A stretch of 64,000 nucleotides of DNA from positions 64,557 through 128,556 of the forward strand of contig CAYPEN010000003.1 of NCBI GenBank assembly GCA_964409875.1. The letters are read 5' to 3'. The notes beneath the pieces were generated by a model. The model did not search any database and was not told where the DNA came from. It saw only the letters and a program-made list of their open reading frames with translations. The translations under genes were made by a program, and so were the position numbers. This document shows, piece by piece, positions 1 to 64,000 of the stretch. Within the stretch, counting starts at the first letter, position 1, and every line of letters starts with the position of its first letter. Origin of the DNA: an uncultured Gammaproteobacteria bacterium (GTDB lineage: Bacteria; Patescibacteriota; Microgenomatia; Levybacterales; GWA1-39-11).

Positions 1-189
1 TTATTCCCTGCAGATATAATTTCCCGGGTAAGAGCAGTTATTTCATCTGCATAAGGCTTATTGCTCTGTGTTGCGTTTTGAGCTTTCTTTATCTTTGCGG
101 CAGCAATCATCTCGAGCGCCTTTGCTATTTGAGAAATATTTTTTGAGGTCTTTATCCTTCTTTTTAAAAGTTGTAAATTTTGCGCCATG
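1..189 (-). CDS. atpG: F0F1 ATP synthase gamma subunit, N-terminal part (gene runs off window edge)
   Basis: Minus-strand translation from the ATG whose complement is at 187-189 gives MAQNLQLLKRRIKTSKNISQIAKALEMIAAAKIKKAQ..., a typical gamma N-terminus. It lies immediately downstream of atpA. Confidence 0.8.
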
Positions 190-214
190 TTATTTTCGTG
201 AAATTATCGCGGCA

Positions 215-1729
215 TTATTTTATTGTTTTTTTGAAATTCTCAATGGCGGATTTTAATTCAGATGTTGTTTTTTCGTCCATTTTGTCCCCTGTTTTAAGTT
301 TTTGTATAAGTTTTTTGTCCTTGACTGTTATAAAGTCCACAACTTTTTCTTCAAATTGCGCAATCTTATCAATTGGAAAATCATCCAATAAACCGGTTGC
401 TGCAGCATAAATGCTGATGACCTCCTCAAATTCGGCCATTGGACGGTACTGCGGTTGTTTGAGAATTTCAGCGACTCTTTTTCCTCGCTCAATGCGTCTT
501 AGCGTTTCTTCATCCAAATCACTTCCGAATTGAGCAAATGCTGCAAGCTCTCTGTATTGTGCACTTTCAAGTCGTAGTGGGCCGGCTATTTGTTTCATGA
601 TTTTTGTCTGAGCTGCTCCTCCTACTCGGGAAACTGAGAGACCAGTATTGATGGCCGGTCTAATTCCGGAATTAAAAAGGTCATTTTCAAGATAAATCTG
701 ACCGTCAGTTATCGAGATGACGTTAGTTGGAATATATGCCGAGCTATCTGCTGCTTGTGTTTCAATAATGGGAAGTGCAGTAAGAGAGCCACCACCCAAT
801 GTGTCGTTCATACGAGAGGCGCGCTCTAAAATTCTAGAGTGGAGGTAAAAAATATCTCCGGGATATGCTTCACGGCCGGCAGGTCTTTTCAAGAGCAGTG
901 AAATCTGCCGGTATGCCCATGCGTGTTTTGAAAAATCATCAAACACGACAAGTACATCTTCCCCCTTGTCCATGAAATATTCACCGATTGCAGTTGCTGC
1001 AAAGGGAGCCAGATACTGGAGAGCCGCAGAGTCGGACGCAGAAGCAGCAACAACGATGGTGTAATCCATTGCGCCTTCTTCTGTGAGTTTTCCTATAATC
1101 CGGGCGATATTGCTCCTTTTTTGTCCAATAGCACAATAGATACAAATAACACGCTTAAGTCCAAGGTCGTTCTTCTTTTGGTTAATAATTGTGTCAATGG
1201 CAATTGCTGTTTTACCTGTATTCCGGTCCCCAATGATAAGCTCCCTTTGTCCCCGGCCGATAGGCGTCATACTGTCAATTGCTTTAATCCCAGTTTTGAG
1301 AGGGGTATCAACCGGTTGCCTTTCTACCACACCCGGAGCAATCTTTTCTAAGGGATAGAGGGTACCTTTAGGAGATAGCTTTTTTCCATCAAGAGGGGAA
1401 AGGAGAGGATCAGCAACGCGACCGATAAGCTCATCACTTCCAGTAATTCCCAAAATTCTTCCGGTTGTTTTAACTGTTTCACCTTCTTTTATCTCAAGGG
1501 TGTCGGAAAGAAGAATGATAGAGGTAAAGTCCTCATTGAGGTTAAATGCGAGTCCGAGCGCACCATTCTCAAAGACAACTTCCTCACCAAATCCTACTTT
1601 TGATAATCCGGTTGCTTGAATGATTCCATCTCCCACGCTGTCAACAACTCCCACATTTTCTGTTTTAGGACTTAAGTGGACTGTTGATAGTTTTTTTTCA
1701 ATTTGTTTTATTAGTTCTTCCTGTTTCAT
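215..1729 (-). CDS. atpA: F0F1 ATP synthase alpha subunit
   Basis: 504 aa. P-loop GDRNTGKT and strong alpha-subunit similarity throughout. Follows atpH in the operon. Confidence 0.95.
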   Translation of the reverse strand: MKQEELIKQIEKKLSTVHLSPKTENVGVVDSVGDGIIQATGLSKVGFGEEVVFENGALGLAFNLNEDFTSIILLSDTLEIKEGETVKTTGRILGITGSDELIGRVADPLLSPLDGKKLSPKGTLYPLEKIAPGVVERQPVDTPLKTGIKAIDSMTPIGRGQRELIIGDRNTGKTAIAIDTIINQKKNDLGLKRVICIYCAIGQKRSNIARIIGKLTEEGAMDYTIVVAASASDSAALQYLAPFAATAIGEYFMDKGEDVLVVFDDFSKHAWAYRQISLLLKRPAGREAYPGDIFYLHSRILERASRMNDTLGGGSLTALPIIETQAADSSAYIPTNVISITDGQIYLENDLFNSGIRPAINTGLSVSRVGGAAQTKIMKQIAGPLRLESAQYRELAAFAQFGSDLDEETLRRIERGKRVAEILKQPQYRPMAEFEEVISIYAAATGLLDDFPIDKIAQFEEKVVDFITVKDKKLIQKLKTGDKMDEKTTSELKSAIENFKKTIK

Positions 1730-1734
1730 AAATT

Positions 1735-2085
1735 CTAATTTTTCAATTTTTCAATTGTATCATCAATATATTTTTTGAAAGTAAAATCGGTAATGGTATC
1801 ATTTTGTTTGATTCTTATCCCTCCACCGAGTGCTTTATCTGTTGATAAGATAAGCTCTTTGTCCTTAAATTGTGGGAGAAGTTTTGTAATTTCGCTCTTC
1901 GGAATATCGGTTGATGTAGCAATATATACTCTTTTTTTATCTAACGCACTTTTATAATTTCTTAGAAAATCTTTCAATTCTTGTTTTGTCAGAACCTCAA
2001 GAACAAATTGTTCAATATCAGCAGGAATTGAATCGTTTCCAGCTGCAAGTTGTGCTAATTTTTTAATTTTCTGCTTTGTAACCAT
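1735..2085 (-). CDS. atpH: ATP synthase delta (OSCP) subunit
   Basis: OSCP-like C-terminus (ALGGGIRIKQNDTITDFTFK). The ORF extends to 2166, but the start at MVTKQ (2085) avoids overlap with atpF. Confidence 0.75.
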   Translation of the reverse strand: MVTKQKIKKLAQLAAGNDSIPADIEQFVLEVLTKQELKDFLRNYKSALDKKRVYIATSTDIPKSEITKLLPQFKDKELILSTDKALGGGIRIKQNDTITDFTFKKYIDDTIEKLKN

Positions 2086-2086
2086 A

Positions 2087-2587
2087 TTATGCTGACTTAA
2101 TTTTTTGTACTCCTTTTTTGATAAGTTCTTCCTGTTCCTTTTTGTCGAAGAGGCCAATGATAGCATTCTCTAAAATTTGTCTTGATATTTCAAGCGACAT
2201 ATCTTTTGCTTCAGTCCTGAATTGAGTTCTCTCAAGCTCAATTTGTTCTTTTGTCTGAATCATCATTTTTTCGACTTCTTTTTTGGTTTCATCCATTATC
2301 TTTTCCCGGCTTTCTTGGGCATGTTGTTTTGCCTCTTCGAGAATTCTTTCTGCTTCTCTGCCTGCTTTATTTAATATTTCGTCACTCTTGTTTTGTGCCT
2401 TTTCTAAAGCCGCAGCAGCATCTTCAGCATCTTTGACGCCCTTTTTTATAAGTTTGTTGCGGTTGTGCAAGGTATTGAGTATCGGCTTGTATAAGAACCG
2501 TTTAAACACATACGCAATCACCAAAAAATTAATTATTTGTGCAACAAATAATTTTATGTCAAATCCAAATTGATTTAATATTTCCAT
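2087..2587 (-). CDS. atpF: ATP synthase F0 subunit b
   Basis: 166 aa with an N-terminal TM helix then a long charged coiled coil. Sits between atpE and atpH. Confidence 0.8.
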   Translation of the reverse strand: MEILNQFGFDIKLFVAQIINFLVIAYVFKRFLYKPILNTLHNRNKLIKKGVKDAEDAAAALEKAQNKSDEILNKAGREAERILEEAKQHAQESREKIMDETKKEVEKMMIQTKEQIELERTQFRTEAKDMSLEISRQILENAIIGLFDKKEQEELIKKGVQKIKSA

Positions 2588-2613
2588 AGTTTTGAATGGA
2601 ATGGTTTATTCTC

Positions 2614-3631
<1,018 letters not shown>

Positions 3632-3649
3632 ACAGAAAACAAAAAGAGA

Positions 3650-6600
3650 TTAATTGAGTATTCGGACTCCTTCAACAATTATAACCGGAATTTCTTCTTT
3701 GAAATCCAGCTTGCCTTCAACTACAACTATCGCGTCTTTGACAAGGTATTGCTTGGCTCGCTCATAGGTTTTCGGAAAAACGACACATTCAATACTAACC
3801 CCCACATGATCCTCAAGCGTCACGAATGCCATTTCTTCGTTGGAGCGCTTAGTGAAAATCTTTTTTACGGTTGAAACCAATCCGCCTATTTTTACTCTGG
3901 TTCCGTTTTTTCCTTCGGCAAGCTCGGATATTTTATGGGTCGCAAAGGTAAAGAGAGTATTGAGCTTTTGGTTAAGAGGGTGGTCTGAGAGAAAAAAACC
4001 GAGCAGCTCTCTTTCAAAGGCCAGCTTCTCGCTGTCAGTGAAGTCTTCAATATCTAGAATATCATTTTCCGAGAATGTCTTCGGGGCTACTTGCGGTATG
4101 TCACCAAAAAGGCTGATTTGATTTACTGGTTTTTTTGTAGGCTTTTTTGTAATAGATGAAACAATGTCTGATATGGAAGAAAGAAGTGCAGCCCTTTTCC
4201 CGAAATCATCGAAAGCTCCAGCTTTAATAAGGCTTTCCAACGTTTTTTTATTGACTTTTGCAAGGTCTACTCTCGAGCAAAAATCACCCATATTTTTAAA
4301 TTCTCCGCTACTTCTTGCTTCAAGAATGGTTGAAATGGCTGCGCTTCCTACATTCTTAACAGCTGAAAGACCGAAACGCACCTTGTTATCCTCAATTGAA
4401 AAATCTTGCTGTGAGCGATTAATATTCGGACCCAGAACATCTATCTTTAGCCTTCGACATTCTGCAACCGCTATCGATATCTTCTCGTTTTTCTGCGGAC
4501 CGGTCGTTCCTCTCGATTCGGCAGTAAGTAACGCTGTCATAAATTCAACCGGAAAGTGGGCTTTCAAATATGCGGTTCTGAAGGCAATTGTGGCATAACA
4601 GGATGCATGAGCCTTGTTGAATCCGTACCCGGCAAATGGTGCTATTAATTCAAAAATTTCTTCTGCCTTTTTTTGTGAGAGACCATTTTTGACAGCCCCT
4701 TGCAGAAAAATCTCTTTTTGTTTTTTCATCTCCGCAGGAATTTTCTTTCCCATCGCCTTCCGGAATTTGTCTGCATCAAGCCATGTGTATCCGGCAAGTG
4801 CTATTGTGGTGAGCAATACGTCGTCCTGGTAGGTCAGAATACCATATGAATTTGCAAGAATCTCTTTTAAGCGTGGGTCGGGAAAAGTTATTTTTGTTGG
4901 GTCATGTTTTCTGGCGATAAAGTCCGGTATATTTTGCATCGGACCCGGCCGGTATAAAGCAACCATCGCCATGACGTCAAATATTGTTGTAGGTTTTAAT
5001 TCCTTTATGTACCGTCTCATGCCCGCAGACTCAAGCTGAAATATGCCTGTTGTCTCTCCGCTGGCAAGAAGAGCATAGGTAGGAGGGTCATCATAAGAAA
5101 TTTTTTGAAAATCTATATCTTTGCCTTGATTTTCTTTAATAAATCGCAACGCTTCCTGGATAATCGTCAAATTCCGAAGTCCCAAAAAATCCATTTTTAA
5201 TAGTCCGACTCCGTCTTCGCCGACTGTATACATGTCGTATTGGGTTACGATTTTGTCTCCATTGGTCTCTTTCTGAAGGGGTACGTATTCTGTCAAATCC
5301 TTATCCGCAATAACTACTCCAGCTGCATGGACTGATGCGTGTCGTGCAACGCCATTCAATTTTTTTGCCAAATCCAAAAGTCTTTTTGTTTCCGGTTCGG
5401 TTGTGTATGCAGTTTTCAAATCGGGACTTTGGGTAAGGGCCAGGTCAATTGTCATGTGGTGTCCCTGCCAGCCGGGGGGTATCATTTTAGAAATCCTATC
5501 CGGTTGCGCGTAGGGCATTCCCAATGCCCGTCCAGCATCCCTTACGCTACCTCTAGCTTCCATAGTTCCAAATGTAATAATTTGTGCAACTTTATCTTTC
5601 CCGTATTTTTCAGTAACGTACTCGATAACTTCGTCGCGTCTGGTGTCCGCAAAATCCAAATCTATATCGGGAGCGGATGGACGCTCAGGATTCAAAAACC
5701 GTTCAAAAGGAAGATTAAAATAGAAAGGATCAACGTCGGTTATTCTTAATATATATGAAACAACAGAGCCCGCTGCGGAGCCTCTTCCTGGACCCACGCT
5801 TATGCCATGGTCCTTTGCCCAGTTCACAAAATCAGCAACTGTCAAAAAATAAGTCTCATATCCCTTTTTGAGAATGATATCTATCTCGTATTCAACCCGG
5901 TCATAAATTTTTTTGTCCGCATTAGGATATCGAAGCGGTAGTCTTTCTTTGATAAGTTTTTTGAAATATTCAGCAGGGGTAAGTCCCTCAGGTACTGCAT
6001 ATTGAGGCATTATCCATTTTCCAAGGGTTAATTCCAAGTTGCACATATCAGCAATTTTTACTGAATTGGAAATTGCTTCTGGGAGATCGGAAAAATTTTT
6101 TGCCATTTCATCAGCGGATTTTATGTAAAAATCAGGCGAATCAATCATTGAAAGTTTTCTATTTTCATCATTTATTGTTGTTTGCGTACCTATGCAAAGC
6201 AATATTTCTTGTGCTTCCGCATCGTCCTTTTCGATGTAGTGGTTGTCATTTGTAGCGACCAGTCCGACCTCGAATTCTTTTGAGAGGGTAATAAGTTTTT
6301 GGTTTAACTCTTCTTGTGGAGGGACTTTTATGTGCCGTTGGATTTCAAGAAATAAGTTATCTTTGCCATAAATATCGATAAGTTTTTCAAGTCGTTCTTT
6401 TGCAAGCTTTTCGTTTCCGTCAACTAAAGGTTCCCCGACAAAACCATTTACACATGCGGTTAAGCAAATGAGCCCTCCGCTGTATTTCTTTAAAAGGTTG
6501 ATGTCAGTTCTAGGTTTGTAATAGAACCCTTCTAAGTGCGAAATAGTTATTATTTTCATCAGATTTTTATAGCCGGTTAAGTCTTTTGCCAGCAATATGA

Positions 6601-6865
6601 GATGGTTATAGTCTTTATCTACCCCTGCTTCTTTGTCATGAAGGTTGCGTTTTGCAACATATATTTCGCATCCGATGATAGGTTTTACTCCCTCGCTCAA
6701 GCATTTTTTGTAAAACTTAATCGCACCGTATAAATTCCCGTGGTCTGTAATGGCAATTGAGTTCATGCCCAATTTTTTGGCATGCTCGATCATCGGGTCG
6801 ATACGGGAAAGACCGTCAAGCAACGAATATTCGGAATGGTTATGAAGGTGAACAAAATCTGCCAT
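3650..6865 (-). CDS. dnaE: DNA polymerase III alpha subunit
   Basis: 1071 aa. N-terminal PHP domain (HLHNHSEYSLLDG), Pol III alpha core and an OB-fold C-terminus. Confidence 0.95.
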   Translation of the reverse strand: MADFVHLHNHSEYSLLDGLSRIDPMIEHAKKLGMNSIAITDHGNLYGAIKFYKKCLSEGVKPIIGCEIYVAKRNLHDKEAGVDKDYNHLILLAKDLTGYKNLMKIITISHLEGFYYKPRTDINLLKKYSGGLICLTACVNGFVGEPLVDGNEKLAKERLEKLIDIYGKDNLFLEIQRHIKVPPQEELNQKLITLSKEFEVGLVATNDNHYIEKDDAEAQEILLCIGTQTTINDENRKLSMIDSPDFYIKSADEMAKNFSDLPEAISNSVKIADMCNLELTLGKWIMPQYAVPEGLTPAEYFKKLIKERLPLRYPNADKKIYDRVEYEIDIILKKGYETYFLTVADFVNWAKDHGISVGPGRGSAAGSVVSYILRITDVDPFYFNLPFERFLNPERPSAPDIDLDFADTRRDEVIEYVTEKYGKDKVAQIITFGTMEARGSVRDAGRALGMPYAQPDRISKMIPPGWQGHHMTIDLALTQSPDLKTAYTTEPETKRLLDLAKKLNGVARHASVHAAGVVIADKDLTEYVPLQKETNGDKIVTQYDMYTVGEDGVGLLKMDFLGLRNLTIIQEALRFIKENQGKDIDFQKISYDDPPTYALLASGETTGIFQLESAGMRRYIKELKPTTIFDVMAMVALYRPGPMQNIPDFIARKHDPTKITFPDPRLKEILANSYGILTYQDDVLLTTIALAGYTWLDADKFRKAMGKKIPAEMKKQKEIFLQGAVKNGLSQKKAEEIFELIAPFAGYGFNKAHASCYATIAFRTAYLKAHFPVEFMTALLTAESRGTTGPQKNEKISIAVAECRRLKIDVLGPNINRSQQDFSIEDNKVRFGLSAVKNVGSAAISTILEARSSGEFKNMGDFCSRVDLAKVNKKTLESLIKAGAFDDFGKRAALLSSISDIVSSITKKPTKKPVNQISLFGDIPQVAPKTFSENDILDIEDFTDSEKLAFERELLGFFLSDHPLNQKLNTLFTFATHKISELAEGKNGTRVKIGGLVSTVKKIFTKRSNEEMAFVTLEDHVGVSIECVVFPKTYERAKQYLVKDAIVVVEGKLDFKEEIPVIIVEGVRILN

Positions 6866-6870
6866 AAATT

Positions 6871-7401
6871 TTAAGCCACTTTTGAGTCTAAATTATTAAA
6901 TAATGTCACAAACGGTGGGTTTATCCGTGCACCGGTCTGGTGGCATAGTATCTCAATTGGTACCCCTCCATTTTTAGGAATTACTTTTACCATACCATCA
7001 TTGGCAGCCATCCATTCGTGTTCGGGGTCTGGGTGTGGTGGATCTGTCTCAACACCAAAACTCTCATCTTCGTTAATTGATCCAACTGCTTTACCAACTA
7101 CTTCTTGCCACCTCTGAAATTGCTTTTGATACCTTTCAAGCAAGGGAAGAGAGACTAAGTCGCTATTGTCTATATCAAATCCTACTCTTACGTCCACATC
7201 TTTTCTCTTGTCAGGCTGTTCTTTTACTACAGTTCCGCCTACTGCAAGCATAAATCCGCTTATTCCAAGCTTTTTTGTTGTTTGCATTAATGCATCGCGC
7301 AATGTGGAAACGTTTCTCTTGTTGTCTTCTCCTATGCTGGTGAGGTATGTTTCAGGGTCCCTTTCTTGGGAACTTACTACTATTTCTTGGCTTTCACTCA
7401 T
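6871..7401 (-). CDS. Hypothetical protein (possible minimal nucleotidyltransferase-like GS..DxD motif)
   Basis: 176 aa. GISGFMLAVGG...DVDVRV resembles a nucleotidyltransferase motif, but I recognise no clear family. Confidence 0.5.
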   Translation of the reverse strand: MSESQEIVVSSQERDPETYLTSIGEDNKRNVSTLRDALMQTTKKLGISGFMLAVGGTVVKEQPDKRKDVDVRVGFDIDNSDLVSLPLLERYQKQFQRWQEVVGKAVGSINEDESFGVETDPPHPDPEHEWMAANDGMVKVIPKNGGVPIEILCHQTGARINPPFVTLFNNLDSKVA

Positions 7402-7405
7402 TAAA

Positions 7406-8737
7406 TTATTCTAGCATCTCAAGAAGCTTTTTTCTAATTTGCTCCGTGTCTTTTGCATCGGGCAATACTTTCTTTGTCTGGCCTATAAAAAAGCCCAAAA
7501 GTTGCGTTTTGCCTGATTTATAGTCGTTAACGGCCTTTCCGTTTTCGGACAGAATCTTTGAAATAGTATCGGCAAGAACACTTTCATCAACTTTGGCAAC
7601 AGTGCTTTGCTCGACAATTTGTCTAACGAGTCCCGCAGGCTCCAATTCTTCGAGGTTTGGTTTTTTGTTGATAATAAAATTCGCTATAGCAACTGCACCG
7701 ACATTGTGTTCCTTTCCTACACTTACTGCATCTTCAAAAAATTCACTTACTGTCTTATCCCTCGTTAAGATCTCGGCATTATAATCGGTCAAAAGAAATT
7801 CTGTCATAAATCTCTTCACTTTTGATTCCGGCAATTCGGGAATTTGTGACTTTATTTCTTCTACTTCGTTATTCGAAAACTCGATGGGTGGGATGTCTGG
7901 CTCCGGAAAATACCGGTAGTCATGTGCCTCCTCTTTTGAGCGCTGGCTAACCGTTTTGTTCTTAAACTCATTCCAGCCCCGCGTTTCCTGAACAGGCGTT
8001 TCTCCTTTGTCTAAAAGCTCTTTGTGACGTTTTTCTTCAAACTCGATTGCTTTCTCGACGAATTTGAATGAGTTGATATTTTTTACTTCGACTTTGTATT
8101 TCGCCAATTCTTTTTGCCCAATTGGACGAAGTGAGATATTCGGTTCAAGCCTCATGTGTCCCTTCTCCATGTCTGCGTCGCTCACATTAAGATAGCGGAT
8201 AATTTTCTGAAGTTCTGTTAGAAATATCCGTGCTTCTTTACCTGTTCTGATATCGGGTTCTGTGACGATTTCAACCAAAGGTACTCCTGACCTATTGAAA
8301 TCAATTAGTGACACTTCTTTCCCATCAACTGTTGAATGCGTCAGCTTTCCGGTATCTTCTTCCATGTGAACGCGGGTAATTCCGACTCGTTTGGTTTCAT
8401 TTCCAACATTTATATCCAAGTAGCCTTTTTCTCCAAAAGGATGAAGGTATTGGGAAGTCTGAAAGCCTTTTGCAAGGTCAGGATAGAAATAATTTTTCCT
8501 TTCAAAAAAAGAGTCGGTATTTATGGAGCAGTTAAGTGCAAGCCCTATTTTTATACAGTCTTCAACAGCCTGCTTGTTGGGGAAGGGGAGTGCGCCAGGA
8601 AGGCCTAAGCACACCGGGCATGTTCTTGTATTGGGTTGGTCTTGGAGTTTCGGAACGGCACAACGGCAAAACATCTTGCTTTGCGTTGATAATTCGACAT
8701 GTATTTCGAGACCGACTACTGTTTCGTATGTATTCAT
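7406..8737 (-). CDS. gatB: Asp-tRNA(Asn)/Glu-tRNA(Gln) amidotransferase subunit B
   Basis: Starts MNTYETVVGLEIHVEL... and matches GatB along its full length. Confidence 0.95.
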   Translation of the reverse strand: MNTYETVVGLEIHVELSTQSKMFCRCAVPKLQDQPNTRTCPVCLGLPGALPFPNKQAVEDCIKIGLALNCSINTDSFFERKNYFYPDLAKGFQTSQYLHPFGEKGYLDINVGNETKRVGITRVHMEEDTGKLTHSTVDGKEVSLIDFNRSGVPLVEIVTEPDIRTGKEARIFLTELQKIIRYLNVSDADMEKGHMRLEPNISLRPIGQKELAKYKVEVKNINSFKFVEKAIEFEEKRHKELLDKGETPVQETRGWNEFKNKTVSQRSKEEAHDYRYFPEPDIPPIEFSNNEVEEIKSQIPELPESKVKRFMTEFLLTDYNAEILTRDKTVSEFFEDAVSVGKEHNVGAVAIANFIINKKPNLEELEPAGLVRQIVEQSTVAKVDESVLADTISKILSENGKAVNDYKSGKTQLLGFFIGQTKKVLPDAKDTEQIRKKLLEMLE

Positions 8738-10137
8738 ATTTTTGGTGTTTGTTTGTAAAATTGGGTTTCTTGCTCAAAAGCGTGTCCAACTTGAAAAAGT
8801 AAAGATTCCGAAAAATGCGGGCCAACAAATTGGATTCCGATAGGAAGACTGTCTTTTGAAAAACCGGCGGGCACAGCAAGTCCGGGAACACCTGCTAAAT
8901 TTATTGTTACAGTTAAAGCGTCTGACAAGTACATTGCCAGCGGGTCATTCGCTTTTTCGCCAAATTTCCATGGTGGAGTAGGAGAGACAGGACTAACCAA
9001 AACGTCAACACTTTTAAATGCTTCATCGAAATCTTGTTTAATTAGTGTTCTTACCTGCATCGCTTTTTTGTAGTACGCGTCATAATAGCCCGATGAAAGA
9101 GTAAATGTTCCAAGCATAATGCGCCTCTTTGCCTCTTTACCAAAATGGCTTCTGTCATTTCCGTACCGTATCCCATCATACCGCGCTAAATTTGAAGAAA
9201 CTTCGGATGGCTGGATGATGTAATATACGGCAATCCCCTCATCTGTATGAGGCAGCGAAACTTCGACAATTTCTGCCCCAAGTTTTTCAAGAGTTTTGAG
9301 TGTTTTTTCAAGAGTTTGTTTTACATCCTCAGACAAACCACTCGAAACGAATTCTTTAGGTACTCCAATTTTCAGCCCTTTAATTTCTTTTCCGATATTT
9401 ACGGTGTAATCTTCTTTTATTCTGTCTGCTGCTGTCGAATCGTACCCGTCATAGCCTGAGGTAATGTTTAAAATTTTTGCGCTATCCTCAACTGTCCTTG
9501 AAAAATGGCCAATACTGTCCAATGATGAAGCCATGGAAATAACGCCATATCTTGAAACCAAGCCATATGTCGGTTTGAGTCCTACCGTATTTGTGAATGA
9601 TGCGGGAAGTCGGATAGAGCCACCGGTATCAGTACCGGTAGAAAATGGTACCATGCCAGAGGCGACCGATGCGCTCGAGCCAGATGACGAGCCGCCGGGA
9701 ACATAATCTATATTCCAGGGATTTAATGTATTCCCAAAATCACTGTTTTCACCGCTGGAGCCGTGCGCCCACGCGTCGTGGTTGAGTTTACCCAAAGATA
9801 TAGCTCCTGCTTCTTCCAATTTTGTAACAGCCGTTGATGAGTAGGGAGGGATGTAGTTTTCTAACACTTTTGAGGCCGCAGTTGTTCTCACTCCTTTTGT
9901 TAAAAACATGTCTTTGATTCCAAAAGGAATTCCATGAAGAGGGTTTGTTGCCTCTTTTCCGTCAAGCTCTTTTGCTTTCCTTTTTGCGTTCTCGGAGTCG
10001 ACGGTTAGAAATGCGTTTAGTTGCGGATTGAGTTTTTCTATTCTTTCTAAATATGCATTTACCACTTCGCCAACCGAAAACTTCTTGCTTTTATATCCTT
10101 CAATAATGTCTGTAATGGTAAAGTTATGTATTTCCAT
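8734..10137 (-). CDS. gatA: Asp-tRNA(Asn)/Glu-tRNA(Gln) amidotransferase subunit A
   Basis: Amidase signature GGSSSGSSASVASG. Overlaps gatB by 4 nt. Confidence 0.95.
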   Translation of the reverse strand: MEIHNFTITDIIEGYKSKKFSVGEVVNAYLERIEKLNPQLNAFLTVDSENAKRKAKELDGKEATNPLHGIPFGIKDMFLTKGVRTTAASKVLENYIPPYSSTAVTKLEEAGAISLGKLNHDAWAHGSSGENSDFGNTLNPWNIDYVPGGSSSGSSASVASGMVPFSTGTDTGGSIRLPASFTNTVGLKPTYGLVSRYGVISMASSLDSIGHFSRTVEDSAKILNITSGYDGYDSTAADRIKEDYTVNIGKEIKGLKIGVPKEFVSSGLSEDVKQTLEKTLKTLEKLGAEIVEVSLPHTDEGIAVYYIIQPSEVSSNLARYDGIRYGNDRSHFGKEAKRRIMLGTFTLSSGYYDAYYKKAMQVRTLIKQDFDEAFKSVDVLVSPVSPTPPWKFGEKANDPLAMYLSDALTVTINLAGVPGLAVPAGFSKDSLPIGIQFVGPHFSESLLFQVGHAFEQETQFYKQTPKI

Positions 10138-10424
10138 TATGTTGTGTCTACTAATTTGTCCACGACAAAAAGTCCATTGTGGGTATTATTGCCGCCAGAG
10201 AGCGCTTCGACTTGCGTAAGGCTGTCATCCGAAAAGTTATCGTTTCGGAGTCTATTTGTAAGGCCGGTCACCTGGGCTGTCGGCTCAATATGAGACGTAT
10301 CAACCGAATTTAGTTTTTCAATATATCCGACAACATCGTTTAACTGCTTGTCAAACTCTGTTTCTTCTTGAGGGGAAAGCGTTAAATTTGCCAGTTTTGC
10401 AACTTTTGTAACATCGATTTTCAT
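10137..10424 (-). CDS. gatC: Asp-tRNA(Asn)/Glu-tRNA(Gln) amidotransferase subunit C
   Basis: 95 aa with typical GatC sequence. Its 3' end overlaps gatA. Confidence 0.9.
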   Translation of the reverse strand: MKIDVTKVAKLANLTLSPQEETEFDKQLNDVVGYIEKLNSVDTSHIEPTAQVTGLTNRLRNDNFSDDSLTQVEALSGGNNTHNGLFVVDKLVDTT

Positions 10425-10463
10425 GCCTCTAAGTATAGCTTCTTGAGGCTAATCTTACAAGAG

Positions 10464-11246
10464 TTAATATGAAGTTTTAAGTCTTTTTAGCATCACCATT
10501 TTTGCTTTTTGTGAAAGTTCATCGTCAAATTTAATTGTTATGGTCTTGCTATATTTTTTCTCATACGCTTTTTTTAGCAAATAAACAGCCAATTCCGGAT
10601 TGGAGGGCAAAATGGGTCCGTGAAGGTAGGTTCCGATAGAGTTTTTATAATGTATCCCTTCGGTTTTGTCGTGTCCGTTGTTTCCGTATCCGACAACTAC
10701 TTTTGCAAATGCTTCGTCATGGTCTTTCAGAAAAGTCCTTCCGCCATGATTCTCAAACCCTACAAAGTATGTTTTTTTGCCTTCATCCAATGATGGTTTT
10801 ATTACAACATTTCCGATAAGTCTACTTTTGGTTTTGTAACTTTCGGTATACATATCAAAAACTCCAAGTCCTTCTATTTTTGTTCCATACGCATCTTTGT
10901 AATATTTACCTAAAAATTGGAATGCTCCACAAATATAAAGTCCAGGAGTGCCATCCTCAATCATTCGCTTTAGGGTTTCACTTTTGTTTTCTAATAAATC
11001 TTTATTGACTATTTCTTGTTGTAAGTCTTGTGCCCCGCCCATAAATATCAAATCACAAGAAGTCAGAAGTTGGGAGTTTGTAGTCTGGTTAATTCGTTCA
11101 ACCTTAAACGCAATTCCATTGTCTTCTGCTATTTTTTGTAGAACAATGATGTTTCCCCGGTCTCCATATGTAGACATGAGTTCGGGATAGAGCCAGCCAA
11201 TAGTCAGTGAGCGTTTAGGGTTTTGGGTATAGGGCTTAGTTGTCAT
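10464..11246 (-). CDS. gatD: Lipid II isoglutaminyl synthase, glutaminase subunit (CobQ/GATase1-like)
   Basis: About 260-aa GATase-like protein translationally coupled (4-nt overlap) to a MurT homolog. Confidence 0.75.
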   Translation of the reverse strand: MTTKPYTQNPKRSLTIGWLYPELMSTYGDRGNIIVLQKIAEDNGIAFKVERINQTTNSQLLTSCDLIFMGGAQDLQQEIVNKDLLENKSETLKRMIEDGTPGLYICGAFQFLGKYYKDAYGTKIEGLGVFDMYTESYKTKSRLIGNVVIKPSLDEGKKTYFVGFENHGGRTFLKDHDEAFAKVVVGYGNNGHDKTEGIHYKNSIGTYLHGPILPSNPELAVYLLKKAYEKKYSKTITIKFDDELSQKAKMVMLKRLKTSY

Positions 11247-12523
11247 AAGATTGCTTTTCCAGAAATAAATTTACGAATCTCAAGCATTGCCGAATACGTG
11301 GGAAGGATAGTCAATATTTTTCCTTTCGGAGTTTGGGATAGCGCCTGCTGGTATGCTTTCTCAAATTTTTCAAAAACCTCATGAGTTATATTTGCAAAAA
11401 GCAGGCGGTTTGCCAGGTCGTAGCTTCTCTCTCCTGAAACGTATACTTTTGCGTTTTTGTTTAAAAGCATTTCAAAATCAACATCCCAAATCCAAGAAAT
11501 GTCCCTCCCATCAGGGATGCGGTCGTTGAGCAAAATCAAAATAGTTGAGGAGTTGTTTTCAATTGCGACTTTTAAAGATTCGTTAAGGCCGGTTGGGTTT
11601 TTTGAGAGCAAGACCATGACTTTTCGACCATCAATATCAATGGTTTCCTGTCTGCCGAATGCGGGTTCAAAGCTTGAAAGACTTTTTGTGGAGTCGTATG
11701 GGAGTATGCCGAATAATTTATCGGTCAAAAGAATAATAGAAGACAAATTGTAATTGTTATATGTTCCCAATAAACTCGACTTGAAAGCATATTGTTTTGC
11801 TTTAGGATTTTGAAAATCACAGTTGCTGCATTTGTAATTTCCAAGATGCGAATATGAAATCGCGGAGTAGGAAAGGGGATTATTGCACTCCGGACAAGTC
11901 GTTGAATCGACCGCGTGGGAGAGAATTTTTGACTTTTTTAGGACATTGTCCACCGTAAAAAAGACTTTATTTTTGGCGCTTGCTGCAATATGCGCTATTT
12001 GAGGGTCGTCGGCATTAGCAACAACAAGAGTTTTGTCGGAAAACTTCTTGACTGATTCTTTCCATTTTTCGGCAGTTGTATTCACTTCCCCGTATCGGTC
12101 CAATTGGTCACGGAATAGATTGAGAAGTATAATGGCATGGGGTTCAGGAATTTCCTCTAGTACAAGAGGCAAAGTGTTTTCATCAACCTCAAATATAATT
12201 GCCTTGTGTTTGAGCGTACCTCCAATTGTTACGTGGGCTACCAAAAGGGATGCAAGGCCATTGAGTAAATTTGCCCCCGCCGTATTGGTAAGCGTTGATA
12301 TGCCATTCACCTCAAGAATGTGTGCGAGTGCTTTAGTTGTGGTGGTTTTACCGTTGGTTCCAGCTATAAGAACAACTTTTACTTCCGGATTTTTCAATAG
12401 CACTTTTTTTATGAGTCTTGCATCTGTTTTGAGTGCCAAATGTCCGGGCCATGTAGAACCAGCGCGATTAAAGAGCTTTGAAAGGCGTAATACTCCTTTT
12501 CCAATTGCTAGAGAGTGATACAT
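11243..12523 (-). CDS. murT: Lipid II isoglutaminyl synthase, Mur-ligase-like subunit
   Basis: Mur ligase P-loop AGTNGKTTTT. C-terminal region carries the C4 zinc ribbon CPEC...CSNC typical of MurT (DUF1727). Confidence 0.8.
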   Translation of the reverse strand: MYHSLAIGKGVLRLSKLFNRAGSTWPGHLALKTDARLIKKVLLKNPEVKVVLIAGTNGKTTTTKALAHILEVNGISTLTNTAGANLLNGLASLLVAHVTIGGTLKHKAIIFEVDENTLPLVLEEIPEPHAIILLNLFRDQLDRYGEVNTTAEKWKESVKKFSDKTLVVANADDPQIAHIAASAKNKVFFTVDNVLKKSKILSHAVDSTTCPECNNPLSYSAISYSHLGNYKCSNCDFQNPKAKQYAFKSSLLGTYNNYNLSSIILLTDKLFGILPYDSTKSLSSFEPAFGRQETIDIDGRKVMVLLSKNPTGLNESLKVAIENNSSTILILLNDRIPDGRDISWIWDVDFEMLLNKNAKVYVSGERSYDLANRLLFANITHEVFEKFEKAYQQALSQTPKGKILTILPTYSAMLEIRKFISGKAIL

Positions 12524-12544
12524 TCCCTAATTATACCTTAAAAG

Positions 12545-13459
12545 CTACATCGAACGGAGGATTTTAATGCGTTCTTCAATTGGGGGGTGGGTTGAGAAAA
12601 GCCCAGCCAGAAAAGAAGTTGTCTTTCTTCCCGTATCGGTTTTGAAAGGGTTTTCGATATATAAATGAGCAGTAGCGTTGGATGCGTGCTTGAGGATATT
12701 TCTATCAGATGCTATTTTTTCAAGCGCTCTAGCTAATCCTTCCGGATAGCGCGTAAGCAGAGCGCCATCTGCATCAGCCAAAAACTCCCTGCGACGCGAT
12801 ATTGCAAGCTGTATGAGCGTTGCGGCAATGGGAGCAAGAATTGCAGCAATAAGTCCAATGATAAGAAACAATCCATTTCCGCTACTGCCTTCCCGGTTGC
12901 GATCCCGTCCTCCCAACCCTCCCCACCACAGGCTTCTCATGAAAAAATCTGCCAAAATGACAATGCTTCCGGCCAGGATTGACACAACACCCATAAGCCT
13001 TGTGTCAAAATTTTTGACGTGTGAGAGTTCATGACCGATTACCCCCTCAAGCTCCGACTTTGAAAGTTTTTCAAGTATTCCGGTTGTTGCGCAAACAGCA
13101 GCATGCTTTGGGTCACGGCCGGTCGCAAAAGCGTTAGGGGCGGGATCATTCACGACATATACTTTAGGTTTGGGAAGGCCGGAGGCTATCGAAAGGTTCT
13201 CAACCGATTCGATTAGGTCGCGGTGCTCATGCTCATCAGCTGGACGTGCTCCTGACATAGAAAGAACAATCTTGTCAGAATAATAATAAGAAATCCAATT
13301 CATAATACCCGATATAACTAACATTATTCCTACAAACGACATCCCATACCCCATAGCCTTTCCTAATACATAGGAGACGCCGAGGAAAAAGATCATGAAA
13401 AACAGCATTAAAAACCAAGTTTTTCTTTTGTTAGAGCCTATAGCGTTGTAAATTGTCAT
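12545..13459 (-). CDS. htpX: M48 zinc metalloprotease HtpX
   Basis: HELSHV (HExxH) motif, N-terminal TM helices, and the HtpX C-terminal motif. Confidence 0.9.
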   Translation of the reverse strand: MTIYNAIGSNKRKTWFLMLFFMIFFLGVSYVLGKAMGYGMSFVGIMLVISGIMNWISYYYSDKIVLSMSGARPADEHEHRDLIESVENLSIASGLPKPKVYVVNDPAPNAFATGRDPKHAAVCATTGILEKLSKSELEGVIGHELSHVKNFDTRLMGVVSILAGSIVILADFFMRSLWWGGLGGRDRNREGSSGNGLFLIIGLIAAILAPIAATLIQLAISRRREFLADADGALLTRYPEGLARALEKIASDRNILKHASNATAHLYIENPFKTDTGRKTTSFLAGLFSTHPPIEERIKILRSM

Positions 13460-13496
13460 ACGATAAATACAAAAGGGATGAGTCTTTCGACTTTCT

Positions 13497-14051
13497 CTAG
13501 AATGAAACTTTTACAGGAGCTTTTTCGCTTTCTTCAGTCTCGAAGAATTCTTTTTCGGAAAAACCGAATTGTTGGGCGATAAGAGAGGATGGAAACATTT
13601 TTATCTTCGTGTTATAAGAAAGCACATTTGAATTATAAAATTGGCGGGAGTACGAGATTTTGTTCTCTGTATCTGACAGTTCTTCTTGCAATTCCTTAAA
13701 ATTTTCGCTTGCCTGAAGGGTAGGATAGGCTTCGGCTACAGCAAAAAGACTTTTTAAAGCTCCGCTTAACATATCGGACGCTTTCCCTTTTTCTTGAGGG
13801 CCTTCCGCTTTCATCATCGCACTTCTGGCTTTTGTAACATTCTCAAAAACTTCTTTCTCGTGTTTTGCGTATCCTTTCACTGTTTCAACGAGATTAGGAA
13901 TGAGGTCTGTCCTTCTCTTAAGCTGCACATCAATTCCAGAAAGAGCCTCTTTTATGCGTTCGCTCAATGTTACAAGAGAATTATAAGTAAGCCAAATGTA
14001 GGCTACTACAGCAAGAACTATGAAGAGTAGTATTCCAAGTGTAAAATTCAT
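13497..14051 (-). CDS. lemA: LemA family membrane protein
   Basis: N-terminal TM helix plus conserved LemA core ([20 protein letters not shown]...). Confidence 0.85.
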
Positions 14052-14113
14052 ATTTTAATTATTATCGCACAGGGATTGTAAGAAGTCAATTGAGGCTGGA
14101 GAGAGGGTATCGT

Positions 14114-15907
14114 TTATGACTTCATCCAGGAAAAGAAATCATCGTAAGAAAGGGTGTTCAGGATGTCCTTTTTTTCGCACCACCCTCGTCTTGCAACTGC
14201 AACGCCATAAAACATGTTGTCCATATGCGTTAACGCATGGCTGTCAGTGTCTATTACAAAGCGTATTCCTTGTTCCTTTGCGTCCTTCACCAAAGAGTCT
14301 GGAAGATCCAGCCGCTCGGGCCAGGCATTTATTTCAAGAGCCTTGTTGTTTTCTTTACAAAATGCAAATAATTTTTCCCAATCAAGCTGATAACCGGTGC
14401 GTGAATTGATGAGTCTGCCGGTCGGGTGGGCTAGAATTCTTGCCTTTGGATGAGAAAGACCTTTTATTACACGCTCGGTCATTTTATCAATCGGAGTATT
14501 AAAGGAGCTGTGTATTGAGACAATTGCTCCATCGATAAGGTCAAGGCTACGCTCGTCCAGGGCAAGCTCGCCGGATGCAAGAATATCAACTTCAAGTAAA
14601 TTTATTATACGAACACTTTTTCTGTTCGAAGATTTTTCTTGTACGGTTTTAAGTTGTTCAATTTTTTCCCTCCTTTTTTGGAGAATGTCATAAATCTCAT
14701 TTTTTGAATGGTTCATAATGCTTGGGTTGTGCTCTGAAAAACCGAGGTAAGAGTATCCAAGCACCTCTGCTTTTTTGAGCATATCAGTCATCGAAGCATT
14801 TCCATAATCATGACTTGAATCAATTGGATAATCAGAATGAATATGGAGGTCCCCTTTGATATCGGAAAGTTCGATAAGGTTAGGCAAGGTGCCGTTAAGA
14901 GCCGCTTCTATTTCTCCTTCATTCTCACGGATTTCAGGAGGAATCCAATCCATACCTAAAAAACGGTAGAATTTTTCTTCGGTATCAAATTCCTTGAGCC
15001 TATTGTCCTCACCCGTGATTTTTATTCCACGTTCAGAAAGCGAGAAGCCTTTTTTTATGGCAAATTCTCGAAGAGCTACGTTATGATGTTTGCTTCCCGT
15101 AAAATGCTGAAGTAGAGAGCCAAACTGAGCTGGTGGGAGCACTAGAAGGTCTATATGCTTGCCTCCACCTATGAGGAGAGATGCGGTAGTTGGTCCCTTT
15201 TCAATAACGCGCTCCTTTCCGGGAAATGAGACAAAATGTTCAATAACAGCACTTGGATTTTTAGAGGTTACCGCAAAGTCAACGTCGCCAATTGTCGAGA
15301 CCATTCGTCTTAAACTTCCAAGCGGCATGATCTGTTCAACATCTTTCGATTTCTCCATGTGCTTTATGATTTCCTGGGCAAGCGAGAACGCATAGGGAAG
15401 CACCATTCTTCCAGTTTTTGTTGTTCCTGTTTTGTATTCTGAAATAGCCTGCAATATGTCTTGTTGCGATTTTTCACCAAATCCGTCAAGCTCGGCAATC
15501 CTGCCTTCTTGGGCTATCTTTTCTATTTCCCCAATAACAGTTGTGGGATTGGTAAGCTTGAAATGTGTAACGAGTTTGAATGCCTTTTTGGGTCCGAAGG
15601 ATGGGATATCAAGAAGCGGGAAGACTGCAGGAGAAACATCTTTCATAACTTCTTCATAATGCTTTACGTGTCCTGTCATAAAGAGTTCCGTTAAGCGCTC
15701 CTGCATTGTCGCCCCGATTCCGGAAATTTTATCGAGACTTTGTTGTTTGAAAAGTGTAAAAAGCTCTGTCGAGAGTTTTTCAACGACATCAGCAGCCTTT
15801 TGGTAAGCGATTATTTGAAATTTGTATTTCTTTTCGTTTTGAATTGAATATACGGCAGCAACCTGGCGAAAAAGTTTAGCAATTTCAAGGTTGGTAAAGC
15901 CTTTCAT
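14114..15907 (-). CDS. polX: DNA polymerase X family protein with C-terminal PHP phosphoesterase domain
   Basis: Pol beta-like N-terminus (HhH, GSxxRGxxxxxDxD-type region) and a C-terminal PHP His-rich domain. Start probably at the internal Met (15907). Confidence 0.85.
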   Translation of the reverse strand: MKGFTNLEIAKLFRQVAAVYSIQNEKKYKFQIIAYQKAADVVEKLSTELFTLFKQQSLDKISGIGATMQERLTELFMTGHVKHYEEVMKDVSPAVFPLLDIPSFGPKKAFKLVTHFKLTNPTTVIGEIEKIAQEGRIAELDGFGEKSQQDILQAISEYKTGTTKTGRMVLPYAFSLAQEIIKHMEKSKDVEQIMPLGSLRRMVSTIGDVDFAVTSKNPSAVIEHFVSFPGKERVIEKGPTTASLLIGGGKHIDLLVLPPAQFGSLLQHFTGSKHHNVALREFAIKKGFSLSERGIKITGEDNRLKEFDTEEKFYRFLGMDWIPPEIRENEGEIEAALNGTLPNLIELSDIKGDLHIHSDYPIDSSHDYGNASMTDMLKKAEVLGYSYLGFSEHNPSIMNHSKNEIYDILQKRREKIEQLKTVQEKSSNRKSVRIINLLEVDILASGELALDERSLDLIDGAIVSIHSSFNTPIDKMTERVIKGLSHPKARILAHPTGRLINSRTGYQLDWEKLFAFCKENNKALEINAWPERLDLPDSLVKDAKEQGIRFVIDTDSHALTHMDNMFYGVAVARRGWCEKKDILNTLSYDDFFSWMKS

Positions 15908-16099
15908 GCGTTTATAATAGCACAAAAGACACTATTATTTGCTGTTTTGAGGCCATTGACTGACGATGTTCTTGTTGGTAGAATAGTTGAACCAAAGATT
16001 GAAGATTTTGGGGTGAAGCCAACTATTGCGCTACGCGCTGGGGTGGCATTCAAAGCTCTGAAAGAGCTTTTCATCCACCCCAAAAAATTTTATTTTTTT

Positions 16100-16173
16100 G
16101 GGGTGGTAGCTCAGTTGATTAGAGCGCTTCCCTGTCACGGAAGAGGTCGCGGGTTTGAGTCCCGTTCACCCCG
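16100..16173 (+). tRNA. tRNA-Asp (GTC)
   Basis: Folded by hand as a cloverleaf: acceptor GGGGTGG/TCACCCC, anticodon loop CTGTCAC. No encoded CCA. Confidence 0.9.
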
Positions 16174-16270
16174 CAAAAAAGCGTTGGGGTAATACAAACC
16201 GGTCACGGAAGATGTCGCGTTGTTAGCTTTGCTAACCAGCAAGCTGGAATGAGTCCCGTTCACCCCGCAA
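16174..16270 (+). repeat. Degenerate partial copy of the tRNA-Asp 3' half (CACGGAAGAtGTCGCG...GAGTCCCGTTCACCCCGCAAAA) with a ~30-nt insertion
   Basis: Direct comparison with the tRNA at 16130-16180. The final 23 nt are identical. Confidence 0.8.
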
Positions 16271-16335
16271 AAAGCCTAAGCATTTTTCTGCCCCGAATTC
16301 ATTATCCTGCCACTATATATTTGATAACTATAACT

Positions 16336-16968
16336 ATGCCGAGAAAAATAAAAAACCGTTACGAAAGTATCCTTGATAAAAGATACGATTTTGATATCCA
16401 AAAATTGATGGATAGCTCTAATTCATATAAGAGTCTTATCTACGGAATTGTGACAGTCGTCGTGCTCTTTATTGTGCTTGCGCTTGGTCTTCGTACGATG
16501 TCACAAAATAAAGCGCAAATAGATGACGGTGCTGTCATGACGCAAAAATCCACAGAGACCATGTCTGACAACCGATACGTAGTTACGGAAGGAGAGACAC
16601 TGTGGAGTATTGCCGAAAAATCATACAACGACGGTTTTAAATGGAGGGATATTGCAAAAGCTAACAATATTTCCGATCCTACTACTCTTGAGAAAGGAAC
16701 ACGTCTTGTTATCCCCAAGTTAGCATCAGCGCAAAAATCATCACCTGCGATGATTAATGCAACTCCAACCCCCGTCCAACCGGGACAGCAGGTGGACGCA
16801 AAAATTACCGGAAACTCATACAAAACCGTTCATGGCGACTATCTTTGGGAAATTGCAGTAAGAGCCTATGGGGATGGATACCGTTGGGTTGATATCGCCT
16901 CAGCTAACAACATGACCAATCCTGACCTTATTTTCTCCGGAAAAGAATTAAAGCTCCCCAGACCGTAG
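16336..16968 (+). CDS. LysM-domain peptidoglycan-binding protein (N-terminal TM anchor, two LysM repeats)
   Basis: Two LysM motifs (GETLWSIAEKSY...LVIP and GDYLWEIAVRAY...ELKLP) and a TM helix after MPRKIK. Confidence 0.85.
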   Translation: MPRKIKNRYESILDKRYDFDIQKLMDSSNSYKSLIYGIVTVVVLFIVLALGLRTMSQNKAQIDDGAVMTQKSTETMSDNRYVVTEGETLWSIAEKSYNDGFKWRDIAKANNISDPTTLEKGTRLVIPKLASAQKSSPAMINATPTPVQPGQQVDAKITGNSYKTVHGDYLWEIAVRAYGDGYRWVDIASANNMTNPDLIFSGKELKLPRP

Positions 16969-17016
16969 AGTTTTTCATAAAAATATATTTCCCGTGTGTT
17001 AAAATTGCAATTAAGC

Positions 17017-17157
17017 GGGAGTAGTTCAGTGGTAAGCTGCATTAAATGCATCTTGAAATTGCATCGCAATTTTAAGTAAGCTTGCCACCTCACATTAAAA
17101 ATTAAGCGGGAGTAGTTCAGTGGTAAGAAAAGCTTGCCACCTCACATTAAAAATTAA
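17017..17157 (+). repeat. Two tandem units of a tRNA-Gly 5' fragment (GCGGGAGTAGTTCAGTGGTAAG) each followed by a shared spacer (AAGCTTGCCACCTCACATTAAAAATTAA), directly abutting the intact tRNA-Gly
   Basis: Direct repeat inspection. Unit 1 carries an extra ~40-nt insert. Confidence 0.85.
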
Positions 17158-17229
17158 GCGGGAGTAGTTCAGTGGTAGAATGCTTCCTTCCCAAGGAAGA
17201 GGTCGCCGGTTCAAATCCGGTCTCCCGCT
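17158..17229 (+). tRNA. tRNA-Gly (CCC)
   Basis: Cloverleaf: acceptor GCGGGAG/CTCCCGC, anticodon loop TTCCCAA, T-loop TTCAAAT. Confidence 0.9.
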
Positions 17230-17276
17230 CACATTTTTTATTGAAAATCCGATTAAAATAAGCTACTCTTGAATTT

Positions 17277-17618
17277 GTGAAAAAAGTAATTCTCGAAACC
17301 ATCCTGGGGCTTCTTCTTTTTCTTGGAGGTTTTGGCCTTATTTTTTCTGGTCTTACCGGCGTAATGCAGGGAATTTTTGGGATATTTGGTATGGGCGGCG
17401 GAGTACTTGTTGTTGCCATTGGTGTATTCCTGCTTTATAAAGCAGGAACTAAGGATATACAGAAACCGAATTTTGTGACCTCTATAGTTCCTGAAAATGG
17501 TGAAAAAAAGAGTATTCTTGAAAAAAACCAGGAGTTAGTTGATGATTACAACAAGACCATGAGGGCCCGCGACAAATTGAAAATTTTAAAAATGTCTGCT
17601 GCCGCTGACGAAAAATAA
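17277..17618 (+). CDS. Small hypothetical membrane protein (2 TM, GTG start)
   Basis: 113 aa with Gly-rich TM helices and a charged C-terminal tail. Confidence 0.5.
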   Translation: MKKVILETILGLLLFLGGFGLIFSGLTGVMQGIFGIFGMGGGVLVVAIGVFLLYKAGTKDIQKPNFVTSIVPENGEKKSILEKNQELVDDYNKTMRARDKLKILKMSAAADEK

Positions 17619-17669
17619 CGTCAAAAAAAAGACGTTTTGATGTGCTAATTTTCAGGAAGAAATTCCCCG

Positions 17670-17698
17670 TTGACACGTTTTTGCCTATTTGATAATAT
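17670..17698 (+). promoter_or_regulatory. Sigma70-like promoter for pyrG (TTGACA-17-TAATAT), giving a leaderless or near-leaderless mRNA (GTG at 17704)
   Basis: Canonical hexamers by eye. The -10 element ends 5 nt before the start codon. Confidence 0.6.
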
Positions 17699-17703
17699 AA
17701 ATC

Positions 17704-19368
17704 GTGCCGCGCAAGAATTTAAACACTAAATATATTTTCGTGTCCGGAGGAGTAATTTCCGGAATAGGAAAGGGACTCACAGCATCCTCCATATCATTTC
17801 TTCTCAAAAAAGCCGGTTATAAAGTAGCCCCTATTAAATTTGAAAACTATCTCAATTTGGATGCAGGAACGATAAATCCTATTGAGCATGGTGACCCGTT
17901 TCTGTGTGAAGACGGGACTGAGGCGGATATGGATATCGGGTCTTATGAAAAGTTCCTCGATGAAGACATGGGAAAAGCTAACTTTGTCACAATGGGGAGG
18001 ATTTACCAGACGGTTATTGACAGGGAGAGAAGGTTTGAATATAACGGCGAAGATGTAGAAGCAATACCGCACATTACGGACGAAATTACCGCAAGGATAA
18101 AAAATGTAGCTAAAGTTCACGATGCCGATATCGTAGTTATTGAGCTCGGAGGAACTGCAGGGGAGTACCAGAATATATTTTATTACGAGGCTTCCCGCAT
18201 CATGACTCTTAAAAATCCGGGAGACGTTATCCATATTCATGTCAGCTATGTTCCAACCCCCAGCCATTTAGGGGAGCCTAAAACAAAACCCACACAGCTT
18301 TCAGTAAGAACTCTTAATTCGATGGGGATTCAGCCTGATTTTATCATCGCCCGTTCTGCACGGTATCTTGACCAGCGGAGAAAAGATAGGTTTGCGCTTT
18401 TCTGCAATATGCATCCGGAGGACATTATTTCAAATCCCGATGTTGAAACGGTGTATGAGATTCCCCTCGTTCTTCACAGCCAAGGACTTGAAAAGCGTAT
18501 TTTCCTAAAACTGGGGCTTCCCGATAAAAAGCCCGATTTAACTTCATGGGAGAAAATGGTTGAAAAGATAAAATCTAAAAAGAAAAAAACTGTCGAAATT
18601 GCAATTGTCGGTAAATATTTCGGAACTGGAGAATATCAATTAAGGGATTCATATGCGGCTCTGCTTGACGCCATAGAACATGCTTCGTGGAGTGCTGAAG
18701 TTGAAGTAGTGACCCGTTGGGTAAATGCCGAAAAAGTTGAGAAAGAAGGGGCGGAGTCAGCAATTGGTAAGCCGGATGGAATAATTGTTCCTATTGGTTG
18801 GGGGGAAAGAGGGTCAGAGGGAATGATACAAGCGGTTGAATACTCATTAGACAGAAAAATTCCCTATCTTGGGCTTTGTTACGGAATGCAACTTGCCGTT
18901 GTTGGTTTTGCCCGACACATAATGGGATGGAAAGATGCTAACACGACTGAGAATGTGACAAATACAAAACACCCGGTGATACATATGATAGAGAATCAGA
19001 AGGAACTTATGGCAAGACGTGCGTATGGAGGTACAATGAGGCTTGGGGCGTGGGATGCGCAGGTAAAAAAAGGGACAAGGGCATACGAAATCTATAAGAA
19101 AGCTGGGCTTTTCATCAAAGGAAAAGATGGTTTAACTTCTGAAAGACACCGACATAGATATGAATTCAATAATGAGTTTGCGAATGATTTTGAAAAAGCC
19201 GGGCTTGTCATTTCCGCTCGCTCAGTGGTTGAGAATCTCGTTGAAATTATAGAGCTTCCAAAAGAGGCGCATCCATTTTTTGTAGGCACACAAGGCCATC
19301 CCGAATATAAAAGCAGACCCACACATCCGCATCCACTATTTGTAGAATTCCTCAAGGCTGCTGCTTAG
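17704..19368 (+). CDS. pyrG: CTP synthase
   Basis: N-terminal synthetase domain (YIFVSGGVISGIGKG) and C-terminal GATase with GLCYGMQ. Confidence 0.95.
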   Translation: MPRKNLNTKYIFVSGGVISGIGKGLTASSISFLLKKAGYKVAPIKFENYLNLDAGTINPIEHGDPFLCEDGTEADMDIGSYEKFLDEDMGKANFVTMGRIYQTVIDRERRFEYNGEDVEAIPHITDEITARIKNVAKVHDADIVVIELGGTAGEYQNIFYYEASRIMTLKNPGDVIHIHVSYVPTPSHLGEPKTKPTQLSVRTLNSMGIQPDFIIARSARYLDQRRKDRFALFCNMHPEDIISNPDVETVYEIPLVLHSQGLEKRIFLKLGLPDKKPDLTSWEKMVEKIKSKKKKTVEIAIVGKYFGTGEYQLRDSYAALLDAIEHASWSAEVEVVTRWVNAEKVEKEGAESAIGKPDGIIVPIGWGERGSEGMIQAVEYSLDRKIPYLGLCYGMQLAVVGFARHIMGWKDANTTENVTNTKHPVIHMIENQKELMARRAYGGTMRLGAWDAQVKKGTRAYEIYKKAGLFIKGKDGLTSERHRHRYEFNNEFANDFEKAGLVISARSVVENLVEIIELPKEAHPFFVGTQGHPEYKSRPTHPHPLFVEFLKAAA

Positions 19369-19495
19369 TTTTTCTTAGAAAGATAAGTTCTTTTTAACTT
19401 ATTGATAATTGGCCTTGTTTTGACGTATTTAATCATTTTGCTCGAGCTTGCAATTATGATTATCCGATTATGAACTCAAAAAAACATTTTTATGA

Positions 19496-19524
19496 TTGCA
19501 TAAATTGAGTATTTTGAGTATAAT
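19496..19524 (+). promoter_or_regulatory. Sigma70-like promoter for rplS (TTGCAT-17-TATAAT), giving a leaderless mRNA (ATG at 19532)
   Basis: Canonical hexamers. The TTG start in the ORF track is actually the -35 element. Confidence 0.6.
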
Positions 19525-19531
19525 AAGCTTC

Positions 19532-19846
19532 ATGGAAAATTCAGAAGCACAAGAATTAGACCTTCGGGCGGGTATGGCTGTTAAGGTCTTTCAAAAATTT
19601 GTTGAAGGAAAAAAAGAAAGAATTGTCGCTTTTCAAGGTAAAATCGTGAAATCGCGGGGAGCAGGTCCTGATAAAATGGTGACGGTTAGGCAATTTATAG
19701 ACGGGGTAGACGTGGATAGAATTTTCCCTCTCAATGCCCCAGGAATTGTGAAGTTGGAAAATATCGAAATAAAAAAGAAGAAATCACGCAAAAAAACTAC
19801 GAAAAAAGTTACCAAACTCTCCAAAAAAACCCTCGGAAAAAAATAA
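19532..19846 (+). CDS. rplS: 50S ribosomal protein L19
   Basis: L19 core (VKV...GKKERIVAFQGKIV...VTVRQFIDGVDVDRIFPLNAP) with a Lys-rich tail. Confidence 0.85.
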   Translation: MENSEAQELDLRAGMAVKVFQKFVEGKKERIVAFQGKIVKSRGAGPDKMVTVRQFIDGVDVDRIFPLNAPGIVKLENIEIKKKKSRKKTTKKVTKLSKKTLGKK

Positions 19847-19946
19847 GCCTTTCTCTCGCATTTTATGCGGATGTTTTGTTCCAAAAAATCCTAAATTAAG
19901 GACGAAAGTCTTGGCACCGTCCCCATTCGGTCCGTTACACTAAAAT

Positions 19947-21251
19947 CTACTCTTCAATATCATCTTCAGGGTCGTACGGTTCATCGTTCACTGGTTTTAT
20001 CAAGAAGTCCTTCATATCCCTATGTCCGATAATGACCGGGTATTTAAGGTTTGACCTGTCTACAATAGAGACAACCGTATTTATCTTCTTCCCACCCAGC
20101 GTAAATGTTGTTTTGGCAGTTGGCCGGAAGCTTTCACCGCTGGCAGATTTCACAAAAACCTTCTCGGAAAGCACCTGCATCCCGAGAAGTTCGGCGAATT
20201 TTCTGTCAACCGATGTCCTGTATGCACCTGTATCAAGCTTTGCCTTGACGGTTATCGGTTCACCGTTCCGGTAAAATGTAACCTCCTGGATGATGGTAAG
20301 TATCTTGGGGGATATAGACACTTTCTCGGAAAAGCTTTCGGTAAAAAGGTTTTTGGCAATTTCTACACCTCTTTCAGGGGTGGGAGTAATAATGTTTTCA
20401 ACGCGCTCTAAGCGAGAGCGAAGAGATGAACGGTTGGCATTTTGAATAGAAAGTCCAGGACGTGCATTAACCTCTAAAACCATTGGCCCCTCTTTGCCAT
20501 CGAAAACAATGTCAATACCGGCGTAGCCAAGCCCTGTTATTTCTTGTGCACGGGAGGCAAGAAGCAGTACCTGTTCCCAGTCGGGAATTTTAATCCCACG
20601 GGTTTTTATTTTTGTAGTGGGGATATGCGAAATTGGCTGGTCATAGAGAATCGCATTGGTCGTAATGCCCGTTCTTATATCGATTCCAAATCCTATTGCG
20701 CCCTGGTGAAGATTTGCTTTTCCGTGAGATTCTTCGGTTGAGAGCCTCATCATAGCCATAACGGGAATTTTGTTGAATGTTATGACTCTAATGTCGGGAA
20801 TGCCTACTCCCGTTAATTTCTTGAAAAATGGATGCGGATGAAGACGCTCCTCAATAAAAGCGTTATCGGGCAAAAATTTAAGTGAATAAGCTCCTTCAAG
20901 GATATCAAGAATATGGGATTCAAGTTGTTTGACAGTGTACGTTTGACCACTTGCTGTTGTTGCTACATTGTTCTCCCATTTTCTGATGGGAAGAATTCCG
21001 GATCCTGCATATCCTCTGGCTGGTTTTATGACAAAACCCCTTGTTGGAAGGTCACGCCATTCATAGTTTTTGATGGAATCTCTATCATAGAAAATTGAAA
21101 ACAAATTGGGCGTTTTTATCCCATTTTGTATCAAGACACTTTTCATCAATAATTTATCGTCAGCTATTTTTTTTGCTGCCGGTGGATTGTATCGTCTGAT
21201 GTATAAAAAATTCCGGGCGTTCATTCCCAGAATGTTTCTACTTACTGGCAT
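19947..21251 (-). CDS. ATP-grasp (RimK/alpha-L-glutamate ligase-like) protein fused to a C-terminal retropepsin-like aspartic protease domain (DUF785-like)
   Basis: N-terminal ~300-aa ATP-grasp (RimK-related). C-terminal KAKLDTGAYRTSVD carries the DTGA retropepsin signature, normally found in a separate partner protein. Confidence 0.7.
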   Translation of the reverse strand: MPVSRNILGMNARNFLYIRRYNPPAAKKIADDKLLMKSVLIQNGIKTPNLFSIFYDRDSIKNYEWRDLPTRGFVIKPARGYAGSGILPIRKWENNVATTASGQTYTVKQLESHILDILEGAYSLKFLPDNAFIEERLHPHPFFKKLTGVGIPDIRVITFNKIPVMAMMRLSTEESHGKANLHQGAIGFGIDIRTGITTNAILYDQPISHIPTTKIKTRGIKIPDWEQVLLLASRAQEITGLGYAGIDIVFDGKEGPMVLEVNARPGLSIQNANRSSLRSRLERVENIITPTPERGVEIAKNLFTESFSEKVSISPKILTIIQEVTFYRNGEPITVKAKLDTGAYRTSVDRKFAELLGMQVLSEKVFVKSASGESFRPTAKTTFTLGGKKINTVVSIVDRSNLKYPVIIGHRDMKDFLIKPVNDEPYDPEDDIEE

Positions 21252-22158
21252 GGCGGATTATAGAGGAAAACCTGAAATATTCCATAAGTCGTAATCCAAA
21301 GTAGCGGCCAACAATAATATTAAGAGGAATAAGTACCAGAATGAATTCAGGATAAAGAAGAATGGTGTTTCTTAGGTGGGTCGAGGAGAGAAGTAAAAAT
21401 CCCAGGATTCCAATAGCAAAAGTTACCATTGAAATTATTATCATTTCCTGTGCACTTCTTTCTTGCTGAACTGATATTATTTGTTCTGACAAAAGAATCA
21501 GAAGTAGCACCGGGAAAATGGAAAGCTGCTTTACGACGAGAATGCCTGCCATTGCGCTGACAGTCAGCGTTAAGAAAAGAAAGATGGAAACTATGAACAT
21601 TGAAAACGCCATTTTAGGCAACTGCATAATGCGGACTTTTTTGAGGAGTATGCGTGCGATAGTTGATGAGAAAATAATTGTTGCCAATAGGATAAGCCCT
21701 GCTGTTATTCCGGTTGAAAGCAGTGTGATGGAGAGTGCAACAGGTACGAGCATGCCGATGCTGGGAAGACCGATGACATGCCGTATAAAAGCAATAATTG
21801 TTGCAAGCATCGGGAGAAGCAGGATAAGGATTACTGTTCTTGATGGAACACCTGCCTTGACCGAGGCTTGGACAAGGAACGCCAAAATATTCCATCCATT
21901 GAGCTTGTCTGCAGGGCGCTGCTTGAAGAGAGCAAGCGCCTGCTCATCTTCCGGTCCTTCTGGCCGCGTGACATCCTGCTGTTGAATTTTTGCAATTTCT
22001 GCTGCTTCTTTTGCGGAGGCTGAAGCATTTGCTGAATCTGTCGCTGTTGCGACCGAAGGTGGATTTGGGAGCACATTGAATATATCTTGCGCCTGAACAT
22101 TTTTGACGAAGAAAGCAAAAAGAATAATAAAAAAGAGGCTTAAGAGAGTAAATTTCAT
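21238..22158 (-). CDS. Signal-peptide plus multi-TM (about 7 TM) membrane protein, partner of the ATP-grasp/protease gene
   Basis: Signal peptide MKFTLLSLFFIILFAFFVKNVQA, then a low-complexity extracellular segment and multiple TM helices. Overlaps the downstream ATP-grasp gene by 14 nt. Confidence 0.6.
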   Translation of the reverse strand: MKFTLLSLFFIILFAFFVKNVQAQDIFNVLPNPPSVATATDSANASASAKEAAEIAKIQQQDVTRPEGPEDEQALALFKQRPADKLNGWNILAFLVQASVKAGVPSRTVILILLLPMLATIIAFIRHVIGLPSIGMLVPVALSITLLSTGITAGLILLATIIFSSTIARILLKKVRIMQLPKMAFSMFIVSIFLFLTLTVSAMAGILVVKQLSIFPVLLLILLSEQIISVQQERSAQEMIIISMVTFAIGILGFLLLSSTHLRNTILLYPEFILVLIPLNIIVGRYFGLRLMEYFRFSSIIRHASK

Positions 22159-22195
22159 ACGTTTTATAGTATCAAATAAGCAAGTTGAGTTCAAC

Positions 22196-24031
22196 TTATG
22201 AGCGACGCGCTTGTATTTTGCGCTCGGTTGCAGAAAGGTATTTTTTCCGGAGGCGTATATTTTGCGGAGTTACCTCCAATAATTCGTCTGAATTGATAAA
22301 GTCTAATGCTTGTTCAAGCGACAATTCGGTAGGTGTATCAATTTGAACAGCAATATCAGATGTAGATGAGCGGATATTGGTCATTTTTTTGCCTTTCGTG
22401 ACATTTATTTCCATATCATGCTCTCTTGTCGAAATTCCAATTATCATGCCCTCATAGACAGGGGTATTAGGTTTAATAAATAAAGTTCCTCTTTCCTGTG
22501 CGTTTTCAAGTCCGTATGAGAGGGCAGTACCTGAGTCAAAAGAAATAAGCACTCCGGGCCGTGCATCTTCAACACTTGCTGCATCTTCTTTTGGAAAATA
22601 TCCCATAAAGAATGTGTTTAGTTCGACAGTGCCACGTGTTTTGGTAAGTAAAACGTTTCTGACCCCGAGCAGATTTTTACTCGAAACTTTATACACAAAC
22701 CGGGTTACATCTCCCGGTTCTTGCGTCATGTTTATCATGGTAGCCTTTCTTTTGGCAAATTCCTCAGATATAACCCCTATATAGTCTTTCGCAACATCAA
22801 TTGTCACTTCCTCAAATGGCTCACAGGTAACGCCGTCAATAGTCTTATAAATTACCTGTGGTTTTGAAATCTCAAGCTCAAATCCTTCACGCCTCATTGT
22901 TTCGATAAGAACGGCAAGGTGGAGTTCTCCCCGTCCTGAAACTGCAAAATTTGACGATGTGCTATCTTGTTCAATTTTGAGCCCAAGGTTTGTTTCTTTT
23001 TCTTTGAGTAGTCTCTCTTTGATTTGAGATGAGGAGAATAGTTTGCCTTCCTTTCCCAAGAATGGACTGGTGTTAGGCCCAATAGTAATTCTAATGGTAG
23101 GGTCTTCAACATGAATTTTTGGAAGGCTTTCAGGAGTTGCTGGGTCGGTAACGGTTTGACCTATGGTAAGCTCAGGGATTCCGGCAATGGCAACTATGTC
23201 TCCTGAAGAGACCTCATCTACCTCAACGCGGTCCAGCCCAACACTGGTGAACAATTTTTGTACTCTGCTTGTTGTAAGTACTTTCCCTTCATCAACCAAA
23301 GAGACCATATCTCCTTTTTTAAGCTTTCCACGGGTAACAGCTCCGATGCAAATTTTGCCCACATGGAGGTCTGTGTCTAAGGTAGAAATCAGCATTTGAA
23401 AAGGCTTGTCTTCATCTTTTACACTGTTAGGGATTTCATTTACTATTGCTTCAAAAAGAGGAGTTAAGTCACCCGGAGTATCTTCAGTGTAATTTTGAGG
23501 TAGTGTATCGAATGCTTTTCCGTCTCGTCCGACCGAATACAGCGTTTTGAAATTCAAATGGTCATCGTGAGTTGCCAGTTCCAAAAATAACCCTTCTGTC
23601 TCTTCAATAATTTCCAGGGGTCGTGCGTCTTTTTTGTCAATTTTATTTATAAGAAGAATGATTTTTAAGTGCTGCTCCAATGCCTTTTTTAGTACAAATT
23701 TGGTTTGTGGAAGAGGACCTTCGACTGCATCAACAAGAAGAATAGCTCCGTCGGCCATATTGAGGATTCTCTCTACTTCTCCTCCGAAATCTGCGTGACC
23801 GGGAGTATCGATGATATTAATTTTTACATCTTTGTATTTGACAGAGTTATTTTTAGACAAAATGGTGATGCCTTTTTCACGCTCAAGATCATTTGAGTCC
23901 ATGATGAGAGTCTCACTCATTTCCTTCTGATTGTCCCGGAAGGTGTGGGTTTGCTTGAGCAATGAATCCACGAGAGTAGTCTTCCCGTGGTCAACGTGGG
24001 CAATAATAGCAATATTCCTTATATTATTCAT
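22196..24031 (-). CDS. typA: Translational GTPase TypA/BipA
   Basis: GTPase motifs AHVDHGKTT and DTPGH with EF-G-like domain architecture; 611 aa. Confidence 0.95.
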   Translation of the reverse strand: MNNIRNIAIIAHVDHGKTTLVDSLLKQTHTFRDNQKEMSETLIMDSNDLEREKGITILSKNNSVKYKDVKINIIDTPGHADFGGEVERILNMADGAILLVDAVEGPLPQTKFVLKKALEQHLKIILLINKIDKKDARPLEIIEETEGLFLELATHDDHLNFKTLYSVGRDGKAFDTLPQNYTEDTPGDLTPLFEAIVNEIPNSVKDEDKPFQMLISTLDTDLHVGKICIGAVTRGKLKKGDMVSLVDEGKVLTTSRVQKLFTSVGLDRVEVDEVSSGDIVAIAGIPELTIGQTVTDPATPESLPKIHVEDPTIRITIGPNTSPFLGKEGKLFSSSQIKERLLKEKETNLGLKIEQDSTSSNFAVSGRGELHLAVLIETMRREGFELEISKPQVIYKTIDGVTCEPFEEVTIDVAKDYIGVISEEFAKRKATMINMTQEPGDVTRFVYKVSSKNLLGVRNVLLTKTRGTVELNTFFMGYFPKEDAASVEDARPGVLISFDSGTALSYGLENAQERGTLFIKPNTPVYEGMIIGISTREHDMEINVTKGKKMTNIRSSTSDIAVQIDTPTELSLEQALDFINSDELLEVTPQNIRLRKKYLSATERKIQARRS

Positions 24032-24045
24032 ATTAAAATTTTGCC

Positions 24046-24090
24046 GTTATATGAATGTAGCCTTAAAATTTTCAAATGAAACATTCATAT
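24046..24090. promoter_or_regulatory. 12-bp inverted repeat (TTATATGAATGT...ACATTCATATAA) in the typA/greA divergent region
   Basis: Perfect inverted repeat with a ~21-nt spacer. Possible operator or RNA hairpin. Confidence 0.4.
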
Positions 24091-24339
24091 AATAGCGATG
24101 TTACGTATTTGATTGTTCATATTAGCGTTAAAAAAGACACGCGGGCAAACGTGTCATCCTATGAAGCTGCACTTTAGTGCATCTTCTAGCTCAGCTTTTC
24201 TGCATGTGCTCATCATGTCCAACATTAGTTTGCAAAAGCAATTCGAAGGACAAAAATAAACCACGATATAACTCGTGGTTAATATCACATGCTATAGGTT
24301 CTATTATATCAGAAATAGGGTATAATAGCTACTAATTAT

Positions 24340-24798
24340 ATGAAACAAATTAAACGTATCCCGGTCACAAAGGAGGGGTTCGAAAAACTCCAAAATGAGC
24401 TCAAAAGACTGCAAGCCGAGCGTCCAACAGCTGTCAAAACGCTTGCCGAGGCTAGAGCTATGGGAGACCTTTCAGAAAATGGGCTTTACACAGCAGCCAA
24501 AGCACGGCTTCGCTCGATTGATAACGAAATGTTTCGCCTTGAAATTCAGATAAAGCTTGCTGATATTCGCGAATCGGACAACAGAACAGTCGGCATCGGT
24601 TCAAAAGTTGAGGTTTCTCAAGAAGGGGCAAAAACAACCTATTACATAGTGGGTGATTATGAGGCAAATCCTTTAGAGAGAAAAATTTCCCAGCATTCGC
24701 CTCTCGGACGGGTTTTGATAGGGAAAAAAGCAGGAGATACCGTTCAATTTGAAGCTCCAAAGGGCATAATTTCCTACAAAATAGAAAAAGTTTCTTAG
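24340..24798 (+). CDS. greA: Transcription elongation factor GreA
   Basis: 152 aa with an N-terminal coiled coil and a C-terminal FKBP-like domain. A TATAAT -10 element lies at 24321-24326. Confidence 0.9.
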   Translation: MKQIKRIPVTKEGFEKLQNELKRLQAERPTAVKTLAEARAMGDLSENGLYTAAKARLRSIDNEMFRLEIQIKLADIRESDNRTVGIGSKVEVSQEGAKTTYYIVGDYEANPLERKISQHSPLGRVLIGKKAGDTVQFEAPKGIISYKIEKVS

Positions 24799-24813
24799 TG
24801 TTATACTCTTTGT

Positions 24814-25365
24814 GTGTCACGAAGAAAAGTTAACCTAATAGCCTCAATTTTATTATTCCTCGCCTTTTTTGGTTATTCATCCTACAAACAATATTATCCT
24901 TCAAAAAAAGTTCTTTCACTTCAGGAACAAAAGCAAACAACGACGCAAACACAGGTAGTAAAAATAATTGACGGAGATACTATTGAAGTGCTGATTGATG
25001 GGAAAAAGGAAAAAGTACGCGTTCTCGGAATAAATACCCCCGAAACCGTCGACCCTAGGCGTCCTGTTGAATGTTTTGGCAAAGAAGCTTCAGATAAGGC
25101 AAAAAGCCTGTTGTCTAACCAATCGGTTCGTTTGGAGTCTGACCCGACACAGAATGACCGCGATAAATACGGCAGGCTCTTGCGGTATGTTTTTCTCTCT
25201 GACGGTACCGATTATGGACTCACCATGATAAAAGATGGATATGCGTATGAATATACATACGAAATTCCGTATAAATTCCAAAAAGAATATAAAAAAGCCC
25301 AAAGTGAGGCAGAAAATAGACAGGAGGGATTATGGTCTAGTGCTACGTGTAAAGGGAATGAATAG
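24814..25365 (+). CDS. Thermonuclease (staphylococcal nuclease-like), membrane-anchored
   Basis: SNase fold motifs (VIDGDTIEV...RVLGINTPE...RLLRYVF...DGYAYEY) and an N-terminal TM helix. Confidence 0.85.
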   Translation: MSRRKVNLIASILLFLAFFGYSSYKQYYPSKKVLSLQEQKQTTTQTQVVKIIDGDTIEVLIDGKKEKVRVLGINTPETVDPRRPVECFGKEASDKAKSLLSNQSVRLESDPTQNDRDKYGRLLRYVFLSDGTDYGLTMIKDGYAYEYTYEIPYKFQKEYKKAQSEAENRQEGLWSSATCKGNE

Positions 25366-25367
25366 TG

Positions 25368-25592
25368 CTATTCTGAAAGTAACACAGCTTCGTATCCGGT
25401 TTTTTTGACAGTTTCAAGAAGAGTATTTGTGTCGACTTTTCCATCTTCAAATTCAACCTCAGTTATCTGTTTTGCGTAGCTTGTTTGGGCTTTTTTTACT
25501 CCCTCTACATCTTCAAGATCAAAATCTATGTTCATCGCACATGATGAACAGTGCATGCCCGTAATTTTCAATTTCTTTGTCACATTGCTCAT
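25368..25592 (-). CDS. copZ: Copper chaperone CopZ (HMA domain)
   Basis: GMHCSSC metal-binding motif; 74 aa. Confidence 0.85.
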   Translation of the reverse strand: MSNVTKKLKITGMHCSSCAMNIDFDLEDVEGVKKAQTSYAKQITEVEFEDGKVDTNTLLETVKKTGYEAVLLSE

Positions 25593-26749
25593 ATTACTTC
25601 AATCACCCCCCGGTACATCCCCATTGCGCAGGTGAATGGGATTCTCCCTGCCTCTGTTGGTGTAAAAGTTATGGTTTGAGTTTCGTTTGCGGCAAGATTG
25701 CGGGCAATGCCAAGAGAGGGAATTCGGAAAGCAGATGAACAGCTGTAAGCATCAATACTCTTAAGGGTAAGGGTAACCGTTTCACCTTTTTTGACACGGA
25801 TATAATTTGGGGAATAGCCCGAAGCGGTGATTTCAATAGTTGGACTTTGATTAATCGGAATTGTCTGTTGTACGTTTATCTGATTTGAAGAGGGAAGTTT
25901 TATCTTTTCACCAATTGCCTGCAAAGTTATCGGTGAGCCAAAAGCGGTAAGCGACCCATTAATTGCGCTAATTCCAAGATAGATAACAATAACTGCCGCA
26001 ATTTTGAAAAATTTTGTCTTGAATGACTCACCCAAAAGTGAAGTTACTGCTCCAATTCCAAAAAAGAGAGGTGTAGTCCCTAAAATAAATGCTGCCATGA
26101 TGAGACCTCCCATAAATACATTAGAGCTACTGATAGCCAATGCTTCCATAGCAAGGGTCGTTCCACAGGGGATAAATATGGTCATTGCCCCAAGCAAAGC
26201 CGGCGCAAAGAAGTCTTTGGACTTTGATTGGTTGCGGACAAGCCGGGTTAAGAACCGTGGAGGCTGGATAATGACGTACCGAAAAATAGGATGGATATTA
26301 AGTAAATTCATGGCAACAAGCACCATATAGACACCGGCTGCAAGTTGCATGAAGGCTTGAACTTTCCCGCCGATATTTAATGCCCCGCCAAAAGCCCCCA
26401 ATACCAATCCTAGAGCGGTATAGGCAACCAGTTTTGAGGCAAGAAATGCACCGGTTGCGATGAGAGCATGTTTGCCGACTTTTGAAGTGCTTGTTTCCTC
26501 CCGTGCAGCAATTATCGAGGCTAAAAGTCCACCCTGAACTGCAAGGCACGTGAGTCCTCCAACGGTTAGTCCGGTGATAAATATGACAAAAAGATTGATA
26601 TTTCCCGCTTTTGGTACAGGTACGGAAGGGAGAGTAGTTTGCGAGGGAGAATTTTGTAGGGTCGCAAGCATGAAAAGTAGATAGCCAATGAGTACAACGG
26701 CGGCAGCAAATACCCACAAAAGCATTTTGAGTGTTGATTTGTTTTCCAT
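25589..26749 (-). CDS. Polytopic membrane permease-like protein with C-terminal cupredoxin-like domain
   Basis: About 8 TM helices (TauE/DsbD-like fold). The C-terminal ~100 aa resembles the downstream cupredoxin_1 domain (FTCAMGMYRGVIEV compared with [14 protein letters not shown]). Confidence 0.6.
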   Translation of the reverse strand: MENKSTLKMLLWVFAAAVVLIGYLLFMLATLQNSPSQTTLPSVPVPKAGNINLFVIFITGLTVGGLTCLAVQGGLLASIIAAREETSTSKVGKHALIATGAFLASKLVAYTALGLVLGAFGGALNIGGKVQAFMQLAAGVYMVLVAMNLLNIHPIFRYVIIQPPRFLTRLVRNQSKSKDFFAPALLGAMTIFIPCGTTLAMEALAISSSNVFMGGLIMAAFILGTTPLFFGIGAVTSLLGESFKTKFFKIAAVIVIYLGISAINGSLTAFGSPITLQAIGEKIKLPSSNQINVQQTIPINQSPTIEITASGYSPNYIRVKKGETVTLTLKSIDAYSCSSAFRIPSLGIARNLAANETQTITFTPTEAGRIPFTCAMGMYRGVIEVI

Positions 26750-26751
26750 AA

Positions 26752-28989
26752 TTATGTTCTTGAAAGCTTGAGCCTTTTTAAGAGCAGTGAATTACTCACA
26801 ACTGAAATAGAGCTTGAGGCCATCGCCGCTGAGGCGAATATCGGATTCAGCAACAGTCCAAAGAATGGATAAAGGGCTCCCATAGCAACTGGTATCAATA
26901 TAATATTATAGCCAAAAGCCCAGAAGAGGTTAAGCTTTATAGTTCTCATCGTCTTTTTTGAAAGTTTTATGGCAGATGCGACGGAACGAAGATCGCGGTT
27001 AATAAGTGTAATGCCGGCTGTTTCTATCGCAACATCAGTACCACTTCCCATCGCAATACCGATATCTGCAGCAGCAAGCGCAGGCGCGTCGTTTATCCCG
27101 TCTCCCACCATTGCAACAACTTTTCCTTCGTTTTGAATTTTTCTGACTTCCTGCTCTTTCTCTTCCGGCAGAACTTCCGACAGAACTCTTTTTATCCCCA
27201 GGCTTTGGGCGATAGCCTCAGCTGTTCTTTTGTTGTCTCCCGTCATCATCACTACCTCAATACCTTTTTTCGTAAGCTCGTTTATTCCTTCTCTAGCGCT
27301 TTCTTTAACGGTATCCATAACAGCAATAAGTCCAAGAAGAGTTGTTTCGAATGCCAAAAACATAACTGTTTTTCCCTCTCTTTCTAAATTTTCGACATTA
27401 TCCAGATAGTTTGCGACTTTGACGCCCATACTTTCCATCAGTTTTCTATTACCAAAAAACACTTGTTTCCCGCTTATGACTCCTTCTACCCCGTGTCCCG
27501 GAATTGCTTTGAATTTTTCAACCGGAAGAGAGGGGATATTGTCACTTTCTGCCTTTTTCACAATGGCCTCAGCAAGGGAGTGCTCAGACCCTTTCTCAAG
27601 AGACGAGGCAACGCGAAGAACTGTGTCGGGTGGTGCATCGTGCGTGGGGATGATGTCTGTAACCTCAGGCTTACCGTTTGTGAGGGTTCCTGTTTTGTCA
27701 AAAATGATGGCTTTTACTTTGTGTGCTATTTCAAGGCTTTGTGCGTCTTTGATGAGTATTCCGTTCTGCGCCCCAATACCTGTCCCCACCATGATAGCGG
27801 TGGGTGTTGCAAGACCCATTGCACACGGGCAAGCAATGATAAGTACAGCAACCGTATTAAGAAGGGCATAGAGAAAAGCCGGAGAAGGACCGAATACGTA
27901 CCAAACGGCAAACGTTGCAATAGAAAGCATGATTACGATAGGTACAAAATAGGAGGATATGGTATCGGCAACTCTTTGGATAGGCGCTTTTGAACCTTGA
28001 GCATTTTCAACCAGAGTTATTATTTGTGCCAACATTGTTTGTCCTCCTACTTTTTCGGCTCTATAGGTAAAAGTACCGGATTTATTAAGAGTTGCCCCTA
28101 CAACGTTGTCCCCCTGTGCTTTGTCAACAGGTATACTTTCTCCTGTTATCATAGACTCATCAACCGCCGACTCGCCTTCCAGTATAACTCCATCAACCGG
28201 TATTTTTTCTCCCGGCCTGACTCTTACCACGTCCCCGATGATAACTTCGCTTATGGGAATATCAATTTCCTTGTCATCACGCATGACCCGTGCAGTTTTT
28301 GCTTGAAGTGAGAGGAGTTTTTTGATGGCCTCCGACGTACCAGCCTTTGCTTTCGCTTCAAAAAATCTCCCCAGAAGTATTAGGGCTATTACAATTGTAG
28401 CAACATCAAAGTAGGGCATCGGCTCTATCCCGACAGCGCTTATGACTTTTGGCATCAACGTAACTAATACCGAATATGAAAATGCAGCGGTCGTACCGAT
28501 CGCAACAAGAGTATCCATATTTGCGCTTCTATGGCGAAGAGAGGGTATGGTTGCCTTATAAAAGGTAAGCCCTGGCCAGAATTGGACGATAGAGGCTAGG
28601 GCAAGTTGCAGATAAAAATTCTTAAGGAAAAAAGGTGCAAAATCAATAAGCCCAGGGAAGCTTCCCCACAGTATAAGTAGTCCTATCGTAAGACTCACGA
28701 TAACTTTTAGGCGGAGTGACTTCAGTTCCCTTGCCTTCTCTTCTTGCTCTTTTTTCTCATCAACTTTTTCCCCTTCAATCATTGCTGTGTATCCGACTTG
28801 GGCGACCGCTGACTCCATTTGTTTTGGAGTGCAGGCAGAATCGTCATAGTTGACGGTTGCTTTCTCGGTTGCGAGGTTAACAGTTGCCGATTCGACGCCG
28901 CTAACTTTTGTTAATGCCCGCTCGAGCACCCTGACGCAGGACGCGCAGTGCATGCCTTTTATTGGAAATGTTTTGGTGACTTGAGCCAT
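26752..28989 (-). CDS. copA: Copper-translocating P1B-type ATPase
   Basis: N-terminal HMA (GMHCASC), CPC motif in TM6, and DKTGTLT phosphorylation site. Confidence 0.95.
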
Positions 28990-28990
28990 A

Positions 28991-29368
28991 TCACTTTATG
29001 ATTATCTTCCCGTGATACATATTCATGCCGCACGAGTATTTGAATTCTCCTTTCTTTTGGGGTGTTATCTCAACGGTAACCGTTTCATTCAGAGGAAGAT
29101 ATTTCCTTATCTTCAAATCGCCGAGCACTACTTCCTCAAGGCAACCGCTCGAATCTTTTCTGATGAAATTTAGTTTCGTAGTTTTACCCTTCGGTATGAC
29201 GACCGCTTCAGGGTTATATCCTCCCTCAACAATAATATCAACAGACCCATTAGCCACAACTTCTCTTTGGTCTTTCATGAGAAAAAACCAGTGGACAAAG
29301 CCTATTCCTAAAATACTTCCTACCAAAACTAAGATTTTATCTATTGGCATATTAGTCACCGCATTCAA
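28991..29368 (-). CDS. Cupredoxin-like (cupredoxin_1) domain protein, membrane-anchored
   Basis: 125 aa with an N-terminal TM helix and the C-terminal motif SCGMNMYHG. Confidence 0.7.
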
Positions 29369-29888
29369 TACTTTCTTTTTCTTTTTTTTCTATATATTGT
29401 TTGCTAACCGCGTCTTTTTCATGGGTTGTGGAATTACTACCAAGAAGTATGACCATGCTTTCATAAGGAGTAATCCTGGTGTTCTGGAAATCCTTTACCT
29501 CTTTGCCATTTACATATGCCTTTGCCTTTGAGTAGTCAATGGGGTAGTGGATATTGGTAAAAAGGTCGCGCCAGTAAGCTTGTTCACGCTCGACGTGCAC
29601 GAGGTCACCAACCTGGTCATGAAGATGCGCCTTTTCGGCTTGTATATCCTCATCACTGTGATTTCCCTTCACATCATCGCAAGGTTTTACTCTCATATAC
29701 TTAAAATCTGAAAAGTCTATTTTTTTGTCGTTTTGGAAGACGACGAAGCCTGCGTGATAGTGGATTTCTTTTGGTGTAGTGAGAAATTTGTATCCAAAAA
29801 ATCCCCCAATAACTATTCCTATCAGGAGTAACGTCCCAAAAACTGCAATAATATTCCTTTTTTTTAATAACCCCATTCTTTGTACCAT
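29352..29888 (-). CDS. Hypothetical membrane-anchored His-rich protein in the copper operon
   Basis: N-terminal TM helix and several His-containing motifs. No family recognised. Confidence 0.5.
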   Translation of the reverse strand: MVQRMGLLKKRNIIAVFGTLLLIGIVIGGFFGYKFLTTPKEIHYHAGFVVFQNDKKIDFSDFKYMRVKPCDDVKGNHSDEDIQAEKAHLHDQVGDLVHVEREQAYWRDLFTNIHYPIDYSKAKAYVNGKEVKDFQNTRITPYESMVILLGSNSTTHEKDAVSKQYIEKKEKESIECGD

Positions 29889-30505
29889 AGGCGCATTTGA
29901 TTTATCTCCTTTGTCTGTGAATCAATAATGTTTTGGGCAAGCTTTTTCATTTCCGGTCGTATTGTTCCGTTCTTAAGCATTGTTGCCATCATAACTGCCA
30001 TTTGGTGATGCGGAATCATCTCCTCTATAAATTCTTTATCAAAGTTTTCTGCCGATTTGAGTGACTCTGCGTCGATATCGCTTCCCATCATGCCCATGTG
30101 CATAGATCCGTTTCCTTGCATCATTCCATGCGTATCCATCACATCATTGTCTTCCGGTGGCTGCTTCCCGAACCATTCCTCATACCATCCTTTCATTTGT
30201 TCAATTTCTTTTGATTGGGCAGTGATGATATTTTGGGCGAGAGTTTTGATTTCACTGTGAGTTGCTTTTTCAAGAGCTGTTGTACTCATTGTAATTGCAT
30301 CTTTGTGATGAGGGATCATCTGTTCTATAAAATGGCTATCGAGTGCATCGGAATTCGTAATTCTATTTTCCTGTACAGTATTTTTTCCCCACATCATTTG
30401 TCCAAGGGAAGAATAACGACCGGAGGGTGGGGTTGGCAAAATAAGCCAAACAGCAAGGCCTCCAAGAATTGCGCCAATCACCCCATATGTTAGTTTTTTA
30501 TCCAT
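29864..30505 (-). CDS. DUF305 domain protein (copper-resistance associated)
   Basis: Two DUF305 repeats (IEQMIPHHKDAI... and IEEMIPHHQMAV...). Confidence 0.8.
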   Translation of the reverse strand: MDKKLTYGVIGAILGGLAVWLILPTPPSGRYSSLGQMMWGKNTVQENRITNSDALDSHFIEQMIPHHKDAITMSTTALEKATHSEIKTLAQNIITAQSKEIEQMKGWYEEWFGKQPPEDNDVMDTHGMMQGNGSMHMGMMGSDIDAESLKSAENFDKEFIEEMIPHHQMAVMMATMLKNGTIRPEMKKLAQNIIDSQTKEINQMRLWYKEWGY

Positions 30506-30507
30506 AT

Positions 30508-30783
30508 TTACTTATTGGTTCTTTTAAAAAGTGTTACGAGTTCTTCGGTTGCTTTTTCACTTTCACCGTTATGGAATTGGTGTGCAACGTGAGTTGAGAG
30601 ATGACGTTCCAAAAGAACCGTGTCAAGGCTTTTTAAGGAATTTTGTATAGCAAGGCTTTGGTTGAGGACGTCGACGCAATACACGTCATCCGTTATCATC
30701 TTTGAAAGTCCTTCCAGCTGGCCTTTGATGATGTTGAGGCGCTTCTGGGCTTTAACTTTGCCGTCTTCGTAGTGAGATTTCAT
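30508..30783 (-). CDS. csoR: CsoR/RcnR family metal-sensing transcriptional repressor
   Basis: 91-aa DUF156 fold with Cys-His-Cys ligand positions (YCVDV...HLSTHV). Confidence 0.8.
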   Translation of the reverse strand: MKSHYEDGKVKAQKRLNIIKGQLEGLSKMITDDVYCVDVLNQSLAIQNSLKSLDTVLLERHLSTHVAHQFHNGESEKATEELVTLFKRTNK

Positions 30784-30793
30784 TGTCTTATCG

Positions 30794-30812
30794 TATACCC
30801 CCCAGGGGTATA
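30794..30812. promoter_or_regulatory. Candidate CsoR operator: perfect 8-3-8 inverted repeat TATACCCC-CCA-GGGGTATA immediately upstream of csoR
   Basis: GC-rich core with AT-rich flanks, typical of CsoR operators. Located about 10 bp from the csoR start codon. Confidence 0.65.
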
Positions 30813-30971
30813 TGTCAAGACACGAAAAGTTTAGATATGAAAAATCAGGTGGAAATTTGAGATTGTAAATTTGTGACCAGGATATCCAGAATCTCGAACC
30901 AGAACAAATGCTTCTTGATTGGTACCAGATTTACAAAAAGTTAAAGTTATTTGTAAAAATTCTGAAGAGAT

Positions 30972-31514
30972 TTAAATTGACTCTAATTTTTCTTTAGAAT
31001 CTCTTTCAAGTTTTTCTCTTTGCTTCTCTGTTAATCCCATGCTTTTTGCAAAAAAATCATTTAAGCCTTCGTATACGATTTCTAATAACTGTAGCGTCTC
31101 TAGTTCTTTTGCGGGATTATTTCTATATTCCCTAATTTTGTCTTGATATGCACTCGGATGAGAAAAAATAACTCTTAAATCATTTAATTTGTACATTTTC
31201 CCAATTAATGCAGATTCTAAGAGATCTGATTCCTGGACTGACTTAACCTTCTTCGCAAAATCAGTGCTTGCGGCTAGTTGAGTAAATCTTTGCCTAAACT
31301 CTAATCGTTCTTCATCTGAAATAGACGTGTTATTAATACTGCTCAAAAGGTGGTTTGCCAAAATTATTTCTAAAGAAACTTCAGTTCTTGCATGAACGTG
31401 AAAAATCTTATGTCTAATCTCCTTTGTTTCTTCATCAGTATAAAGTGGGTCAATATCTTCCCAATTCTGGAGTTTGTTTAGCAGTTCTTGAATTTGCTCT
31501 TCTAGAGGGACCAT
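30972..31514 (-). CDS. Hypothetical protein (possible HEPN-like Rx4H motif)
   Basis: 180 aa, alpha-helical. Contains an RHKIFH motif. No family recognised. Confidence 0.5.
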   Translation of the reverse strand: MVPLEEQIQELLNKLQNWEDIDPLYTDEETKEIRHKIFHVHARTEVSLEIILANHLLSSINNTSISDEERLEFRQRFTQLAASTDFAKKVKSVQESDLLESALIGKMYKLNDLRVIFSHPSAYQDKIREYRNNPAKELETLQLLEIVYEGLNDFFAKSMGLTEKQREKLERDSKEKLESI

Positions 31515-31522
31515 CTGTGTGA

Positions 31523-31540
31523 TTTCCTAAACTAAACGTT
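31523..31540. terminator. 18-nt perfect palindrome AAACTAAACGTTTAGTTT between tRNA-Lys and the downstream gene
   Basis: The sequence is its own reverse complement. Possible terminator hairpin or binding site. Confidence 0.4.
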
Positions 31541-31547
31541 TAGTTTG

Positions 31548-31619
31548 TGATCCGGCAGGGACTCGAACCCTGAACCCAAAGCTTAAAAGGCTTTTGCTCT
31601 ACCATTGAGCTACCGGACC
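31548..31619 (-). tRNA. tRNA-Lys (TTT)
   Basis: Minus-strand cloverleaf: acceptor GGTCCGG/CCGGATC, anticodon loop CTTTTAA. Confidence 0.9.
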
Positions 31620-31809
31620 GAACGTAGTGAGGGACGGGAGCTCAATGGCGAACGAAGTCAAGCTTGCTTGACGAAGTGTCTCATTGAGCAGCATGTACCC
31701 AAAACTCCGACCCTAATTTTACCAAATTCAACCTCATATACGCAAATGGGGCGTCAATTTGACAAAAAGTGATACTTTTACCATACTAAAGAAGAAGGGA
31801 GGTGAGATT

Positions 31810-32466
31810 ATGGATAGTGTAAATAACGTGCTTATTAACACTCTTAACGGCAGTGTTGCAACAATAATTTCCTTCATTCCCCGCTTCCTTTCAGGCTTCA
31901 TCATACTTCTCATCGGTATCATCATCTCGACTTTTTTACGTCAAATCGTCAAAGAAGGACTCAGAATGGTGAAGTTTGAGGCTTTTTTGAAAAGGTATGG
32001 GGTACCCGAATCAAAAGAAACGGCCGATTGGAGCGCGATTCTTTCAGAAATTGTCAGGTGGTTTGTCATTATCGTTTTTCTGGTCCCAACGGCTCAAGTC
32101 TGGGGATTGGGGAAATTTGTTGATGTCCTCAATGGGCTCTTACTGTATCTTCCGAATGTCTTTATAGCAGTACTCCTGCTTTTGGTGGGATTTGTTGTCT
32201 CAAAATTGGTATACGAGCTTTTAGTAGCATCGGTTAGGGGGTTATCGCGTGATAGTGCAAAAAGCATTGCAATGGTCGGTCGCTGGGCTGTTTTGGTCTT
32301 TGTGTTTCTTGTGGTTCTCAATCAACTTGGTATTGCATCAGACCTCATCCGTATACTTTTTGGAGGGCTTGTGGCAATGGTTGCATTAGCTGGAGGACTC
32401 GCATTTGGACTTGGAGGAAAAGATGCGGCACGAGATATCATTGAGAAATTGAGAAAAAAACTTTGA
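31810..32466 (+). CDS. Conserved TM-helix repeat membrane protein (MscS-associated TM_helix family-like)
   Basis: Repeated amphipathic TM segments. The ORF extends to 31759, but the start is probably at MDSV. Confidence 0.55.
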   Translation: MDSVNNVLINTLNGSVATIISFIPRFLSGFIILLIGIIISTFLRQIVKEGLRMVKFEAFLKRYGVPESKETADWSAILSEIVRWFVIIVFLVPTAQVWGLGKFVDVLNGLLLYLPNVFIAVLLLLVGFVVSKLVYELLVASVRGLSRDSAKSIAMVGRWAVLVFVFLVVLNQLGIASDLIRILFGGLVAMVALAGGLAFGLGGKDAARDIIEKLRKKL

Positions 32467-32468
32467 AT

Positions 32469-32498
32469 TTGAGTTGAGGGTAGTATTTTTAGTATAAT
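32469..32498 (+). promoter_or_regulatory. Promoter for tRNA-Glu (TTGAGT-18-TATAAT)
   Basis: Hexamers by eye; the tRNA begins 18 nt after the -10. The tRNA-Arg promoter uses the same TTGAGT -35. Confidence 0.5.
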
Positions 32499-32516
32499 AA
32501 GGCCTGCGAAGTAAAA

Positions 32517-32590
32517 GGCCCCATCGTCTAGTGGCCTAGGACGTCGGGCTTTCATCCCGAAAATCGCGGGTTCGACTCCCGCTGGGGTCA
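32517..32590 (+). tRNA. tRNA-Glu (TTC)
   Basis: Cloverleaf: acceptor GGCCCCA/TGGGGTC, anticodon loop CTTTCAT. Confidence 0.9.
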
Positions 32591-32668
32591 CAAATTCTGT
32601 TATTTACACTAAAGAATATTATTTCCCCCAGATTCAACCCTTAAGTTTACAATACTTTATCATTTCAA

Positions 32669-32980
32669 TCAGTAATTCACAGTAGGAGTTGCTGTCGGTT
32701 GGACGGTTGTTGGTGTTGGCGTCAGCGACACCATGGGTGATACGGTTGGACTTAGCTTTGTGTTCCCTCGCGTCGGTGCAACGTTATTAACATTGCCAGG
32801 TCCGCCTCCTATCCCGGGTTGTAATCCTGACCTAGAATTGTTGTTGGTGGTATACGCATTTGCCCACCAGCCGGCAAAGAATGCTACAACAACTAAAAGG
32901 AGCGGTACGAGCCACGAAAATGCATTTGAGTCATTTCTTCGTACATCTCTCGACACTACATCGTCATCATAAACTGCCAT
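32669..32980 (-). CDS. Small hypothetical membrane protein with Thr/Pro-rich tail
   Basis: One TM helix and a low-complexity C-terminus. Confidence 0.4.
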   Translation of the reverse strand: MAVYDDDVVSRDVRRNDSNAFSWLVPLLLVVVAFFAGWWANAYTTNNNSRSGLQPGIGGGPGNVNNVAPTRGNTKLSPTVSPMVSLTPTPTTVQPTATPTVNY

Positions 32981-33148
32981 AATTTTCACCCCCTTTGTTT
33001 TGTATACTGGCACATCAATTGCTGATTCATATTAAGAAGTAGTAAAAGGTAAGAAAGAAAGAGAGATTTGCTGAGACGCCTAATTTAGGCGGATTGAAAA
33101 TAGATGGGTATATAATGGTTAGGTAAAGCGATTAGAAGGAGAATTATC

Positions 33149-33673
33149 ATGGCTGATACAAAAAAAGAATTACTACCCATAACAATTAGAAGAAGTGTTG
33201 CGCTTTTTGTCTTACGTGTAATACTTTTGGAGTTGATTTTTGAGATAATTTATCTTACATGGAGAACTATTATCCACTATCTGCCTATTCCGCTTGAAAC
33301 CGTAGTTACTCTGAATGGGGTTTCTCTCATAATTTTTTTCATTTTGGTAACACTAATCCAGAACATACTTCTTATTGTTATCGCCTTGAATTGGGTAAGT
33401 GATTATTACGAGATACGGGAAGATGAGGTGGCACATGTGAAAGGAATAGTTTCAAAAACAAGCAGGTCTTATCCGTACCATGATATTCAGTCCATCACGA
33501 TTCACCAAGGATTTATTGGACGCATATTTAATTACGGTGAGGTTAGCCTTTATATTCCCACATTAGGGCACGATTTGCATTTCAGGGAAGTATCAAGTCC
33601 CGAGCGGTTTGTGGAACTTGTAAAAAGCATTAGTCCGCAAATTGAAAGAGGAAAATACATCTTCAGACGCTGA
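33149..33673 (+). CDS. Bacterial PH-domain (YdbS/YdbT-like) membrane protein
   Basis: Two N-terminal TM helices plus a bPH_2-like C-terminal domain. Confidence 0.7.
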   Translation: MADTKKELLPITIRRSVALFVLRVILLELIFEIIYLTWRTIIHYLPIPLETVVTLNGVSLIIFFILVTLIQNILLIVIALNWVSDYYEIREDEVAHVKGIVSKTSRSYPYHDIQSITIHQGFIGRIFNYGEVSLYIPTLGHDLHFREVSSPERFVELVKSISPQIERGKYIFRR

Positions 33674-33680
33674 CGCATTT

Positions 33681-34019
33681 ATGATAAAGATTAAACGTAT
33701 CTATGACGATTACACAGTTGATGACGGGTATAGAGTTTTGGTGGATAGGCTCTGGCCGAGGGGTATTTCAAAGGAAAGCGCTCATATTGATTTGTGGCTG
33801 AGAGAAATTGGACCCTCAAATGAATTGAGGAAGTGGTTTGCACATGATATCCAAAAATGGAAAGAGTTTGCGGTAAAATATAAAGAAGAGTTAAAAGACA
33901 ACACGGCGCTTTTAGAACTTAAGAAAATTGCGAGCAACAATGGGGTCGTTACTTTGCTGTATGGGGCAAAGGACGAAGCGCACAATCAAGCAGTAGTACT
34001 TCTGAGTCTTTTGAAATAA
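33681..34019 (+). CDS. DUF488 family protein
   Basis: The motif YRVLVDRLWPRGISKE is typical of DUF488 (YeaO-like). Confidence 0.75.
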   Translation: MIKIKRIYDDYTVDDGYRVLVDRLWPRGISKESAHIDLWLREIGPSNELRKWFAHDIQKWKEFAVKYKEELKDNTALLELKKIASNNGVVTLLYGAKDEAHNQAVVLLSLLK

Positions 34020-34022
34020 TGA

Positions 34023-34202
34023 TTAGACGCTTGTGTGTTGTATGGTAGTCGAGGTTTTTTGCAATGACTCCATCATGTTGCGCTTTGTTTCCTCAAGATT
34101 CTGGGTATTAGAATCTGCCGCTTCTTGTAATGTTTTGGTTGTGATATTTTTTGGGTTGCCGTGGTCTTCATCCGGCATTCCGCATCCGCAATTCATACAC
34201 AT
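34023..34202 (-). CDS. Unannotated 59-aa Cys-rich small protein (MCMNCGCGMPDEDHG...) with a strong RBS
   Basis: GGAGGTG sits 7 nt upstream of the ATG at 34202. A cluster of 4 Cys in the first 8 residues. Below the 60-aa ORF-track cutoff. Confidence 0.55.
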   Translation of the reverse strand: MCMNCGCGMPDEDHGNPKNITTKTLQEAADSNTQNLEETKRNMMESLQKTSTTIQHTSV

Positions 34203-34333
34203 TTTACTTCACCTCCTTTGTCTTACAAAACCATAACTATCCTACATAAAAGTTTTGTTGGTGGAACGTAATAATTGAATGAAAGCGCTAGATTTATTGA
34301 AAATAAATAATATAGGTCTATAATGTTAGTAAA

Positions 34334-36034
34334 ATGAAAGAATTTGTTACAGGACAAGTCGAAAAACAACACGAGCAAGCATTTGGTAGAGTAGTTTCGC
34401 TTCAGGAAAAGCGAGGGATAGCTCCCATTCATGATCCATTCAAAAACGAATGGCAGGCTCTTTTGCCGGAAAAGCAATATGGGGATGTAACGCTTCCTTC
34501 TGCCAATGCTGCTTTTATTGCCTCATATAAAGATGCGCTTGCAAAGGGTAAATTTGAAGAGTTTAAAGAAAACATCCCTGAGTCAGATTTTTCGGGTATT
34601 TATAGGGTGAGGGCAGTTAACCCGACAAATGAGAAAGACAAAATTGCTGCGGCAAATTATTCGCCTGAGTCAATAGATAGTCTTGAAAAACGCCTGGCTG
34701 AATTTTTGAGGAAAATTGAAGGGTCGAATATAGCACCGGAGTATAAAGCCGAGTATAGAAAGAGAATTCAAAACGGCGAGATGCAGCATTTAAAAATGGC
34801 AAGAAACCTTGGTGCTGTTGAGTACACGATAGAACAAAAAATCCCTTCCGATTGGAGTAATTTTGTAGATTTAGAAAAAACGCTACAGCAAAAGACAATA
34901 GTACTTCCGTATGAGGATTTAGCACAAAAACTTTTGGAAAAAAGCAAAAAGTCAAAAGAGCATCCCGTAAGAACAATGAAGGATGCGTTAAACTTTTGGG
35001 AATTGACTGATGCTGAAAAGCAGGAAGTTGGATATGATAATGTGACGGATGATACGAAGACTCTTTCCAATAAGCAAACGGTAGCGTTGCTTAATATTGT
35101 GCTTAAGCGTTATAAGCTATTTGACTGGAAAAGCGTTGCAGACCCCGCAGTTACTGCAATAAATGATTCGTCACGTGAAAAAGAAATGCAGGTGCCTTCA
35201 GACCGGGAATTTGACAGTGCGGATGCGATATTTATCCCCGGACATGAGACCGTCCATTCAGTATCGGTTGAAAACGGGCAGAGGCAAGAATTTGGACTTT
35301 TGTGGGAAGGAGTTTTTGATTATTTGAAAACCGAAGAGGGGAAAGCATCTGCAAATGAACTAATATTAGGTCTTTCAAACATCGACTCTCGCCAAGTTAA
35401 GCTTTATGGAAGGTATATGGCAGTTGCTATGGCACTTAAAGCAGATGTAAAAGACGGAAAGCCGCAACCGCGCTTTTCTACACAGAAGATTTACGACACA
35501 CTGAAGGATTACGGAGTGCGCGAGTTGGATGCGAAAGACATAGTGTGGAGGATAATGCGTGGCACAACCTTAAGGCACAAAGGGGTGATGATTCCAGTTG
35601 ATGATGGAAAAAGGAATATCGTAGAAATTCCTTCGGCAGAATGTTTTGTAAAGGACGCTTTATATTTTGAAGGACAAAGACAAGTCTTTGAGTGGTTGAG
35701 GGCGAGAATGCCGGTTAAAGCTGGACACAGGGCATCCGTCACAACAAAAACCGAAGACTTCTCTGATAAAACCCTTGCTCGAGTAGGGCTTAAGGCGCAT
35801 GAAATGGAAGAGGGTAAGGTAGTGAATTTAAAGTACCGCGAGGCGAAAAAACAATACCCGTCATGGGTTAAAAAAGGAAGAGAAACACTTTTAACGCTTA
35901 ATAATTTGACCGCCGCAGGCAAAATCAGGCTTGATATGTTAACGGAAAGTTCTTTTTGGGAGCAGAATCTGAAGTTTGGCAGGCAGAACGGACAAATAGA
36001 TTTACAAGATATTTTTACTCCCTCAAAAACTTAA
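34334..36034 (+). CDS. Large orphan soluble protein (566 aa) with an HETVH (HExxH) motif
   Basis: No signal peptide and no TM helices. Highly charged. No family recognised. Confidence 0.6.
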   Translation: MKEFVTGQVEKQHEQAFGRVVSLQEKRGIAPIHDPFKNEWQALLPEKQYGDVTLPSANAAFIASYKDALAKGKFEEFKENIPESDFSGIYRVRAVNPTNEKDKIAAANYSPESIDSLEKRLAEFLRKIEGSNIAPEYKAEYRKRIQNGEMQHLKMARNLGAVEYTIEQKIPSDWSNFVDLEKTLQQKTIVLPYEDLAQKLLEKSKKSKEHPVRTMKDALNFWELTDAEKQEVGYDNVTDDTKTLSNKQTVALLNIVLKRYKLFDWKSVADPAVTAINDSSREKEMQVPSDREFDSADAIFIPGHETVHSVSVENGQRQEFGLLWEGVFDYLKTEEGKASANELILGLSNIDSRQVKLYGRYMAVAMALKADVKDGKPQPRFSTQKIYDTLKDYGVRELDAKDIVWRIMRGTTLRHKGVMIPVDDGKRNIVEIPSAECFVKDALYFEGQRQVFEWLRARMPVKAGHRASVTTKTEDFSDKTLARVGLKAHEMEEGKVVNLKYREAKKQYPSWVKKGRETLLTLNNLTAAGKIRLDMLTESSFWEQNLKFGRQNGQIDLQDIFTPSKT

Positions 36035-36039
36035 AAAAA

Positions 36040-37017
36040 TTACATTGAATTAAGTAACTCTTTCACTTCCTGAATGGTTTGGGTAACCATCAATTTTTCC
36101 CGTAGTTCTGCGGCTCCTTCAAACCCTGAAATATAAATCTTAAAGTACCGCTTCAACGGCGGGTAGCTTTTGGTGTAACCACGTTCGGATATGGGATGAA
36201 TCTGTCTCCAGGTTTTCTCAAAAAGCGATATATGCTCCTTTAGAAGCGCAATGCGTTCTTCCTTTGTTTGGTTCGCGTAATCAACGGTTTCATCAAAAAG
36301 GTACGGATTGTGGAAAACCCCGCGTCCTATCATAATACCGTCAAGTCCGCATTTTTGTGCTAGCTTTCGCCCTTGCTCCTTTGACTCAATGTCCCCATTG
36401 CCAATAATTACCGTTTGTGGAGCAATTTCTTTTCTGAGTCTTGAGACTTTTTCCGCTTCTTCCCAGTGAGCCGGAACAAGTGACATTTCCTTTTGGGTTC
36501 TGAAATGTACGGTAAGCGCGTCTAAGTTTTGTTGCAGTAAAAATCCAATCCACTCCTCGGTTTTGGTTGTCTTAAACCCTATCCTTGTCTTTACACTAAC
36601 CGGTAATCCCTTAGCTCCTTCTTTGACAGCGCTTATTATCTCTTTTGCTTTCTGAGGGTTTTCAATGAGCGCCGAGCAGCAACCGTGGGCGACAACATTT
36701 TTCTCAGGGCAACCCATATTGATATCTATCCCGTCAAACCCCATCTCACCGGCCATTTGAGCTACTTTATAAAAGTTTTCCGGTTTGTCTCCCCAAATGT
36801 GTGCAATAATGGGGTGTTCGACTTCACTAAATATAAGTCTTTTTCCAACTTCTTCGCTCCCTTTGGAGAGAATGCCTTCAACATTTGTAAATTCCGTAAA
36901 GCAAACGTCCGGTTGTCCACACGAAATAACAATTTGCCGAAAGACGGTATCAGTTGCCCCTTCCATAGGTGCAAGGACAAAAAAAGGCTTTGGAAGCGCT
37001 TTCCACGAAAATGACAT
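36040..37017 (-). CDS. dus: tRNA-dihydrouridine synthase
   Basis: FMN-binding TIM barrel motifs (LAPMEGATD..., catalytic Cys in NMGCP). Start probably at MSFSWK. Confidence 0.9.
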   Translation of the reverse strand: MSFSWKALPKPFFVLAPMEGATDTVFRQIVISCGQPDVCFTEFTNVEGILSKGSEEVGKRLIFSEVEHPIIAHIWGDKPENFYKVAQMAGEMGFDGIDINMGCPEKNVVAHGCCSALIENPQKAKEIISAVKEGAKGLPVSVKTRIGFKTTKTEEWIGFLLQQNLDALTVHFRTQKEMSLVPAHWEEAEKVSRLRKEIAPQTVIIGNGDIESKEQGRKLAQKCGLDGIMIGRGVFHNPYLFDETVDYANQTKEERIALLKEHISLFEKTWRQIHPISERGYTKSYPPLKRYFKIYISGFEGAAELREKLMVTQTIQEVKELLNSM

Positions 37018-37165
37018 ATGAGTATTATACTTTATTAGGGGATTTTGCCTCTTGCACCGCCCCAAATCAAAGATTTGGCCGTCATTGCGAGCCATTTTAT
37101 AGCACTGATGTTTTGATTGAAAATGGCTCTTGACAACTCTTAAAAAATGGTGCTACGCTAAGTAC

Positions 37166-37345
37166 ATGAACAAAACGAATCTTGCCTTAGTCCTCGTAGT
37201 CGTGGGGGTTATTATTTACTTCTACCCACAGTTCCAACAATTTGCTTCAGAAGGAAGCCAACTCACCGGTGCGCTTTTTGCAGTGGGTGGGGTAATCCTT
37301 TGGTTCCTCCCGTCAGATAAAACCACAAGTAAGAAGAAGAAGTAG
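37166..37345 (+). CDS. Small hypothetical 2-TM membrane protein
   Basis: Two hydrophobic helices and a Lys-rich tail. Confidence 0.4.
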   Translation: MNKTNLALVLVVVGVIIYFYPQFQQFASEGSQLTGALFAVGGVILWFLPSDKTTSKKKK

Positions 37346-37392
37346 TCTTCATTATTTGACCTTTTGCCTCAGGTAATATATTATGAGATAAG

Positions 37393-38547
37393 TTGTTTCC
37401 TGTTATGAAAAAACTTCTTGTCACAGTATTATTGTGCTTTTTTGCTTTCATGCCTGTTATGCGTGCAGAGGCATTTTTTGATCCTCTTGCAAGACCAAAT
37501 AATTTCCATGGTATCCACATTCTTTTCGCGTCTGAGCTTGAAGATGCAGCAAAGCTCGTGAATTCCCAAAATGGTGAATGGGGGTATGTAACTATTCCTA
37601 TACAAACTGGTGACAAAGACCTGGATAAATGGCAGAAATTTATGGATGAATGTAAAAGGCTCAAGCTCATTCCGATAGTGCGTCTTTCAACAGAAGCAGA
37701 CCCGCAGAACACGGCTGTGTGGAGAAAGCCAACCGCAACAGATATTCTTGATTTTGCAAATTTTCTCAATTCTCTTAATTGGCCAATTGAGAACCGGTAT
37801 GTAATTGTTTTTAACGAAATGAATAGGTTCGACGAATGGGGGGGAGAGGCTCCTGATCCAGCTGCATATACCGACTTTCTCTCATATGCGTCGCAAACAT
37901 TCAGAGAACAAAATCCCAATTTCTTTATCATAATGGGCGGACTTGATAATGCTGCCCCAAATGATGGCGTCAAATACACGGACAATTACGTATATCTTGA
38001 AAAGATGTATCAACGCGACCCTGAAATATTCAAGAAAATAGACGGTTTTGCATCACACTCGTACCCAAACCCCGGATTTGTTGCGCCCCCTCTTCAGAAC
38101 AAACTGGAAGGAATAACGACGTATCAATATGAGTATTTGTATATCAACTCAAAAAGCGACCACAAAGTACCTGTCTTTATAACAGAGACAGGGTGGGATA
38201 GTAAAAAATTACCTGAAAGTGTCATAGCTAAATACTATACCAGTGCATATGAAAATTTTTGGAACAAAGATAAGGATAAAATTGTGGCAATAACTCCATT
38301 TCTTTTAAGTTCGCAAGGGGGAGCATTTGATTCATTTTCTTTTGTTAAAAATGGGAAAAGGACTCAATACTATATGGCTTCGGAGAAAATGGAAAAAACG
38401 AAAGGCCAACCTCTCATACAGAAGGTGAAAGGAATTGCCATAAACAAAGTAACACAGTTAAAAAAGCTTGTTACAAGAAGGTCTACAAATACAAATGATA
38501 AACTCACCAAGGAATTGGTTGTGCAATTTGTACAGGTTTTCTTTTAA
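37393..38547 (+). CDS. Secreted glycoside-hydrolase-like protein (clan GH-A-like TIM barrel)
   Basis: Signal peptide. FNEMNR and ITETGW resemble the clan GH-A acid/base and nucleophile motifs. Confidence 0.55.
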   Translation: MFPVMKKLLVTVLLCFFAFMPVMRAEAFFDPLARPNNFHGIHILFASELEDAAKLVNSQNGEWGYVTIPIQTGDKDLDKWQKFMDECKRLKLIPIVRLSTEADPQNTAVWRKPTATDILDFANFLNSLNWPIENRYVIVFNEMNRFDEWGGEAPDPAAYTDFLSYASQTFREQNPNFFIIMGGLDNAAPNDGVKYTDNYVYLEKMYQRDPEIFKKIDGFASHSYPNPGFVAPPLQNKLEGITTYQYEYLYINSKSDHKVPVFITETGWDSKKLPESVIAKYYTSAYENFWNKDKDKIVAITPFLLSSQGGAFDSFSFVKNGKRTQYYMASEKMEKTKGQPLIQKVKGIAINKVTQLKKLVTRRSTNTNDKLTKELVVQFVQVFF

Positions 38548-38575
38548 TTATTCTTGCTCTTTGCTAATATTAAAC

Positions 38576-39013
38576 GCAATGTCTTTATTCTCCAAACCAA
38601 CCCCTAAAAAACGGTCAGCAAAGAAGAAGAGTAGTGGTCTTTCATGGCAGAAAGATGAAACTATTCAAGAAGAGATGGCTCAAATTGTAGAGTCATTAGG
38701 CCTTTCGTACATCAATGAAAAAAGGGTTTTCTGCTACAGAACTTCCGGGTCAAAGGCTAGAGCATATGCCCGAATTTGGTCTTTTCCGAAAATTTTTCAG
38801 GATGTTTTGAATATCGAACCTGCGTATGTAATGGAAATTATTTCGGAAAAATTTGACAAACTCGATAAGGACAATAGGAAAAAAGTTATAATTCACGAAT
38901 TACTGCACATCCCGAAAAATTTTTCAGGAAGCCTTTTACCTCACAAATATGGTTATACAAAAATAGAGAAAGAGGTAGAGGTATTATTCAAAAAGTATAT
39001 GAACAGCAAATGA
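38576..39013 (+). CDS. Putative zinc metallopeptidase (SprT/DUF45-like)
   Basis: HExxH motif (IIHELLHI) with a basic N-terminal tail. Confidence 0.55.
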   Translation, partial: AMSLFSKPTPKKRSAKKKSSGLSWQKDETIQEEMAQIVESLGLSYINEKRVFCYRTSGSKARAYARIWSFPKIFQDVLNIEPAYVMEIISEKFDKLDKDNRKKVIIHELLHIPKNFSGSLLPHKYGYTKIEKEVEVLFKKYMNSK

Positions 39014-39687
39014 AATATCTGCTTCACGGTGACGATACTGTTTCGTCGCGAAAATTCATAAGTACCCTTGTAGAAGGGTATACCGTTACAGCAATTGAAG
39101 GAAAGTCACTTTTGACCCGTGACCTTGAGACTCAGCTTGTATCAACCGGACTTTTCGGAGACAAGAAAGCACTCATTATCGAAAATCTGCTCAGCAAAAA
39201 TTCACGGAAAAAGGAATTAATATCAATTCTTGTTACCCATAACGGACCGGTTTTAGTACTCGTGTGGGAGGATAAGAAGCTGCCGAAAACGTCATCTAGT
39301 GCAATGAAAGGTTTTGAGGTAAGAGAATTTATGCTTCCTTCCGTATACTTCCAATTCTTGGATAGCTTTTCGGAAAACAATGGAAAAAAATTGTTTGAAA
39401 TGTACCAAGAACTTCTAAAAACCGTGTCTGCAGAGCAGATATTCTACTCTCTGGTAAAAAGATTGAGACTGCTTTTGATTTTGTCGGGGAACGGAACGAG
39501 TGAAGAGATTTCCAAAATGTCTCCTTGGCAAAAGCAAAAACTTTCCCAGCAGGTCCGCTTTTGGAATAATTCTACACTTTTAAAGTTTTACCAAGAATTG
39601 CAAGATGCGGAAATTAAGCTTAAGAGTGGGAGACTTCCAATGGGCCTCTCGAAGCATCTTGACACTCTTATACTTTCTCGACTATGA
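39010..39687 (+). CDS. holA: DNA polymerase III delta subunit-like protein
   Basis: Size and N-terminal AAA-lid-like pattern fit the delta subunit. Weak similarity only. Confidence 0.45.
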   Translation: MKYLLHGDDTVSSRKFISTLVEGYTVTAIEGKSLLTRDLETQLVSTGLFGDKKALIIENLLSKNSRKKELISILVTHNGPVLVLVWEDKKLPKTSSSAMKGFEVREFMLPSVYFQFLDSFSENNGKKLFEMYQELLKTVSAEQIFYSLVKRLRLLLILSGNGTSEEISKMSPWQKQKLSQQVRFWNNSTLLKFYQELQDAEIKLKSGRLPMGLSKHLDTLILSRL

Positions 39688-39748
39688 TGATTTGTGTTGT
39701 CAGGAAAATGTCCAGACTTTAGAAAATAATTACTATACAGTAAGTTCC

Positions 39749-41566
39749 ATGACTGATGAATTAAAACCTCAACTCGACAGCGCTCTCCAACAAAAAAAGC
39801 TCAACGAAAAAGCTTACAAAGAAATAACCAAATGGTTAACAGATCCTGAGTTTGAAGAATTTGTACCGTCTCTTTCAGAAAGAATAAAAAGTGAGGATTG
39901 GGAATTCCTCATGGACGCTTTTTATCGGGTACTAATATTTGGTACCGGTGGAATACGTGGAGTGATGGATATCGGGACTAACCGCATGAATAACTACATG
40001 ATTCGTTGGGCATCCCAAGCATATGCTCAGTACATTCTCAAGCACAAAGCGGATATGAAAGACAGGGGTGTTGCAATTGCATTTGACTCACGGCACAATT
40101 CCGAGACCTTCATGAAAGAAACTGCAAGAGTCTTGGCCGCAAATGGCATTCCTGTGCACATTTATAATTACTACAAAGCTACTCCTCAATTGTCTTTCAC
40201 TGTTAGGGAACTTAAGTGTGTTGGTGGGATAGTGCTTACCGCAAGCCATAACCCTCCCAAATTCAATGGGTATAAAGTGTATGACGAGAACGGAGTCCAG
40301 GTTTTGCCCGATGTGGGACTTCAGATTGAGGAGGAATTTAATAATGTGTTACAGATTAAAAAAATTCCTTTTGAGGAAGCAGTCGCTAGCGGTATGATTA
40401 ATTATATTCCCGACGAGGTTAGCAAAAAATTTGCAGAAAGCGCGAAGAAAGCGTCAATTTACGGTAAACGGGACGTAAAAATCGTCTTTTCACCTCTTCA
40501 TGGAGTGGGTTCCCAGTCTGTACTTCCTGTTTTAAAGGAACTGGGATTTAATGACATCGTCCTCGTGCAGGAACAGATGGAGTTGAATGGAGATTTTCCA
40601 AATGTTACGGGACAATTTCCCAATCCTGAATTTCCCGTAGTCTACGATAAGGCAATAGACCTTGCAAAAAAAGAGAATGCGAATATTGTGCTCGTTAGTG
40701 ATCCGGATGCAGACCGCCTTGGGATGGCAGTTCCTGACGCAAAAGGGGAGTGGATACCTCTTAATGGAAATCAAGGGGCTGTTGTTATGGTCTATTTTAT
40801 CCTTGAGGCACTGAAGGAAAAAAATTCTCTTCCCCAAAACCCTGTCATGGTAAAAACTTCCGTTACAACCGAATTATTCAGAGATATCGCGGAAAGTTAC
40901 GGGGTAGAAGTTATTGGGGACTTGTTGGTAGGATTTAAGTTTATCGGGGATAGAATTGAGCATTTGCCATCCGACAAAACATTCATATTTGCGGCTGAGG
41001 AGAGTGTGGGATATCTGTTTGGGGATGCATATAGGGATAAAGGGGCTGAAACGCCGGCTGTCGTTGCCGCCGAAATGGCCGCCTACTGCAAGGAAAAAGG
41101 AATAACACCCATGGAGCTTTTGGAGAAGATATACCAACAATTTGGTTATTATGCAGAACGGCTTTTTTATAAAGAAATTACCGGCTTTGGAGCATTTGAC
41201 CAGATGAATTTGGCAATGAAGAAATTGAGAGAAAATCTCCCTAAGGAAATTGGGGGGCGTAAGGTATTGAAGGTTCTTGATAGGTTAACAGGAGAATTAA
41301 GGGACGGACAAACCGGTGAGCTTCTTGATACGAGAGCCTGGGACAAGGGAGATATGCTTTCATTTTTCTTTACTGAGGATGAGCGGACTGTAATTCACGC
41401 GCGGCCGTCAGGAACAGAGCCTAAAATGAAATATTACACCAATGTAAAGGGCAAACTTTCAGAGCAGTCGAAAGGCGAAATAATGCACGAGGCAGAAATC
41501 TTAGAGCAGGCAATTGCAAAAATTTTTGAAGAAATTCTTGCCACAGTGCAGGTGAACGTTTTTTAA
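39749..41566 (+). CDS. Phosphoglucomutase/phosphomannomutase family protein
   Basis: Active-site loop TASHNPPKFNGYKV and the four-domain PGM/PMM architecture. Confidence 0.9.
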   Translation: MTDELKPQLDSALQQKKLNEKAYKEITKWLTDPEFEEFVPSLSERIKSEDWEFLMDAFYRVLIFGTGGIRGVMDIGTNRMNNYMIRWASQAYAQYILKHKADMKDRGVAIAFDSRHNSETFMKETARVLAANGIPVHIYNYYKATPQLSFTVRELKCVGGIVLTASHNPPKFNGYKVYDENGVQVLPDVGLQIEEEFNNVLQIKKIPFEEAVASGMINYIPDEVSKKFAESAKKASIYGKRDVKIVFSPLHGVGSQSVLPVLKELGFNDIVLVQEQMELNGDFPNVTGQFPNPEFPVVYDKAIDLAKKENANIVLVSDPDADRLGMAVPDAKGEWIPLNGNQGAVVMVYFILEALKEKNSLPQNPVMVKTSVTTELFRDIAESYGVEVIGDLLVGFKFIGDRIEHLPSDKTFIFAAEESVGYLFGDAYRDKGAETPAVVAAEMAAYCKEKGITPMELLEKIYQQFGYYAERLFYKEITGFGAFDQMNLAMKKLRENLPKEIGGRKVLKVLDRLTGELRDGQTGELLDTRAWDKGDMLSFFFTEDERTVIHARPSGTEPKMKYYTNVKGKLSEQSKGEIMHEAEILEQAIAKIFEEILATVQVNVF

Positions 41567-41569
41567 TCC

Positions 41570-42340
41570 GTGGAACCCCAACATCTTTTAGATATCCAAA
41601 AAAAAGTAGAGGAAATTGTAATTTCTAGTGGAATGTACGCATTATCAAAATGGGAGGATGTAGTTGCAGTGCAGAAGGGGGATGAGGGAGACGTGGTAAC
41701 TGATGTCGATAAAATAATCGAGGAAGATATAAAGACAAAGCTGGGCGGTTTGGTTCCTGGTGCATCAATTGTCGGAGAGGAGTCGGGAGGCGAGGGAACG
41801 GGGCTCTACTGGGTCATAGACCCAATTGATGGTACAAAAAATTATGCACATAAAATGCCAGGATTTCTCACGCAGGTCGCACTAATTTCAAATAATGAGT
41901 CCATTTTGGGGGTTGTATATGACCCTGTTGCGCGTCATTTATTTTCTGCAAGCAAGGATAACGGTACATTTCTCAATGGAATAGCAATAGCGTGTCAACC
42001 ACGCGTTGACTCTTTATCAAAAGCCGTCCTTGACGTAGATTTTGGAGGAACTGAAGACTCAGAATGGAAAGCAAAGGTTTTCGCAAATTTAGCAAAGCAG
42101 ACATACAGAGTGCGCGTAAGCGGAGGGAGGTTTTCTCCCTATCTTCTCACCGGTGGGGTAAATGCTGTTTTGGTAGTTAATCCAACTACTAAAGCTTGGG
42201 ACCAATTGCCCCGATTGATACTTATGAAAGAGGCAGGATTTGATATAAGAGAGAAAGAGCGCGAAGGACACGTGGTGCGTGTCATGGCAGAACCCTCTTT
42301 AACCAATGCAATTTGGGAGATAGTGGATATGGTTATATAG
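41570..42340 (+). CDS. Inositol monophosphatase family protein
   Basis: WVIDPIDGTKNY motif of the IMPase/FIG superfamily. Confidence 0.85.
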   Translation: MEPQHLLDIQKKVEEIVISSGMYALSKWEDVVAVQKGDEGDVVTDVDKIIEEDIKTKLGGLVPGASIVGEESGGEGTGLYWVIDPIDGTKNYAHKMPGFLTQVALISNNESILGVVYDPVARHLFSASKDNGTFLNGIAIACQPRVDSLSKAVLDVDFGGTEDSEWKAKVFANLAKQTYRVRVSGGRFSPYLLTGGVNAVLVVNPTTKAWDQLPRLILMKEAGFDIREKEREGHVVRVMAEPSLTNAIWEIVDMVI

Positions 42341-42398
42341 TTGACGAGTTGTGAAAGAATAATTTATAGTTACATCAAGAATATAAAAGGTTATGGAA

Positions 42399-42932
42399 AT
42401 GGGACACACTTTTAAAGATATCGAACACTTGCCGCGAGAAACGGTTGCTGAAAAATTTGGGAGCGATTTACGGAATTTAGGATACACAGTTGTAGAGACT
42501 GACTTCGATAGGCCGTGGGGAGGTTTTTTCAGAATTTCTGATGATGAGGCGCCTCGCTTTTTGAATGATTATTTCAATGGTGTAGATTTACCACCCACAG
42601 TTGAGGGAGCTACTTTGAGTCCAAAATTTCTTATCGTTGAGCCTGAAAAAAAGCTCTCTTGGCAAGTACACGACAGAAGAGCGGAATTTTGGCGCGTTGT
42701 TGACGGCCCGGTTGGTGCATACTTGAGCCAGACGGATGAACAGCCCGATAGTCCCCAGGTTTTTCAAAATGGAGAAACAATTGATATGCCAGTAGGAACC
42801 AGACACAGATTGGCCGGACTTGATAAGAGAGGGATAGTTGCAGAAATTTGGATTCATACTGACCCAAATAATCCTTCAGATGAGAGCGATATAAGAAGAA
42901 TTTCTGATGATTTCGGAAGAGAAAGCAAATAA
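42399..42932 (+). CDS. Mannose-6-phosphate isomerase type II-like cupin domain protein
   Basis: WGGFF...SWQVHDRRAEFWRVVDG...GTRHRL matches the PMI/GMP cupin signature. Confidence 0.75.
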   Translation: MGHTFKDIEHLPRETVAEKFGSDLRNLGYTVVETDFDRPWGGFFRISDDEAPRFLNDYFNGVDLPPTVEGATLSPKFLIVEPEKKLSWQVHDRRAEFWRVVDGPVGAYLSQTDEQPDSPQVFQNGETIDMPVGTRHRLAGLDKRGIVAEIWIHTDPNNPSDESDIRRISDDFGRESK

Positions 42933-42937
42933 CAACA

Positions 42938-43867
42938 ATGGATGAGATTAAAAATTTAGATAAAATTGTACTAGAAGCTTTGGATTTTTTTGTTAAAAAT
43001 CCACCGTCTTCTTTTGATATTTCCACATATAATCTTCCATTCGTAGTCGGTTCGGGAAATGCGTACAACACCGGTACCATACTTTTCTCACAAAAGGCTG
43101 CAATATTTGCAGATGAGAGCAACTTTCGAAATGTTATTGATGCATATAAAAAAGCAGTTGAAAGTAGAATGATAACGCAGGCTGTAGTAATTTCGGCTTC
43201 CGGTGGGAAAGATAGTGTTTGGGAGTTAGAGCTTGCAAAACAAAACGGTCTTCAAACAACATTGCTTACAACAAAATCAGAATCGGATGCTGCAAAAATT
43301 GCAGATAAGCTTTTTGTATTTAAGTCAATTGCGGAGCCCTATACTTATAACACTTCCACCTACATGGGCATGATAATGGCAGCAAGTCGGGAGAACCCCG
43401 TTGTAATAAAAGACTATCTATTATCTTTGGAATTTCCAGAAAACTTCAGCAACTATTCAGCGTATTCGTTTGTATTGCCGGATAAATTTATGCCCATCTG
43501 CCCGATGCTAGAGATAAAAAAGAGCGAACTATTTGGACCCAAATTATCTCTTCGGGCATTTAGCCAGGGACATGCAAGGCATGCAAAATTTGTAATAAGA
43601 GATAAAGGCGAACTTGTAATCTCTATCGGTCAAAAAAACGACTACTTTGGAGATACAGAAAGTAGATGGGACATTTTTCCGACCGACGATTTTAATTTTG
43701 CAGGAATAATGGCACTTACTTATTATATTGTAGGCAAAATCCAGGCATCCAAACCGCAATATTTCAAAGAAAACATAAAGAATTATGTCTCCGATTATGG
43801 TCCCAAAGCGTACGGAGAGACTACAAAACCGTTTGAACTGATTGTGTCAGGGACAGAAAGCAATTAG
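42938..43867 (+). CDS. Hypothetical protein (possible SIS-like sugar-phosphate binding fold)
   Basis: 309 aa. FVVGSGNAYNTG and ISASGGKDS could be SIS-like glycine loops. Lies within the sugar-phosphate gene cluster. Confidence 0.5.
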   Translation: MDEIKNLDKIVLEALDFFVKNPPSSFDISTYNLPFVVGSGNAYNTGTILFSQKAAIFADESNFRNVIDAYKKAVESRMITQAVVISASGGKDSVWELELAKQNGLQTTLLTTKSESDAAKIADKLFVFKSIAEPYTYNTSTYMGMIMAASRENPVVIKDYLLSLEFPENFSNYSAYSFVLPDKFMPICPMLEIKKSELFGPKLSLRAFSQGHARHAKFVIRDKGELVISIGQKNDYFGDTESRWDIFPTDDFNFAGIMALTYYIVGKIQASKPQYFKENIKNYVSDYGPKAYGETTKPFELIVSGTESN

Positions 43868-43903
43868 CTTGCATTTTTTTTAACTTTCTTCCACAATAAA
43901 TAC

Positions 43904-45076
43904 ATGCTCCTGCCTATTGATTTTGTAGTGGGAAATGAGTCCCTTGAGTTTGAGGATAGACACGTCGTCGGTGAAGATATTGCTTCCCTTGGAGAATTTT
44001 CAAAAAAAGGACTTATTTTGCCCGGAATTATCCTAACGCCTTATGCTTTTTGGCATTTTCTTGACGACAATAACCTAAGAACACAAACTAAGCACCTTTT
44101 GGGGAGCATCAATCACGAGCATCATAGCTCACTCTCACAAATTTCTTTATACATCCAGAATGGAATTATGAGCGGGAAAATTCCCTCTGATATTTCGAAA
44201 TTATTATTCAAGAAAATCGATAGTAACAAAGAATATTTTATCGAAGCCTATTTTTTTCGAGGGGGTTCTCCTATTGGAAACCATAAATCACCACCTATAA
44301 AGGGGGAATCGGTTGTAGCCCACGAGGTGCGTATGTTGTGGGCACAACTTTTCTCACATGAAAATCTAAAGAGGCATACTATTAATCACACAAATCACCA
44401 AGAATTTACAGTTTGTCTTGCCATACGCCCACATCTTAAATTTGAATTAGAGGGTCATGTCAAAACCTTCGGTGCAAAAAAAAGTGAGTACGAAATAGAG
44501 GCCCGTTCGCATTTACGGCTTTCATACCACAAATATTCCAACGCATTTGTTAAGGGGCATGTTCTTCCCGGTGGTAAAAAAAATGCATTGAGTGTTGCAG
44601 AACTTAAAACACTTCTTGAGTATGCCAGGATGTCAGAAAAGGCATTTCTTCTGCCACATGAAATGGTATGGGGTAAACATGCAGGAAAAATGTATGTGAC
44701 CAAAATAATGCCGATATCCTCATTTATTGAGCATGAGAGCTCGTATGATTTCCTTGCAAAAAGCATGACGGTAACACCCGGCATTACTATCGGAAGACTC
44801 AATGTTATAAATGAAAAGGAGAAGATAGTTTTTGTATCGCAAGACGAGATTGTTTTACTGAAGGAAATCGATAGGAAAATGATTGAAACGGTAAAAAAAG
44901 CGAAAGGAATAATTGTTGAAACAGATCCTCATCCTGAAATAGTTGCGCTTCTCAAAAGTGTTGGAATACCTACCGTTATAAGAAAAAGAGAACGGCTATT
45001 GTACTCTACCGGAGACATTATCAGTCTTAATGCCACGACAGGTGAAATACGGCGTGGAAGTATTCTTGTTAGTTAA
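43904..45076 (+). CDS. Minimal PEP-utilizing-enzyme-like phosphotransferase (PpsA N-terminal ATP-grasp plus swivel/mobile domain, no PEP-binding TIM barrel)
   Basis: C-terminal ~80 aa resemble the PEP-utilizer mobile domain (GIPTVI...). The N-terminus is ATP-grasp-like. Only 390 aa. Confidence 0.5.
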   Translation: MLLPIDFVVGNESLEFEDRHVVGEDIASLGEFSKKGLILPGIILTPYAFWHFLDDNNLRTQTKHLLGSINHEHHSSLSQISLYIQNGIMSGKIPSDISKLLFKKIDSNKEYFIEAYFFRGGSPIGNHKSPPIKGESVVAHEVRMLWAQLFSHENLKRHTINHTNHQEFTVCLAIRPHLKFELEGHVKTFGAKKSEYEIEARSHLRLSYHKYSNAFVKGHVLPGGKKNALSVAELKTLLEYARMSEKAFLLPHEMVWGKHAGKMYVTKIMPISSFIEHESSYDFLAKSMTVTPGITIGRLNVINEKEKIVFVSQDEIVLLKEIDRKMIETVKKAKGIIVETDPHPEIVALLKSVGIPTVIRKRERLLYSTGDIISLNATTGEIRRGSILVS

Positions 45077-45077
45077 T

Positions 45078-46340
45078 ATGCCAAAAATAGATTCGGTTGT
45101 TGCGCGGGAAATATTTGACACTCATGGGAATCCAACCATTGAGACCATGGTGTCTTTAAATGACGGAACGACCGCGCGTTCATCTGTTCCCACCGGTATT
45201 ATGAAAGGGACATATGAAGCGCAGCAGTTAAGAGACGGTGATACCAATAGATTTTTTGGTCAAGGTGTTCTTCAGGCAGTTGAGGCCGTCAACACAGTCA
45301 TTGCTCCGAAGCTTATTGGAATGGAAGCGGTGGAGCAGCAACAAATCGATAAGTTGATGCTTGAGCTTGATGGCACCCAAAACAAAATGAAATTGGGGGG
45401 CAACAGCATCCTTTCTGTTTCCCAAGCGGTTTGTAAGGCAGCTGCAAAGAGTTCACTTCTTCCCTTGGTGCTTTACATAAGACAATTTATCGCAAGAGAA
45501 AAGACGGAACACAGAATTCCTACTCCAATGTTTAACATTATTGAAGGAGGAAAGCATGCGGAAAACACGTTAAATTATCAAGAGTTTCTTGTAATCCCGG
45601 CAACCTCCCATACGCTTTCAGAGTCGCTTGAGATAGGGGTTACGATTTATAAGACGCTTCGTGGGTATCTTAAGGATAACAATCAGTCTGTTCTTTGCGC
45701 TGATGAAGGGGGATTTGCCCCATCCTATGCGTCAAATGCAGATGCTTTCAGAACAATCAAGACCGTTATTGGAATGACACGGTTCGAGTTTTTGAAAGAC
45801 GTATTTATGGGTGTTGATGTTGCTGCCAATGCTTTTCTTTCCAACAAAAAATATACTATAAAGGATAAAAATGGGCAGCTTGACCAGGATGATCTTTTGG
45901 AAATTTATCAGGGGCTTGTAAATGACTACTCGCTCGTTTATTTTGAAGACCCTTTTGCGGAGGACGATTGGGAAGGGTGGAAAAAAATGTACCTTCAATT
46001 TGCATCAAAATCACTCATTTGTGGAGACGATATTACGAGCACCAACCCTTATAGGCTCCAGTCGGCTCTCAATAATGACGTTTTGAACGCAATTGTTATT
46101 AAGCCAAACCAAATAGGGACAGTAACGGAGGCCTTGGCGGTTGCCGAGATAGCCAGGTTCAAGCAGCTAAAAATTATCGTAAGCTCAAGAAGCGGGGAGA
46201 CCGAGGACAATTTTATAGCCGATTTTGCCGTAGCCGTGGATAGTGATTACGTAAAGTTCGGTGCGCCAGCGAGGGAAAGAGTTACAAAATACAATAGGCT
46301 TCTTGCGATAGAACAAGAGCTTTCAAAAAGTAAACTATAA
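45078..46340 (+). CDS. eno: Enolase
   Basis: Begins VAREIFDTHGNPTIET... and carries the enolase C-terminal TIM barrel motifs. Confidence 0.95.
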   Translation: MPKIDSVVAREIFDTHGNPTIETMVSLNDGTTARSSVPTGIMKGTYEAQQLRDGDTNRFFGQGVLQAVEAVNTVIAPKLIGMEAVEQQQIDKLMLELDGTQNKMKLGGNSILSVSQAVCKAAAKSSLLPLVLYIRQFIAREKTEHRIPTPMFNIIEGGKHAENTLNYQEFLVIPATSHTLSESLEIGVTIYKTLRGYLKDNNQSVLCADEGGFAPSYASNADAFRTIKTVIGMTRFEFLKDVFMGVDVAANAFLSNKKYTIKDKNGQLDQDDLLEIYQGLVNDYSLVYFEDPFAEDDWEGWKKMYLQFASKSLICGDDITSTNPYRLQSALNNDVLNAIVIKPNQIGTVTEALAVAEIARFKQLKIIVSSRSGETEDNFIADFAVAVDSDYVKFGAPARERVTKYNRLLAIEQELSKSKL

Positions 46341-46351
46341 TTAGTTATTGG

Positions 46352-47026
46352 TTAGGAATTTTTTGTTGAAAAGAGAAGAACGAATTCTCCTTTGGGTTGT
46401 TTGGTTGAATAGAGTTTTGTCAATTCCGAAGCTTTGTTTGAAAAGATATCCTCATGTATTTTTGTAAGTTCGCGTGCGACCGTTATTTCGATATCATCAA
46501 ACACTCCCTTTATCAATTCCAAAGTTTCACAAATTCTGTGTGGCGACTCATAAAGGACAACTGTTGTCTCAAGACTTTTAACCGACTCAAGATTTTTTAT
46601 AGCTTTTGACCTGGTTTTTGGGAGGAACCCTAGAAAAACAAACTTATCGGTTGGAAGACCAGAAGAAGAAAGTGCTGTAATGAGCGCTGACGGTCCGGGA
46701 ACCGGAATGACTCTTATGCCGCGTTTTCTTGCTTCAGAAACCAACCGGTAACCAGGGTCTGAGATAAGTGGGGTGCCCGCATCGGAAACAAGCGCAACAT
46801 CAACTGTTTTAAGAAGGCTTAGCGCCTCATACAGAACGTTTTCTTCATTGAATTCATTAAAAGGAATAAGTCTGCCGTTTTTTATCTCATATTTTTCCAA
46901 CAACTTTTTTGTCTGACGCGTATCCTCGCAAAGAACTGCCCCAACCTCATTTAAGGTCGAAAGAGCTCTTGAAGTAATATCTTGCATGTTGCCGATTGGA
47001 GTTGCTACAATGTACAAATTGCCCAT
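46352..47026 (-). CDS. rsmI: 16S rRNA (cytidine1402-2'-O)-methyltransferase RsmI
   Basis: LYIVATPIGN...CEDTR motifs of the tetrapyrrole methylase-fold RsmI family. Confidence 0.9.
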   Translation of the reverse strand: MGNLYIVATPIGNMQDITSRALSTLNEVGAVLCEDTRQTKKLLEKYEIKNGRLIPFNEFNEENVLYEALSLLKTVDVALVSDAGTPLISDPGYRLVSEARKRGIRVIPVPGPSALITALSSSGLPTDKFVFLGFLPKTRSKAIKNLESVKSLETTVVLYESPHRICETLELIKGVFDDIEITVARELTKIHEDIFSNKASELTKLYSTKQPKGEFVLLFSTKNS

Positions 47027-47638
47027 ATGTTAGAAATTGTCTCACATTTTATCATAAGCTTCATCCAATCTACCTCCTATCTCGGAATTTTTGTTCTTAT
47101 GGGCCTCGAGTCAGTGCTGATTCCTATTCCATCAGAAATTACAATGCCGTTCTCAGGATTTCTTGCTTCCCAAGGAACCTTGAATTTGTGGCTCGTTATA
47201 GTAACGGGAACGATAGCAAATCTTGTCGGGAGCCTTATTGCGTATTACATCGGATATTTTTTAGAAGAAACCGTTCTTTTGAAGCTTATCAGAAAATATG
47301 GGAAGTTTATACTTGTTTCTGAGAAAGAATACCGTCATGCAGAGCATTGGTTCCAAAAATACGGAGATAAAATCATTTTCATTTCCCGTCTACTCCCTGC
47401 TGTAAGAACCGTTATATCTCTACCCGCAGGAGTGTTCAGGATGAACATGAAGAAATTTGTTATTTACACTACGGTTGGGTGCTTTCTCTGGTCGGCATTC
47501 CTGACATATGTTGGATACGTCATGGGTGAGAATTGGAAAGCCCTAGACCCTTACTACCGAAAATTTGAGTACCTAATCCTTGCTGCCATCATTTTTGGCG
47601 GGATATATTTTGTCGTCAGAAAAATCCGTAAAGGTTAG
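47027..47638 (+). CDS. dedA: DedA family membrane protein
   Basis: SNARE-associated/DedA motif region (GLESVLIPIPSE...). Confidence 0.85.
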   Translation: MLEIVSHFIISFIQSTSYLGIFVLMGLESVLIPIPSEITMPFSGFLASQGTLNLWLVIVTGTIANLVGSLIAYYIGYFLEETVLLKLIRKYGKFILVSEKEYRHAEHWFQKYGDKIIFISRLLPAVRTVISLPAGVFRMNMKKFVIYTTVGCFLWSAFLTYVGYVMGENWKALDPYYRKFEYLILAAIIFGGIYFVVRKIRKG

Positions 47639-47640
47639 AA

Positions 47641-47769
47641 GTGGAACAACAAGTATCTATTCGATCCCAAGATTGTCCTGTTTGTTGTGCCCCAATGGGA
47701 GATATGCCAGGTTCAAGAGATGCTGTTTGTCACAAGTGTGGATATAAAGACCCTTGCTGTGAGTGTTAA
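47641..47769 (+). CDS. Unannotated 42-aa Cys-rich micro-ORF (GTG start; ...DCPVCCAPMGDMPGSRDAVCHKCGYKDPCCEC)
   Basis: 8 Cys in 42 codons within the dedA/lexA convergent gap. AAAGG lies upstream of the GTG. In-frame through to a TAA at 47767-47769. Confidence 0.4.
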   Translation: MEQQVSIRSQDCPVCCAPMGDMPGSRDAVCHKCGYKDPCCEC

Positions 47770-48419
47770 TTTACCGGAGAAAATTTGCGGACTAAGCCTG
47801 TCACAACCCCCTGGATTCTACATTCATTTGGGTAAATCGGTTCCATTTCGCTGTTTGACGGCATCAAGACAATTCTTCCCTCCTTTTTATAGAAGCGCTT
47901 AAGAGTTGCAAGACTGTCATCAACAAGTGCAACGACGATATCTCCTTCATTGCAAACGTCGGTTTTTTCAACTACTACAAAGTCTCCATCAAAAATTCCG
48001 TCTTCAATCATAGAATTTCCTTTTACTTGCAGCGCATAAGAAGTACGTTTGCCCGAAATCATTGAAGAGGCGACATCAAGAGTAGCTTCGGGGTCGGTGT
48101 GGGGTTCCAAAGGTTGGCCAGCAGCGATAAATCCCATAAGCGGAAGGGAGATGGTGGTGCCTACGCCTTTTACTTTCTCGCCGATGAGTGCGCCTATTTG
48201 GTCTTTTTTGAGGATTTTTAACGTTCTCATGTTGCCGTCAACCTTTTGAAGATACCCTTTTTCAACAAGGCCACGGATCAATGAATGGATAGTTGACGGG
48301 GCTCTTCTGTTCATAGCATCTGCCATTTCCCGAAGCGTTGGCGAGTATCCGTTTCTTTCCTGGAATTGCCAGATGAATGTTAGGAGTTCGCGTTCTCTTC
48401 GGTATAAAACTGCTGTCAT
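47766..48419 (-). CDS. lexA: LexA repressor (S24 peptidase)
   Basis: N-terminal wHTH and a C-terminal S24 domain with catalytic Ser (KGNSM) and Lys (KRF) motifs. Confidence 0.9.
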   Translation of the reverse strand: MTAVLYRRERELLTFIWQFQERNGYSPTLREMADAMNRRAPSTIHSLIRGLVEKGYLQKVDGNMRTLKILKKDQIGALIGEKVKGVGTTISLPLMGFIAAGQPLEPHTDPEATLDVASSMISGKRTSYALQVKGNSMIEDGIFDGDFVVVEKTDVCNEGDIVVALVDDSLATLKRFYKKEGRIVLMPSNSEMEPIYPNECRIQGVVTGLVRKFSPVN

Positions 48420-48597
48420 AATCTTATAGGTGATATTTGATGGTTAATAATTGATAGAAAAAAGTTTAATTAATTTAACAAAAAACTATACTAAATTTAT
48501 ACGAAAAATATACGAAGGTTGTCAAGAGATGCAATGTGTAACAAACTATAGCAACTTTGAATTGGCTTCTCGATTTCCCATCCTTTAGCCTCAAAAG

Positions 48598-48608
48598 TGT
48601 GGTACAAT
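48598..48608 (+). promoter_or_regulatory. Extended -10 element (TGgTACAAT) for uvrB with a very short leader
   Basis: TACAAT at 48603-08 is preceded by TG. The uvrB ATG is at 48618. Confidence 0.45.
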
Positions 48609-48617
48609 ATAATTTCT

Positions 48618-50591
48618 ATGTTCGATCTAATTTCAAAATACCAACCGACAGGAGACCAGCCTGCAGCCATCAAAAAATTGTCGAAAGGTTTGGAAAAGGG
48701 AGTAGACAACCAAGTGCTTCTTGGGGTAACCGGAAGTGGCAAAACATATACAATTGCAAACGTTATCAAAAATTACGGGCGTCCTACTCTGGTCATGTCT
48801 CACAATAAAACTCTCGCCGCGCAATTGTATCAGGAACTAAGAGATTTTTTTCCCAATAATGCGGTAAGTTACTTCGTTTCGTATTACGATTACTATCAAC
48901 CTGAAGCATATATCCCAACAACCGATACATACATTGCAAAAGAGACAGAAATAAATGACGAAATAGATAAGCTGAGGCTTGCAGCTACCACGAATCTCTT
49001 AACCCGTCCGGACACAATTGTCGTTGCATCGGTTTCATGTATCTATAACTTAGGATCTCCTCAAGAGTATGGAAAATATACGCTTGAAGTAGCAGTAGGA
49101 GAAAAGGTAAGCAGAAATTCCATCATAGATAGGCTTTTGGATTTGATGTATCAGAGGAATGACTACAATTTTAAGAGAAGTACCTTTCGGGTAAGGGGAG
49201 ATGTGGTGGAGGTTTTTCCCGGATACGAAGACAAATCGTTTCGCATAACATTTAATGGTGATTTTATCGAAAAGATAGAGCAGGTGGATCCGCTTACGGG
49301 GGATATTATTGAGAGCCGTAGGTTTGCTGTTGTGTACCCCGCAAAGCACTATATGACCGACGCAGCTACCTATGAACAAGTTTTTGACCAAATCCGAAAA
49401 GATATGCAACAGCAAGTCAAAAAATTCGAGAAAGAAGGAAAGCTTGTTGAGGCGCAAAGGATACGGCAGCGGACCGAATATGACCTTAAAATGATCAAAG
49501 AATTAGGGTATGTGAATGGCATTGAGAATTATTCCCGATATTTTGACGGACGCGCTCCTGGCGACCCCCCTTATTCGCTTTTGGAGTTTTTCAATCATGT
49601 CTCAAAAGACTGGCTCCTTGTTCTTGATGAATCGCATATGACTATTCCGCAAATACGGGGAATGTATAACGGGGATAGGGCACGAAAAGAGACACTTATC
49701 GATTACGGGTTCCGTCTTCCGGCAGCGTATGACAATAGGCCTTTGAAGGCCGACGAATTTTGGCAAAAGGTAAAGAAGACCATTTACATGTCGGCAACGC
49801 CCGATGAATACGAGCTTGATAAATCAGGGAAAGAAAATATTGCAGAACAATTGATAAGACCAACTGGAGTTGTCGATCCCGAAATTGAAATTAGACCAAC
49901 TGACGGTCAAATTCCCGATCTAATGCAAGAAATTGAAAAAGTAGTGAAAAAAGGAGAACGGGTTTTGGTGACGACCCTCACGAAAAGAATGTCTGAGGAT
50001 TTGACAACCTTTTTGGAAGAAAAAGGGATAAAAGTAAATTATCTCCATTCTGATGTCGATACGTTATCTCGCCAGGATGTATTGGACGATCTACGCAGCG
50101 GCGTCTATGACGTTTTGGTCGGCATCAACTTGTTGCGTGAGGGATTAGATTTGCCCGAAGTAGGGCTTGTTGCGATACTGGATGCTGATAAAGAAGGGTT
50201 TTTGCGTTCACGAAGCTCCTTAATCCAAATTATGGGAAGAGGTGCTCGGAGGGTTGATTCTCATGTAATACTGTATGCCGATGTACATACAAAATCTATT
50301 GAAGCCGCAGTGGCTGAGGTTGAGAGACGGCGCGAGTATCAGCTGAACTACAACAAAGAGCATGGAATTACCCCTCAAACTATTGAAAAAGAAATCAGGG
50401 CAAAACTGATTGAGCGGGAGAAAGTGTTGGAAGACCTTAAGCCGCTCATCGAAAAAGATGTTCTGCTGCCCGATGAGCGGGAAAAAGTGATAAAGACATT
50501 AAGAAAAGAGATGCAGCTTGCCGCAAAAGACTTGGATTTTGAAACCGCAGCTCAACTCCGCGACAAAATACGTTTTTTACAGCAACAATAG
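48618..50591 (+). CDS. uvrB: Excinuclease ABC subunit B
   Basis: Helicase motifs (GVTGSGKT), the beta-hairpin region and a C-terminal UVR domain. Start at MFDLISKY. Confidence 0.95.
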   Translation: MFDLISKYQPTGDQPAAIKKLSKGLEKGVDNQVLLGVTGSGKTYTIANVIKNYGRPTLVMSHNKTLAAQLYQELRDFFPNNAVSYFVSYYDYYQPEAYIPTTDTYIAKETEINDEIDKLRLAATTNLLTRPDTIVVASVSCIYNLGSPQEYGKYTLEVAVGEKVSRNSIIDRLLDLMYQRNDYNFKRSTFRVRGDVVEVFPGYEDKSFRITFNGDFIEKIEQVDPLTGDIIESRRFAVVYPAKHYMTDAATYEQVFDQIRKDMQQQVKKFEKEGKLVEAQRIRQRTEYDLKMIKELGYVNGIENYSRYFDGRAPGDPPYSLLEFFNHVSKDWLLVLDESHMTIPQIRGMYNGDRARKETLIDYGFRLPAAYDNRPLKADEFWQKVKKTIYMSATPDEYELDKSGKENIAEQLIRPTGVVDPEIEIRPTDGQIPDLMQEIEKVVKKGERVLVTTLTKRMSEDLTTFLEEKGIKVNYLHSDVDTLSRQDVLDDLRSGVYDVLVGINLLREGLDLPEVGLVAILDADKEGFLRSRSSLIQIMGRGARRVDSHVILYADVHTKSIEAAVAEVERRREYQLNYNKEHGITPQTIEKEIRAKLIEREKVLEDLKPLIEKDVLLPDEREKVIKTLRKEMQLAAKDLDFETAAQLRDKIRFLQQQ

Positions 50592-50605
50592 ATATCGAAT
50601 CTTCC

Positions 50606-51598
50606 ATGATCACATCATGGTTAAATACGGTATGTACAGCAACAATAATTTGTTATAGTGGTGTTGTGTACGATCCAACAAAACCTTCCACTTCCTCCGT
50701 CTTATCGCTTATCCGCTCAACATGGCAAACCCAGTATCTTAGGGTTACCCCCGGTGTTTACGCTGTTTTTGAACGAAAATTTAATTTTCCAGAAGTAGAT
50801 CATACTGATGGAATAGGGACAAAAGCAATATATCATTGGAAGAAAAAGACGTTCAAAAATGCAGTTCTTGACTCGCTAGCAATGAATTTGAATGATTTAC
50901 TCCTTGTAGGAGCAAAGGCATATAAATTGCAAAATCATTTGGTTCTGCCGAAGGATGACTCTTTGATCATCAAAAAGATTATGAAAACACTTGTTGCTGA
51001 ATGTAAAAAGAGAGAAATTGCGATTACTGGTGGTGAAACTTCAGTACATAGCAACGAGGAAAGCTTTGACATTGGGATAACTGTATCCGGTTTTATTAGA
51101 AAAATAATTACCAATAAAGCAAAAGCAGAGGATATTGTCGTTGGTCTTAAAAGCAATGGCCTCCATTCAAATGGATTTACCCAGGTGAGAAAATTATTTG
51201 GTGAAAAATACCGCAAAGAATTTATTTATCCCACAAAACTATATTATGATGATTTGTGTGATTTGCTGGAAGAATTTTCTATTAATGGCAGGATGCATAT
51301 AACCGGAGGTGCCTTTACTAAATTAAAGACAATTATTGGAGAAAATGAGGAGATTGTAATCGAGTCCCCCATCAAACCACAAAAAATCTTTTTTGAGATG
51401 TATGAGAAGGGATTGTCCAACAGAGAAATGTACACGACTTTTAATTGCGGGACAGGATTTATTTTGACTATGCCCGAAAAAGATGTAACGCGATTTCTTA
51501 AAAAAGTCTCTTATGCGAGAATAATAGGATTTATTCAGAGGGGGAGAGGATCAATAAAAATCAAATCATCTTTTAATAAAAACACTGTCTCTCTCTAA
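50606..51598 (+). CDS. PurM-superfamily (AIR synthase-related) protein
   Basis: HTDGIGTK and ITGGETS motifs are characteristic of the PurM/ThiL/HypE/SelD superfamily. No other purine-biosynthesis gene is present in the window. Confidence 0.6.
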   Translation: MITSWLNTVCTATIICYSGVVYDPTKPSTSSVLSLIRSTWQTQYLRVTPGVYAVFERKFNFPEVDHTDGIGTKAIYHWKKKTFKNAVLDSLAMNLNDLLLVGAKAYKLQNHLVLPKDDSLIIKKIMKTLVAECKKREIAITGGETSVHSNEESFDIGITVSGFIRKIITNKAKAEDIVVGLKSNGLHSNGFTQVRKLFGEKYRKEFIYPTKLYYDDLCDLLEEFSINGRMHITGGAFTKLKTIIGENEEIVIESPIKPQKIFFEMYEKGLSNREMYTTFNCGTGFILTMPEKDVTRFLKKVSYARIIGFIQRGRGSIKIKSSFNKNTVSL

Positions 51599-51603
51599 TT
51601 CGC

Positions 51604-51656
51604 TTGAACTTTGTCCCCATTTGGGTGTACAATGGATAACTTTCTTTCCCAAATGG
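51604..51656 (+). promoter_or_regulatory. Candidate uvrA promoter (TTGAAC-18-TACAAT) embedded in a 9-bp inverted repeat CCATTTGGG...CCCAAATGG
   Basis: Hexamers plus an inverted repeat flanking the -10. Possible operator. Confidence 0.4.
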
Positions 51657-51734
51657 CGGAATTTGAAGCTAAAAAATGGCAGACACACACATCATTATAT
51701 TTCGTTTACTCATATAACAATTTCATAAAAAATT

Positions 51735-54614
51735 ATGGACAAAAAAATTATTATCAAAGGAGCCCGTGAACACAATCTAAAAGGAATAGATGTCGATATC
51801 CCGAAAGACAAATTAGTCGTTTTTACCGGACTTTCCGGAAGCGGTAAGTCATCTTTAGCCTTCGATACTATTTATGCCGAGGGACAGAGGCGTTATGTGG
51901 AGAGTCTGTCATCATATGCGCGGCAGTTTTTGGGTATCATGAAAAAGCCCAATGTAGATTTTATCGAGGGGCTTTCTCCTGCAATCTCAATTGACCAAAA
52001 GACAACATCCCACAATCCCCGTTCAACCGTCGGAACGGTCACAGAAATTTACGATTATCTTCGGCTTCTATTTGCACGAGTCGGGCATCCCCATTGTCCA
52101 AAGTGTGGGAGAGAAATAACGCGTACGACAAAGGAAAAAATAGTTGAGGAGATAGTCAATAAATTTGTTGGTGTGCATCCGACGAAAGTCATGATACTAT
52201 CTCCTATTGTCAGTGGTAGAAAAGGGGAATACATCGACCTATTTAAAGACCTACGGAAAAGATCTTTTCAGCAGGTAAGAATTGACGGGAAAATTATAAG
52301 CCTTAACGCCGATATTTCACTAATCAAAACCAACAAGCACACCATCGAGGCGATAGTCGATAAACTAATTTTGGATAAAAATTACGAAAGACAACGGGTT
52401 TTGGACTCTGTCGAGCAGGCCTTGTCTTTGGGAAGCGGGGAAATAATTATCTCCGAGGTAAAGGATAAAAGTTTTACATTCCCCGAAACGCCAACTGAAA
52501 TGGAGGACACATTTTATTCTGAGAAGTTTGCATGCCCTTATGATGGAACACCTATGCCAAAAATTGAGCCCAGACTTTTTTCGTTTAATTCTCCTTTTGG
52601 TGCGTGCCCTGAGTGTAATGGGCTTGGAAATATTATGACTGTTGATGAGGAATTGGTTCTCAATCCCCATCTGACAATTTCTGAGGGAGGAATTTTAGCA
52701 TTTGCCAATTTGTATGACCGAGAGACCTGGCTTACAAGAACTTTAAAAACGGCTTTTGAAGAAAATGATATCCCGATGACGGAGCTTATTATGACTCTTA
52801 CGCCTGAGCAAAAAAAGATTGTGTTGTACGGAACTGGGGATAGGGTTTATAAAGTAAAAGGCAGAAATCGCTTTGGAGAGCACACCTCAATTTACGAGAC
52901 GTATCCTGGAGTTGTCGGATATTTACAGGCTCGTTTCCTCGAGACCGATTCCGAGCTTATAAAAAAGGAAATCCAAAAATTTATGACCGCAAAAGTGTGT
53001 GACACATGTCTTGGTGCAAGGCTCAAACCTGAAGCATTGGCGGTAACAATTGACGGCAAATCAATTGTTGAAGTTTCGGATTTGTCCATTGAAGATTGTT
53101 ATGAATTTATGAAAGGGTTGAATGTAAAACTCGAGGGCAGGGAAATTCAGATTGCAACAATAATTTTAAAAGAAATTAATGCCCGCCTGAAATTCCTTTT
53201 TGATGTGGGGCTTTCATACCTTACGCTTTCGAGGTCTGCTGAATCATTGGCAGGAGGAGAGGCGCAAAGAATACGGCTTGCATCCCAAATTGGGAGCGGA
53301 CTTTCAGGGGTTCTGTATGTTCTTGACGAACCCTCCATTGGACTTCACCCTAGGGATAACACAAAGCTTATCGGAACACTTAAACACCTTCGTGATATCG
53401 GAAATTCGGTAGTGGTTGTTGAGCACGACAAAGAGATGATGATGGAATCGGATTATATTTTTGATTTTGGACCGGGAGCGGGTGAACACGGTGGTAACAT
53501 TATCGCTCAAGGAACTCCTCAGCAAATAGAAAATGATGAAAATTCTATTACTGGAAAATACCTATCAGGAAAAGCAAAAATAAAGATTAAGAAAGAGAGT
53601 CTTATTGAACCTGAGAGCCAGCGGTTCATTAGCCTTAAGGGCGTTACAGAACATAATTTACAAAATATTACCGTTGATTTTCCGCTCGGCAAGTTCATTT
53701 GCATAACGGGAGTATCAGGGAGTGGTAAATCAACACTAATAAATGACGTTTTTTACCATGCGGTGGCTCATTACAAAAATCCCTTCCATAAAGAAAAACC
53801 CGGAAAATTTACCGAAATATCTGGATACGATGAAGTAAAGAGGATTTTTATGATTGACCAGTCTCCAATTGGCAGGACTCCCCGTTCAAATCCGGCCACA
53901 TATACCGGTGCTTTTACTTATATACGGGATATTTTTGCAAATTCACGGGATGCCCGGATGAGAGGGTATGGTCCAGGCAGGTTCTCATTCAATGTTAAAG
54001 GTGGAAGATGTGAAACGTGTGAAGGAGAGGGACAAATAAAAATTGAAATGCAATTTCTACCCGATGTATATGTAAAATGCGAAACCTGCAATGGTACCAG
54101 ATATACGCAGGATACTCTTGAAATCCAATTTGATGGTAAGAACATTTCTGAAGTTTTAAATATGTCTGTTGAGGAGGCAATTCCTTTCTTCTCATTTCAC
54201 GAACCGCTTTCTTCGCGCCTTACAACTCTGAAAGAAGTGGGTTTGTCATATATTCGTCTTGGACAACCGGCTACTACTCTTTCAGGGGGTGAAGCGCAAA
54301 GGATAAAACTCGCCTCAGAACTTTCGAAAAAAGGAGGAGGAGGGTCTTTGTATGTGCTCGATGAGCCGACTACGGGACTTCACTTTGCTGACCTTGAGAA
54401 GCTTATCCAGGTTTTAAGACGTTTGGTTGATAAAGGAAATACGGTTATTGTAATCGAACACAACCTCGATCTTATTAAAAACGCCGATTATATAATCGAC
54501 CTTGGACCCGAAGGGGGACACTTGGGAGGAAAAATTGTTGCAACCGGAACTCCGAAAGAAATAGCTAAAGCACCTTATTCTTATACCGGACAGTATCTCA
54601 AAAAGGAGCTGTAA
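51735..54614 (+). CDS. uvrA: Excinuclease ABC subunit A
   Basis: Two ABC ATPase modules with zinc-finger inserts; 959 aa. Confidence 0.95.
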
Positions 54615-56452
54615 TGAAAAAGATACTGTTTTCCGTATTACCACTACTGTTACTATTTTTCCCACAGTATGTATATGCGAAAGACAACAATTTCGATATT
54701 TCGGTTGAGTCAAAATACACAGTGCATGATACCGGGATAACAACCGTATCCCAAACAATACACATCAAAAACAAAACCGAATTTTATTACACCCCAACGT
54801 ACACAGTTTCTATAGGGTTTTCAGATATCGAAAATATCGAAGCTTCCAACTCTGACGGTGGTATCCCCACAACAATTGATGACAAAAACCCCACAAATAA
54901 AAGTATCAAACTTACGTTCCCCAAGCGGTACGCAGGACTCTCAACTGTTAATACATTCACGTTAAAATTTGATACTAAGGATATAGCCAAAAAACAAGGG
55001 AACATTTGGGAAGTAACCATACCCGGTATTGCTGAGCCCGCTGATTTTGATAGTTATAGTACGACAATTGTTACTCCTGCCTCATTTGGAGAGGCAAGTG
55101 TCATAAAACCTGCCATCGAAAATAATAGCGCGTCAAATATCAAACTCACAAAGGAGGAAGTTGGAAGAGCGGGGGTTTATATTCTGTATGGACAAAAACA
55201 GTACTATGCATTTACCGTAAAGTATAATATCTCCAATCCAAACCTTTTTCCCGTAAAAACAGAGATTGCCCTGCCACGACAAACGAATTATCAGAACGTA
55301 CTCATAAATGAATTTTCATCAGAACCTTATGACGTAATAAAAGATAGAGACGGGAATTGGCTCGCGTCGTATAGGCTTTCCCCACAGCAGAAAAAAACAG
55401 TTGTAGTCAAAGGAGTTATTGAGCTTTTTGCAAGCCCACAAAGAGAAGAACTCTCCGCCTCTCAGGTGAGGGACTATACCCAGCCAAGGAAATATTGGGA
55501 TGCAACCACGCCTGCTATAAATAAGGCCGCGCAGGGCATGTCTACCCCTAAAGACATATATAACTACGTGCAAAAAACGCTGTCCTATAATTACACTAAA
55601 ATCGCGACTGATAACATACGGCTTGGTGGAAAAGGCGCTCTGGCAACACCAAACAATAGTGTTTGTCTTGAGTTTACAGATCTTTTTATATCTCTTGCGA
55701 GGGCAAAGGGAATACCTGCCCGTTCGGTCGAAGGGTATGCATATACTCAAAACACGAAGCTTCGCCCACGCTCACTTGCAAATGATATTTTGCATGCATG
55801 GCCCGAATACTACTCCCAAAGCCAAAAGCGGTGGGTAATGGTAGACCCGACATGGGGAAATACGACGAAGGGGATGGATTATTATGAGAATTTGGATTTT
55901 TCGCATATTGCATTTGTAATTAAAGGACTTGATAGCGAATATCCTATTCCTGCAGGAGGGTATAAATTTGATACGACATCAAAGGATGTTGAAGTTTCAT
56001 TTGCTAAGGCTTCACAATTTGTTGCCAACCAAAAACTGAAGATAGCCGATACATTTCCCGATTTTTCATTTCCCAAAATGACTATCCAAGGCAGTTTTGA
56101 GATACAAAATACAGGGAATGCCCCATTTGAAAATGCTGTTGTGAATGTTGTAACTAACAGAAAAACAACAAGGCAATTCCTCATAGATTATATTCCGCCC
56201 GGAGGAATAAAGCGCATTACTACCTCTTTTTCAGATGTTCCATTTTTGACAAACGGGAATGAGGTCATTACAATGCAGATTGGGAATGAGAAATACGTGA
56301 AGACTATCAAGATTTCGTTTGTTCCCGATATCACACAATTATTATTCATAGGAGGAATTTTAGGTGGAGCAAGCATTGTTGCAGCAATTACCTTCCGCAC
56401 CGGGAGTGTACTTGTTCAAAGACGAAAAGGGAAAAATTCTATACGTAGGTAA
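54614..56452 (+). CDS. Secreted transglutaminase-like cysteine protease domain protein with C-terminal TM anchor
   Basis: Signal peptide. Catalytic Cys-His-Asp core (VCLEFTDLF...HAWPEYY...VDPTWG). C-terminal TM helix. Confidence 0.8.
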   Translation: MKKILFSVLPLLLLFFPQYVYAKDNNFDISVESKYTVHDTGITTVSQTIHIKNKTEFYYTPTYTVSIGFSDIENIEASNSDGGIPTTIDDKNPTNKSIKLTFPKRYAGLSTVNTFTLKFDTKDIAKKQGNIWEVTIPGIAEPADFDSYSTTIVTPASFGEASVIKPAIENNSASNIKLTKEEVGRAGVYILYGQKQYYAFTVKYNISNPNLFPVKTEIALPRQTNYQNVLINEFSSEPYDVIKDRDGNWLASYRLSPQQKKTVVVKGVIELFASPQREELSASQVRDYTQPRKYWDATTPAINKAAQGMSTPKDIYNYVQKTLSYNYTKIATDNIRLGGKGALATPNNSVCLEFTDLFISLARAKGIPARSVEGYAYTQNTKLRPRSLANDILHAWPEYYSQSQKRWVMVDPTWGNTTKGMDYYENLDFSHIAFVIKGLDSEYPIPAGGYKFDTTSKDVEVSFAKASQFVANQKLKIADTFPDFSFPKMTIQGSFEIQNTGNAPFENAVVNVVTNRKTTRQFLIDYIPPGGIKRITTSFSDVPFLTNGNEVITMQIGNEKYVKTIKISFVPDITQLLFIGGILGGASIVAAITFRTGSVLVQRRKGKNSIRR

Positions 56453-57650
56453 AGCTAAGGACCTAAAAAAGCGCGTATCTTCGTATTTTTCAAATAAGGC
56501 ACTTGATGCAAAGACATTAAAATTGGTATCTCTTGCTGCAGATATTGAGACAATTCAGGTTTCCTCGGAAATTGAAGCATTTCTTCTAGAATCGACACTT
56601 ATCAAAAAGCATAAGCCTTTTTACAATATCAAACTCATTGATGATAAGTCGTATCCTATGATTGAAATAACTACGAACGAAAACCCATCGGTTACTATTA
56701 CCCGGAAAAAAACAGACAAAAAAGCACACTATTACGGTCCCTATTCCGATGCAACAGCCCTTAAAACAGTTCTAAAGCTTATTAGGCGAATCTTTCCTTA
56801 CCAGTCGGTGAAAAATCATCCAAAAAGAAAATGTTTGTATTTCCATCTGGGACTTTGCCCTTGTTTGCCGGTAAATCCTGAAAAAAGGGAGGAATACAAA
56901 AATAACTTAAGGAATATAGGGAGATTTTTAGACGGAAAAAAAGATATGGTAATTAAATTATTGAGCAAAGAACGGGATAATTTTGCACAAGAAGAGGAGT
57001 TTGAGAGGGCCGCTTTGGTGCAACAGAGAATCGAGCGGATAACACTCATAACGAGTCCTACATACGACCCATTCCATTATATGGATAAGCCGGATTTTTA
57101 TTTTGAACGCATAGAAAGAGAAGTGCAGTCATTGAAAGAAATTCTTGCAGACTATTATGCTGATTTGGGAAATCTTGAGAGAATTGAATGCTATGATATT
57201 TCAAATTTTTCAGGCAAGCAAGCGACGGGGTCGATGGTTGTATTCCTAAACGGAGAAAAGGCAGCCAAAGAATACAGAAGATTTAAAATAAGGACTAAGG
57301 ATACACCTGACGACTTCCATATGATGCGGGAAATGCTCATGAGGCGCCTCAATAATGATGGGTGGCCCATTCCGCAACTGTTAGTTATTGATGGTGGAAA
57401 GGGACAAGTGGGAGCGGCGTTAAAGGCGTTGGCTAATATGGGAAAAAGAATCCCTGTTATTGGACTTGCAAAAAGAGAAGAAATAATCGTTGTCCCCTTA
57501 AAAAAACCTGGAGGAATTGAATTTGCAGAAGTAAAACTTCCTCATTCAACACCCGGCATTAACCTTCTGAGAAGAGTGCGTGACGAAGCGCACCGTTTTG
57601 CAGTTACATATCACAGGCTGCTTCGGAAAAAAGCCATGCTTCCCTCCTGA
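56364..57650 (+). CDS. uvrC: Excinuclease ABC subunit C, compact form lacking the C-terminal HhH domain
   Basis: N-terminal GIY-YIG (PGVYLFKDEKGKILYVGKAKDLKKR), a UVR motif (EEFERAALVQQRIERI) and an RNase H-like IDGGKGQ motif. 428 aa. Overlaps the previous gene by 89 nt. Confidence 0.8.
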   Translation: MEQALLQQLPSAPGVYLFKDEKGKILYVGKAKDLKKRVSSYFSNKALDAKTLKLVSLAADIETIQVSSEIEAFLLESTLIKKHKPFYNIKLIDDKSYPMIEITTNENPSVTITRKKTDKKAHYYGPYSDATALKTVLKLIRRIFPYQSVKNHPKRKCLYFHLGLCPCLPVNPEKREEYKNNLRNIGRFLDGKKDMVIKLLSKERDNFAQEEEFERAALVQQRIERITLITSPTYDPFHYMDKPDFYFERIEREVQSLKEILADYYADLGNLERIECYDISNFSGKQATGSMVVFLNGEKAAKEYRRFKIRTKDTPDDFHMMREMLMRRLNNDGWPIPQLLVIDGGKGQVGAALKALANMGKRIPVIGLAKREEIIVVPLKKPGGIEFAEVKLPHSTPGINLLRRVRDEAHRFAVTYHRLLRKKAMLPS

Positions 57651-57693
57651 TTGTGATATTCTATAGTAGGTCCACTGTGTAATCGGAATAATT

Positions 57694-58101
57694 ATGAAAA
57701 CAATACTGCGCAACGTCCTTTTGTATGCGTTTGCCCTTTATTTGACGCAAATGATATTTAAGGGCCTTGTCCTGCATGGGGGAATTAAAACACTAATTAT
57801 TGGTGGAATTCTTCTTGCGATAGGGTTTAAAGTGATAAAGCCAATTCTCTCCATAATCTCGCTCCCTTTCAACTTACTAAGCCTTGGCCTTTTCAGTGTT
57901 TTTATTACGGCCTTTATTCTTTTTTTGATAACTCTTATTTATCCGGCCATCGATGTGCGGCCGTTCACTTTCTATGGCATTTCTTTTTGGGGTATAGAGA
58001 TACACAAATTTTATGTTTCGCTCCTTTTGTCATATGTGCTTATTTCTGTTACAATATACCTCATCACGAAGCTCATATCTTGGTTGTTCAATATGAAGTG
58101 A
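57694..58101 (+). CDS. Four-TM membrane protein (phage holin 4_2 / YvlD-like family)
   Basis: 135 aa with 4 TM helices; pattern resembles PF04020. Confidence 0.5.
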   Translation: MKTILRNVLLYAFALYLTQMIFKGLVLHGGIKTLIIGGILLAIGFKVIKPILSIISLPFNLLSLGLFSVFITAFILFLITLIYPAIDVRPFTFYGISFWGIEIHKFYVSLLLSYVLISVTIYLITKLISWLFNMK

Positions 58102-58150
58102 CTAAGATGTATTGGCGATAACGAAATAGTAACTGTCTTTTTGAGAAATA

Positions 58151-58366
58151 ATGAATATATTAGCGATTATCCAAGTCATTCTTTCGCTTCTTCTTATTGT
58201 AACAATTATTTTGCAACAGCGTGGAAGTGAAGCGGGAATTGCTTTTGGAGGAGGCGGAGAAAGCTTTAGAAGCAAAAGAGGGTTGGAGAGATTTCTTTTT
58301 TATGCGACAATTGTACTTGCAGTTCTCTTTGCTGCCAACTCCATCCTAACACTCGTATTGCAATAG
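58151..58366 (+). CDS. secG: Preprotein translocase subunit SecG
   Basis: 71 aa, two TM helices and a Gly-rich loop (GIAFGGGGESF). Confidence 0.8.
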   Translation: MNILAIIQVILSLLLIVTIILQQRGSEAGIAFGGGGESFRSKRGLERFLFYATIVLAVLFAANSILTLVLQ

Positions 58367-58370
58367 ATTT

Positions 58371-59714
58371 ATGGCGACTCTCAAAAGGCGATATTACGCT
58401 TGGCTCATAAAAGCGTACTTCAAGAAGATGCGCCGGACCATCATTAGTTCGCTCATTTTGGGTATACTAATTTTTTTCGCCCTTATTGGGCTCATCAATT
58501 ACTATTTCCGACCTCTCATATTTAAGACAACAGAAAATGTTGGGTATACGGGGACGTACACCATACAGACCATGCCCAAGGAAATACTCAACCAGATAAG
58601 CTATGGTTTAACAAAAGTGAATTCGGGCGGACAAGTTGTTCCGGGTGCCTCAACTTCCTGGTCAATTTCCGATAACAAAATATATACTTTTAAAATAAAG
58701 CAAGGCATTAAATTTCATAACGGCGAAGAATTGACAAGTAAAAATGTGAATTACAATTTTGAGGATGTAAATACGAAAGTGATCGATAAATATACTATAC
58801 AATTTGCATTAAAAAATCCTTATTCACCTTTTCTAACAACAGTTGCTAGACCAATTTTCGGGAAGAAATTATCGGGAATCGGAAAGTATAAAGTTGAAAA
58901 TATCGACCTTAACGGTGGGTTCGTACGAAGCATTACACTTGCTGATACTGCCTTGAATAATAGGAAGAGAAAAATATATTTTTATCCAACGCAGCGTGCT
59001 TTAAAAGTTGCATTTCTTCTTGGAGAAGTGAGTAAAATTTATGGTGCATCCTCAACGAAAATTGACGACACAGATCTTGCGAAATGGTCAAAGGTTAAGT
59101 CTCAAGGGTATATTAATTATTCATCTCTTATATCTATATTTTACAATAGCAATGATTCTGTTCTGAATAACAAAAAAATACGCCAGGCACTCAACTACGC
59201 ACTTCCGGCCAGTGTAGATATGGGGGAAAGAGCATTCGGTCCCATACCTCCCAATTCTTTGTATTTCAGCCAACCCCCTTCGTATAAGATTTCAGACATA
59301 GAGCTTTCGAAAACGCTCCTTTCATCCATTAAAGAACCCCTCAATGAAACACTGACTATTTCGACAACCGATGAATACCAGAGAGTTGCCCAGGAAATTC
59401 AAAAAGCATGGGAGCAATTGGGAGTAAAGACTAAAATAAAGCTGGTGCAAGATATCCCTACCGACTTTCAAATTTTTATCTATAAAATTAAAATTCCCGA
59501 AGATCCGGACCAGTATGTTTTATGGCACTCGGACCAAGCAAATAACATTACCCATTATAAAAATCTTCGAATCGATAAATTGCTTGAAGACGGGCGGTCA
59601 ATAACTGATATCGAAAAAAGGAAAAAAATATATGCAGATTTTCAGAAATACCTTACGGACGACGTACCTGCATCTTTTTACTATTTTCCCCGTGAATATA
59701 ATCTTACAAAATAA
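58371..59714 (+). CDS. Membrane-anchored family-5 solute-binding protein-like (no cognate permease nearby)
   Basis: N-terminal TM anchor plus SBP_bac_5-like region (GIKFHNGEELTSKNV). Confidence 0.6.
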   Translation: MATLKRRYYAWLIKAYFKKMRRTIISSLILGILIFFALIGLINYYFRPLIFKTTENVGYTGTYTIQTMPKEILNQISYGLTKVNSGGQVVPGASTSWSISDNKIYTFKIKQGIKFHNGEELTSKNVNYNFEDVNTKVIDKYTIQFALKNPYSPFLTTVARPIFGKKLSGIGKYKVENIDLNGGFVRSITLADTALNNRKRKIYFYPTQRALKVAFLLGEVSKIYGASSTKIDDTDLAKWSKVKSQGYINYSSLISIFYNSNDSVLNNKKIRQALNYALPASVDMGERAFGPIPPNSLYFSQPPSYKISDIELSKTLLSSIKEPLNETLTISTTDEYQRVAQEIQKAWEQLGVKTKIKLVQDIPTDFQIFIYKIKIPEDPDQYVLWHSDQANNITHYKNLRIDKLLEDGRSITDIEKRKKIYADFQKYLTDDVPASFYYFPREYNLTK

Positions 59715-59716
59715 AT

Positions 59717-62053
59717 CTAAGGAAGACAGTTATTTGTGCATTCAACGGAATCCCTTCTCTTAAAAAGATAGAAATTGTTTTTCGTGTCTTGGACAAGTGC
59801 CGTATATTTCACATGTGTAACAGAATTAACGAATGATTTTTTTTCACCGTACAAAACAACATAATCGGCTTTATCCATGGCAAAAGGAACAACATAAATA
59901 TTCTCTCTATGGGAAAGATGGGCCCCAATGTTATTCGAGGCACTCACGGAGGCATTGGGGGGAATTAGCGAAAGGTATCGTGATATCTCAGATGTATTTT
60001 GAGCAACATACGGCCTGTAATCTGCATCCTTCATCGCCGGAATAGGTGAGTAGAAATATGCACTGATAACGGCGGCGAACAAAATATAATAAAAAAGGAT
60101 TTTGTTAAGTTTTATGTGGGAAAATTTACGGCTCAGGTTTTTTATGCCATACATTGTTGAAATATAAACAAAAGGCACGATTATTGCACCATAATGGTAA
60201 TGATAGGAGCGGAGATTTTGATTGCTTGAGAGGAGGCTAATTGCCATATCGGGCAATGTAAAAATAAGATATAAGGGGTTTAATAATGCTAAATATCCGG
60301 TGGGGACTAGAAGCTGATGCAGGTAGGTTAGCGAGGAAAGACTTAACAGGTGACTAATGATAATTTGGGGATGAAGTAAAAGGTTTTTGACAATTCCCTG
60401 CGTTGAGCCTCCTAAATATGAATAGTATGAAAGAGCAAAATGAGTAGTTCCGCGTGCGTTCGGGATAGCCTTTGAAGTAAGGTAGAAAAAAATAAGAGTG
60501 GGGAGAATTGTCAGGATGAGCCCCGGTATGATTTTCTTCTGTTTGACTATAAGGTAGAGACCAAAAATGCTTGCAACGAGAAAGACATTTTCTTTTGTCA
60601 TAACAGAGAGTGCAAGAAAAAGAACGAATAATATATACCGTCTTTTCAATAAAAAGTAAAAGGTGGCCAGCAGAAGTGTGGTGCCGATACTTACCGCATG
60701 AAAGTCAAAAATATTCTGTTCATGTATCCAGAAATTCAGTAAAAATGACAGGGATAATGCCAGTGAGAGTTTATCGTTTTTTAAAATCTCCTTAGATAGC
60801 AGAAATATGACTATTCCACCTAGGGCAAGGGCTAAAGATTGGGTTATCAAAAGCACTTTAGGGTCCGACCAAAGAAAATAGAGAGGTGCAAATAAAACAA
60901 GCAGGATATCGGAATGGTCGGCAAGCCTGGATATTTTTTCAGTGCCGTCAGGATTTGTCAGCATGAAAAAATTTCCTTTCGAAGTGTTCCAAACGGTTTG
61001 GGACATGTTACCTAAGTCAAACCTTCCTGAAAGGTATGCGTCATGTCTTGTAAGAGTGTAGGATGTAAAAAAAATAAAGTAGAGAAGGGATGCGGTAACA
61101 GTTATCAAAATATAAGGATTTATCTTTAGTAACTTTGAGTTGCTTTTCATGTGCCCAATTGCATAGGCAACAAAAAGATATAAAAGCTCGCCTATAACCA
61201 TACCAATACGGGTGAGAATTGCAACAACAGACGCAATCGAAACCGGAAGGAATAATGAAAGACTTCCAACAATGACAAGCTCTCTTATTCCAAGCCCCAT
61301 AGGTGTAATAAATAGCAGATACCCCGCAAGCCAAGAGAGGACAAAAAATGAAAGCATGAAGACTGTATTGGTAGGATAAATGTAGGTGAATGAAAGTGCG
61401 ATAAAAAAACAACCGAGGGCATAGAGTATCCATGCAAGCATAAAGAGGAGAAGACTGTCAAAATATTTGGTGACCGTGTTTCTGAATTTGAGGTAGGAAA
61501 TTCCACATATAAGTGAGAAAAGAGAAGCAAGAACTACGGTGGGGACAAAAAAAGGCACACTATGAAGTTCCCGCGCCTTAAAAAGAGGGTATGTAAGTGC
61601 CGGTACGGATACTATTAATGCAGAAAGGGCAAGCAGAAGTGCTTCGATTCCGATGCCTTTCAGCGTTTCTTTATGGGGAACTTCATCGGAGAGTGCATGC
61701 ATTCTTCCCATGAACGCAAAAACACTTCCAGGTATATATCTTTTAATTTCTGAGAGAGAATACTTCCAAATAGTTTTTCGGGGCGAAAGCTCATACCCCC
61801 TCTTTTTTAATATCTCAAGCCAAATGAGGGATTTAATTCCAAAAAAAGTAGCAAAGAAAATAACACCAATTAAAAAAAGTATGGGGTTAACCGAAAGAAG
61901 TGAGTGAAAAATAAGTGTTCGGTTATCGAAAAATATCTTGAAAATGAAAATGAACGCAAGCACAGTAACAGGAATTCCTAAGAATTTCCTGAGAAGTTGT
62001 TTTGCTCTTTGCATGGGAAAATTAGGACTCGAAGCGTATTGGTGGTTGGTCAT
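59717..62053 (-). CDS. Fusion membrane protein: N-terminal flippase-like (LPG-synthase TM) domain plus C-terminal DUF2079 GT-C-like glycosyltransferase
   Basis: 778 aa with more than 20 predicted TM segments. RFDLGNMSQTVWNT matches the DUF2079 signature region. Confidence 0.6.
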   Translation of the reverse strand: MTNHQYASSPNFPMQRAKQLLRKFLGIPVTVLAFIFIFKIFFDNRTLIFHSLLSVNPILFLIGVIFFATFFGIKSLIWLEILKKRGYELSPRKTIWKYSLSEIKRYIPGSVFAFMGRMHALSDEVPHKETLKGIGIEALLLALSALIVSVPALTYPLFKARELHSVPFFVPTVVLASLFSLICGISYLKFRNTVTKYFDSLLLFMLAWILYALGCFFIALSFTYIYPTNTVFMLSFFVLSWLAGYLLFITPMGLGIRELVIVGSLSLFLPVSIASVVAILTRIGMVIGELLYLFVAYAIGHMKSNSKLLKINPYILITVTASLLYFIFFTSYTLTRHDAYLSGRFDLGNMSQTVWNTSKGNFFMLTNPDGTEKISRLADHSDILLVLFAPLYFLWSDPKVLLITQSLALALGGIVIFLLSKEILKNDKLSLALSLSFLLNFWIHEQNIFDFHAVSIGTTLLLATFYFLLKRRYILFVLFLALSVMTKENVFLVASIFGLYLIVKQKKIIPGLILTILPTLIFFYLTSKAIPNARGTTHFALSYYSYLGGSTQGIVKNLLLHPQIIISHLLSLSSLTYLHQLLVPTGYLALLNPLYLIFTLPDMAISLLSSNQNLRSYHYHYGAIIVPFVYISTMYGIKNLSRKFSHIKLNKILFYYILFAAVISAYFYSPIPAMKDADYRPYVAQNTSEISRYLSLIPPNASVSASNNIGAHLSHRENIYVVPFAMDKADYVVLYGEKKSFVNSVTHVKYTALVQDTKNNFYLFKRRDSVECTNNCLP

Positions 62054-62960
62054 CTTCGGTGTTTCTATTGAAATTGACCATTAAATCGGCTAGTAAACCG
62101 GTAAATATGGTTTGTATCCCGGCAATAACAAAAAGTACCCCGAATATTAAAAGAGGTCTGTTGCCAATAGAATGTCCTAAAAGCTTAATTATTACTAAAT
62201 AAATTAGCATAATGCTTCCTGCCAGAAGCAGCGTTCCTCCCAGTTTTGAGAAAAAATGAAGAGGCCGTCTTGTATATTTCACCAAAAAATACATTGTAAT
62301 AAGGTCAGGAATATCTGTCAGAACTTTTGTCGATTTATATTTTGAAAATCCGTACTTTCGGGGTCGATGCAATATATCAACTTCTTTTACCTTAAAGCCC
62401 ATCTCATGCGCCAAAATCGGGATAAACCGGTGCATGCCACCATAAATTTTGATTTCTTTTGCAAGTTGTTTTTTGTAAAGTTTGAGCCCTGAGTTCATAT
62501 CTTTGAAATTTGTCCCGAATAAGAATGGAATTATCATATTGTTGAAAAATTTTGAGTTTGTTTTTTTGAGGAGTGTATCGCGTCTGTTTTTCCGCCAACC
62601 TGAAACTAAATCATAATCTCCTTCACTTTGGGTTACTATCAAGCGTTCGATGTTTTGAGGGTCGTCCTGTAAATCTGCATCCATCGTTACGATGTATTCG
62701 CCTTGTGCTTTCTGAAATCCAAAAGATAAGGCAACCGATTTGCCCAAATTTTTGCGGAACGAAAAAATTCTGATATTATGATTTTTTCTTGCTAGCTCTT
62801 TGAGGAGGTGCAGGGTGTTGTCCGTAGAACCGTCATCAATAAATAGTATCTCATATTTCTTTCCAAGTTTTGAAAACGCGTCGTGGATTTGGTTTGTTAA
62901 CTCCGGAACGCTTTCTTCTTCGTTGAGAATTGGAATAACGACACTAAATTCAGGTTTCAT
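62022..62960 (-). CDS. GT2 polyprenyl-phosphate sugar synthase (DPM1/ArnC/GtrB-like) with two C-terminal TM helices
   Basis: VVIPILNEE...DDGSTD...DADLQDDP motifs of GT2 dolichyl-phosphate sugar synthases. Confidence 0.85.
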   Translation of the reverse strand: MKPEFSVVIPILNEEESVPELTNQIHDAFSKLGKKYEILFIDDGSTDNTLHLLKELARKNHNIRIFSFRKNLGKSVALSFGFQKAQGEYIVTMDADLQDDPQNIERLIVTQSEGDYDLVSGWRKNRRDTLLKKTNSKFFNNMIIPFLFGTNFKDMNSGLKLYKKQLAKEIKIYGGMHRFIPILAHEMGFKVKEVDILHRPRKYGFSKYKSTKVLTDIPDLITMYFLVKYTRRPLHFFSKLGGTLLLAGSIMLIYLVIIKLLGHSIGNRPLLIFGVLFVIAGIQTIFTGLLADLMVNFNRNTEDDQPPIRFES

Positions 62961-63010
62961 TTATAGCCTCATATAGAGTATATCAAAAATGAGCTTAAAA
63001 ATATATGAAT

Positions 63011-63039
63011 TTGAGTAGAAGCGAGCAATTTGGTAAAAT
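63011..63039 (+). promoter_or_regulatory. Promoter for tRNA-Arg (TTGAGT-17-TAAAAT)
   Basis: Hexamers by eye. Same TTGAGT -35 as the tRNA-Glu promoter. Confidence 0.45.
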
Positions 63040-63067
63040 ATCTAACCTATAGCAATGGTTAGGAGTC

Positions 63068-63139
63068 GCCCCCATAGCTTAACGGATAGAGTACTTGGCT
63101 TCGAACCAAGTGATAGGGGTTCGATTCCTCTTGGGGGCG
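63068..63139 (+). tRNA. tRNA-Arg (TCG)
   Basis: Cloverleaf: acceptor GCCCCCA/TGGGGGC, anticodon loop CTTCGAA. Confidence 0.85.
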
Positions 63140-63171
63140 CAGATAAGTATTAACCTGTGATTAATATTTGG

Positions 63172-63289
63172 AATGGCTAAAAGAGTTTGGTTATAGAATA
63201 ATTGTGAATGGGCGGCTAAACAAGTTTGGCCACCCAATAAGTGTGAATAGGGCGGCTAAACAAGTTTGGCCACCCAATAAGTGTGAGTA
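63172..63289 (+). repeat. Three tandem ~39-nt units (GGGCGGCTAAACAAGTTTGGCCACCCAATAAGTGTGARTA; first unit degenerate), each beginning with the 5' end of the adjacent tRNA-Lys
   Basis: Direct inspection. Units 2 and 3 are identical except for 1 nt. The tRNA-Lys 5' end GGGCGGCTA starts every unit. Confidence 0.85.
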
Positions 63290-63361
63290 GGGCGGCTAGC
63301 TCAATGGTAGAGCAATTCCCTCTTAAGGAATCGGTTCAGGGTTCGAGTCCCTGGCCGCTCA
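63290..63361 (+). tRNA. tRNA-Lys (CTT)
   Basis: Cloverleaf: acceptor GGGCGGC/GCCGCTC, anticodon loop CTCTTAA. Confidence 0.9.
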
Positions 63362-63424
63362 CCCAGCTAAGCTGGGTGGCAGCCCGCTTAGCGAGCTCAC
63401 TGTGATATTATCAATTAATGCACT

Positions 63425-63694
63425 ACGTATACATTCTTTTTTCACAAAAAGATAAACTCCTTATATACTGGTTTTACAAATGATCTTAAATCTCGTTTAA
63501 ACAAGCATCAAAATGGTTATGTGGCAGCTACAAAAAACAGAAGACCTCTTTCTCTAATATATTACGAGGCTTACAGTAATGAAGGTGATGCCAGAAGAAG
63601 AGAAACATACTTAAAAGGAGGTAAGGGAAAATCAGAATTGAAGATTCAGCTTGGTGAGACATTTATTGAAATTGGTTATGCAAAAAGAAGGTAA
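63425..63694 (+). pseudogene. Small GIY-YIG nuclease family protein with ACG where the ATG start is expected
   Basis: Translation gives TYTFFFHKKINSLYTGFTNDLKSRLNKHQNG...RRRETYLKGG, the classic ~90-aa GIY-YIG family. No ATG, GTG or TTG precedes it in frame after the upstream stop. Confidence 0.55.
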
Positions 63695-63792
63695 AACCTA
63701 GCCCCTAAACCCTTTTTCTTTATCCTATTGACCTGGCACTTTATATATGAGTATATTATTAGTATCCACAAAAGTATTTGTGCGGATTTATT

Positions 63793-64000
63793 ATGATAAG
63801 ACAAACGATAGCAACGTTCCTTTTAGGCATTGCAGCACTTTTTGTCGTCTCTTTACTTACTAACACTCCTCAACTTCAACGGTTAGTTTCTCAGTCTTAC
63901 GCTCAGTCATGTACTCCTCCTGCTGCGGCAACCGGAGTGCAAGTTGAATTTCCCGGTTGTAACGGTACGCAATGCGATTTGACTCAGGCTAGCTGTAAAT
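63793..64000 (+). CDS. Hypothetical secreted protein, N-terminal part (runs off window)
   Basis: Starts MIRQTIATFLLGIAALFVVSLL (signal/TM), followed by a Cys-containing region. Confidence 0.4.
   Translation, partial: MIRQTIATFLLGIAALFVVSLLTNTPQLQRLVSQSYAQSCTPPAAATGVQVEFPGCNGTQCDLTQASCK

Follow-up and report, generated by a model that had tools for sequence, protein, structure and literature searches.

The stretch of 64,000 nucleotides analysed here (hereafter the window) carries, close to a tRNA-Lys gene, a block of copper-related genes that the first-pass annotation regarded as unusually elaborate for a reduced genome and suggestive of a horizontally acquired island. How such a block came to its place is a first question; a second concerns the function of its parts, two of which fall in uncharacterised families. 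The block is a copper-detoxification operon of a type common in Microgenomates (Patescibacteria), bacteria with small genomes, and we consider it probable that it represents a lineage-typical, CsoR-controlled and mosaic operon, not a tRNA island.

Operon layout and regulation

All seven co-directional open reading frames annotated beforehand were recovered with unchanged coordinates on the minus strand, tightly packed from 30783 to 25368 behind one promoter, in the order csoR, DUF305/CopM, 178-aa anchored protein, cupredoxin (cupA), copA, DsbD_2::cupredoxin fusion and copZ. Their junctions range from a 2-nt gap to a 25-nt overlap, which is consistent with one transcription unit. Domain matches for csoR, DUF305, CupA, copA, the fusion and copZ bear out the copper-resistance reading; the metal specificities of all operon proteins are given as we infer them, and the topologies of the membrane proteins were predicted solely from the number of helices and from charge bias.

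The operon promoter (30790-30818, minus strand), the best promoter-like site in 25000-32700 with 10 of 12 positions matching, consists of a -35 element TTGACA (30818-30813), a 17-nt spacer and a -10 element TACGAT (30795-30790). Since the csoR ATG at 30783 lies only 7 nt 3' of the -10, the operon transcript may be leaderless. The promoter spacer encloses a CsoR box, ATACCCC-N3-GGGGTAT (30795-30811), which is the sole match within the 64-kb window (0 mismatches, 0.08 expected by chance) and is identical to the Corynebacterium glutamicum CsoR-box consensus as quoted in PMC5057107. The box is conserved, 29 nt ahead of the start codon, in all csoR loci of the C-H-H type, namely those of the sister genome, L005 and L023.

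The csoR gene itself (30508-30783, minus strand) encodes a 91-aa repressor of the CsoR/RcnR family (PF02583, E=1.9e-21) that is 90% identical to its sister counterpart. It lacks the canonical C-H-C triad, found in the CsoR of many other Microgenomates operons of the same type, and the alignment gives C36-H61-H65 together with H4 as metal ligands, an H-C-H-H fingerprint. As is known for the CsoR family, this repressor would bind the box in its own promoter spacer and release it upon metal binding. The same H-C-H-H set has been reported for Thermus thermophilus CsoR, described there as poorly selective, and is also the ligand set of Escherichia coli RcnR.

This arrangement resembles the CsoR-copZ-copA operons of Firmicutes and Actinobacteria (Bacillus subtilis, Mycobacterium tuberculosis, C. 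glutamicum) in its autoregulated CsoR-family repressor, its CopZ and P1B-1 CopA, and its operator, which equals the ATACCCCnnnGGGGTAT consensus. It differs from them by four additional genes, encoding CopM/DUF305, the 178-aa anchored protein, CupA and the DsbD_2::CupA-type fusion.

Copper export and its accessory proteins

CopA (26752-28989, minus strand; 745 aa) is assigned to the P1B-1 Cu(I)-exporting ATPases: it scores 632 bits with TIGR01511, whose cut-off is 397, shows the Cu(I) signature motifs of the P1B-1 type in its translation, including MASSS, and has a single N-terminal HMA domain (GMHCASC; PF00403, residues 7-67). Directly 5' of it, cupA (28991-29368, minus strand; 125 aa, or 119 aa from an alternative start; PF13473, E=6e-22) encodes a CupA-type membrane-tethered Cu(I) chaperone matching Streptococcus pneumoniae CupA (4F2E/2MRY, E=6e-22), with the Cys and the CGMNM motif aligned and C76, C113, M115 and M117 as ligands. 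Across 11 homologues, the flanks of its membrane anchor carry 11 K+R on the N side versus 25 on the C side, and the soluble domain is accordingly predicted to be cytoplasmic. The two cupredoxin modules noted in the first-pass annotation thus keep their fold; both, however, belong to the Cu(I) chaperone domains of the CupA type (Cys…CxMxM) and not to the blue-copper electron carriers, and the membrane is predicted to lie between them, with the free one inside and the fused one outside. Cytoplasmic CopZ, an HMA protein, and the membrane-tethered CupA-type chaperone would capture Cu(I) and hand it to CopA for export.

CupA has been described as confined to a few streptococci; we found cupA to be common in Patescibacteria. 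As in the S. pneumoniae copY-cupA-copA operon, the gene for a membrane-tethered cupredoxin-fold Cu(I) chaperone directly precedes copA and the Cys…CxMxM ligands are kept, with the soluble domain here predicted to be cytoplasmic. The regulator, by contrast, is of the CsoR family instead of CopY, and the window also has CopZ and, on the DsbD_2 protein, a second CupA-type domain placed outside the membrane. Moreover, the N-terminus of CopA is a ferredoxin-like HMA domain, whereas that of S. pneumoniae CopA is a cupredoxin (4F2F). The cupredoxin-cupredoxin pairing of S. pneumoniae is therefore absent, and because CupA here faces an HMA metal-binding domain, the streptococcal hand-off model is not simply transferable.

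The DUF305/CopM-family protein (29864-30505, minus strand; 213 aa; PF03713, E=3.7e-44) combines an N-terminal anchor with a Met/His-rich loop and passes the NCBIfam CopM model NF049983 (114 bits, above its cut-off of 90; two repeats). With 12 K+R on the N side of its anchor versus 5 on the C side, its DUF305 domain is predicted to be extracytoplasmic. It thereby resembles Synechocystis CopM in passing the CopM model and in its predicted location outside the membrane, but differs in being tethered by an N-terminal helix and placed under CsoR control; the Synechocystis protein is regulated by a two-component system. To our knowledge, the group of the host bacterium probably lacks an outer membrane.

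The next gene (29352-29888, minus strand) encodes the membrane-anchored 178-aa protein (174 aa from an alternative start at 29876), for which no match was found in Pfam, NCBIfam, PADLOC or PDB. Its family, with at least 165 homologues and 484 clusters at 50% identity, is restricted to Patescibacteria and keeps H43, H45, C70, H88, H90, D95, H98, W106 and C176 invariant in the alignment. The former description as His-rich is borne out only modestly, 9 of the 178 residues being His; more telling is the invariance of five His, one Asp and two Cys. The AF2 model (pLDDT 88) retrieved no PDB fold (best Foldseek E 0.26). Among 60 loci, family members neighboured copA/HMA genes in 22, cupredoxin genes in 16, csoR in 11 and ZIP genes in 5; CcdA-like, DsbA-like and thioredoxin genes are sometimes found next to them as well. 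We propose that the protein is an extracytoplasmic metal-binding accessory. Outside the membrane, CopM/DUF305, this His/Cys protein and the fused CupA-type domain may together handle exported or incoming copper.

The DsbD_2::CupA-type fusion and its HMA partner

The gene formerly described as a permease::cupredoxin fusion (25589-26749, minus strand; 386 aa; PF13386, E=2.8e-29; PF13473, E=6.7e-16) is indeed a fusion, whose permease part can be refined to a six-helix core of the DsbD_2/COG2836 type, preceded by an extra N-terminal transmembrane helix and followed by the C-terminal CupA-type domain. Two Cys of the core are invariant, C68 in its first helix and C195 in its fourth, which is kinked. 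The C-terminal domain, with ligands C337, C374, M376 and M378, has 4F2F (4e-8) and 4F2E (7e-8) as matches. In the AF2 model, seven transmembrane helices are joined to a beta sandwich; its top Foldseek matches are CupA, the CopA metal-binding domain and a Bacillus anthracis Cupredoxin_1 protein, and no solved membrane protein matched the membrane core. These seven helices, the K/R-rich loops on the side of the N-terminus and the long-form relatives, which bear an N-terminal HMA domain without signal peptide, point to an extracytoplasmic location of the fused CupA-type domain.

Homologues of the fusion number more than 3,322, and an HMA gene follows it wherever the sequence of the locus extends far enough, Deinococcus and Tsukamurella plasmids included. 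In the window this partner is copZ (25368-25592, minus strand), which overlaps the fusion by 4 nt and encodes a CopZ-like HMA protein of 74 aa (GMHCSSC; PF00403, E=2.4e-11). The pair recurs in Patescibacteria, Deinococcus and Actinomycetota, and full-length fusion plus HMA gene was found on plasmids of Deinococcus, Tsukamurella, Mycolicibacterium, Streptomyces and Chlorohelix; the window fusion is only 31-41% identical to the plasmid versions. Plasmid-borne pairs adjoin merA, merB, a P-type ATPase and a multicopper oxidase.

The same core with its invariant Cys, and an HMA domain either fused or adjoining, characterises COG2836/PF13386 proteins ("sulfite exporter TauE/SafE family"), and no functional study of their HMA-linked members was found in the literature. 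COG2836 proteins (HMA plus DsbD_2) have been computationally and independently inferred in the CsoR regulon of gut Firmicutes (PMC4938975); those carry DUF2318, whereas the protein in the window carries a CupA-type cupredoxin. A relay logic of the same kind, with an external metal-binding domain, a membrane Cys pair and an inner HMA domain, is that of MerP-MerT-MerA (NmerA), and like this system the fusion plus HMA module adjoins merA and merB on plasmids. The folds of the membrane protein and of the external domain are unrelated to those of MerP-MerT, and nothing in the operon matched the MerT/MerP family beyond generic HMA similarity, making this an analogy and not membership.

From the invariant Cys pair and the obligatory HMA partner, we tentatively consider as most likely that a thiophilic metal ion is relayed through the DsbD_2 core, with the HMA protein in the cytoplasm at one end and the external CupA-type domain at the other. 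The core might alternatively act as a CcdA/DsbD-like thiol-disulfide electron conduit rather than a metal carrier, keeping both Cys of the external CupA-type domain reduced; that domain could then capture Cu(I) coming from CopA, or reduce Cu(II), on the outside of the cell. The Pfam DsbD_2 match, the position of the invariant Cys in core helices 1 and 4, the bis-thiolate site expected by CupA homology in the external domain and the thiol-redox genes sometimes found beside the 178-aa family agree with such a role, as does the IPCGT motif, which aligns with the PCIGP of CcdA in the best, non-significant, hhalign path. However, the similarity of the core to bona fide CcdA is not significant (hhalign probability 0.1), its conserved partner, which some relatives carry as a fusion, is not a thioredoxin but an HMA metal-binding domain, and the plasmid-borne module has merA and merB as neighbours, a setting in which one expects a metal importer; we regard the conduit as somewhat unlikely. 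Lower still is the likelihood that the main substrate is not copper alone, the operon serving a broader range of thiophilic or borderline metals (Ag, Hg, Zn, Cd) through a poorly selective sensor and accessory proteins that bind other metals. The ligand set shared with RcnR and the multi-metal T. thermophilus CsoR, the mercury genes beside the fusion plus HMA module in Deinococcus and Tsukamurella, and the zinc transporters of the five ZIP loci would fit this breadth; the P1B-1 signature of CopA and its score above the TIGR01511 cut-off, the conserved CupA ligands, the passed CopM model and the CsoR-box operator speak against it and for copper.

Inheritance of the operon

One alternative reading takes the segment from tRNA-Lys through copZ as a recently integrated genomic island. 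The sister genome, 95% identical to the window for TypA and for a RimK-like protein and 88% for GreA, carries csoR, unk178 (the 178-aa protein gene), copA, fusion and copZ in the same slot, by SNase-greA-typA-7TM-rimK-L19, and its CsoR, 178-aa protein, fusion and CopZ are 75-90% identical to those of the window. The order csoR-DUF305-unk178-cupA-copA reappears in a distant Microgenomates contig, and the succession of csoR, variable small anchored proteins, cupA, copA, fusion and copZ in many more; an architecture previously thought unusually elaborate for a reduced genome is thus the norm for the lineage. Composition also disagreed with the island suggestion, the cop genes being native in GC3 (z from -1.7 to +1.5, csoR +2.6) and in codon usage (KL z at most 0.44). 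Neither an integrase or transposase within about 18 kb nor a tRNA-derived direct repeat (duplicated tRNA 3' segment) in 24000-33200 was detected. The tRNA-Lys(ttt) was confirmed near the operon (31547-31619, minus strand; ARAGORN; Rfam, 73 bits), and the direction of its 3' end towards the block would suit an island, as would the foreign, sparsely distributed gene beside it, the rearrangement of the left flank of the operon relative to the sister, and the copA, cupA and DUF305 unlike the sister's. Recent integration of an island is nevertheless very improbable, and the synteny with the sister goes most of the way to refuting it.

The horizontal reading is partly supported only as a more limited exchange, for which the foreign gene, the rearranged left flank and the operon genes unlike the sister's speak. 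CopA is only 48% identical to that of the sister, against 75-90% for neighbouring operon genes, but 66-71% identical to cupA-linked CopAs, with which it groups in the tree among other Microgenomates; the fusion and copZ trees, in conflict with this position, keep window and sister together. The presence of cupA follows one CopA clade, and both cupA and the DUF305 gene are missing from the sister. The cupA-copA pair may thus be a co-inherited chaperone-pump module swapped within the operon frame, and either the window gained it or the sister lost it. As best explanation for the lineage-typical operon, we propose inheritance in a fixed chromosomal slot with modules swapped among related lineages.

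The only compositionally foreign gene of the region lies outside the operon, facing the 3' end of tRNA-Lys (30972-31514, minus strand; GC3 0.272, z=-3.3; codon-usage KL z +5.1). Its 180-aa product, previously called HEPN-like, has no Pfam family match and a weak PADLOC match (E=0.012), and its homologues, 12 among 5.8 billion sequences, are not adjacent to cop genes; what stands of that description is the R114-x4-H119 motif, invariant in the alignment of the family.

Gene content and predicted regulation of the cop operon

The cop operon comprises seven co-directional genes, all borne by the minus strand between positions 30783 and 25368, and the ORF listing together with Pfam and NCBIfam searches confirmed the gene set proposed by the first-pass annotation. 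It opens with csoR (30508-30783, 91 aa), encoding a CsoR/RcnR-family repressor, followed by a DUF305 gene (29864-30505, 213 aa) above the cut-off of the CopM model, an unknown gene of 178 aa without match in Pfam or NCBIfam (29352-29888), a free cupredoxin gene of the Cupredoxin_1 family (28991-29368, 125 aa; hereafter cupA), copA (26752-28989, 745 aa), encoding a P1B-type ATPase with a single N-terminal HMA domain, a fusion gene joining DsbD_2 and Cupredoxin_1 domains (25589-26749, 386 aa), and copZ (25368-25592, 74 aa), encoding an HMA protein. Adjacent genes are separated by at most 2 nt or overlap by up to 25 nt, 4 nt being shared by the fusion gene and copZ. Upstream of the operon lie an unknown 180-aa gene on the same strand (30972-31514) and tRNA-Lys(ttt) (31547-31619); on the downstream side, 2 nt separate copZ from the end of a convergent SNase gene. 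Rfam returned nothing beyond two tRNAs over 24000-33500. Within 31602-31648, the 5' part of tRNA-Lys also recurs as an inverted copy of 14 nt (CCATTGAGCTACCG / CGGGAGCTCAATGG), situated 19 nt upstream of the gene itself; this copy may represent a tRNA fragment or a hairpin, and neither ARAGORN nor Rfam made a call there.

The copper-resistance function initially put forward is accepted here as a predicted copper detoxification under CsoR control. CopA scored 631.9 bits against TIGR01511 (cut-off 397), and its translation contains the CPC, DKTGT, YN and MxxSS motifs as well as an N-terminal CxxC HMA domain (residues 7-67), as in P1B-1 ATPases. The DUF305 protein matched PF03713 (E=3.7e-44) and the CopM model NF049983 (114.1 bits, curated cut-off 90). 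CopZ matched PF00403 (E=2.4e-11) and carries the MxCxxC motif as GMHCSSC; it remained below the cut-off of the NCBIfam CopZ models (53 bits at best versus 95) and scored alike against the MerP and MerTP HMA models. The locus comes from a metagenome contig. The close homologues all belong to Patescibacteria, chiefly Microgenomates (e.g. Levyibacteriota, Gottesmanbacteria, Roizmanbacteria). MAG records with Patescibacteria-type cop loci (L002, L006, L007, L010 and others) are often titled 'uncultured Gammaproteobacteria' or 'Pseudomonadales', and the taxonomy in those titles looks unreliable.

CsoR matched PF02583 (E=1.9e-21, 76.7 bits versus a cut-off of 22.8), and alignment revealed C36, H61 and H65 plus H4 as an H-C-H-H ligand set; the protein lacks the C-H-C triad that is canonical for Cu(I) sensing by CsoR. 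The same set has been reported in the cited literature for the multi-metal CsoR of T. thermophilus and for RcnR of E. coli. The top promoter-like site of the region (TTGACA-17-TACGAT, 30818-30790) harbors in its spacer a GC-tract inverted repeat, ATACCCCTGGGGGGTAT (30795-30811), constituting a candidate CsoR operator. This repeat is the sole match in the window, with 0 mismatches and 0.08 matches expected, to ATACCCCnnnGGGGTAT, the C. glutamicum CsoR-box consensus as quoted in PMC5057107. A regulator of the H-C-H-H type is common to the sister (a related genome whose TypA is 95% identical) and two other contigs, where the box again lies 29 nt ahead of the start codon; a C-H-C regulator is encoded in most other cop operons of Microgenomates. 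Since the csoR ATG lies 7 nt past the -10 element, its message may be leaderless.

A probably inherited slot with modules exchanged or lost

The cop operon sits in an inherited slot and is a mosaic rather than an integrated island. Horizontal acquisition beside tRNA-Lys had been suspected initially, with synteny in sister genomes as a proposed check; the sister, in four independent assemblies, carries csoR, the 178-aa gene, copA, the fusion gene and copZ at the same site, beside SNase-greA-typA-7TM-RimK-like-L19. Pfam identified no integrase, recombinase or transposase in any gene called on the 18-kb source locus, and the tRNA 3' end is not directly repeated within 24000-33200. The cop genes also have a native composition: their GC3 deviates by -1.7 to +1.5 SD from that of other genes in the window (+2.6 for csoR), their codon-usage distances are not raised and their tetranucleotide distances reach at most z=1.8. 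The island reading is only partly supported, in the form of modules exchanged or lost among lineages.

Amino acid identities between window and sister are, in the flank, 95% for TypA and for the RimK-like protein, 93% for the 7TM protein, 88% for GreA and 75% for SNase, and, within the operon, 90% for CsoR, 79% for CopZ, 78% for the 178-aa protein, 75-77% for the fusion and 48% for CopA. None of DUF305, cupA, the 180-aa gene and the tRNA is present at this site in the sister, whose left flank is inverted. Window and sister are mutual closest relatives in the trees of both the fusion and copZ. In the CopA tree, the window's protein falls within the clade of cupA-linked CopAs from more distant Microgenomates, with which it shares 66-71% identity, and the sister's CopA groups with contigs without cupA. 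The cupA-copA module thus appears to have been exchanged or lost among lineages, and DUF305 probably likewise. Because a distant contig (L025) displays the identical order csoR-DUF305-178-aa gene-cupA-copA, and another locus (L078) retains a 49-aa DUF305 remnant behind csoR, the full architecture is old. The gene set, at first deemed unusually elaborate, is instead typical of the lineage. Operons of small genomes can be mosaic despite a native-looking composition, and composition alone would miss the copA exchange. SNase proved of no use as a synteny anchor: a metagenome scan with it returned 24 loci with identities of at most 61%, and in none of them were greA, typA or cop genes retained. In the flank, the genes of the 7TM_transglut membrane protein and of the ATP-grasp enzyme (RimK-like, ATPgrasp_ST) overlap on the minus strand (19947-22194); both proteins are 93-95% identical in the sister.

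Only the 180-aa neighbor gene (30972-31514) proved foreign in composition, with the lowest GC3 of the region (0.27, z=-3.3) and a codon-usage KL of z=+5.1. Its family is restricted to 12 homologues among 5.8 billion sequences, which in other genomes are located away from cop genes, in unrelated neighborhoods near L19, RNase HII and NERD genes. Invariant motifs include RHK, R-x-E and R-x4-H, with R114 and H119 invariant in 11 aligned sequences. The 'HEPN-like' label given to this gene holds for the R-x4-6-H motif of HEPN proteins and fails at the level of family models: no match was found in Pfam, the sole NCBIfam match was weak and unrelated (E=0.0066), and PADLOC returned only an 'Effector' model (E=0.012).

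Chaperone-type cupredoxins and the DsbD_2 fusion

Both cupredoxin modules announced by the first-pass annotation have the expected fold, of CupA type, and are by homology putative Cu(I)-binding chaperone-type domains rather than blue-copper electron carriers. The free cupredoxin matched CupA of S. pneumoniae (4F2E/2MRY) with E=6e-22, aligning the cysteine and the CGMNM motif, and its predicted ligands are C76, C113, M115 and M117, behind a hydrophobic anchor helix (residues 12-30). The C-terminal domain of the fusion matched the cupredoxin-type metal-binding domain of pneumococcal CopA (4F2F, 4e-8) and CupA (7e-8), with C337, C374, M376 and M378 invariant across 41 fusion homologues, and a Foldseek search with the AF2 model of the fusion ranked 4F2E, 4F2F and a Cupredoxin_1 protein of B. 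anthracis on top. The assignment rests on these similarities and this ranking, on the Cys…CxMxM ligands that replace the type 1 set His-Cys-His-Met, absent from both modules, and on poor blue-copper matches (E of 0.13 or worse). The fused domain also matched nitrosocyanin, a red-copper protein, with E=1.6e-4. An apparent N-terminal cupredoxin in another locus (L013) was spurious and reflected membrane helices matching each other.

CupA combines a bis-thiolate high-affinity site with a Met-rich low-affinity site, is tethered to the cytoplasmic face of the membrane, has a cupredoxin-type CopA domain as partner and is known from only a few streptococci (PMC7558416). The soluble domain of the window's protein would likewise be located inside, as suggested by the K+R counts of 11 CupA-like proteins (11 before the anchor helix, 25 after). 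Unlike S. pneumoniae CopA, which has a cupredoxin-type N-terminal domain, the window's CopA has an HMA domain only. CupA-type chaperones are no streptococcal peculiarity: they are common in the copper handling of a large uncultured radiation, where they accompany HMA-type CopA, so that the pairing of cupredoxin with cupredoxin does not hold in general.

In its AF2 model (pLDDT 75), the fusion has seven membrane helices, i.e. a six-helix core and one extra helix, followed by a beta sandwich, with helix 5 kinked at P194-C195; helices were assigned from the AF2 secondary structure, hydropathy-window calling being judged too crude. Relatives occur in three forms: a 6-helix core with cupredoxin (about 340 aa), the form of the window's protein, to which a further helix is added N-terminally (386 aa), and this latter form preceded by an HMA domain without signal peptide (465-469 aa). 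Since such an HMA domain places the N-terminus in the cytoplasm, seven helices would bring the fused cupredoxin outside the membrane, an extracytoplasmic location with which the K/R-rich loops are consistent. Domains of CupA type are accordingly predicted on either side of the membrane, a noteworthy trait of this operon. In many long-form fusions (P0145, P0152, P0176), the HMA-like domain at the N-terminus no longer has the cysteines of CxxC (e.g. GMATLNEE), and these genes still precede a separate intact HMA gene.

Two readings of the fusion core can be weighed. We favor a metal relay, in which metal would pass between the HMA site inside and the cupredoxin site outside. Alternatively, the core could be a CcdA-like conduit delivering reductant to external cysteines, as its PF13386 match (E=2.8e-29) and its two invariant cysteines, C68 (GGLTCLAVQGG) and C195 (IPCGTT), placed in core helices 1 and 4 as in DsbD/CcdA, would fit. 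However, its similarity to one annotated CcdA was not significant (hhalign probability 0.1), Foldseek found no match among the solved membrane proteins of the PDB, and Pfam identified no thioredoxin-fold gene in the operon, the conserved partner being HMA: a small HMA gene directly follows the fusion gene in every locus with enough sequence, even where the fusion already includes an HMA domain.

By tblastn, full-length fusions sharing 31-41% identity were also recovered from plasmids of Deinococcus, Chlorohelix, Mycolicibacterium, Tsukamurella and Streptomyces, where their annotation reads 'sulfite exporter TauE/SafE family protein'. The fusion of Deinococcus sp. QL22 precedes an HMA gene and has merB and a MerR regulator in its vicinity; Tsukamurella has P-type ATPase, fusion, HMA, merA and multicopper oxidase genes in succession. 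COG2836 proteins (HMA and DsbD_2) were assigned to the CsoR regulon of gut Firmicutes in a metagenomic regulon study (PMC4938975), and our literature search found no functional study of PF13386 or 'cycZ-like' proteins, nor of copper in Patescibacteria. The DsbD_2::cupredoxin fusion and its HMA partner thus define a cross-phylum two-gene module of copper and mercury resistance loci without assigned mechanism.

The 178-aa family and predicted extracytoplasmic accessories

The 178-aa protein (29352-29888) has at least 165 homologues, none of them named and nearly all from Patescibacteria, and a profile search of 1.84 billion representatives recovered 484 clusters. Invariant residues of the family (H43, H45, C70, H88, H90, D95, H98, W106 and C176) include two cysteines, which together with short MKKK-type N-tails ahead of the anchor suggest that the domain is probably outside. 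Its AF2 model (pLDDT 88) associates an anchor helix with a small alpha/beta domain for which Foldseek found nothing significant in the PDB (best E=0.26, a partial beta-grasp); no match came either from the PDB, searched with a profile, or from Pfam, against which 31 members were scanned. Neighbors among 60 genome loci were copA/HMA (22), cupredoxin (16, often adjoining), csoR (11), DUF305 (6), ZIP transporter (5), DUF5676 (7) and a Cys-rich membrane protein without Pfam match (7), DsbA-like genes being also seen. This family is firmly tied to metal handling, its metal and its role being inferred. It represents a candidate new metal-binding family and a compact target with a confident model. 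As a joint proposal, that the fusion and HMA form a so-far undescribed thiolate relay, which would take Cu(I), and Hg(II) on some plasmids, across the membrane by way of the two intramembrane cysteines, and that the 178-aa protein founds a new, Patescibacteria-restricted family of extracytoplasmic metal-binding proteins is a tentative idea, which we consider rather doubtful as a whole.

The DUF305 domain is also predicted outside the membrane, K+R counts in six proteins being 12 before the anchor helix and 5 after. In Microgenomates, the slot between csoR and cupA holds varied small anchored proteins (DUF3105, DUF2933, DUF5676, DUF305 and the 178-aa family), as seen at L076/L077 (3303-4313), L078 (1737-2000) and several other loci, which suggests an interchangeable set of extracytoplasmic accessories. 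Elsewhere in the window, a called gene of 59 aa on the minus strand (34023-34202), without Pfam match, starts with MCMNCGCGMPDEDHG; this cysteine-rich motif at its N-terminus may be metal-binding. On the plus strand, a 566-aa protein (34334-36034) has a precomputed Pfam match to PF08014 (MATCAP), which we take to be a eukaryotic microtubule-associated tyrosine carboxypeptidase, an unexpected label in a Patescibacterium.

Follow-up and report, generated by a model that had tools for sequence, protein, structure and literature searches.

A single question is raised by this locus: what is the function of a short palindrome that stands immediately in front of a csoR-family gene? On its plus strand, the window (the whole stretch of DNA analysed, 64,000 nucleotides long) reads TATACCCCCCAGGGGTATA at 30794-30812; this is a perfect 8-3-8 inverted repeat centred on CCA, as a sequence-only reading of the same DNA had reported when it proposed the site as a candidate CsoR operator. 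That proposal is supported by the published CsoR boxes, by conservation of the site before orthologues and before detached copper genes, and by a pattern scan of metagenomes. We put at about 0.88 the probability that the palindrome, judged from its sequence and setting, serves as operator for the CsoR-family repressor whose gene directly follows it.

The copper operon and its promoter

The genes around the palindrome all lie on the minus strand. Read on this coding strand, the palindrome, TATACCCCTGGGGGGTATA, is followed by CGATAAGACA and then by the ATG, at 30783, of a 91-aa open reading frame assigned to PF02583. The distance from the end of the putative operator to this ATG is 10 nt, in agreement with the spacing of about 10 bp claimed earlier. 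The features of the locus, of which the first three are predicted elements, are as follows.

30813-30818, minus strand: -35 hexamer TTGACA, directly abutting the operator (promoter scan and relatives)
30794-30812, no strand assigned: putative CsoR-box operator core, TATACCCC-CCA-GGGGTATA on the plus strand and TATACCCCTGGGGGGTATA on the minus strand, containing TAC-N9-GTA
30790-30795, minus strand: -10 hexamer TACGAT, its first two bases being the last two of the operator (promoter scan and relatives)
30508-30783, minus strand: csoR-family repressor, 91 aa, PF02583 (Pfam, NCBIfam, homologue and structure comparison)
29864-30505, minus strand: DUF305 / CopM-family metallochaperone (PF03713, 150.9 bits; NF049983 CopM, 114 bits, cutoff 90)
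29352-29888, minus strand: 178-aa predicted membrane-anchored protein, no family match, overlapping both neighbours
28991-29368, minus strand: Cupredoxin_1 domain protein, 125 aa (PF13473, 78.1 bits)
26752-28989, minus strand: copA, P1B-type copper-exporting ATPase (TIGR01511 ATPase-IB1_Cu, 631.9 bits, cutoff 397)
25589-26749, minus strand: DsbD_2 transmembrane domain with C-terminal cupredoxin fusion (PF13386, 102.9 bits; PF13473, 58.6 bits)
25368-25592, minus strand: copZ-like HMA metallochaperone, the final gene of the operon (Pfam and NCBIfam)

It had been proposed that a csoR-family gene heads a tightly packed copper operon, and this holds: the genes match PF02583, CopM, CopA and CopZ, and are separated by gaps of 1-2 nt or overlap. 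The copper genes of the proposed list are present, but the list was one gene short, seven rather than six, the order being csoR, DUF305/CopM, the 178-aa protein, cupredoxin, copA, DsbD_2-cupredoxin and copZ, with the 178-aa protein between DUF305 and cupredoxin. A gene described as a permease is likewise there, and its product is the fusion of DsbD_2 and cupredoxin domains. The copZ-like gene is taken to be the last of the operon because the next gene is convergent. CopA has an N-terminal HMA domain, and its translation shows the motifs CPC, YN(x)4P and M(x)2SS. The 178-aa protein, for which no Pfam or NCBIfam match was found, is His-rich (HYH, HLH, HVE) and has homologues in two related copper loci, L001 (78%) and L026 (53%); it may be an uncharacterised copper-handling component. 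Upstream of the operon and on the same strand are a 180-aa open reading frame (30972-31514, minus strand, GC 0.33, no Pfam match) and a gene for tRNA-Lys(ttt) (31547-31619, minus strand). A tRNA-flanked genomic island was considered and is unsupported: att-like repeats of at least 12 nt are absent, and the GC content is similar (0.43 against 0.41). An Rfam scan of the window at gathering thresholds returned tRNAs only.

A scan for consensus promoters gave, on the minus strand, TTGACA (30818-30813), a 17-nt spacer and TACGAT (30795-30790), which match the consensus at 10 of 12 positions and constitute the best promoter match of the region scanned. The 19-bp putative operator fills the 17-nt spacer and overruns it by 2 nt into the -10 hexamer, so that it is embedded, between -35 and -10, in the promoter that serves the csoR-copA operon; a CsoR box is expected to lie in such a csoR or copper-efflux promoter. 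Both hexamers recur in related loci: in 31 aligned relatives the first five positions of the -35 are invariant and the sixth is A in 29, and a -10 of the form TA(T/C)NAT occupies the same position. Only 6 nt separate the -10 from the start codon. The A of the ATG is thus the seventh nucleotide after the -10, where transcription would be predicted to start; since it falls at this position, the mRNA is probably leaderless, a start judged from spacing only. Of 35 full-length relatives, 28 have the same 6-nt gap; measured from the motif, the ATG is 10 nt away in 28 of the 35 and 9-12 nt away in the others, which supports a conserved leaderless arrangement. Absence of a Shine-Dalgarno sequence was dropped as a sign of leaderless mRNA because most genes of the copper operon have a weak site of this kind or none, so that its lack is not diagnostic.

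Sequence of the site and its recurrence elsewhere

Palindromy by itself is weak evidence here and does not go beyond chance. Perfect 8-3-8 palindromes of any sequence number four in the window, compared with a mean of 1.29 and a maximum of 4 in mononucleotide shuffles of it; the other three are at 2533-2551, 16052-16070 and 63360-63378, the last of which begins at the 3' end of a gene for tRNA-Lys(ctt) (63290-63363). As such palindromes are not rare, the case rests on the specific sequence, on its position in the promoter and on its conservation. With respect to the first of these, TATACCCC-N3-GGGGTATA is found at this place only in the 64-kb window, even when up to three mismatches are permitted, with a chance expectation of 0.05 and a single match in 5 of 100 shuffles. 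A search for other copies had been suggested as a means of defining the regulon; within the 64-kb window none was found at three mismatches or fewer, and the regulon is not extended there. A relaxed scan (N4-N6 centre, up to two mismatches) returned 24305, 55475 and 55945, which have no intact pair of C and G tracts and were judged to be chance matches. That at 24305-24324, TATATCAGAAATAGGGTATA, is weakly operator-like (two mismatches, N6 centre, no C tract) and is found 16 nt upstream of the start of an open reading frame at 24340-24798 on the plus strand.

The specific sequence is that of known CsoR operators. CsoR boxes have been reported as TATACCCnnnnnGGGTATA in B. liaoningense and ATACCCCnnnGGGGTAT in C. 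glutamicum (PMC5057107). For Streptomyces, the consensus is ATATACCCCTNAGGGGTATAT, in which the TAC-X9-GTA dyad is essential, and two tetramers bind per DNA (PMC3902906). The site in the window fits all of these, as TATACCC-N5-GGGTATA, ATACCCC-N3-GGGGTAT and TAC-N9-GTA: it includes TATACCCnnnnnGGGTATA and ATACCCCnnnGGGGTAT exactly, and its 21-mer ATATACCCCTGGGGGGTATAC agrees with 18 of the 20 specified positions of the Streptomyces consensus. On the minus strand the TAC-N9-GTA inverted repeat is written TA-TAC-CCCTGGGGG-GTA-TA, with a C tract and a G tract around an unconserved centre of about 5 nt. The earlier statement that the site has the known architecture of CsoR operators was, on this evidence, sound.

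Related loci were collected by a scan of one genome per species, which gave 60 loci, essentially all from Patescibacteria (Levybacteria, Woesebacteria, Microgenomates, WWE3 and others). When the upstream regions of the full-length relatives are anchored at their start codons, they all show TTGACA-TATACCC-N5-GGGTATA-(T/C)NAT, then about 6 nt, then ATG. A match to TTGACATATACCC-N5-GGGTATA with at most three mismatches over 20 bases is present in 47 of 61 upstream regions (the window and the 60 loci), mostly with no mismatch or one. In the -35 and the arms there are about 2 bits of information, as against 0-0.4 in the flanks and 0.2-1.1 in the central N5; this profile comes from loci selected by the motif, which inflates the values within it, and the raw ATG-anchored alignment shows the same pattern. 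Neither the central N5 nor the DNA ahead of the -35 shows any relation from one locus to another. The synteny of csoR, DUF305, cupredoxin, copA, DsbD_2-cupredoxin and copZ is widely kept.

The loci in which the copper genes have become separated from csoR are informative. In L018, where csoR lies about 2.7 kb from cupredoxin-copA, a second complete promoter-operator unit, TTGACA-TATACCCCTAGGGGGTATA-TGAT, is found at 9007-9025, some 45 nt in front of the cupredoxin gene, and L088 similarly has a second copy (3241-3265) before its detached cupredoxin-copA. The element thus follows the copper genes and not csoR alone. No second operator was found at two mismatches or fewer in L007 and L015, where cupredoxin genes are also far from csoR. 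Five more distant loci (L055-L059; 43-48% identity, labelled Peribacteria or Nitrospiraceae) are without the TATACCC-N5-GGGTATA box; they share another conserved motif, (A)TAGGGTATAGGGGTA(T/C)TG(G/C)C(T/C)ATT, which follows a TTGAC-like -35 at about 20-60 nt before the gene for the csoR homologue and may be a variant operator. It should also be noted that many records of metagenome-assembled genomes (MAGs) titled 'uncultured Gammaproteobacteria bacterium' (L001-L031 and others) have csoR operons with 70-90% protein identity to those of Levybacteria and Woesebacteria MAGs, and with the same gene content and promoter architecture; these titles are probably placeholders or wrong taxonomy.

Metagenome contigs were also scanned for TTGACATATACCC-N5-GGGTATA as a DNA pattern only, with no protein information. 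At least 122 exact sites were found, in at least 120 stretches. Among the matches listed (122 sites), 106 have genes for CsoR, CopA, CopZ or related proteins within 1.5 kb downstream; the first downstream open reading frame in the matches listed encodes CsoR at 71 sites, CopA at 17, a DsbD_2-like protein at two, and a cupredoxin and CopZ at one each. Another 27 of the matches listed were classed as 'other', and 14 of these have CsoR, CopA or CopZ within 1.5 kb. By eye, several more of the 'other' sites precede truncated CsoR, HMA or YHS-type proteins. The 71 CsoRs among the matches listed comprise 58 with the classical C-H-C ligands (29-52% identity to the window protein) and nine with C-H-H, from which it follows that both types of sensor use the same promoter-embedded box. 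Exact matches also stand before genes other than csoR or copA in L076 (two sites), L072, L096, L141 and L172. As identified by eye, they encode a small YHS/TRASH-like protein, membrane proteins carrying the motif HCLTGCAIGE, a protein resembling thioredoxin and a Cys-rich peptide resembling metallothionein, the gene for this peptide being followed by csoR; it is possible that these genes are additional cargo of the CsoR regulon in other phyla.

The repressor, its metal and rival explanations

The 91-aa protein matches PF02583 (DUF156) over residues 10-88 with 76.7 bits (cutoff 22.8) and so has the fold of the family. Its closest solved relatives, at 45-53 bits, are those of Geobacillus (4M1P), Thermus (3AAI), M. 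tuberculosis (2HH7) and S. lividans (4ADZ), and these four best structural relatives are all copper CsoRs; InrS and FrmR score 25 and 23 bits (range 23-25). Among the NCBIfam models RicR is best (59 bits), followed by RcnR (36.8) and FrmR (29), every one of these scores being under the strict cutoff. Residue conservation was assessed over 120 homologues (73-91% identity) together with the window protein: all 121 sequences have Y35, C36, H61, H65, E81, R15 and Q42, and 118 have H4. Of the ligands Cys36-His61-Cys65 (MtCsoR numbering), C36 and H61 are present; position 65 is His, aligned with the His of Thermus CsoR, where a classical C-H-C site for Cu(I) has Cys. Judged by its sequence, the protein is a member of the CsoR family, a C-H-H variant outside the classical C-H-C subgroup. 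It also has the second-shell pair, which we take to be Tyr35 and Glu81 in MtCsoR, both residues being invariant throughout the 121 sequences. The genes for CopA and CopZ are in the same operon as csoR, and this synteny is kept in most of the 60 related loci. Second-shell residues are allosterically important in MtCsoR (PMC8643695). On the negative side of the comparison, the R57 Ala mutant of SlCsoR gave no signal in isothermal titration calorimetry (PMC3902906), and R57 aligns, in an alignment read by eye, with Ile18 of the window protein.

With H-C-H-H in place of a set that includes a second Cys, strict selectivity for Cu(I) is to be deduced from context only; the view of copper as the inducer is drawn from gene context and from the precedent of Thermus CsoR, and not from the ligand set. 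The only rival explanation with real weight concerns this point. It holds that the site is indeed the operator of this CsoR-family protein, and that a metal other than Cu(I), or besides it, acts as inducer: Ni/Co, Zn, Cd or Cu(II). The conserved H-C-H-H fingerprint (H4 in 118 of 121 sequences, H65 in all) is, in formal terms, the one that defines the Ni/Co sensor RcnR (PMC8643695), and the same set, RcnR's, has been linked to multi-metal binding by Thermus CsoR (PMC5057107). Citing Sakamoto 2010, that source reports for Thermus CsoR, whose ligands are the same, binding of Cu+, Cu2+, Zn2+ and Cd2+. The regulated genes are nevertheless specific to copper, namely those for a P1B-1 CopA that exceeds the TIGR01511 cutoff and for CopZ, CopM and cupredoxins, with no rcnA-like or Ni/Co efflux gene among them; the protein's scores are higher for copper sensors (59 bits for RicR, 45-53 bits for CsoR structures) than for RcnR (37), InrS (25) or FrmR (23-29); and it keeps the Y35/E81 pair of MtCsoR. 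Moreover, the x-C-H-H cluster 17 that contains Thermus CsoR has been classed with the copper sensors, in CopA/CopZ neighbourhoods (PMC8643695). A different or additional inducing metal is, on balance, improbable.

Could the palindrome act instead as an RNA hairpin, that is as a terminator, a stabiliser or a mask of the start codon on a transcript reading through from upstream, and not as protein-binding DNA? The minus-strand RNA of 30835-30770 folds at -21.5 kcal/mol (z = -4.25), the extended stem reaching the AUG, and the 180-aa open reading frame and tRNA-Lys gene are upstream on the same strand. This fold corresponds to an extended imperfect dyad at 30784-30822, with arms of 18 nt each (30784-30801 and 30805-30822) that are 83% complementary and whose outer parts, TGTCTT/AAGACA, reach the start codon. 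The outer arms are, however, absent from the closest relative, L001, and from all the others, and the outer stem is not conserved among relatives; the 39-bp dyad was accordingly rejected as a functional unit and is taken as a chance or strain-specific feature. Since the strong fold depends on these unconserved arms, a role as RNA is unlikely. The core arms, moreover, are invariant in sequence and do not covary: the changes found in them are mostly confined to one arm and uncompensated (L015, L041, L049), a pattern more in keeping with base-specific recognition by protein than with an RNA stem. A U-tract is lacking, and an intrinsic terminator was discarded for want of any terminator-like site in 30400-31100. 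The register of the element is fixed to the -35 and -10 and not to the upstream genes, which differ between loci, and the transcription start is predicted to be downstream of the element, which would mean that it is not transcribed from this promoter. We regard the hairpin as very improbable.

That the site is a chance palindrome, or belongs to an unrelated regulator, for example a MerR-type CueR or CopY, is scarcely credible: four generic palindromes against about 1.3 expected indicate that palindromy proves little, but chance is excluded by the conservation data (the element is kept in about 47 related loci amid unconserved flanks, and its at least 120 exact 20-base metagenome matches are overwhelmingly beside copper genes), the operon has no gene for a MerR-family protein or CopY, and its 17-nt spacer is optimal whereas MerR-activated promoters have an over-long -35/-10 spacer of 19-20 nt.

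The reading of the palindrome as the operator of the adjacent CsoR-family gene suggests the following scheme. In the absence of metal, CsoR would bind the TAC-N9-GTA dyad between the -35 and the -10 and block RNA polymerase; as the operator is in the spacer, the mechanism would be promoter occlusion. When copper rises, binding of metal at C36, H61 and H65, possibly together with H4, would release the repressor and the seven-gene operon would be transcribed; csoR is among these genes, which would result in negative autoregulation. This is a textbook arrangement and it says nothing new about how CsoR works. Almost no transcriptional regulation has been described in Patescibacteria (CPR), a search of the papers available for CsoR operators in CPR found nothing, and the locus provides a confident regulatory annotation at the level of sequence for a Patescibacteria genome, namely promoter, operator, probable transcription start and operon boundaries. 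The module TTGACA-TATACCC-N5-GGGTATA, reused before CsoR and CopA genes and with C-H-C and C-H-H sensors, is also useful as a pattern for finding copper regulons in metagenomes. A more far-reaching idea, tentative and in our opinion doubtful, is that the Patescibacteria clade of CsoR (invariant C36-H61-H65, conserved H4) recognises the canonical box of C-H-C sensors but has a different or broader metal chemistry (Cu(II), Zn or Ni/Co besides Cu(I)), and controls a leaderless, autoregulated copper operon with uncharacterised periplasmic or membrane parts (the 178-aa protein and the DsbD_2-cupredoxin fusion). If true, it would be a natural case of sensing chemistry having been swapped on an unchanged DNA-recognition module.

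Comparison with known CsoR-family systems

Iwig and Chivers are said to have described, in 2009, type 1 RcnR sites of the form TACT-G6-N-AGTA; what is invariant in the clade of the window is, in contrast, CCC-N5-GGG within TAC-N9-GTA and not a single G tract. E. coli RcnR has the same four-residue fingerprint as the window protein (PMC8643695), but the similarity is lower (36.8 bits, against 59 for RicR) and the gene context in the window is that of copper, not rcnA. The fingerprint of an RcnR-type sensor is found together with another kind of site and with no Ni/Co efflux gene. The likeness to Thermus thermophilus CsoR (3AAI; SSN cluster 17, x-C-H-H) is drawn from the protein and not from the operator: both have Cys-His-His ligands and an N-terminal His, and the Thermus protein, too, is the regulator of a copper operon with copZ/copA neighbours (PMC8643695, PMC5057107). 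The relation is distant, at 52.7 bits, which is similar to that with C-H-C CsoRs.

With the type 2 operators of Streptomyces lividans (csoR, copZA1 and copZA2) the site has in common TAC-N9-GTA, the C and G tracts, the variable centre and a location upstream of csoR and copper-efflux genes. Unlike them, it is exactly between a consensus -35 and the -10 of an operon of seven genes, probably leaderless, in which csoR itself comes first; the host, also, is a Patescibacteria genome, and the stoichiometry of two tetramers is a Streptomyces result. The C. glutamicum box is contained exactly in the window site. That of B. liaoningense is identical, letter for letter, to the clade consensus TATACCC-N5-GGGTATA, although csoR and cueA are divergent in B. 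liaoningense and the window has a single co-directional operon. The repressors of both these organisms are of the C-H-C type, whereas that of the window is C-H-H.

Follow-up and report, generated by a model that had tools for sequence, protein, structure and literature searches.

Genomic locus and gene product

The window, i.e., the whole stretch of 64,000 nucleotides that was analyzed, is ordinary bacterial chromosome. It contains the genes atpA, atpB, dnaE, gatA, gatB, murT, gatD, PolX, pyrG, bipA, greA, uvrA, uvrB, and eno, together with a copper-resistance cluster and 6 tRNA genes. On sequence grounds, the chromosome appears to be Patescibacteria-like (Levybacteria-like). The gene studied here lies on the forward strand and encodes a protein of 566 amino acids (Table 1). 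A preliminary description of this locus had reported this open reading frame and a single HETVH motif in its product, and both were reproduced by the ORF call and the motif count. It had also described the protein as free of signal peptide and transmembrane segments, and we likewise found neither when we analyzed the polarity of the N-terminus, which is polar, and the Kyte-Doolittle means of 19-residue windows, the highest of which (0.73) is well under transmembrane values. The protein is indeed charged, with D, E, K, and R making up 30.7% of its residues and a net charge of +2, but this composition is not extreme.

Table 1. Coordinates of the MATCAP-family gene and of its features in the window.
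Feature	Position	Strand	Basis or remark
Promoter-like site, TTGAAA-16 nt-TATAAT	34297..34324	+	11/12 consensus positions; 9 nt between its end and the ATG
CDS of the 566-aa MATCAP-family (PF08014) protein	34334..36034	+	ATG to stop; the end includes the stop codon
Helical N-terminal extension of approximately 108 residues, restricted to the long subfamily	34334..34657	+	Not covered by the local profile alignment (first residue, 109)
Homologue of the complete canonical MATCAP/DUF1704 domain, residues 109-541	34658..35956	+	Local and global hhalign alignments
HETVH, in helix 295-316 of the model; H304 and H308 predicted metal ligands, E305 predicted catalytic base	35243..35257	+	Conservation; alignment with MATCAP
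Ser311, at the site of the canonical Arg (second His + 3)	35264..35266	+	Alignment
TEEG (T333-E334-E335-G336), in helix 331-344; E335 predicted third metal ligand	35330..35341	+	Alignment with TEEGLA
RIMRG (family RxxRG); R406 and R409 candidate binders of the C-terminal carboxylate or of acidic residues of the substrate	35549..35563	+	
KDALYFEG (family KDxxYxxG); Y444 candidate transition-state stabilizer	35651..35674	+	

The dus gene downstream is convergent to the gene and its stop codon lies 5 nt away. Because of this arrangement and of the near-consensus promoter-like site 9 nt before the ATG, the gene looks like a single-gene transcription unit of its own, in which the leader would be very short or missing. 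Promoter-like sites are not in excess in the region overall (3 found versus 4.9 expected). Conserved operon partners were not found, and the neighbors vary in every locus that we examined, with the exception of a relative of 59% identity that retains the convergent dus gene and the genes downstream of it. In another genome, in which the flanking proteins are 64% to 88% identical, synteny extends up to a mechanosensitive-channel gene, and the next 4.5 kb lack the bPH, DUF488, MATCAP-like, and dus genes. The protein and 3 of its neighbors did not match any of the PADLOC defense models. The product of a neighboring gene shares 89% identity with a protein of a metagenome-assembled genome of Candidatus Levybacteria (Patescibacteria, Microgenomates group), which hints at the lineage of the source.

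Assignment to the MATCAP/DUF1704 family

MATCAP is a zinc enzyme that trims the tubulin end in animals. The preliminary description had considered the protein an orphan with no recognizable domain. This does not hold, because a routine Pfam scan assigns it to PF08014 (MATCAP, formerly DUF1704) with 44.2 bits, above the curated gathering score of 27 (E 1.7e-11); the 8 close relatives also carry this domain (8/8), and 88 clusters of relatives exist. The gene can therefore be removed from the list of apparent orphans. The Pfam match spans residues 236-416 of the protein, which correspond to profile positions 110-281. The score against the NCBIfam equivalog model of the QEGLA proteins (TIGR02421) was 26.2 bits and thus far below the cut-off of 338.65.

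To delimit the homologous region, a profile of the long clade to which the protein belongs (alignment A2, 43 sequences) was compared with a profile of canonical DUF1704 proteins (alignment A3, 26 sequences). The local hhalign alignment had a probability of 100% and an E-value of 6.8e-40 over 272 columns, and paired residues 109-458 of the protein with canonical positions 45-323. The global alignment paired residues 51-541 with canonical positions 1-378 and included residues 529-531, where both have a C-terminal GK(I) motif. Together, the local and global alignments indicate that the whole canonical domain is contained in the window protein. When the profiles were run against PDB sequences, human MATCAP (7z5g) was matched by the long-subfamily profile with an E-value of 4.1e-5 and by the canonical profile with an E-value of 4.3e-31. 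In the alignment from the former search, the HExxH, TEEGxA, and KDxxYFxG motifs of the subfamily pair with HEIGTH, TEEGLA, and KDQVYLDG of the human protein. A PDB search with the single sequence returned only ribosomal protein uS8 (residues 401-492, E 0.003 or weaker), and we rejected these matches as spurious. The residues concerned are the segment of the family that runs from RxxRG to KDxxY and carries a beta-hairpin insertion of the subfamily. Altogether, the protein is very probably a divergent and enlarged member of the MATCAP/DUF1704 family in which the fold and the metal site are intact.

Conservation of the active site

The only HExxH motif of the protein (residues 304-308, within 'IFIPGHETVHSV') had been proposed to form a zincin-like active site, and this proposal holds. 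By composition alone, 0.013 such motifs are expected in a protein of this length, but a stronger argument is the conservation of both histidines across 43 relatives: since the motif column is invariant in 43/43 of them, HETVH does not occur by chance. All 43 sequences keep H304, H308, E335, G336, R406, R409, D441, and Y444, and 42/43 keep E305. The residues of RxxRG (R406, R409, and G410) and of KDxxYxxG (K440, D441, Y444, and G447) are all invariant or nearly so. The downstream third zinc ligand that the preliminary description had proposed to look for is most plausibly E335, which lies in the invariant TEEG, 27 residues past the second histidine. Aligned with human MATCAP, H304 pairs with H280, E305 with E281, H308 with H285, and E335 with E316, and mutagenesis of the human enzyme (TMCP1/MATCAP) showed that it requires both E281 and E316 to be active (E316A in the case of E316) (PMC10499314). 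On the basis of this alignment, H304, H308, and E335 are predicted to be metal ligands and E305 to be the catalytic base. RxxRG has its counterparts in RvkRG of the canonical family and in RAKRG of human MATCAP, and the counterpart of KDxxY in the canonical family includes Y340, which is invariant.

The window protein has both histidines and the glutamate of the motif, but as HExxH, one residue shorter than the HExxxH of characterized and canonical members. The distance from the second histidine to the glutamate ligand is unchanged between the two types (27 residues). Most members of the long clade have HExxH. Each of the two forms nevertheless occurs sporadically in both clades, and the 2 basal sequences of the long clade have HExxxH. 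Three residues after the second histidine, all of the canonical sequences (26/26) as well as human MATCAP (within HYLR) have an arginine. The window protein has Ser311, and the long clade (n = 43) is mixed at this position, with arginine in 28 sequences, serine and glycine in 6 each, and another residue in the remaining 3.

Structure model

The AlphaFold2 model built with the 43-sequence alignment had a pLDDT of 94.9 and a pTM of 0.93. A small beta-sheet (residues 266-287) is followed in the model by a helix (295-316) with HETVH and then by a long helix (331-344) with E335. This sheet-helix-helix order, as modeled, is the layout of gluzincins. A remote homology or structure search had been suggested in the preliminary description, and here the profile search and Foldseek both reach human MATCAP. 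The best Foldseek matches in the PDB were 2 chains of human apo MATCAP (7z5g), with a probability of 1.00 and an E-value of 2.7e-4. The global superposition is modest, with a TM-score of the model against 7z5g of 0.47 when normalized by the target and of 0.29 when normalized by the query. The next-best matches were to the DUF885 protein 3iuk (probability 0.82, for 3iuk_B, and 0.75; E 0.057, TM 0.30) and to 3u24 (probability 0.28). The only confident fold match is thus an enzyme, MATCAP, and not a non-enzymatic family in which HExxH lies away from the active site. A search of viral structures (BFVD) gave nothing significant and returned only local matches of 73 to 80 residues to SprT-like zincin cores. 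Residues 1-240 were also modeled alone, with a pLDDT of 78.7, and we discarded the idea that they form an identifiable independent domain since no fold match was better than an E-value of 3.

A rare clade of long proteins

The protein differs from canonical members by the N-terminal extension (Table 1), which is conserved inside the long subfamily, and by 4 insertions specific to the subfamily, near residues 175-237, 370-380, 413-435 (modeled as a beta-hairpin), and 459-519. The phylogenetic distribution, which had been put forward as a further point to check, is that of a rare and patchy clade. A word-indexed search of 5.8 billion clusters found 8 relatives, all with PF08014, and the 88 clusters mentioned above came from an exhaustive HMMER search over 1.84 billion representatives. 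Approximately 50 of these 88 are proteins of 550 to 620 amino acids with E-values below 1e-13, and a clear gap separates them from the canonical DUF1704 proteins, which are 340 to 390 amino acids long and had E-values of 1e-7 to 1e-3 in the same search. The long and canonical clades are also split in a neighbor-joining tree of the catalytic core (no bootstrap). The long clade is therefore a rare group of approximately 50 clusters among 1.84 billion representatives. Scans for loci were performed with alignment A1, because A2 is too divergent to be used as a query, and gave 2 loci in the genomes and 2 in the metagenomes. Only 2 GTDB-representative genomes contain a relative, and both are labeled "uncultured Gammaproteobacteria" by their submitters.

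Proposed function and alternative explanations

We propose that the protein is a cytoplasmic and catalytically competent gluzincin metallopeptidase of the MATCAP/DUF1704 family, of a rare subfamily of long proteins (approximately 560 amino acids), and most likely a carboxypeptidase; taken as a whole, we consider this proposal likely to be right. Carboxypeptidase activity is favored by analogy with the only characterized members, human MATCAP/TMCP1 and TMCP2, and on this analogy we give the specificity itself slightly better than an even chance. The human TMCPs belong to the gluzincin clan and depend on a metal for their carboxypeptidase activity (PMC10499314, PMC13522474). In the mechanism that we envisage, one divalent metal ion would be held by H304, H308, and E335. 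This ion would most likely be Zn2+, although Co2+ or Mn2+ may also serve, as reported for the human enzymes. E305 would activate the metal-bound water, which would then attack the peptide bond, and Y444 of KDxxY and R406 and R409 of RxxRG would complete the site. The outcome would be the removal of one or a few C-terminal residues from the tail of a protein or peptide. HExxH, Ser311, and the approximately 200 extra residues, which could alter substrate access, are at odds with the characterized members. We know of no bacterial PF08014 protein with a demonstrated activity or substrate, and a literature search on the function of bacterial DUF1704/QEGLA proteins found no relevant paper and none that mentions DUF1704.

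The extra residues could also mean that the protein is an active gluzincin that does not act on protein tails. In that case, it could show oligopeptidase or endopeptidase activity, or amidase activity on a small metabolite of peptide-like character or on a peptide from the cell wall, and the added helices would enclose the site. These approximately 200 residues pack confidently on the catalytic domain (pLDDT of 94.9 for the full-length protein versus 78.7 for residues 1-240 alone), the canonical arginine 3 residues after the second histidine is lost, bacterial members of the family have no established substrate, and DUF885 proteins with two lobes, 3iuk and 3u24, come next among the full-length fold matches. 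The DUF885 matches are however weak (E 0.06, TM 0.30), RxxRG and KDxxY, which are common to the carboxypeptidase MATCAP, are invariant, and genes for cell-wall or peptide-transport functions are not consistently adjacent in the loci examined. We therefore regard an activity of this kind as unlikely. The serine that the window protein and its closest relatives have at position 311, where the canonical arginine is invariant, might even point to a catalytically dead relative of the peptidases with a structural or regulatory role. However, although identity within the clade has fallen to approximately 25%, the 3 metal ligands, the catalytic glutamate, and the other motifs vary little or not at all, a pattern that is expected only under selection for catalysis, and a dead protein is accordingly highly improbable.

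A metallopeptidase that trims tails could more specifically be the partner of an RloC/RimK-type ATP-grasp ligase and remove the residues that the ligase has added, e.g., glutamates, from C-terminal tails. This is the main explanation with a named substrate class, and the resulting cycle would resemble that of tubulin tyrosine ligase and MATCAP. The Rlo system consists of the retropepsin RloA, the 7TM protein RloB, and the ATP-grasp protein RloC, and is related to the RimK/RimB system of poly-glutamate tails; RimK-type ligases attach glutamates to C-termini, and tails of this kind are cleaved by RimB and RloA (PMC12239564). Acidic tails are trimmed by the human TMCPs as well (PMC10499314). In other bacteria, single proteins (P0063, P0095, and P0085) unite an ATPgrasp_ST domain (TIGR02291-like, "alpha-L-glutamate ligase-like") with a retropepsin-like and a MATCAP domain, and at one locus (L010) the gene for such a fusion comes immediately after an RloB-like 7TM gene. 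The window itself carries, at 19947-22194, a 7TM gene and an ATP-grasp-retropepsin gene of the same type that is not fused to MATCAP, and the ATP-grasp-retropepsin product aligns to the N-terminal two-thirds of P0063 with 39% identity over 417 residues. The fusions, the Rlo and RimK systems, and the trimming of acidic tails by TMCPs together suggest that the family trims C-terminal tails made by ligases, a suggestion that is weak for the window protein. In the neighbor-joining tree, the MATCAP domains of the fusions fall in the canonical HExxxH clade and not in the long clade. In the window, 13 kb with unrelated genes lie between the two loci, which are on opposite strands. The surroundings of the other long-clade loci (L002-L009) contained neither an ATP-grasp nor a 7TM gene. 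Close homologues of the ATP-grasp gene number in the thousands, and the top 120 of them (at least 57% identity) all lack PF08014, whereas the long MATCAP-like gene is rare, with approximately 8 relatives in the same database. In one relative with an 87%-identical ATP-grasp gene, the MATCAP-like gene is missing from the syntenic stretch. The gammaproteobacterial QEGLA genes that we examined stand alone, and a three-gene operon of QEGLA with genes for a RimK-like ligase and a 7TM protein was not present in the 2 annotated replicons that we inspected. Hence, we consider it quite unlikely that the window protein is such a trimming partner. The fusions, as Rosetta stones, support the ligase link for the family and nothing ties the long clade to a ligase, so that the link is a weak lead. 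That the long-clade enzyme erases a bacterial C-terminal tail code written on acidic protein tails by the RloC/RimK-type ligase of the window (19947-21251) is doubtful indeed; if true, the system would be a prokaryotic counterpart, and possibly the evolutionary source, of the eukaryotic tubulin tyrosine ligase/MATCAP cycle.

Comparison with known systems

The closest characterized relatives are the human tubulin tail metallocarboxypeptidases MATCAP/TMCP1 (KIAA0895L; PDB 7z5g, 7z5h, and 7z6s) and TMCP2 (KIAA0895), which carry PF08014 as the window protein does. MATCAP is its best fold match among solved structures, and the two proteins share the gluzincin clan, the glutamates E305/E281 and E335/E316 (the latter in TEEG), RxxRG, and KDxxYxxG. 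Their sequence identity is however only approximately 15%. The human enzymes have HExxxH and the arginine in HYLR, whereas the window protein has HExxH and Ser311, approximately 108 additional N-terminal residues, and 4 insertions, and lacks the disordered and basic N-terminus that binds microtubules. Because the host bacterium has no tubulin-based microtubules, the substrate must differ from that of human MATCAP, and a Patescibacteria-like bacterium is not a setting in which tubulin would be a plausible substrate.

The canonical bacterial DUF1704 proteins, annotated as "flavohemoglobin expression-modulating QEGLA motif protein" (TIGR02421, approximately 360 amino acids), are homologous over their entire domain and share the ligand set and the motifs. 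The window protein differs from them in belonging to a separate clade, in being approximately 200 residues longer, and in the HExxH that most long-clade members have. It was found here in Patescibacteria-like contexts, in contrast to canonical QEGLA proteins, which were found in replicons of Gammaproteobacteria and Rhizobiales. DUF885 proteins (PF05960; 3iuk and 3u24) are bacterial HExxH proteins of similar length (approximately 550 amino acids) with a weak full-length resemblance in fold. We rejected membership in DUF885 in view of the absence of a Pfam match, the Foldseek E-value of 0.057, and a TM-score of only 0.30. With the ATPgrasp_ST-retropepsin-MATCAP fusions (P0063, P0095, and P0085) and their Rlo-like operon the window protein has the PF08014 domain in common, but it is unfused, not adjacent to ATP-grasp or 7TM genes, and of a different clade. 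The fusions to RimK/RloC-type ligases nevertheless hint at where the bacterial substrates of the family, and the origin of the eukaryotic detyrosinase, could be sought. In the rare and distinctive subfamily to which the window protein belongs, the unusual HExxxH of the MATCAP/DUF1704 family readily shortens to a classical HExxH while the third ligand does not move.

An Rlo-like gene pair and other features of the window

The window contains a pair of overlapping genes resembling the Rlo system, which consists of the RloA retropepsin, the 7TM protein RloB and the ATP-grasp protein RloC. The 7TM gene is the first of the pair and is followed by a gene encoding an ATP-grasp-retropepsin fusion. The score of this fusion protein against TIGR02291 ("alpha-L-glutamate ligase-like") is 297 bits, narrowly below the cut-off of 314, and its retropepsin domain is RloA/RimB-like. 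This fused form has thousands of homologues and is very common in the lineage of the window; RloB is described as mostly confined to Proteobacteria (PMC12239564).

Features of the window
Feature	Position	Strand	Description
MurT/GatD pair	10464-12523	-	Peptidoglycan iso-glutamine amidation
Rlo-like gene pair	19947-22194	-	7TM gene and ATP-grasp-retropepsin gene
ATP-grasp-retropepsin fusion	19947-21251	-	434 aa; N-terminal ATPgrasp_ST/TIGR02291, C-terminal retropepsin
7TM protein	21238-22194	-	318 aa; matches PF14402 and the 7TM part of RloB
SNase gene	24814-25365
Copper-handling cluster	25589-30783	-	Gene products listed below
180-aa protein	30972-31514	-
384-aa protein	37393-38547		No family; hydrophobic N-terminus
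PF18894 protein	38468-39013	+	181 aa; "putative phage metallopeptidase" (Pfam match)
309-aa protein	42938-43867	+
612-aa protein	54614-56452	+	Transglutaminase core (PF01841); immediately after uvrA

The MurT/GatD pair adjoins genes for an M48 peptidase, LemA and a PolX-PHP polymerase, a neighbourhood that agrees with a monoderm or Patescibacteria-like cell envelope. The copper-handling cluster encodes a DsbD_2-cupredoxin fusion, a 745-aa HMA P-type ATPase, a cupredoxin, a 178-aa unknown protein, a DUF305 protein and a CsoR-type repressor. Neither this cluster nor the SNase gene occurs in the syntenic part of L013, from a close relative, which has purA in their place. The PF18894 protein has an HExxH motif of its own, within IIHELLHIP; the start of its gene overlaps the end of the 384-aa gene, and a short holA lies just downstream. 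These 3 genes are kept together on the contig of the relative whose MATCAP-like protein is 59% identical to that of the window. The 180- and 309-aa proteins have no family in Pfam, the former has no PADLOC match either, and the 612-aa protein has no match in NCBIfam.

MATCAP-family genes of unusual length and domain composition

At two loci (L005 6836-8939; L006 779-2882), the 312-aa protein P0008 corresponds to only one half of the long MATCAP-like form, the C-terminal one, and begins shortly before HExxH. It is preceded, across a 260-nt gap, by a 301-aa ORF without family, and the two could represent a split or frameshifted gene. On the Vibrio sp. HDW18 replicon NZ_CP049914.1 (L011 4062-6053), the product annotated as "QEGLA motif protein" (approximately 663 aa) greatly exceeds the canonical length of 360 aa and carries an extra N-terminal region.

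Three proteins of approximately 790 aa (P0063, P0085 and P0095) combine an ATP-grasp ligase, a retropepsin-like domain and a canonical MATCAP domain; our literature search found no published description of such proteins. At L010 (3-3158), a gene for this triple-domain fusion lies immediately 3' of a 7TM gene. A convergent queA is found directly downstream of both the P0095 fusion gene (at L010 3147-4163) and the gene of the stand-alone, long-clade P0006 (at L004 7767-8858), which may be coincidence or shared synteny. In the triple-domain proteins, a ligase and a carboxypeptidase share a single chain, an arrangement that recalls tubulin tyrosine ligase and MATCAP.

What the first reader, a model, noticed from the sequence alone, without database searches (positions are those of the whole stretch)
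47641..47769. Unannotated 42-codon Cys-rich ORF (8 Cys) in the dedA/lexA convergent gap
The frame reads ...QDCPVCCAPMGDMPGSRDAVCHKCGYKDPCCEC*. Cys codon density is about 19%, against roughly 3% expected by chance. A GTG follows AAAGG immediately after the dedA stop, and ATG is an alternative start. It could be a metal-binding micro-protein or a ribosomal peptide precursor. It shares a CxxC(C)...MP..D flavour with the 59-aa protein at 34023-34202.
Basis: seen in the sequence. Interest (0 to 1): 0.6.

Follow-up and report, generated by a model that had tools for sequence, protein, structure and literature searches.

The report
Unannotated conserved zinc-ribbon microprotein gene
The 42-codon cysteine-rich reading frame between dedA and lexA is a real gene that gene callers missed; it encodes a small, probably zinc-binding protein from an unnamed family conserved in well over a hundred candidate-phyla-radiation species, and its function is still unknown.

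Summary
Window 47641-47769 (+) encodes MEQQVSIRSQDCPVCCAPMGDMPGSRDAVCHKCGYKDPCCEC. It starts at a GTG 2 nt after the dedA stop, behind AAAGG, and overlaps the lexA stop by 4 nt.

It is a true gene. Relatives occur in at least 138 species genomes (mostly Levybacteria/Microgenomates) and at least 391 metagenome stretches. Across 80 distinct core sequences:
- dN/dS is about 0.13.
- Third codon positions vary about 2.7 times more than first and second positions.
- Only this frame stays open in all 80.

Six Cys are invariant: CPxC, 14 residues, CxxCG[FY]KDPCC, then E and stop. That is a C4 zinc-ribbon signature plus a vicinal Cys pair at the extreme C-terminus. Cys16 and Cys42 are window-specific; Cys42 looks like a TGA-to-TGT stop loss.

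No Pfam, NCBIfam, PDB or literature match exists beyond generic zinc-ribbon resemblance. The RiPP-precursor idea is not supported: no maturase appears in about 160 loci. The claimed likeness to the 59-aa ORF is also unsupported; that ORF is on the minus strand and BLASTP finds no alignment.

Gene neighbourhoods differ between lineages, so the partner is unknown. My best guess is a Zn-stabilised docking module with a thiol-active swinging CC tail. This is a new member of a known kind and of moderate interest.

The parts
47630..47634 (+). Shine-Dalgarno-like AAAGG, 6 nt before the GTG start and inside the last codons of dedA
   Evidence: Read directly from the sequence. Close homologues start at the same distance, 11 codons before the first Cys, behind AAAGGA/GGAG-like motifs.
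47641..47769 (+). Small protein gene: 42 codons plus TAA, GTG start
   Evidence: ORF list. 22 close homologues at E 5.6e-15 to 5.9e-5. 138 species genomes. dN/dS about 0.13. The frame is open in 80 of 80 relatives, while other frames are interrupted in 23-79 of 80.
47674..47685 (+). First zinc knuckle, C12-P-V-C15 (family consensus CPxC[G/K])
   Evidence: C12, P13 and C15 are invariant in A1. Both Cys are invariant in all 80 distinct core sequences, each using TGT and TGC.
47686..47688 (+). Cys16, a window-specific extra cysteine; relatives have K/G/E/Q here
   Evidence: Per-codon table.
47695..47727 (+). Hyper-conserved hairpin loop M-G-D-M-P-G-S-R-D-A-V, the probable docking surface
   Evidence: D21 to V29 are invariant in A1. 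G-[ST]-[RK]-x-A-[VI] is kept even in distant subfamilies. Ser uses both AGY and TCN codons, and Arg uses both AGA and CGN.
47728..47742 (+). Second zinc knuckle, C30-H-K-C33-G34 (family consensus CxNCG)
   Evidence: C30, C33 and G34 are invariant in all 80 core sequences; C30 and G34 are invariant in A1, where C33 is missing only from the irregular sequence P0021. The AF2 model places short beta-strands around both knuckles. The best structural matches are C4 zinc ribbons at rmsd 1.2-1.6 A, but E is 0.4 or worse.
47743..47763 (+). C-terminal tail Y-K-D-P-C39-C40-E41, with a vicinal Cys pair at the family's C-terminus
   Evidence: K36, D37, P38, C39, C40 and E41 are invariant. All 83 other genome-derived copies stop right after E. 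Other subfamilies end in CC, CCY or CCF.
47764..47769 (+). Extra Cys42 codon TGT plus stop TAA; probably a TGA-to-TGT stop loss that extends the ORF by one codon into the lexA stop
   Evidence: Relatives have TAA (40), TAG (32) or TGA (11) at this codon; the close relatives L010 and L012 read GAG TGA. An identical GAG TGT TAA occurs in the independent assembly L169.
47027..47638 (+). dedA (VTT-domain, UptA-like membrane protein), the upstream co-directional gene; its stop lies 2 nt before the small gene's GTG
   Evidence: PF09335, E 3.3e-25. The NCBIfam UptA models score 143 and 138 bits, below their cut-offs of 250 and 300. The start at 47027 follows the 203-aa gene call in L169.
47766..48419 (-). 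lexA, convergent, with a 4-nt tail-to-tail overlap with the small gene
   Evidence: TIGR00498, 175.6 bits against a cut-off of 110.95. Coordinates.

Best explanation
Shown: the ORF is a translated, selectively maintained gene for a roughly 40-residue cytoplasmic microprotein of an unnamed family.

Strongly inferred: the two invariant knuckles (CPxC, 14 residues, CxxCG) fold as a C4 zinc ribbon around one structural metal ion, most likely Zn2+.

Inferred mechanism:
- The ribbon serves only as a scaffold.
- It presents the hyper-conserved G-S-R-D-A-V hairpin as a docking surface for a conserved partner.
- It also presents a short flexible C-terminal tail, K-D-P-C-C-E-COOH, whose vicinal thiols do the chemistry. 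That chemistry would be thiol-disulfide exchange or hand-over of a soft metal. The model is the swinging C-terminal Cys-pair tails of ribonucleotide reductases, MerA and high-Mr thioredoxin reductases.

In this genome the gene is probably co-transcribed and translationally coupled with dedA. The extra terminal Cys42 is a recent stop-loss and Cys16 a private substitution. The partner is not identified.
For: Real gene:
- 22 close homologues, 74 representatives of 50%-identity clusters with E up to 0.001, 138 species genomes and at least 391 metagenome stretches.
- dN/dS about 0.13 with saturated dS, and invariant residues encoded by 2-6 synonymous codons.
- Variability at codon positions 1, 2 and 3 is 0.156, 0.148 and 0.408, and only frame +1 is open in 80 of 80.

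Zinc ribbon:
- Invariant CPxC and CxxCG motifs.
- The AF2 model (pLDDT 67) shows short hairpins.
- All top Foldseek PDB hits are C4 zinc ribbons (TFS4 7oqy_Y, PriA CRR, ribosomal zinc-ribbon proteins, NudC) at rmsd 1.2-1.6 A over 27-29 columns.
- Sub-threshold Pfam and NCBIfam hits are all zinc-ribbon families.

Tail:
- The CC pair is invariant and followed by at most one residue in the genome and metagenome loci examined, apart from the window and L165, and by at most three in nearly all other family members.
- The only experimentally studied close analogue is a Zn(Cys)4 site plus a terminal redox Cys at the very C-terminus of class II RNR, which acts as an electron shuttle (PMC5704485).

Coupling to dedA: a 2-nt spacer, an SD-like motif inside dedA and no terminator between the genes.

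Neighbours in other lineages have a redox or metal flavour: SufBD-SufS-SufU-ferredoxin and OFOR, Bcp peroxiredoxin, a VIT1 iron transporter, an FNR-like reductase and a cupredoxin.
Against: - No expression or metal-binding data exist.
- The AF2 confidence is only moderate and no structural match is significant (E 0.4 or worse).
- A redox or metal-transfer role for the CC tail rests purely on analogy.
- No neighbour is shared across lineages, so no partner is supported.
- The redox/metal flavour of the neighbourhoods was not tested against a background.
- The DedA/LexA arrangement is seen only in this genome, so coupling to dedA may be incidental.
Confidence: 0.55

Rival explanations
1. It is a zinc-ribbon adaptor or regulator that binds RNA polymerase, DNA or RNA. 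Models are the N-terminal ribbon of archaeal TFS/Rpb9 and small CPxCG zinc-finger regulators such as Brz. In this reading the CC tail is structural or a second metal site.
For: The best structural hit is the TFS4 N-terminal ribbon bound to RNAP (7oqy_Y). One distant member (P0093) passes the Pfam threshold for Zn_ribbon_RPB9 (27.9 against 25.2 bits). NCBIfam TFS4/TFS hits recur at E 0.001-0.06. Brz shows that a small CPxCG protein can regulate transcription (PMC2253796). DNA-repair or transcription genes lie nearby in several lineages: LexA/UvrB/UvrA here, UvrA/AlkA/MutL/MutS in L039, L052 and L056 (UvrA alone in L064), endonuclease IV and a GreA-like gene in other subfamilies.
Against: The conserved core is neutral to acidic rather than basic (sequence). 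The window protein itself has no such hit. All these matches fit any CPxCG...CxxCGY ribbon. The neighbouring genes are mostly on the opposite strand and differ between lineages.
Confidence: 0.15
2. It is a rubredoxin-like Fe(Cys)4 or small Fe-S electron carrier. The six Cys would bind iron or a cluster and the protein would shuttle electrons, for example within Suf/ferredoxin/OFOR pathways.
For: Nine genome loci place the gene after SufBD-SufS-SufU (with a ferredoxin in three of them) and before 2-oxoacid:ferredoxin oxidoreductase. Others place it beside VIT1, an FNR-like protein or a nitroreductase. The knuckle chemistry is the same as in rubredoxin.
Against: There is no rubredoxin or Fer4 Pfam hit. 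The inter-knuckle spacing is 14 residues, against about 29 in rubredoxin (recalled, not tested here). No aromatic core is evident. Most loci have no Fe-S context.
Confidence: 0.1
3. It is a free-standing relative of the class II ribonucleotide reductase (NrdJ) C-terminal Cys-rich tail. It would act in trans as the electron donor, or a partner, for NrdJ.
For: Many members weakly hit the last roughly 30 positions of the NrdJ profile PRK08665. Patescibacteria NrdJ ends in DLCPSCG-x9-GCxKCxxCG[YFH]S[KE]C*, with the same CPxCG...CxxCG[FY]...C-terminus layout. hhalign in local mode aligns both knuckles over 25 columns at P 3.9e-5. In L073 the gene sits in an NrdJ-MazG-small gene-ASCH-CobO cluster. 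The physiological reductant of the CRD is unknown (PMC5704485).
Against: The Cys pattern differs: there is no Cys three residues before knuckle 2, and a CC pair replaces the single terminal C. The 150-220-aa CRD body is absent. All 120 Patescibacteria NrdJ examined carry their own six-Cys tail. An unrelated zinc ribbon (DUF5679) scores just as well in hhalign (22.9 against 21.0). Only 1 of about 165 loci is next to NrdJ.
Confidence: 0.07
4. It is a precursor of a ribosomally synthesised, post-translationally modified peptide whose Cys residues are modified.
For: It is short and Cys-rich, and Cys lies at the C-terminus as in some lanthipeptide or AviCys precursors (recalled, not tested here).
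Against: No maturase, protease or exporter recurs next to it in about 160 loci. Contexts are housekeeping operons. Conservation is uniform over a fold-like domain with a variable N-terminus, the opposite of a leader/core design. It is single-copy where examined. There is no SCIFF or other Cys-rich-peptide NCBIfam hit for the window protein.
Confidence: 0.03
5. It is a chance open frame in the dedA-lexA spacer.
For: Cys richness alone is not far beyond six-frame chance, with about 0.7 windows expected. Gene callers did not call it.
Against: Family-wide purifying selection and frame conservation. There is no Rfam match that would explain the spacer otherwise.
Confidence: 0.01

Closest known systems
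Generic C4 zinc ribbons, e.g. the N-terminal ribbon of archaeal TFS/TFS4 and eukaryotic Rpb9/RPA12 (PF02150)
   Same: CPxCG, then 14-17 residues, then CxxCG[YF] knuckles. Predicted beta-hairpin fold. Best structural match is 7oqy_Y at rmsd 1.6 A over 28 columns and 39% identity. One distant member passes the Pfam threshold.
   Different: It is free-standing at about 40 aa with no second domain. It has an invariant GSRDAV loop and a KDPCC(E) terminus that those ribbons lack. The window protein has no hit, and nothing links it to RNA polymerase.
C-terminal Cys-rich domain (CRD/NrdJb) of class II ribonucleotide reductase (Loderer et al. 2017, PMC5704485)
   Same: Six conserved Cys at the very C-terminus. 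Four are proposed to hold Zn in a ribbon-like site and the rest to act as a redox shuttle on a terminal tail. The domain can be encoded as a separate gene (NrdJb). The local motif layout CPxCG...CxxCG[FY]xx(x)C-end is shared.
   Different: The CRD is 150-220 aa and this protein is 41-68 aa. The Cys spacing differs (CX2C-X9-10-C-X2-C-X2-C-X4-5-C against CX2C-X14-CX2C-X5-CC). Similarity is no better than to an unrelated ribbon. It co-exists with tail-bearing NrdJ.
Small CPxCG-type zinc-finger microproteins of haloarchaea (e.g. Brz, PMC2253796; Haloferax small proteome, PMC10117724)
   Same: Proteins under 70 aa built around CPxCG-type knuckles, often missed by annotation. Function depends on partner binding rather than catalysis.
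   Different: There is no detectable sequence relationship: NCBIfam HVO_0649, HVO_2142 and Brz hits appear only for distant members, at E 0.016 or worse. The taxa differ (CPR and other bacteria), and those proteins have no CC tail.
Swinging C-terminal vicinal-Cys tails of MerA (...SCCAG) and insect thioredoxin reductase (...SCCS); recalled from my own knowledge, not tested here
   Same: A vicinal Cys-Cys pair within 0-3 residues of the C-terminus on a flexible tail, used to pass Hg(II) or electrons to or from a buried centre.
   Different: Those tails belong to large flavoenzymes. Here the tail hangs on a 30-residue zinc ribbon with no catalytic domain. This is analogy only.
DUF5679 (PF18930), another roughly 47-aa zinc-ribbon gene of the same genomes
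   Same: Similar size, two CxxC knuckles and the same clade. It lies convergent just downstream of this gene in most Levybacteria loci.
   Different: It is a different family. Only one knuckle aligns, over 13 columns. It has a longer 26-residue spacer, no CC tail and is basic.

Membership tests
C4 zinc ribbon (structural class) | Two CxxC knuckles separated by a hairpin-forming spacer, invariant across the family | tested here: met
   C12/C15 and C30/C33 are invariant in 80 of 80 distinct core sequences. The CPxC and CxxCG context is conserved.
C4 zinc ribbon (structural class) | Beta-hairpin ribbon fold superposable on solved zinc ribbons | tested here: inconclusive
   AF2 pLDDT is 67.3, with short strands. 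The top Foldseek hits are all zinc ribbons at rmsd 1.2-1.6 A, but E is 0.4 or worse.
C4 zinc ribbon (structural class) | Stoichiometric Zn2+ bound by the four Cys | not testable with these tools
   Needs ICP-MS or PAR assay on purified peptide.
Class II RNR Cys-rich C-terminal domain (CRD/NrdJb) | Six-Cys array CX2C-X9-10-C-X2-C-X2-C-X4-5-C ending the protein | tested here: not met
   The family pattern is CX2C-X14-CX2C-X5-CC(-E). All 120 Patescibacteria NrdJ tails follow the NrdJ pattern.
Class II RNR Cys-rich C-terminal domain (CRD/NrdJb) | A 150-220-aa domain preceding the Cys array | tested here: not met
   Family members are 39-101 aa with variable, unconserved N-termini.
Class II RNR Cys-rich C-terminal domain (CRD/NrdJb) | Profile-level homology to NrdJ tails beyond generic ribbon similarity | tested here: inconclusive
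   hhalign against NrdJ tails scores 21.0 (P 3.9e-5, 25 columns). Against the unrelated DUF5679 it scores 22.9 (P 3.6e-5, 13 columns).
Class II RNR Cys-rich C-terminal domain (CRD/NrdJb) | Genetic linkage to nrdJ(a) | tested here: not met
   NrdJ is nearby only in L073, out of 87 loci searched with tblastn. There is no RNR among the window's ORFs of 500 aa or more (uvrA and uvrB identified).
RiPP precursor peptide | Co-located maturase, protease or exporter genes | tested here: not met
   Neighbours are glycosylation, Suf, Bcp, VIT1, purine, DNA-repair and similar genes. No maturase-type gene appears among the Pfam-labelled or hand-inspected neighbours.
RiPP precursor peptide | Leader/core architecture | tested here: not met
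   The N-terminus is variable in length and sequence. The entire C-terminal 32 residues are conserved as one unit.
SCIFF and other curated Cys-rich peptide families (NCBIfam) | Match to the family HMM above its cut-off | tested here: not met
   The window protein has 0 NCBIfam families at E up to 1.
Rubredoxin | Match to rubredoxin HMMs | tested here: not met
   There is no rubredoxin Pfam hit. Only weak RUBY_RBDX/rubrerythrin-like knuckle hits appear in two distant members. The spacer here is 14 residues.
Zn_ribbon_RPB9 (PF02150) | Score above the gathering threshold of 25.2 bits | tested here: inconclusive
   P0093 scores 27.9 bits; P0031 and P0036 score 19.9 and 18.7. The window protein and close relatives have no hit.
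Same family as the 59-aa ORF at 34023-34202 | Detectable sequence similarity | tested here: not met
   BLASTP finds no alignment at E up to 100. That ORF is on the minus strand.

The most novel reading that the evidence does not exclude
The family is a stand-alone 'swinging thiol tail' module: a trans-acting Zn-ribbon microprotein whose terminal Cys-Cys pair delivers electrons or a soft metal to a conserved enzyme that lacks a known physiological donor. Candidate partners are the class II RNR Cys-rich tail, whose reductant is unknown, or the polyprenyl-phosphate glycosylation machinery. The gene follows GT2-GtrA/PMT2 in most Levybacteria and an UptA-like DedA here. If so, it would be a new minimal redox or metallochaperone currency in reduced CPR genomes.
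Probability: 0.12. Interest if true: 0.7.

Novelty: new member of a known kind. Interest (0 to 1): 0.42.

Why it matters
It adds a strongly conserved microprotein family, which gene callers miss in at least this genome, to the small core proteome of Microgenomates/Levybacteria. Relatives occur in other, high-GC bacteria. CPR genomes are reduced, so a 40-residue protein kept under strong purifying selection in more than 100 species is likely to serve an important partner.

The invariant C-terminal Cys-Cys tail on a zinc ribbon is a simple, testable design for thiol or metal transfer. Practically, the finding shows that 40-codon genes with GTG starts and tail-to-tail overlaps escape annotation. 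It also provides a motif, CPxC-x14-CxxCG[FY]KD[PSD]CC, that can recover them.

Tried and rejected
- Pfam, NCBIfam and PDB-sequence searches of the peptide, diverse members and the family profile gave only sub-threshold generic zinc-ribbon hits.
- Rfam on 46800-48700 found nothing, so no RNA explains the spacer.
- Exact look-up of the 42-aa product and of the 218-aa DedA ORF found nothing on record. The LexA look-up then showed that the same DNA exists in another assembly with the gap left uncalled.
- I looked for the orthologous DedA-small gene-LexA arrangement in about 165 related loci and found none.
- NrdJ-tail homology: one search with only the 69-aa tail found no candidates and was wasted. 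A full-length NrdJ search gave 120 tails. hhalign with a DUF5679 control showed the similarity is not specific.
- A shared neighbour across lineages was sought in 80 genome loci, 80 metagenome loci and extra look-ups. None was found.
- The viral collection holds no relatives. A literature search for the motifs found no papers. No cluster member carries a name.
- The four long proteins in the representative search were set aside: the three inspected (P0026, P0045, P0094) are repetitive artefacts, and P0028 (10 matched stretches) was not inspected.
- The promoter/terminator scan found no more than shuffled sequence gives.
Full report
**What is in the sequence.** Window 47641-47769 (+) is an open frame of 42 codons with a GTG start, encoding MEQQVSIRSQDCPVCCAPMGDMPGSRDAVCHKCGYKDPCCEC.
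- The GTG lies 2 nt after the stop (TAG, 47636-47638) of a DedA/VTT-domain gene. An AAAGG motif sits 6 nt upstream of the GTG.
- The ORF's last 4 nt overlap the stop of a convergent lexA gene at 47766-48419 (-).
- Eight of 42 residues are Cys (19%). That compares with 2.85% in six-frame open segments of the window and 0.63% in its long ORFs.
- Composition alone is not compelling. A naive binomial estimate expects about 0.7 such windows in the six-frame translation, and an off-frame segment near 61277 (-) reaches 9 Cys.
- No Rfam family matches the spacer. The promoter/terminator scan finds no more than shuffled sequence gives, and no terminator between dedA and the ORF.

**It is a real gene that gene callers missed here.**
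- An independent Logan assembly (SRR11845633, L169) is 100% identical over the 201 bases aligned around the ORF, including the ending GAG TGT TAA. Its gene calls leave the 127-nt lexA-dedA gap empty. The exact product is not on record anywhere in the collection.
- The peptide nevertheless has 22 close homologues of 41-68 aa (E 5.6e-15 to 5.9e-5, none with a Pfam domain).
- It has 74 hits with E up to 0.001 among representatives of 50%-identity clusters, about 70 of them short proteins with the motif at their C-terminus. The three long hits I inspected are repetitive artefacts.
- Relatives occur in 138 species-representative genomes, almost all Levybacteria, Microgenomates or other Patescibacteria. 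At least 391 stretches occur in metagenome contigs.
- Across 80 distinct core nucleotide sequences, pairwise dN/dS is about 0.13 with saturated dS.
- Invariant residues are written with 2-6 synonymous codons. Gly34 and Pro38 use all four codons; the near-invariant Ser25 uses both AGY and TCN and Arg26 both AGA and CGN.
- Variability at codon positions 1, 2 and 3 is 0.156, 0.148 and 0.408. The annotated frame is open in 80 of 80 sequences, whereas the other five frames are interrupted in 23-79 of 80.
- The chance-ORF reading is therefore refuted.

**Anatomy of the family.** The consensus is a variable N-terminus followed by (L/I)R(T)Q-x-C-P-x-C-x3-(M/I)-G-D-M-P-G-S-R-D-A-(V/Y/I)-C-x-N-C-G-(F/Y)-K-D-P-C-C-E-stop.
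- Six Cys are invariant: C12, C15, C30, C33, C39 and C40.
- All 83 other genome-derived copies stop directly after E. Only the window copy reads CCEC.
- At that codon, relatives carry TAA (40), TAG (32) or TGA (11). The close relatives L010 and L012 read GAG TGA. The window's GAG TGT TAA is therefore best explained as a TGA-to-TGT stop loss that adds one Cys and creates the 4-nt overlap with lexA.
- Cys16 is also private to this genome; relatives have K, G, E or Q there.
- The alternative ATG at Met19 would remove the first invariant knuckle. The GTG lies 11 codons before the first Cys, exactly like the ATG starts of L005 and L008.
- More distant subfamilies from high-GC bacteria of undetermined phylum keep the same skeleton. 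They end in ...CRRCGYKDDCC-stop or ...CxNCGFKDSCC(Y/F)-stop.
- The hallmark is thus a CPxC, 14-residue spacer, CxxCG ribbon plus a vicinal Cys pair. In the loci examined that pair is followed by at most one residue (the window and L165 have two), and by at most three in nearly all other family members.

**Fold.** AlphaFold2 with the 23-sequence alignment gives a moderate model (pLDDT 67.3) with short beta-strands flanking both knuckles.
- Foldseek against the PDB returns no significant hit (best E 0.4).
- Nearly all the top matches are C4 zinc ribbons: the TFS4 N-terminal ribbon (7oqy_Y), the PriA Cys-rich region, archaeal ribosomal zinc-ribbon proteins, RPA12 and NudC. They superpose at rmsd 1.2-1.6 A over 27-29 columns.
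- Sequence-profile searches agree. Only sub-threshold zinc-ribbon families appear: TFS4, S27ae, RPB9, Zn_ribbon_3 and the NrdJ C-terminus.
- One distant member (P0093) just passes the Pfam threshold for Zn_ribbon_RPB9 (27.9 against 25.2 bits).
- No paper in the library contains the motifs, and no cluster member carries a name.

**Genomic context.** The window's DedA/LexA arrangement is unique among about 165 related loci. The orthologous-gap test therefore could not be run. The gene has relocated during evolution. The contexts found:

| Context | Loci |
|---|---|
| Ends a co-directional array of three epimerases/dehydratases, GT2-GtrA and a PMT_2 (GT-C) glycosyltransferase, often overlapping the PMT_2 stop by 4-8 nt. 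In 7 loci a HAD or phosphoribosyltransferase gene is inserted. A convergent DUF5679 zinc-ribbon gene and DUF4446-DUF3048-SecDF lie downstream. | about 31 of 80 genome loci, plus about 7 truncated ones with the same downstream genes |
| Follows SufBD-SufS-SufU (a ferredoxin in three) and precedes 2-oxoacid:ferredoxin oxidoreductase | 9 |
| Follows a Bcp peroxiredoxin | 5 genome loci, plus metagenome loci |
| Follows a VIT1 iron transporter | 3 (4 share the downstream genes) |
| Near an FNR-like reductase (directly upstream in L085) | 2 |
| Near UvrA; in three loci also flanked by an AlkA-like glycosylase, MutL and MutS | 4 |
| Sits in an NrdJ-MazG-small gene-ASCH-CobO cluster | 1 (L073) |
| YKDDCC subfamily: beside a divergent cupredoxin and a convergent GreA-like gene | about 11 each |
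| KDSCCY subfamily: beside a divergent endonuclease IV, with HemL downstream in about 6 | about 11 |
| One variant in a phage-like run of small genes | 1 (L170) |

- No relatives occur in the viral collection.
- No neighbour is shared across lineages. No maturase-type gene appears among the neighbours that were labelled.
- Two soft themes recur, redox/metal genes and DNA-repair genes. I could not test either against a background.
- The window's DedA is UptA-like (143 bits against a cut-off of 250). DedA/UptA proteins recycle undecaprenyl phosphate (PMC11474028, PMC12893004). GT2-GtrA/PMT_2 enzymes also use polyprenyl-phosphate carriers (my own knowledge). That gives two independent contexts touching the same lipid cycle. 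It is a lead, not a finding.

**Comparison with the class II RNR tail.** Many members weakly hit the last roughly 30 positions of the NrdJ profile.
- Loderer et al. (PMC5704485) showed that most class II RNRs end in a Cys-rich domain. Its six terminal Cys hold Zn and shuttle electrons to the active site. The domain can be a separate gene (NrdJb), and its physiological reductant is unknown.
- All 120 Patescibacteria NrdJ sequences I retrieved end in DLCPSCG-x9-GCxKCxxCG(Y/F/H)S(K/E)C-stop. The layout is similar to this family's.
- The Cys spacing differs, and the 150-220-aa body of the domain is absent here.
- The small gene co-exists with tail-bearing NrdJ (L073).
- hhalign scores the family no better against NrdJ tails (21.0, P 3.9e-5, 25 columns) than against the unrelated DUF5679 ribbon (22.9, P 3.6e-5, 13 columns).
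- I therefore use the RNR tail as the best functional analogy. I do not file the family as a member.

**Most likely mechanism.**
- Shown: a conserved, selected, protein-coding microgene.
- Strongly inferred: a Zn(Cys)4 ribbon.
- Inferred by analogy: the ribbon is a scaffold. It displays the invariant G-S-R-D-A-V hairpin for docking and a flexible K-D-P-C-C-E tail whose vicinal thiols carry out thiol-disulfide exchange or soft-metal hand-over. The models are the swinging C-terminal Cys tails of RNRs, MerA and high-Mr thioredoxin reductases (the last two from my own knowledge).
- In this genome, the 2-nt spacing and the SD-like motif inside dedA suggest translational coupling to dedA.
- Rivals are a polymerase- or nucleic-acid-binding ribbon (0.15), an Fe or Fe-S carrier (0.10), a trans-acting RNR-tail relative (0.07), a RiPP precursor (0.03) and chance (0.01 or less).

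- The 59-aa ORF at 34023-34202 is on the minus strand (MCMNCGCGMPDEDHGNP...). It is a called gene in the Logan assembly and has no Pfam or NCBIfam hit.
- It shows no BLASTP alignment to the 42-aa peptide. The suggested kinship is not supported.

**Verdict.** It is a new member of a known kind. Interest is moderate because the partner and chemistry remain to be found.

Noticed in passing
window 34023-34202 (-): A 59-aa ORF, MCMNCGCGMPDEDHGNP..., with an N-terminal CxxCxC cluster. It is called as a gene in a Logan assembly, has no Pfam or NCBIfam hit, and is unrelated to the 42-aa peptide.
   Followed up: partly
window 34334-36034 (+): A 566-aa protein with a MATCAP domain (PF08014, tubulin tyrosine carboxypeptidase-like metalloprotease), E 1.7e-11, in what looks like a CPR genome.
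   Followed up: no
window 47024-47029: rsmI (46352-47026, -) and dedA (called start 47027, +) are divergent with a 0-nt spacer. Their promoters must therefore lie inside each other's coding regions.
   Followed up: no
window 48420-48596: The lexA-uvrB divergent spacer dips to about 29% GC. It holds a tandem ATACGAA-N5-ATACGAA (about 48500-48518) and the palindrome GTTTAATTAATTTAAC (48464-48479). These are candidate operator sites; I did not compare them with other SOS genes.
   Followed up: no
L008-L087 record titles: Dozens of MAG records titled 'uncultured Gammaproteobacteria bacterium' (CAY*/CAZ* accessions) share the Levybacteria-type synteny seen in records labelled Levyibacteriota. The titles look like placeholders or mislabels.
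   Followed up: no
L073:7-3938: A cluster of NrdJ (824 aa, with its own six-Cys tail), a MazG-like pyrophosphohydrolase, the small Cys gene, an ASCH-domain gene and a cob(I)alamin adenosyltransferase. It is the only locus linking the family to ribonucleotide reduction. The neighbour labels other than NrdJ are by eye.
   Followed up: partly
L170:1-10171: The family variant P0050 (...CRRCGWKDGCC) lies in a run of about 20 short same-strand genes with almost no Pfam hits (DUF7352 and Methyltransf_21 only). This looks phage- or prophage-like.
   Followed up: no
L001:6593-6736 (-) and equivalent positions in most Levybacteria loci: DUF5679, another roughly 47-aa basic zinc-ribbon gene (MYCVKC...CPVCG), lies convergent just downstream of the small Cys gene. 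It forms a conserved pair of zinc-ribbon microgenes.
   Followed up: partly
L013:8979-10991; P0097, P0106, P0112, P0115: The OFOR beta subunit in L013 (670 aa) appears to be intein-interrupted. Several Patescibacteria NrdJ proteins (about 1160-1210 aa) carry intein or LAGLIDADG domains (PF14528, PF14890).
   Followed up: no
window 61277 region (-): An off-frame 42-aa segment with 9 Cys lies inside the DUF2079 membrane-protein gene (59717-62053, -). It shows that Cys-rich frames arise by chance in this composition.
   Followed up: no
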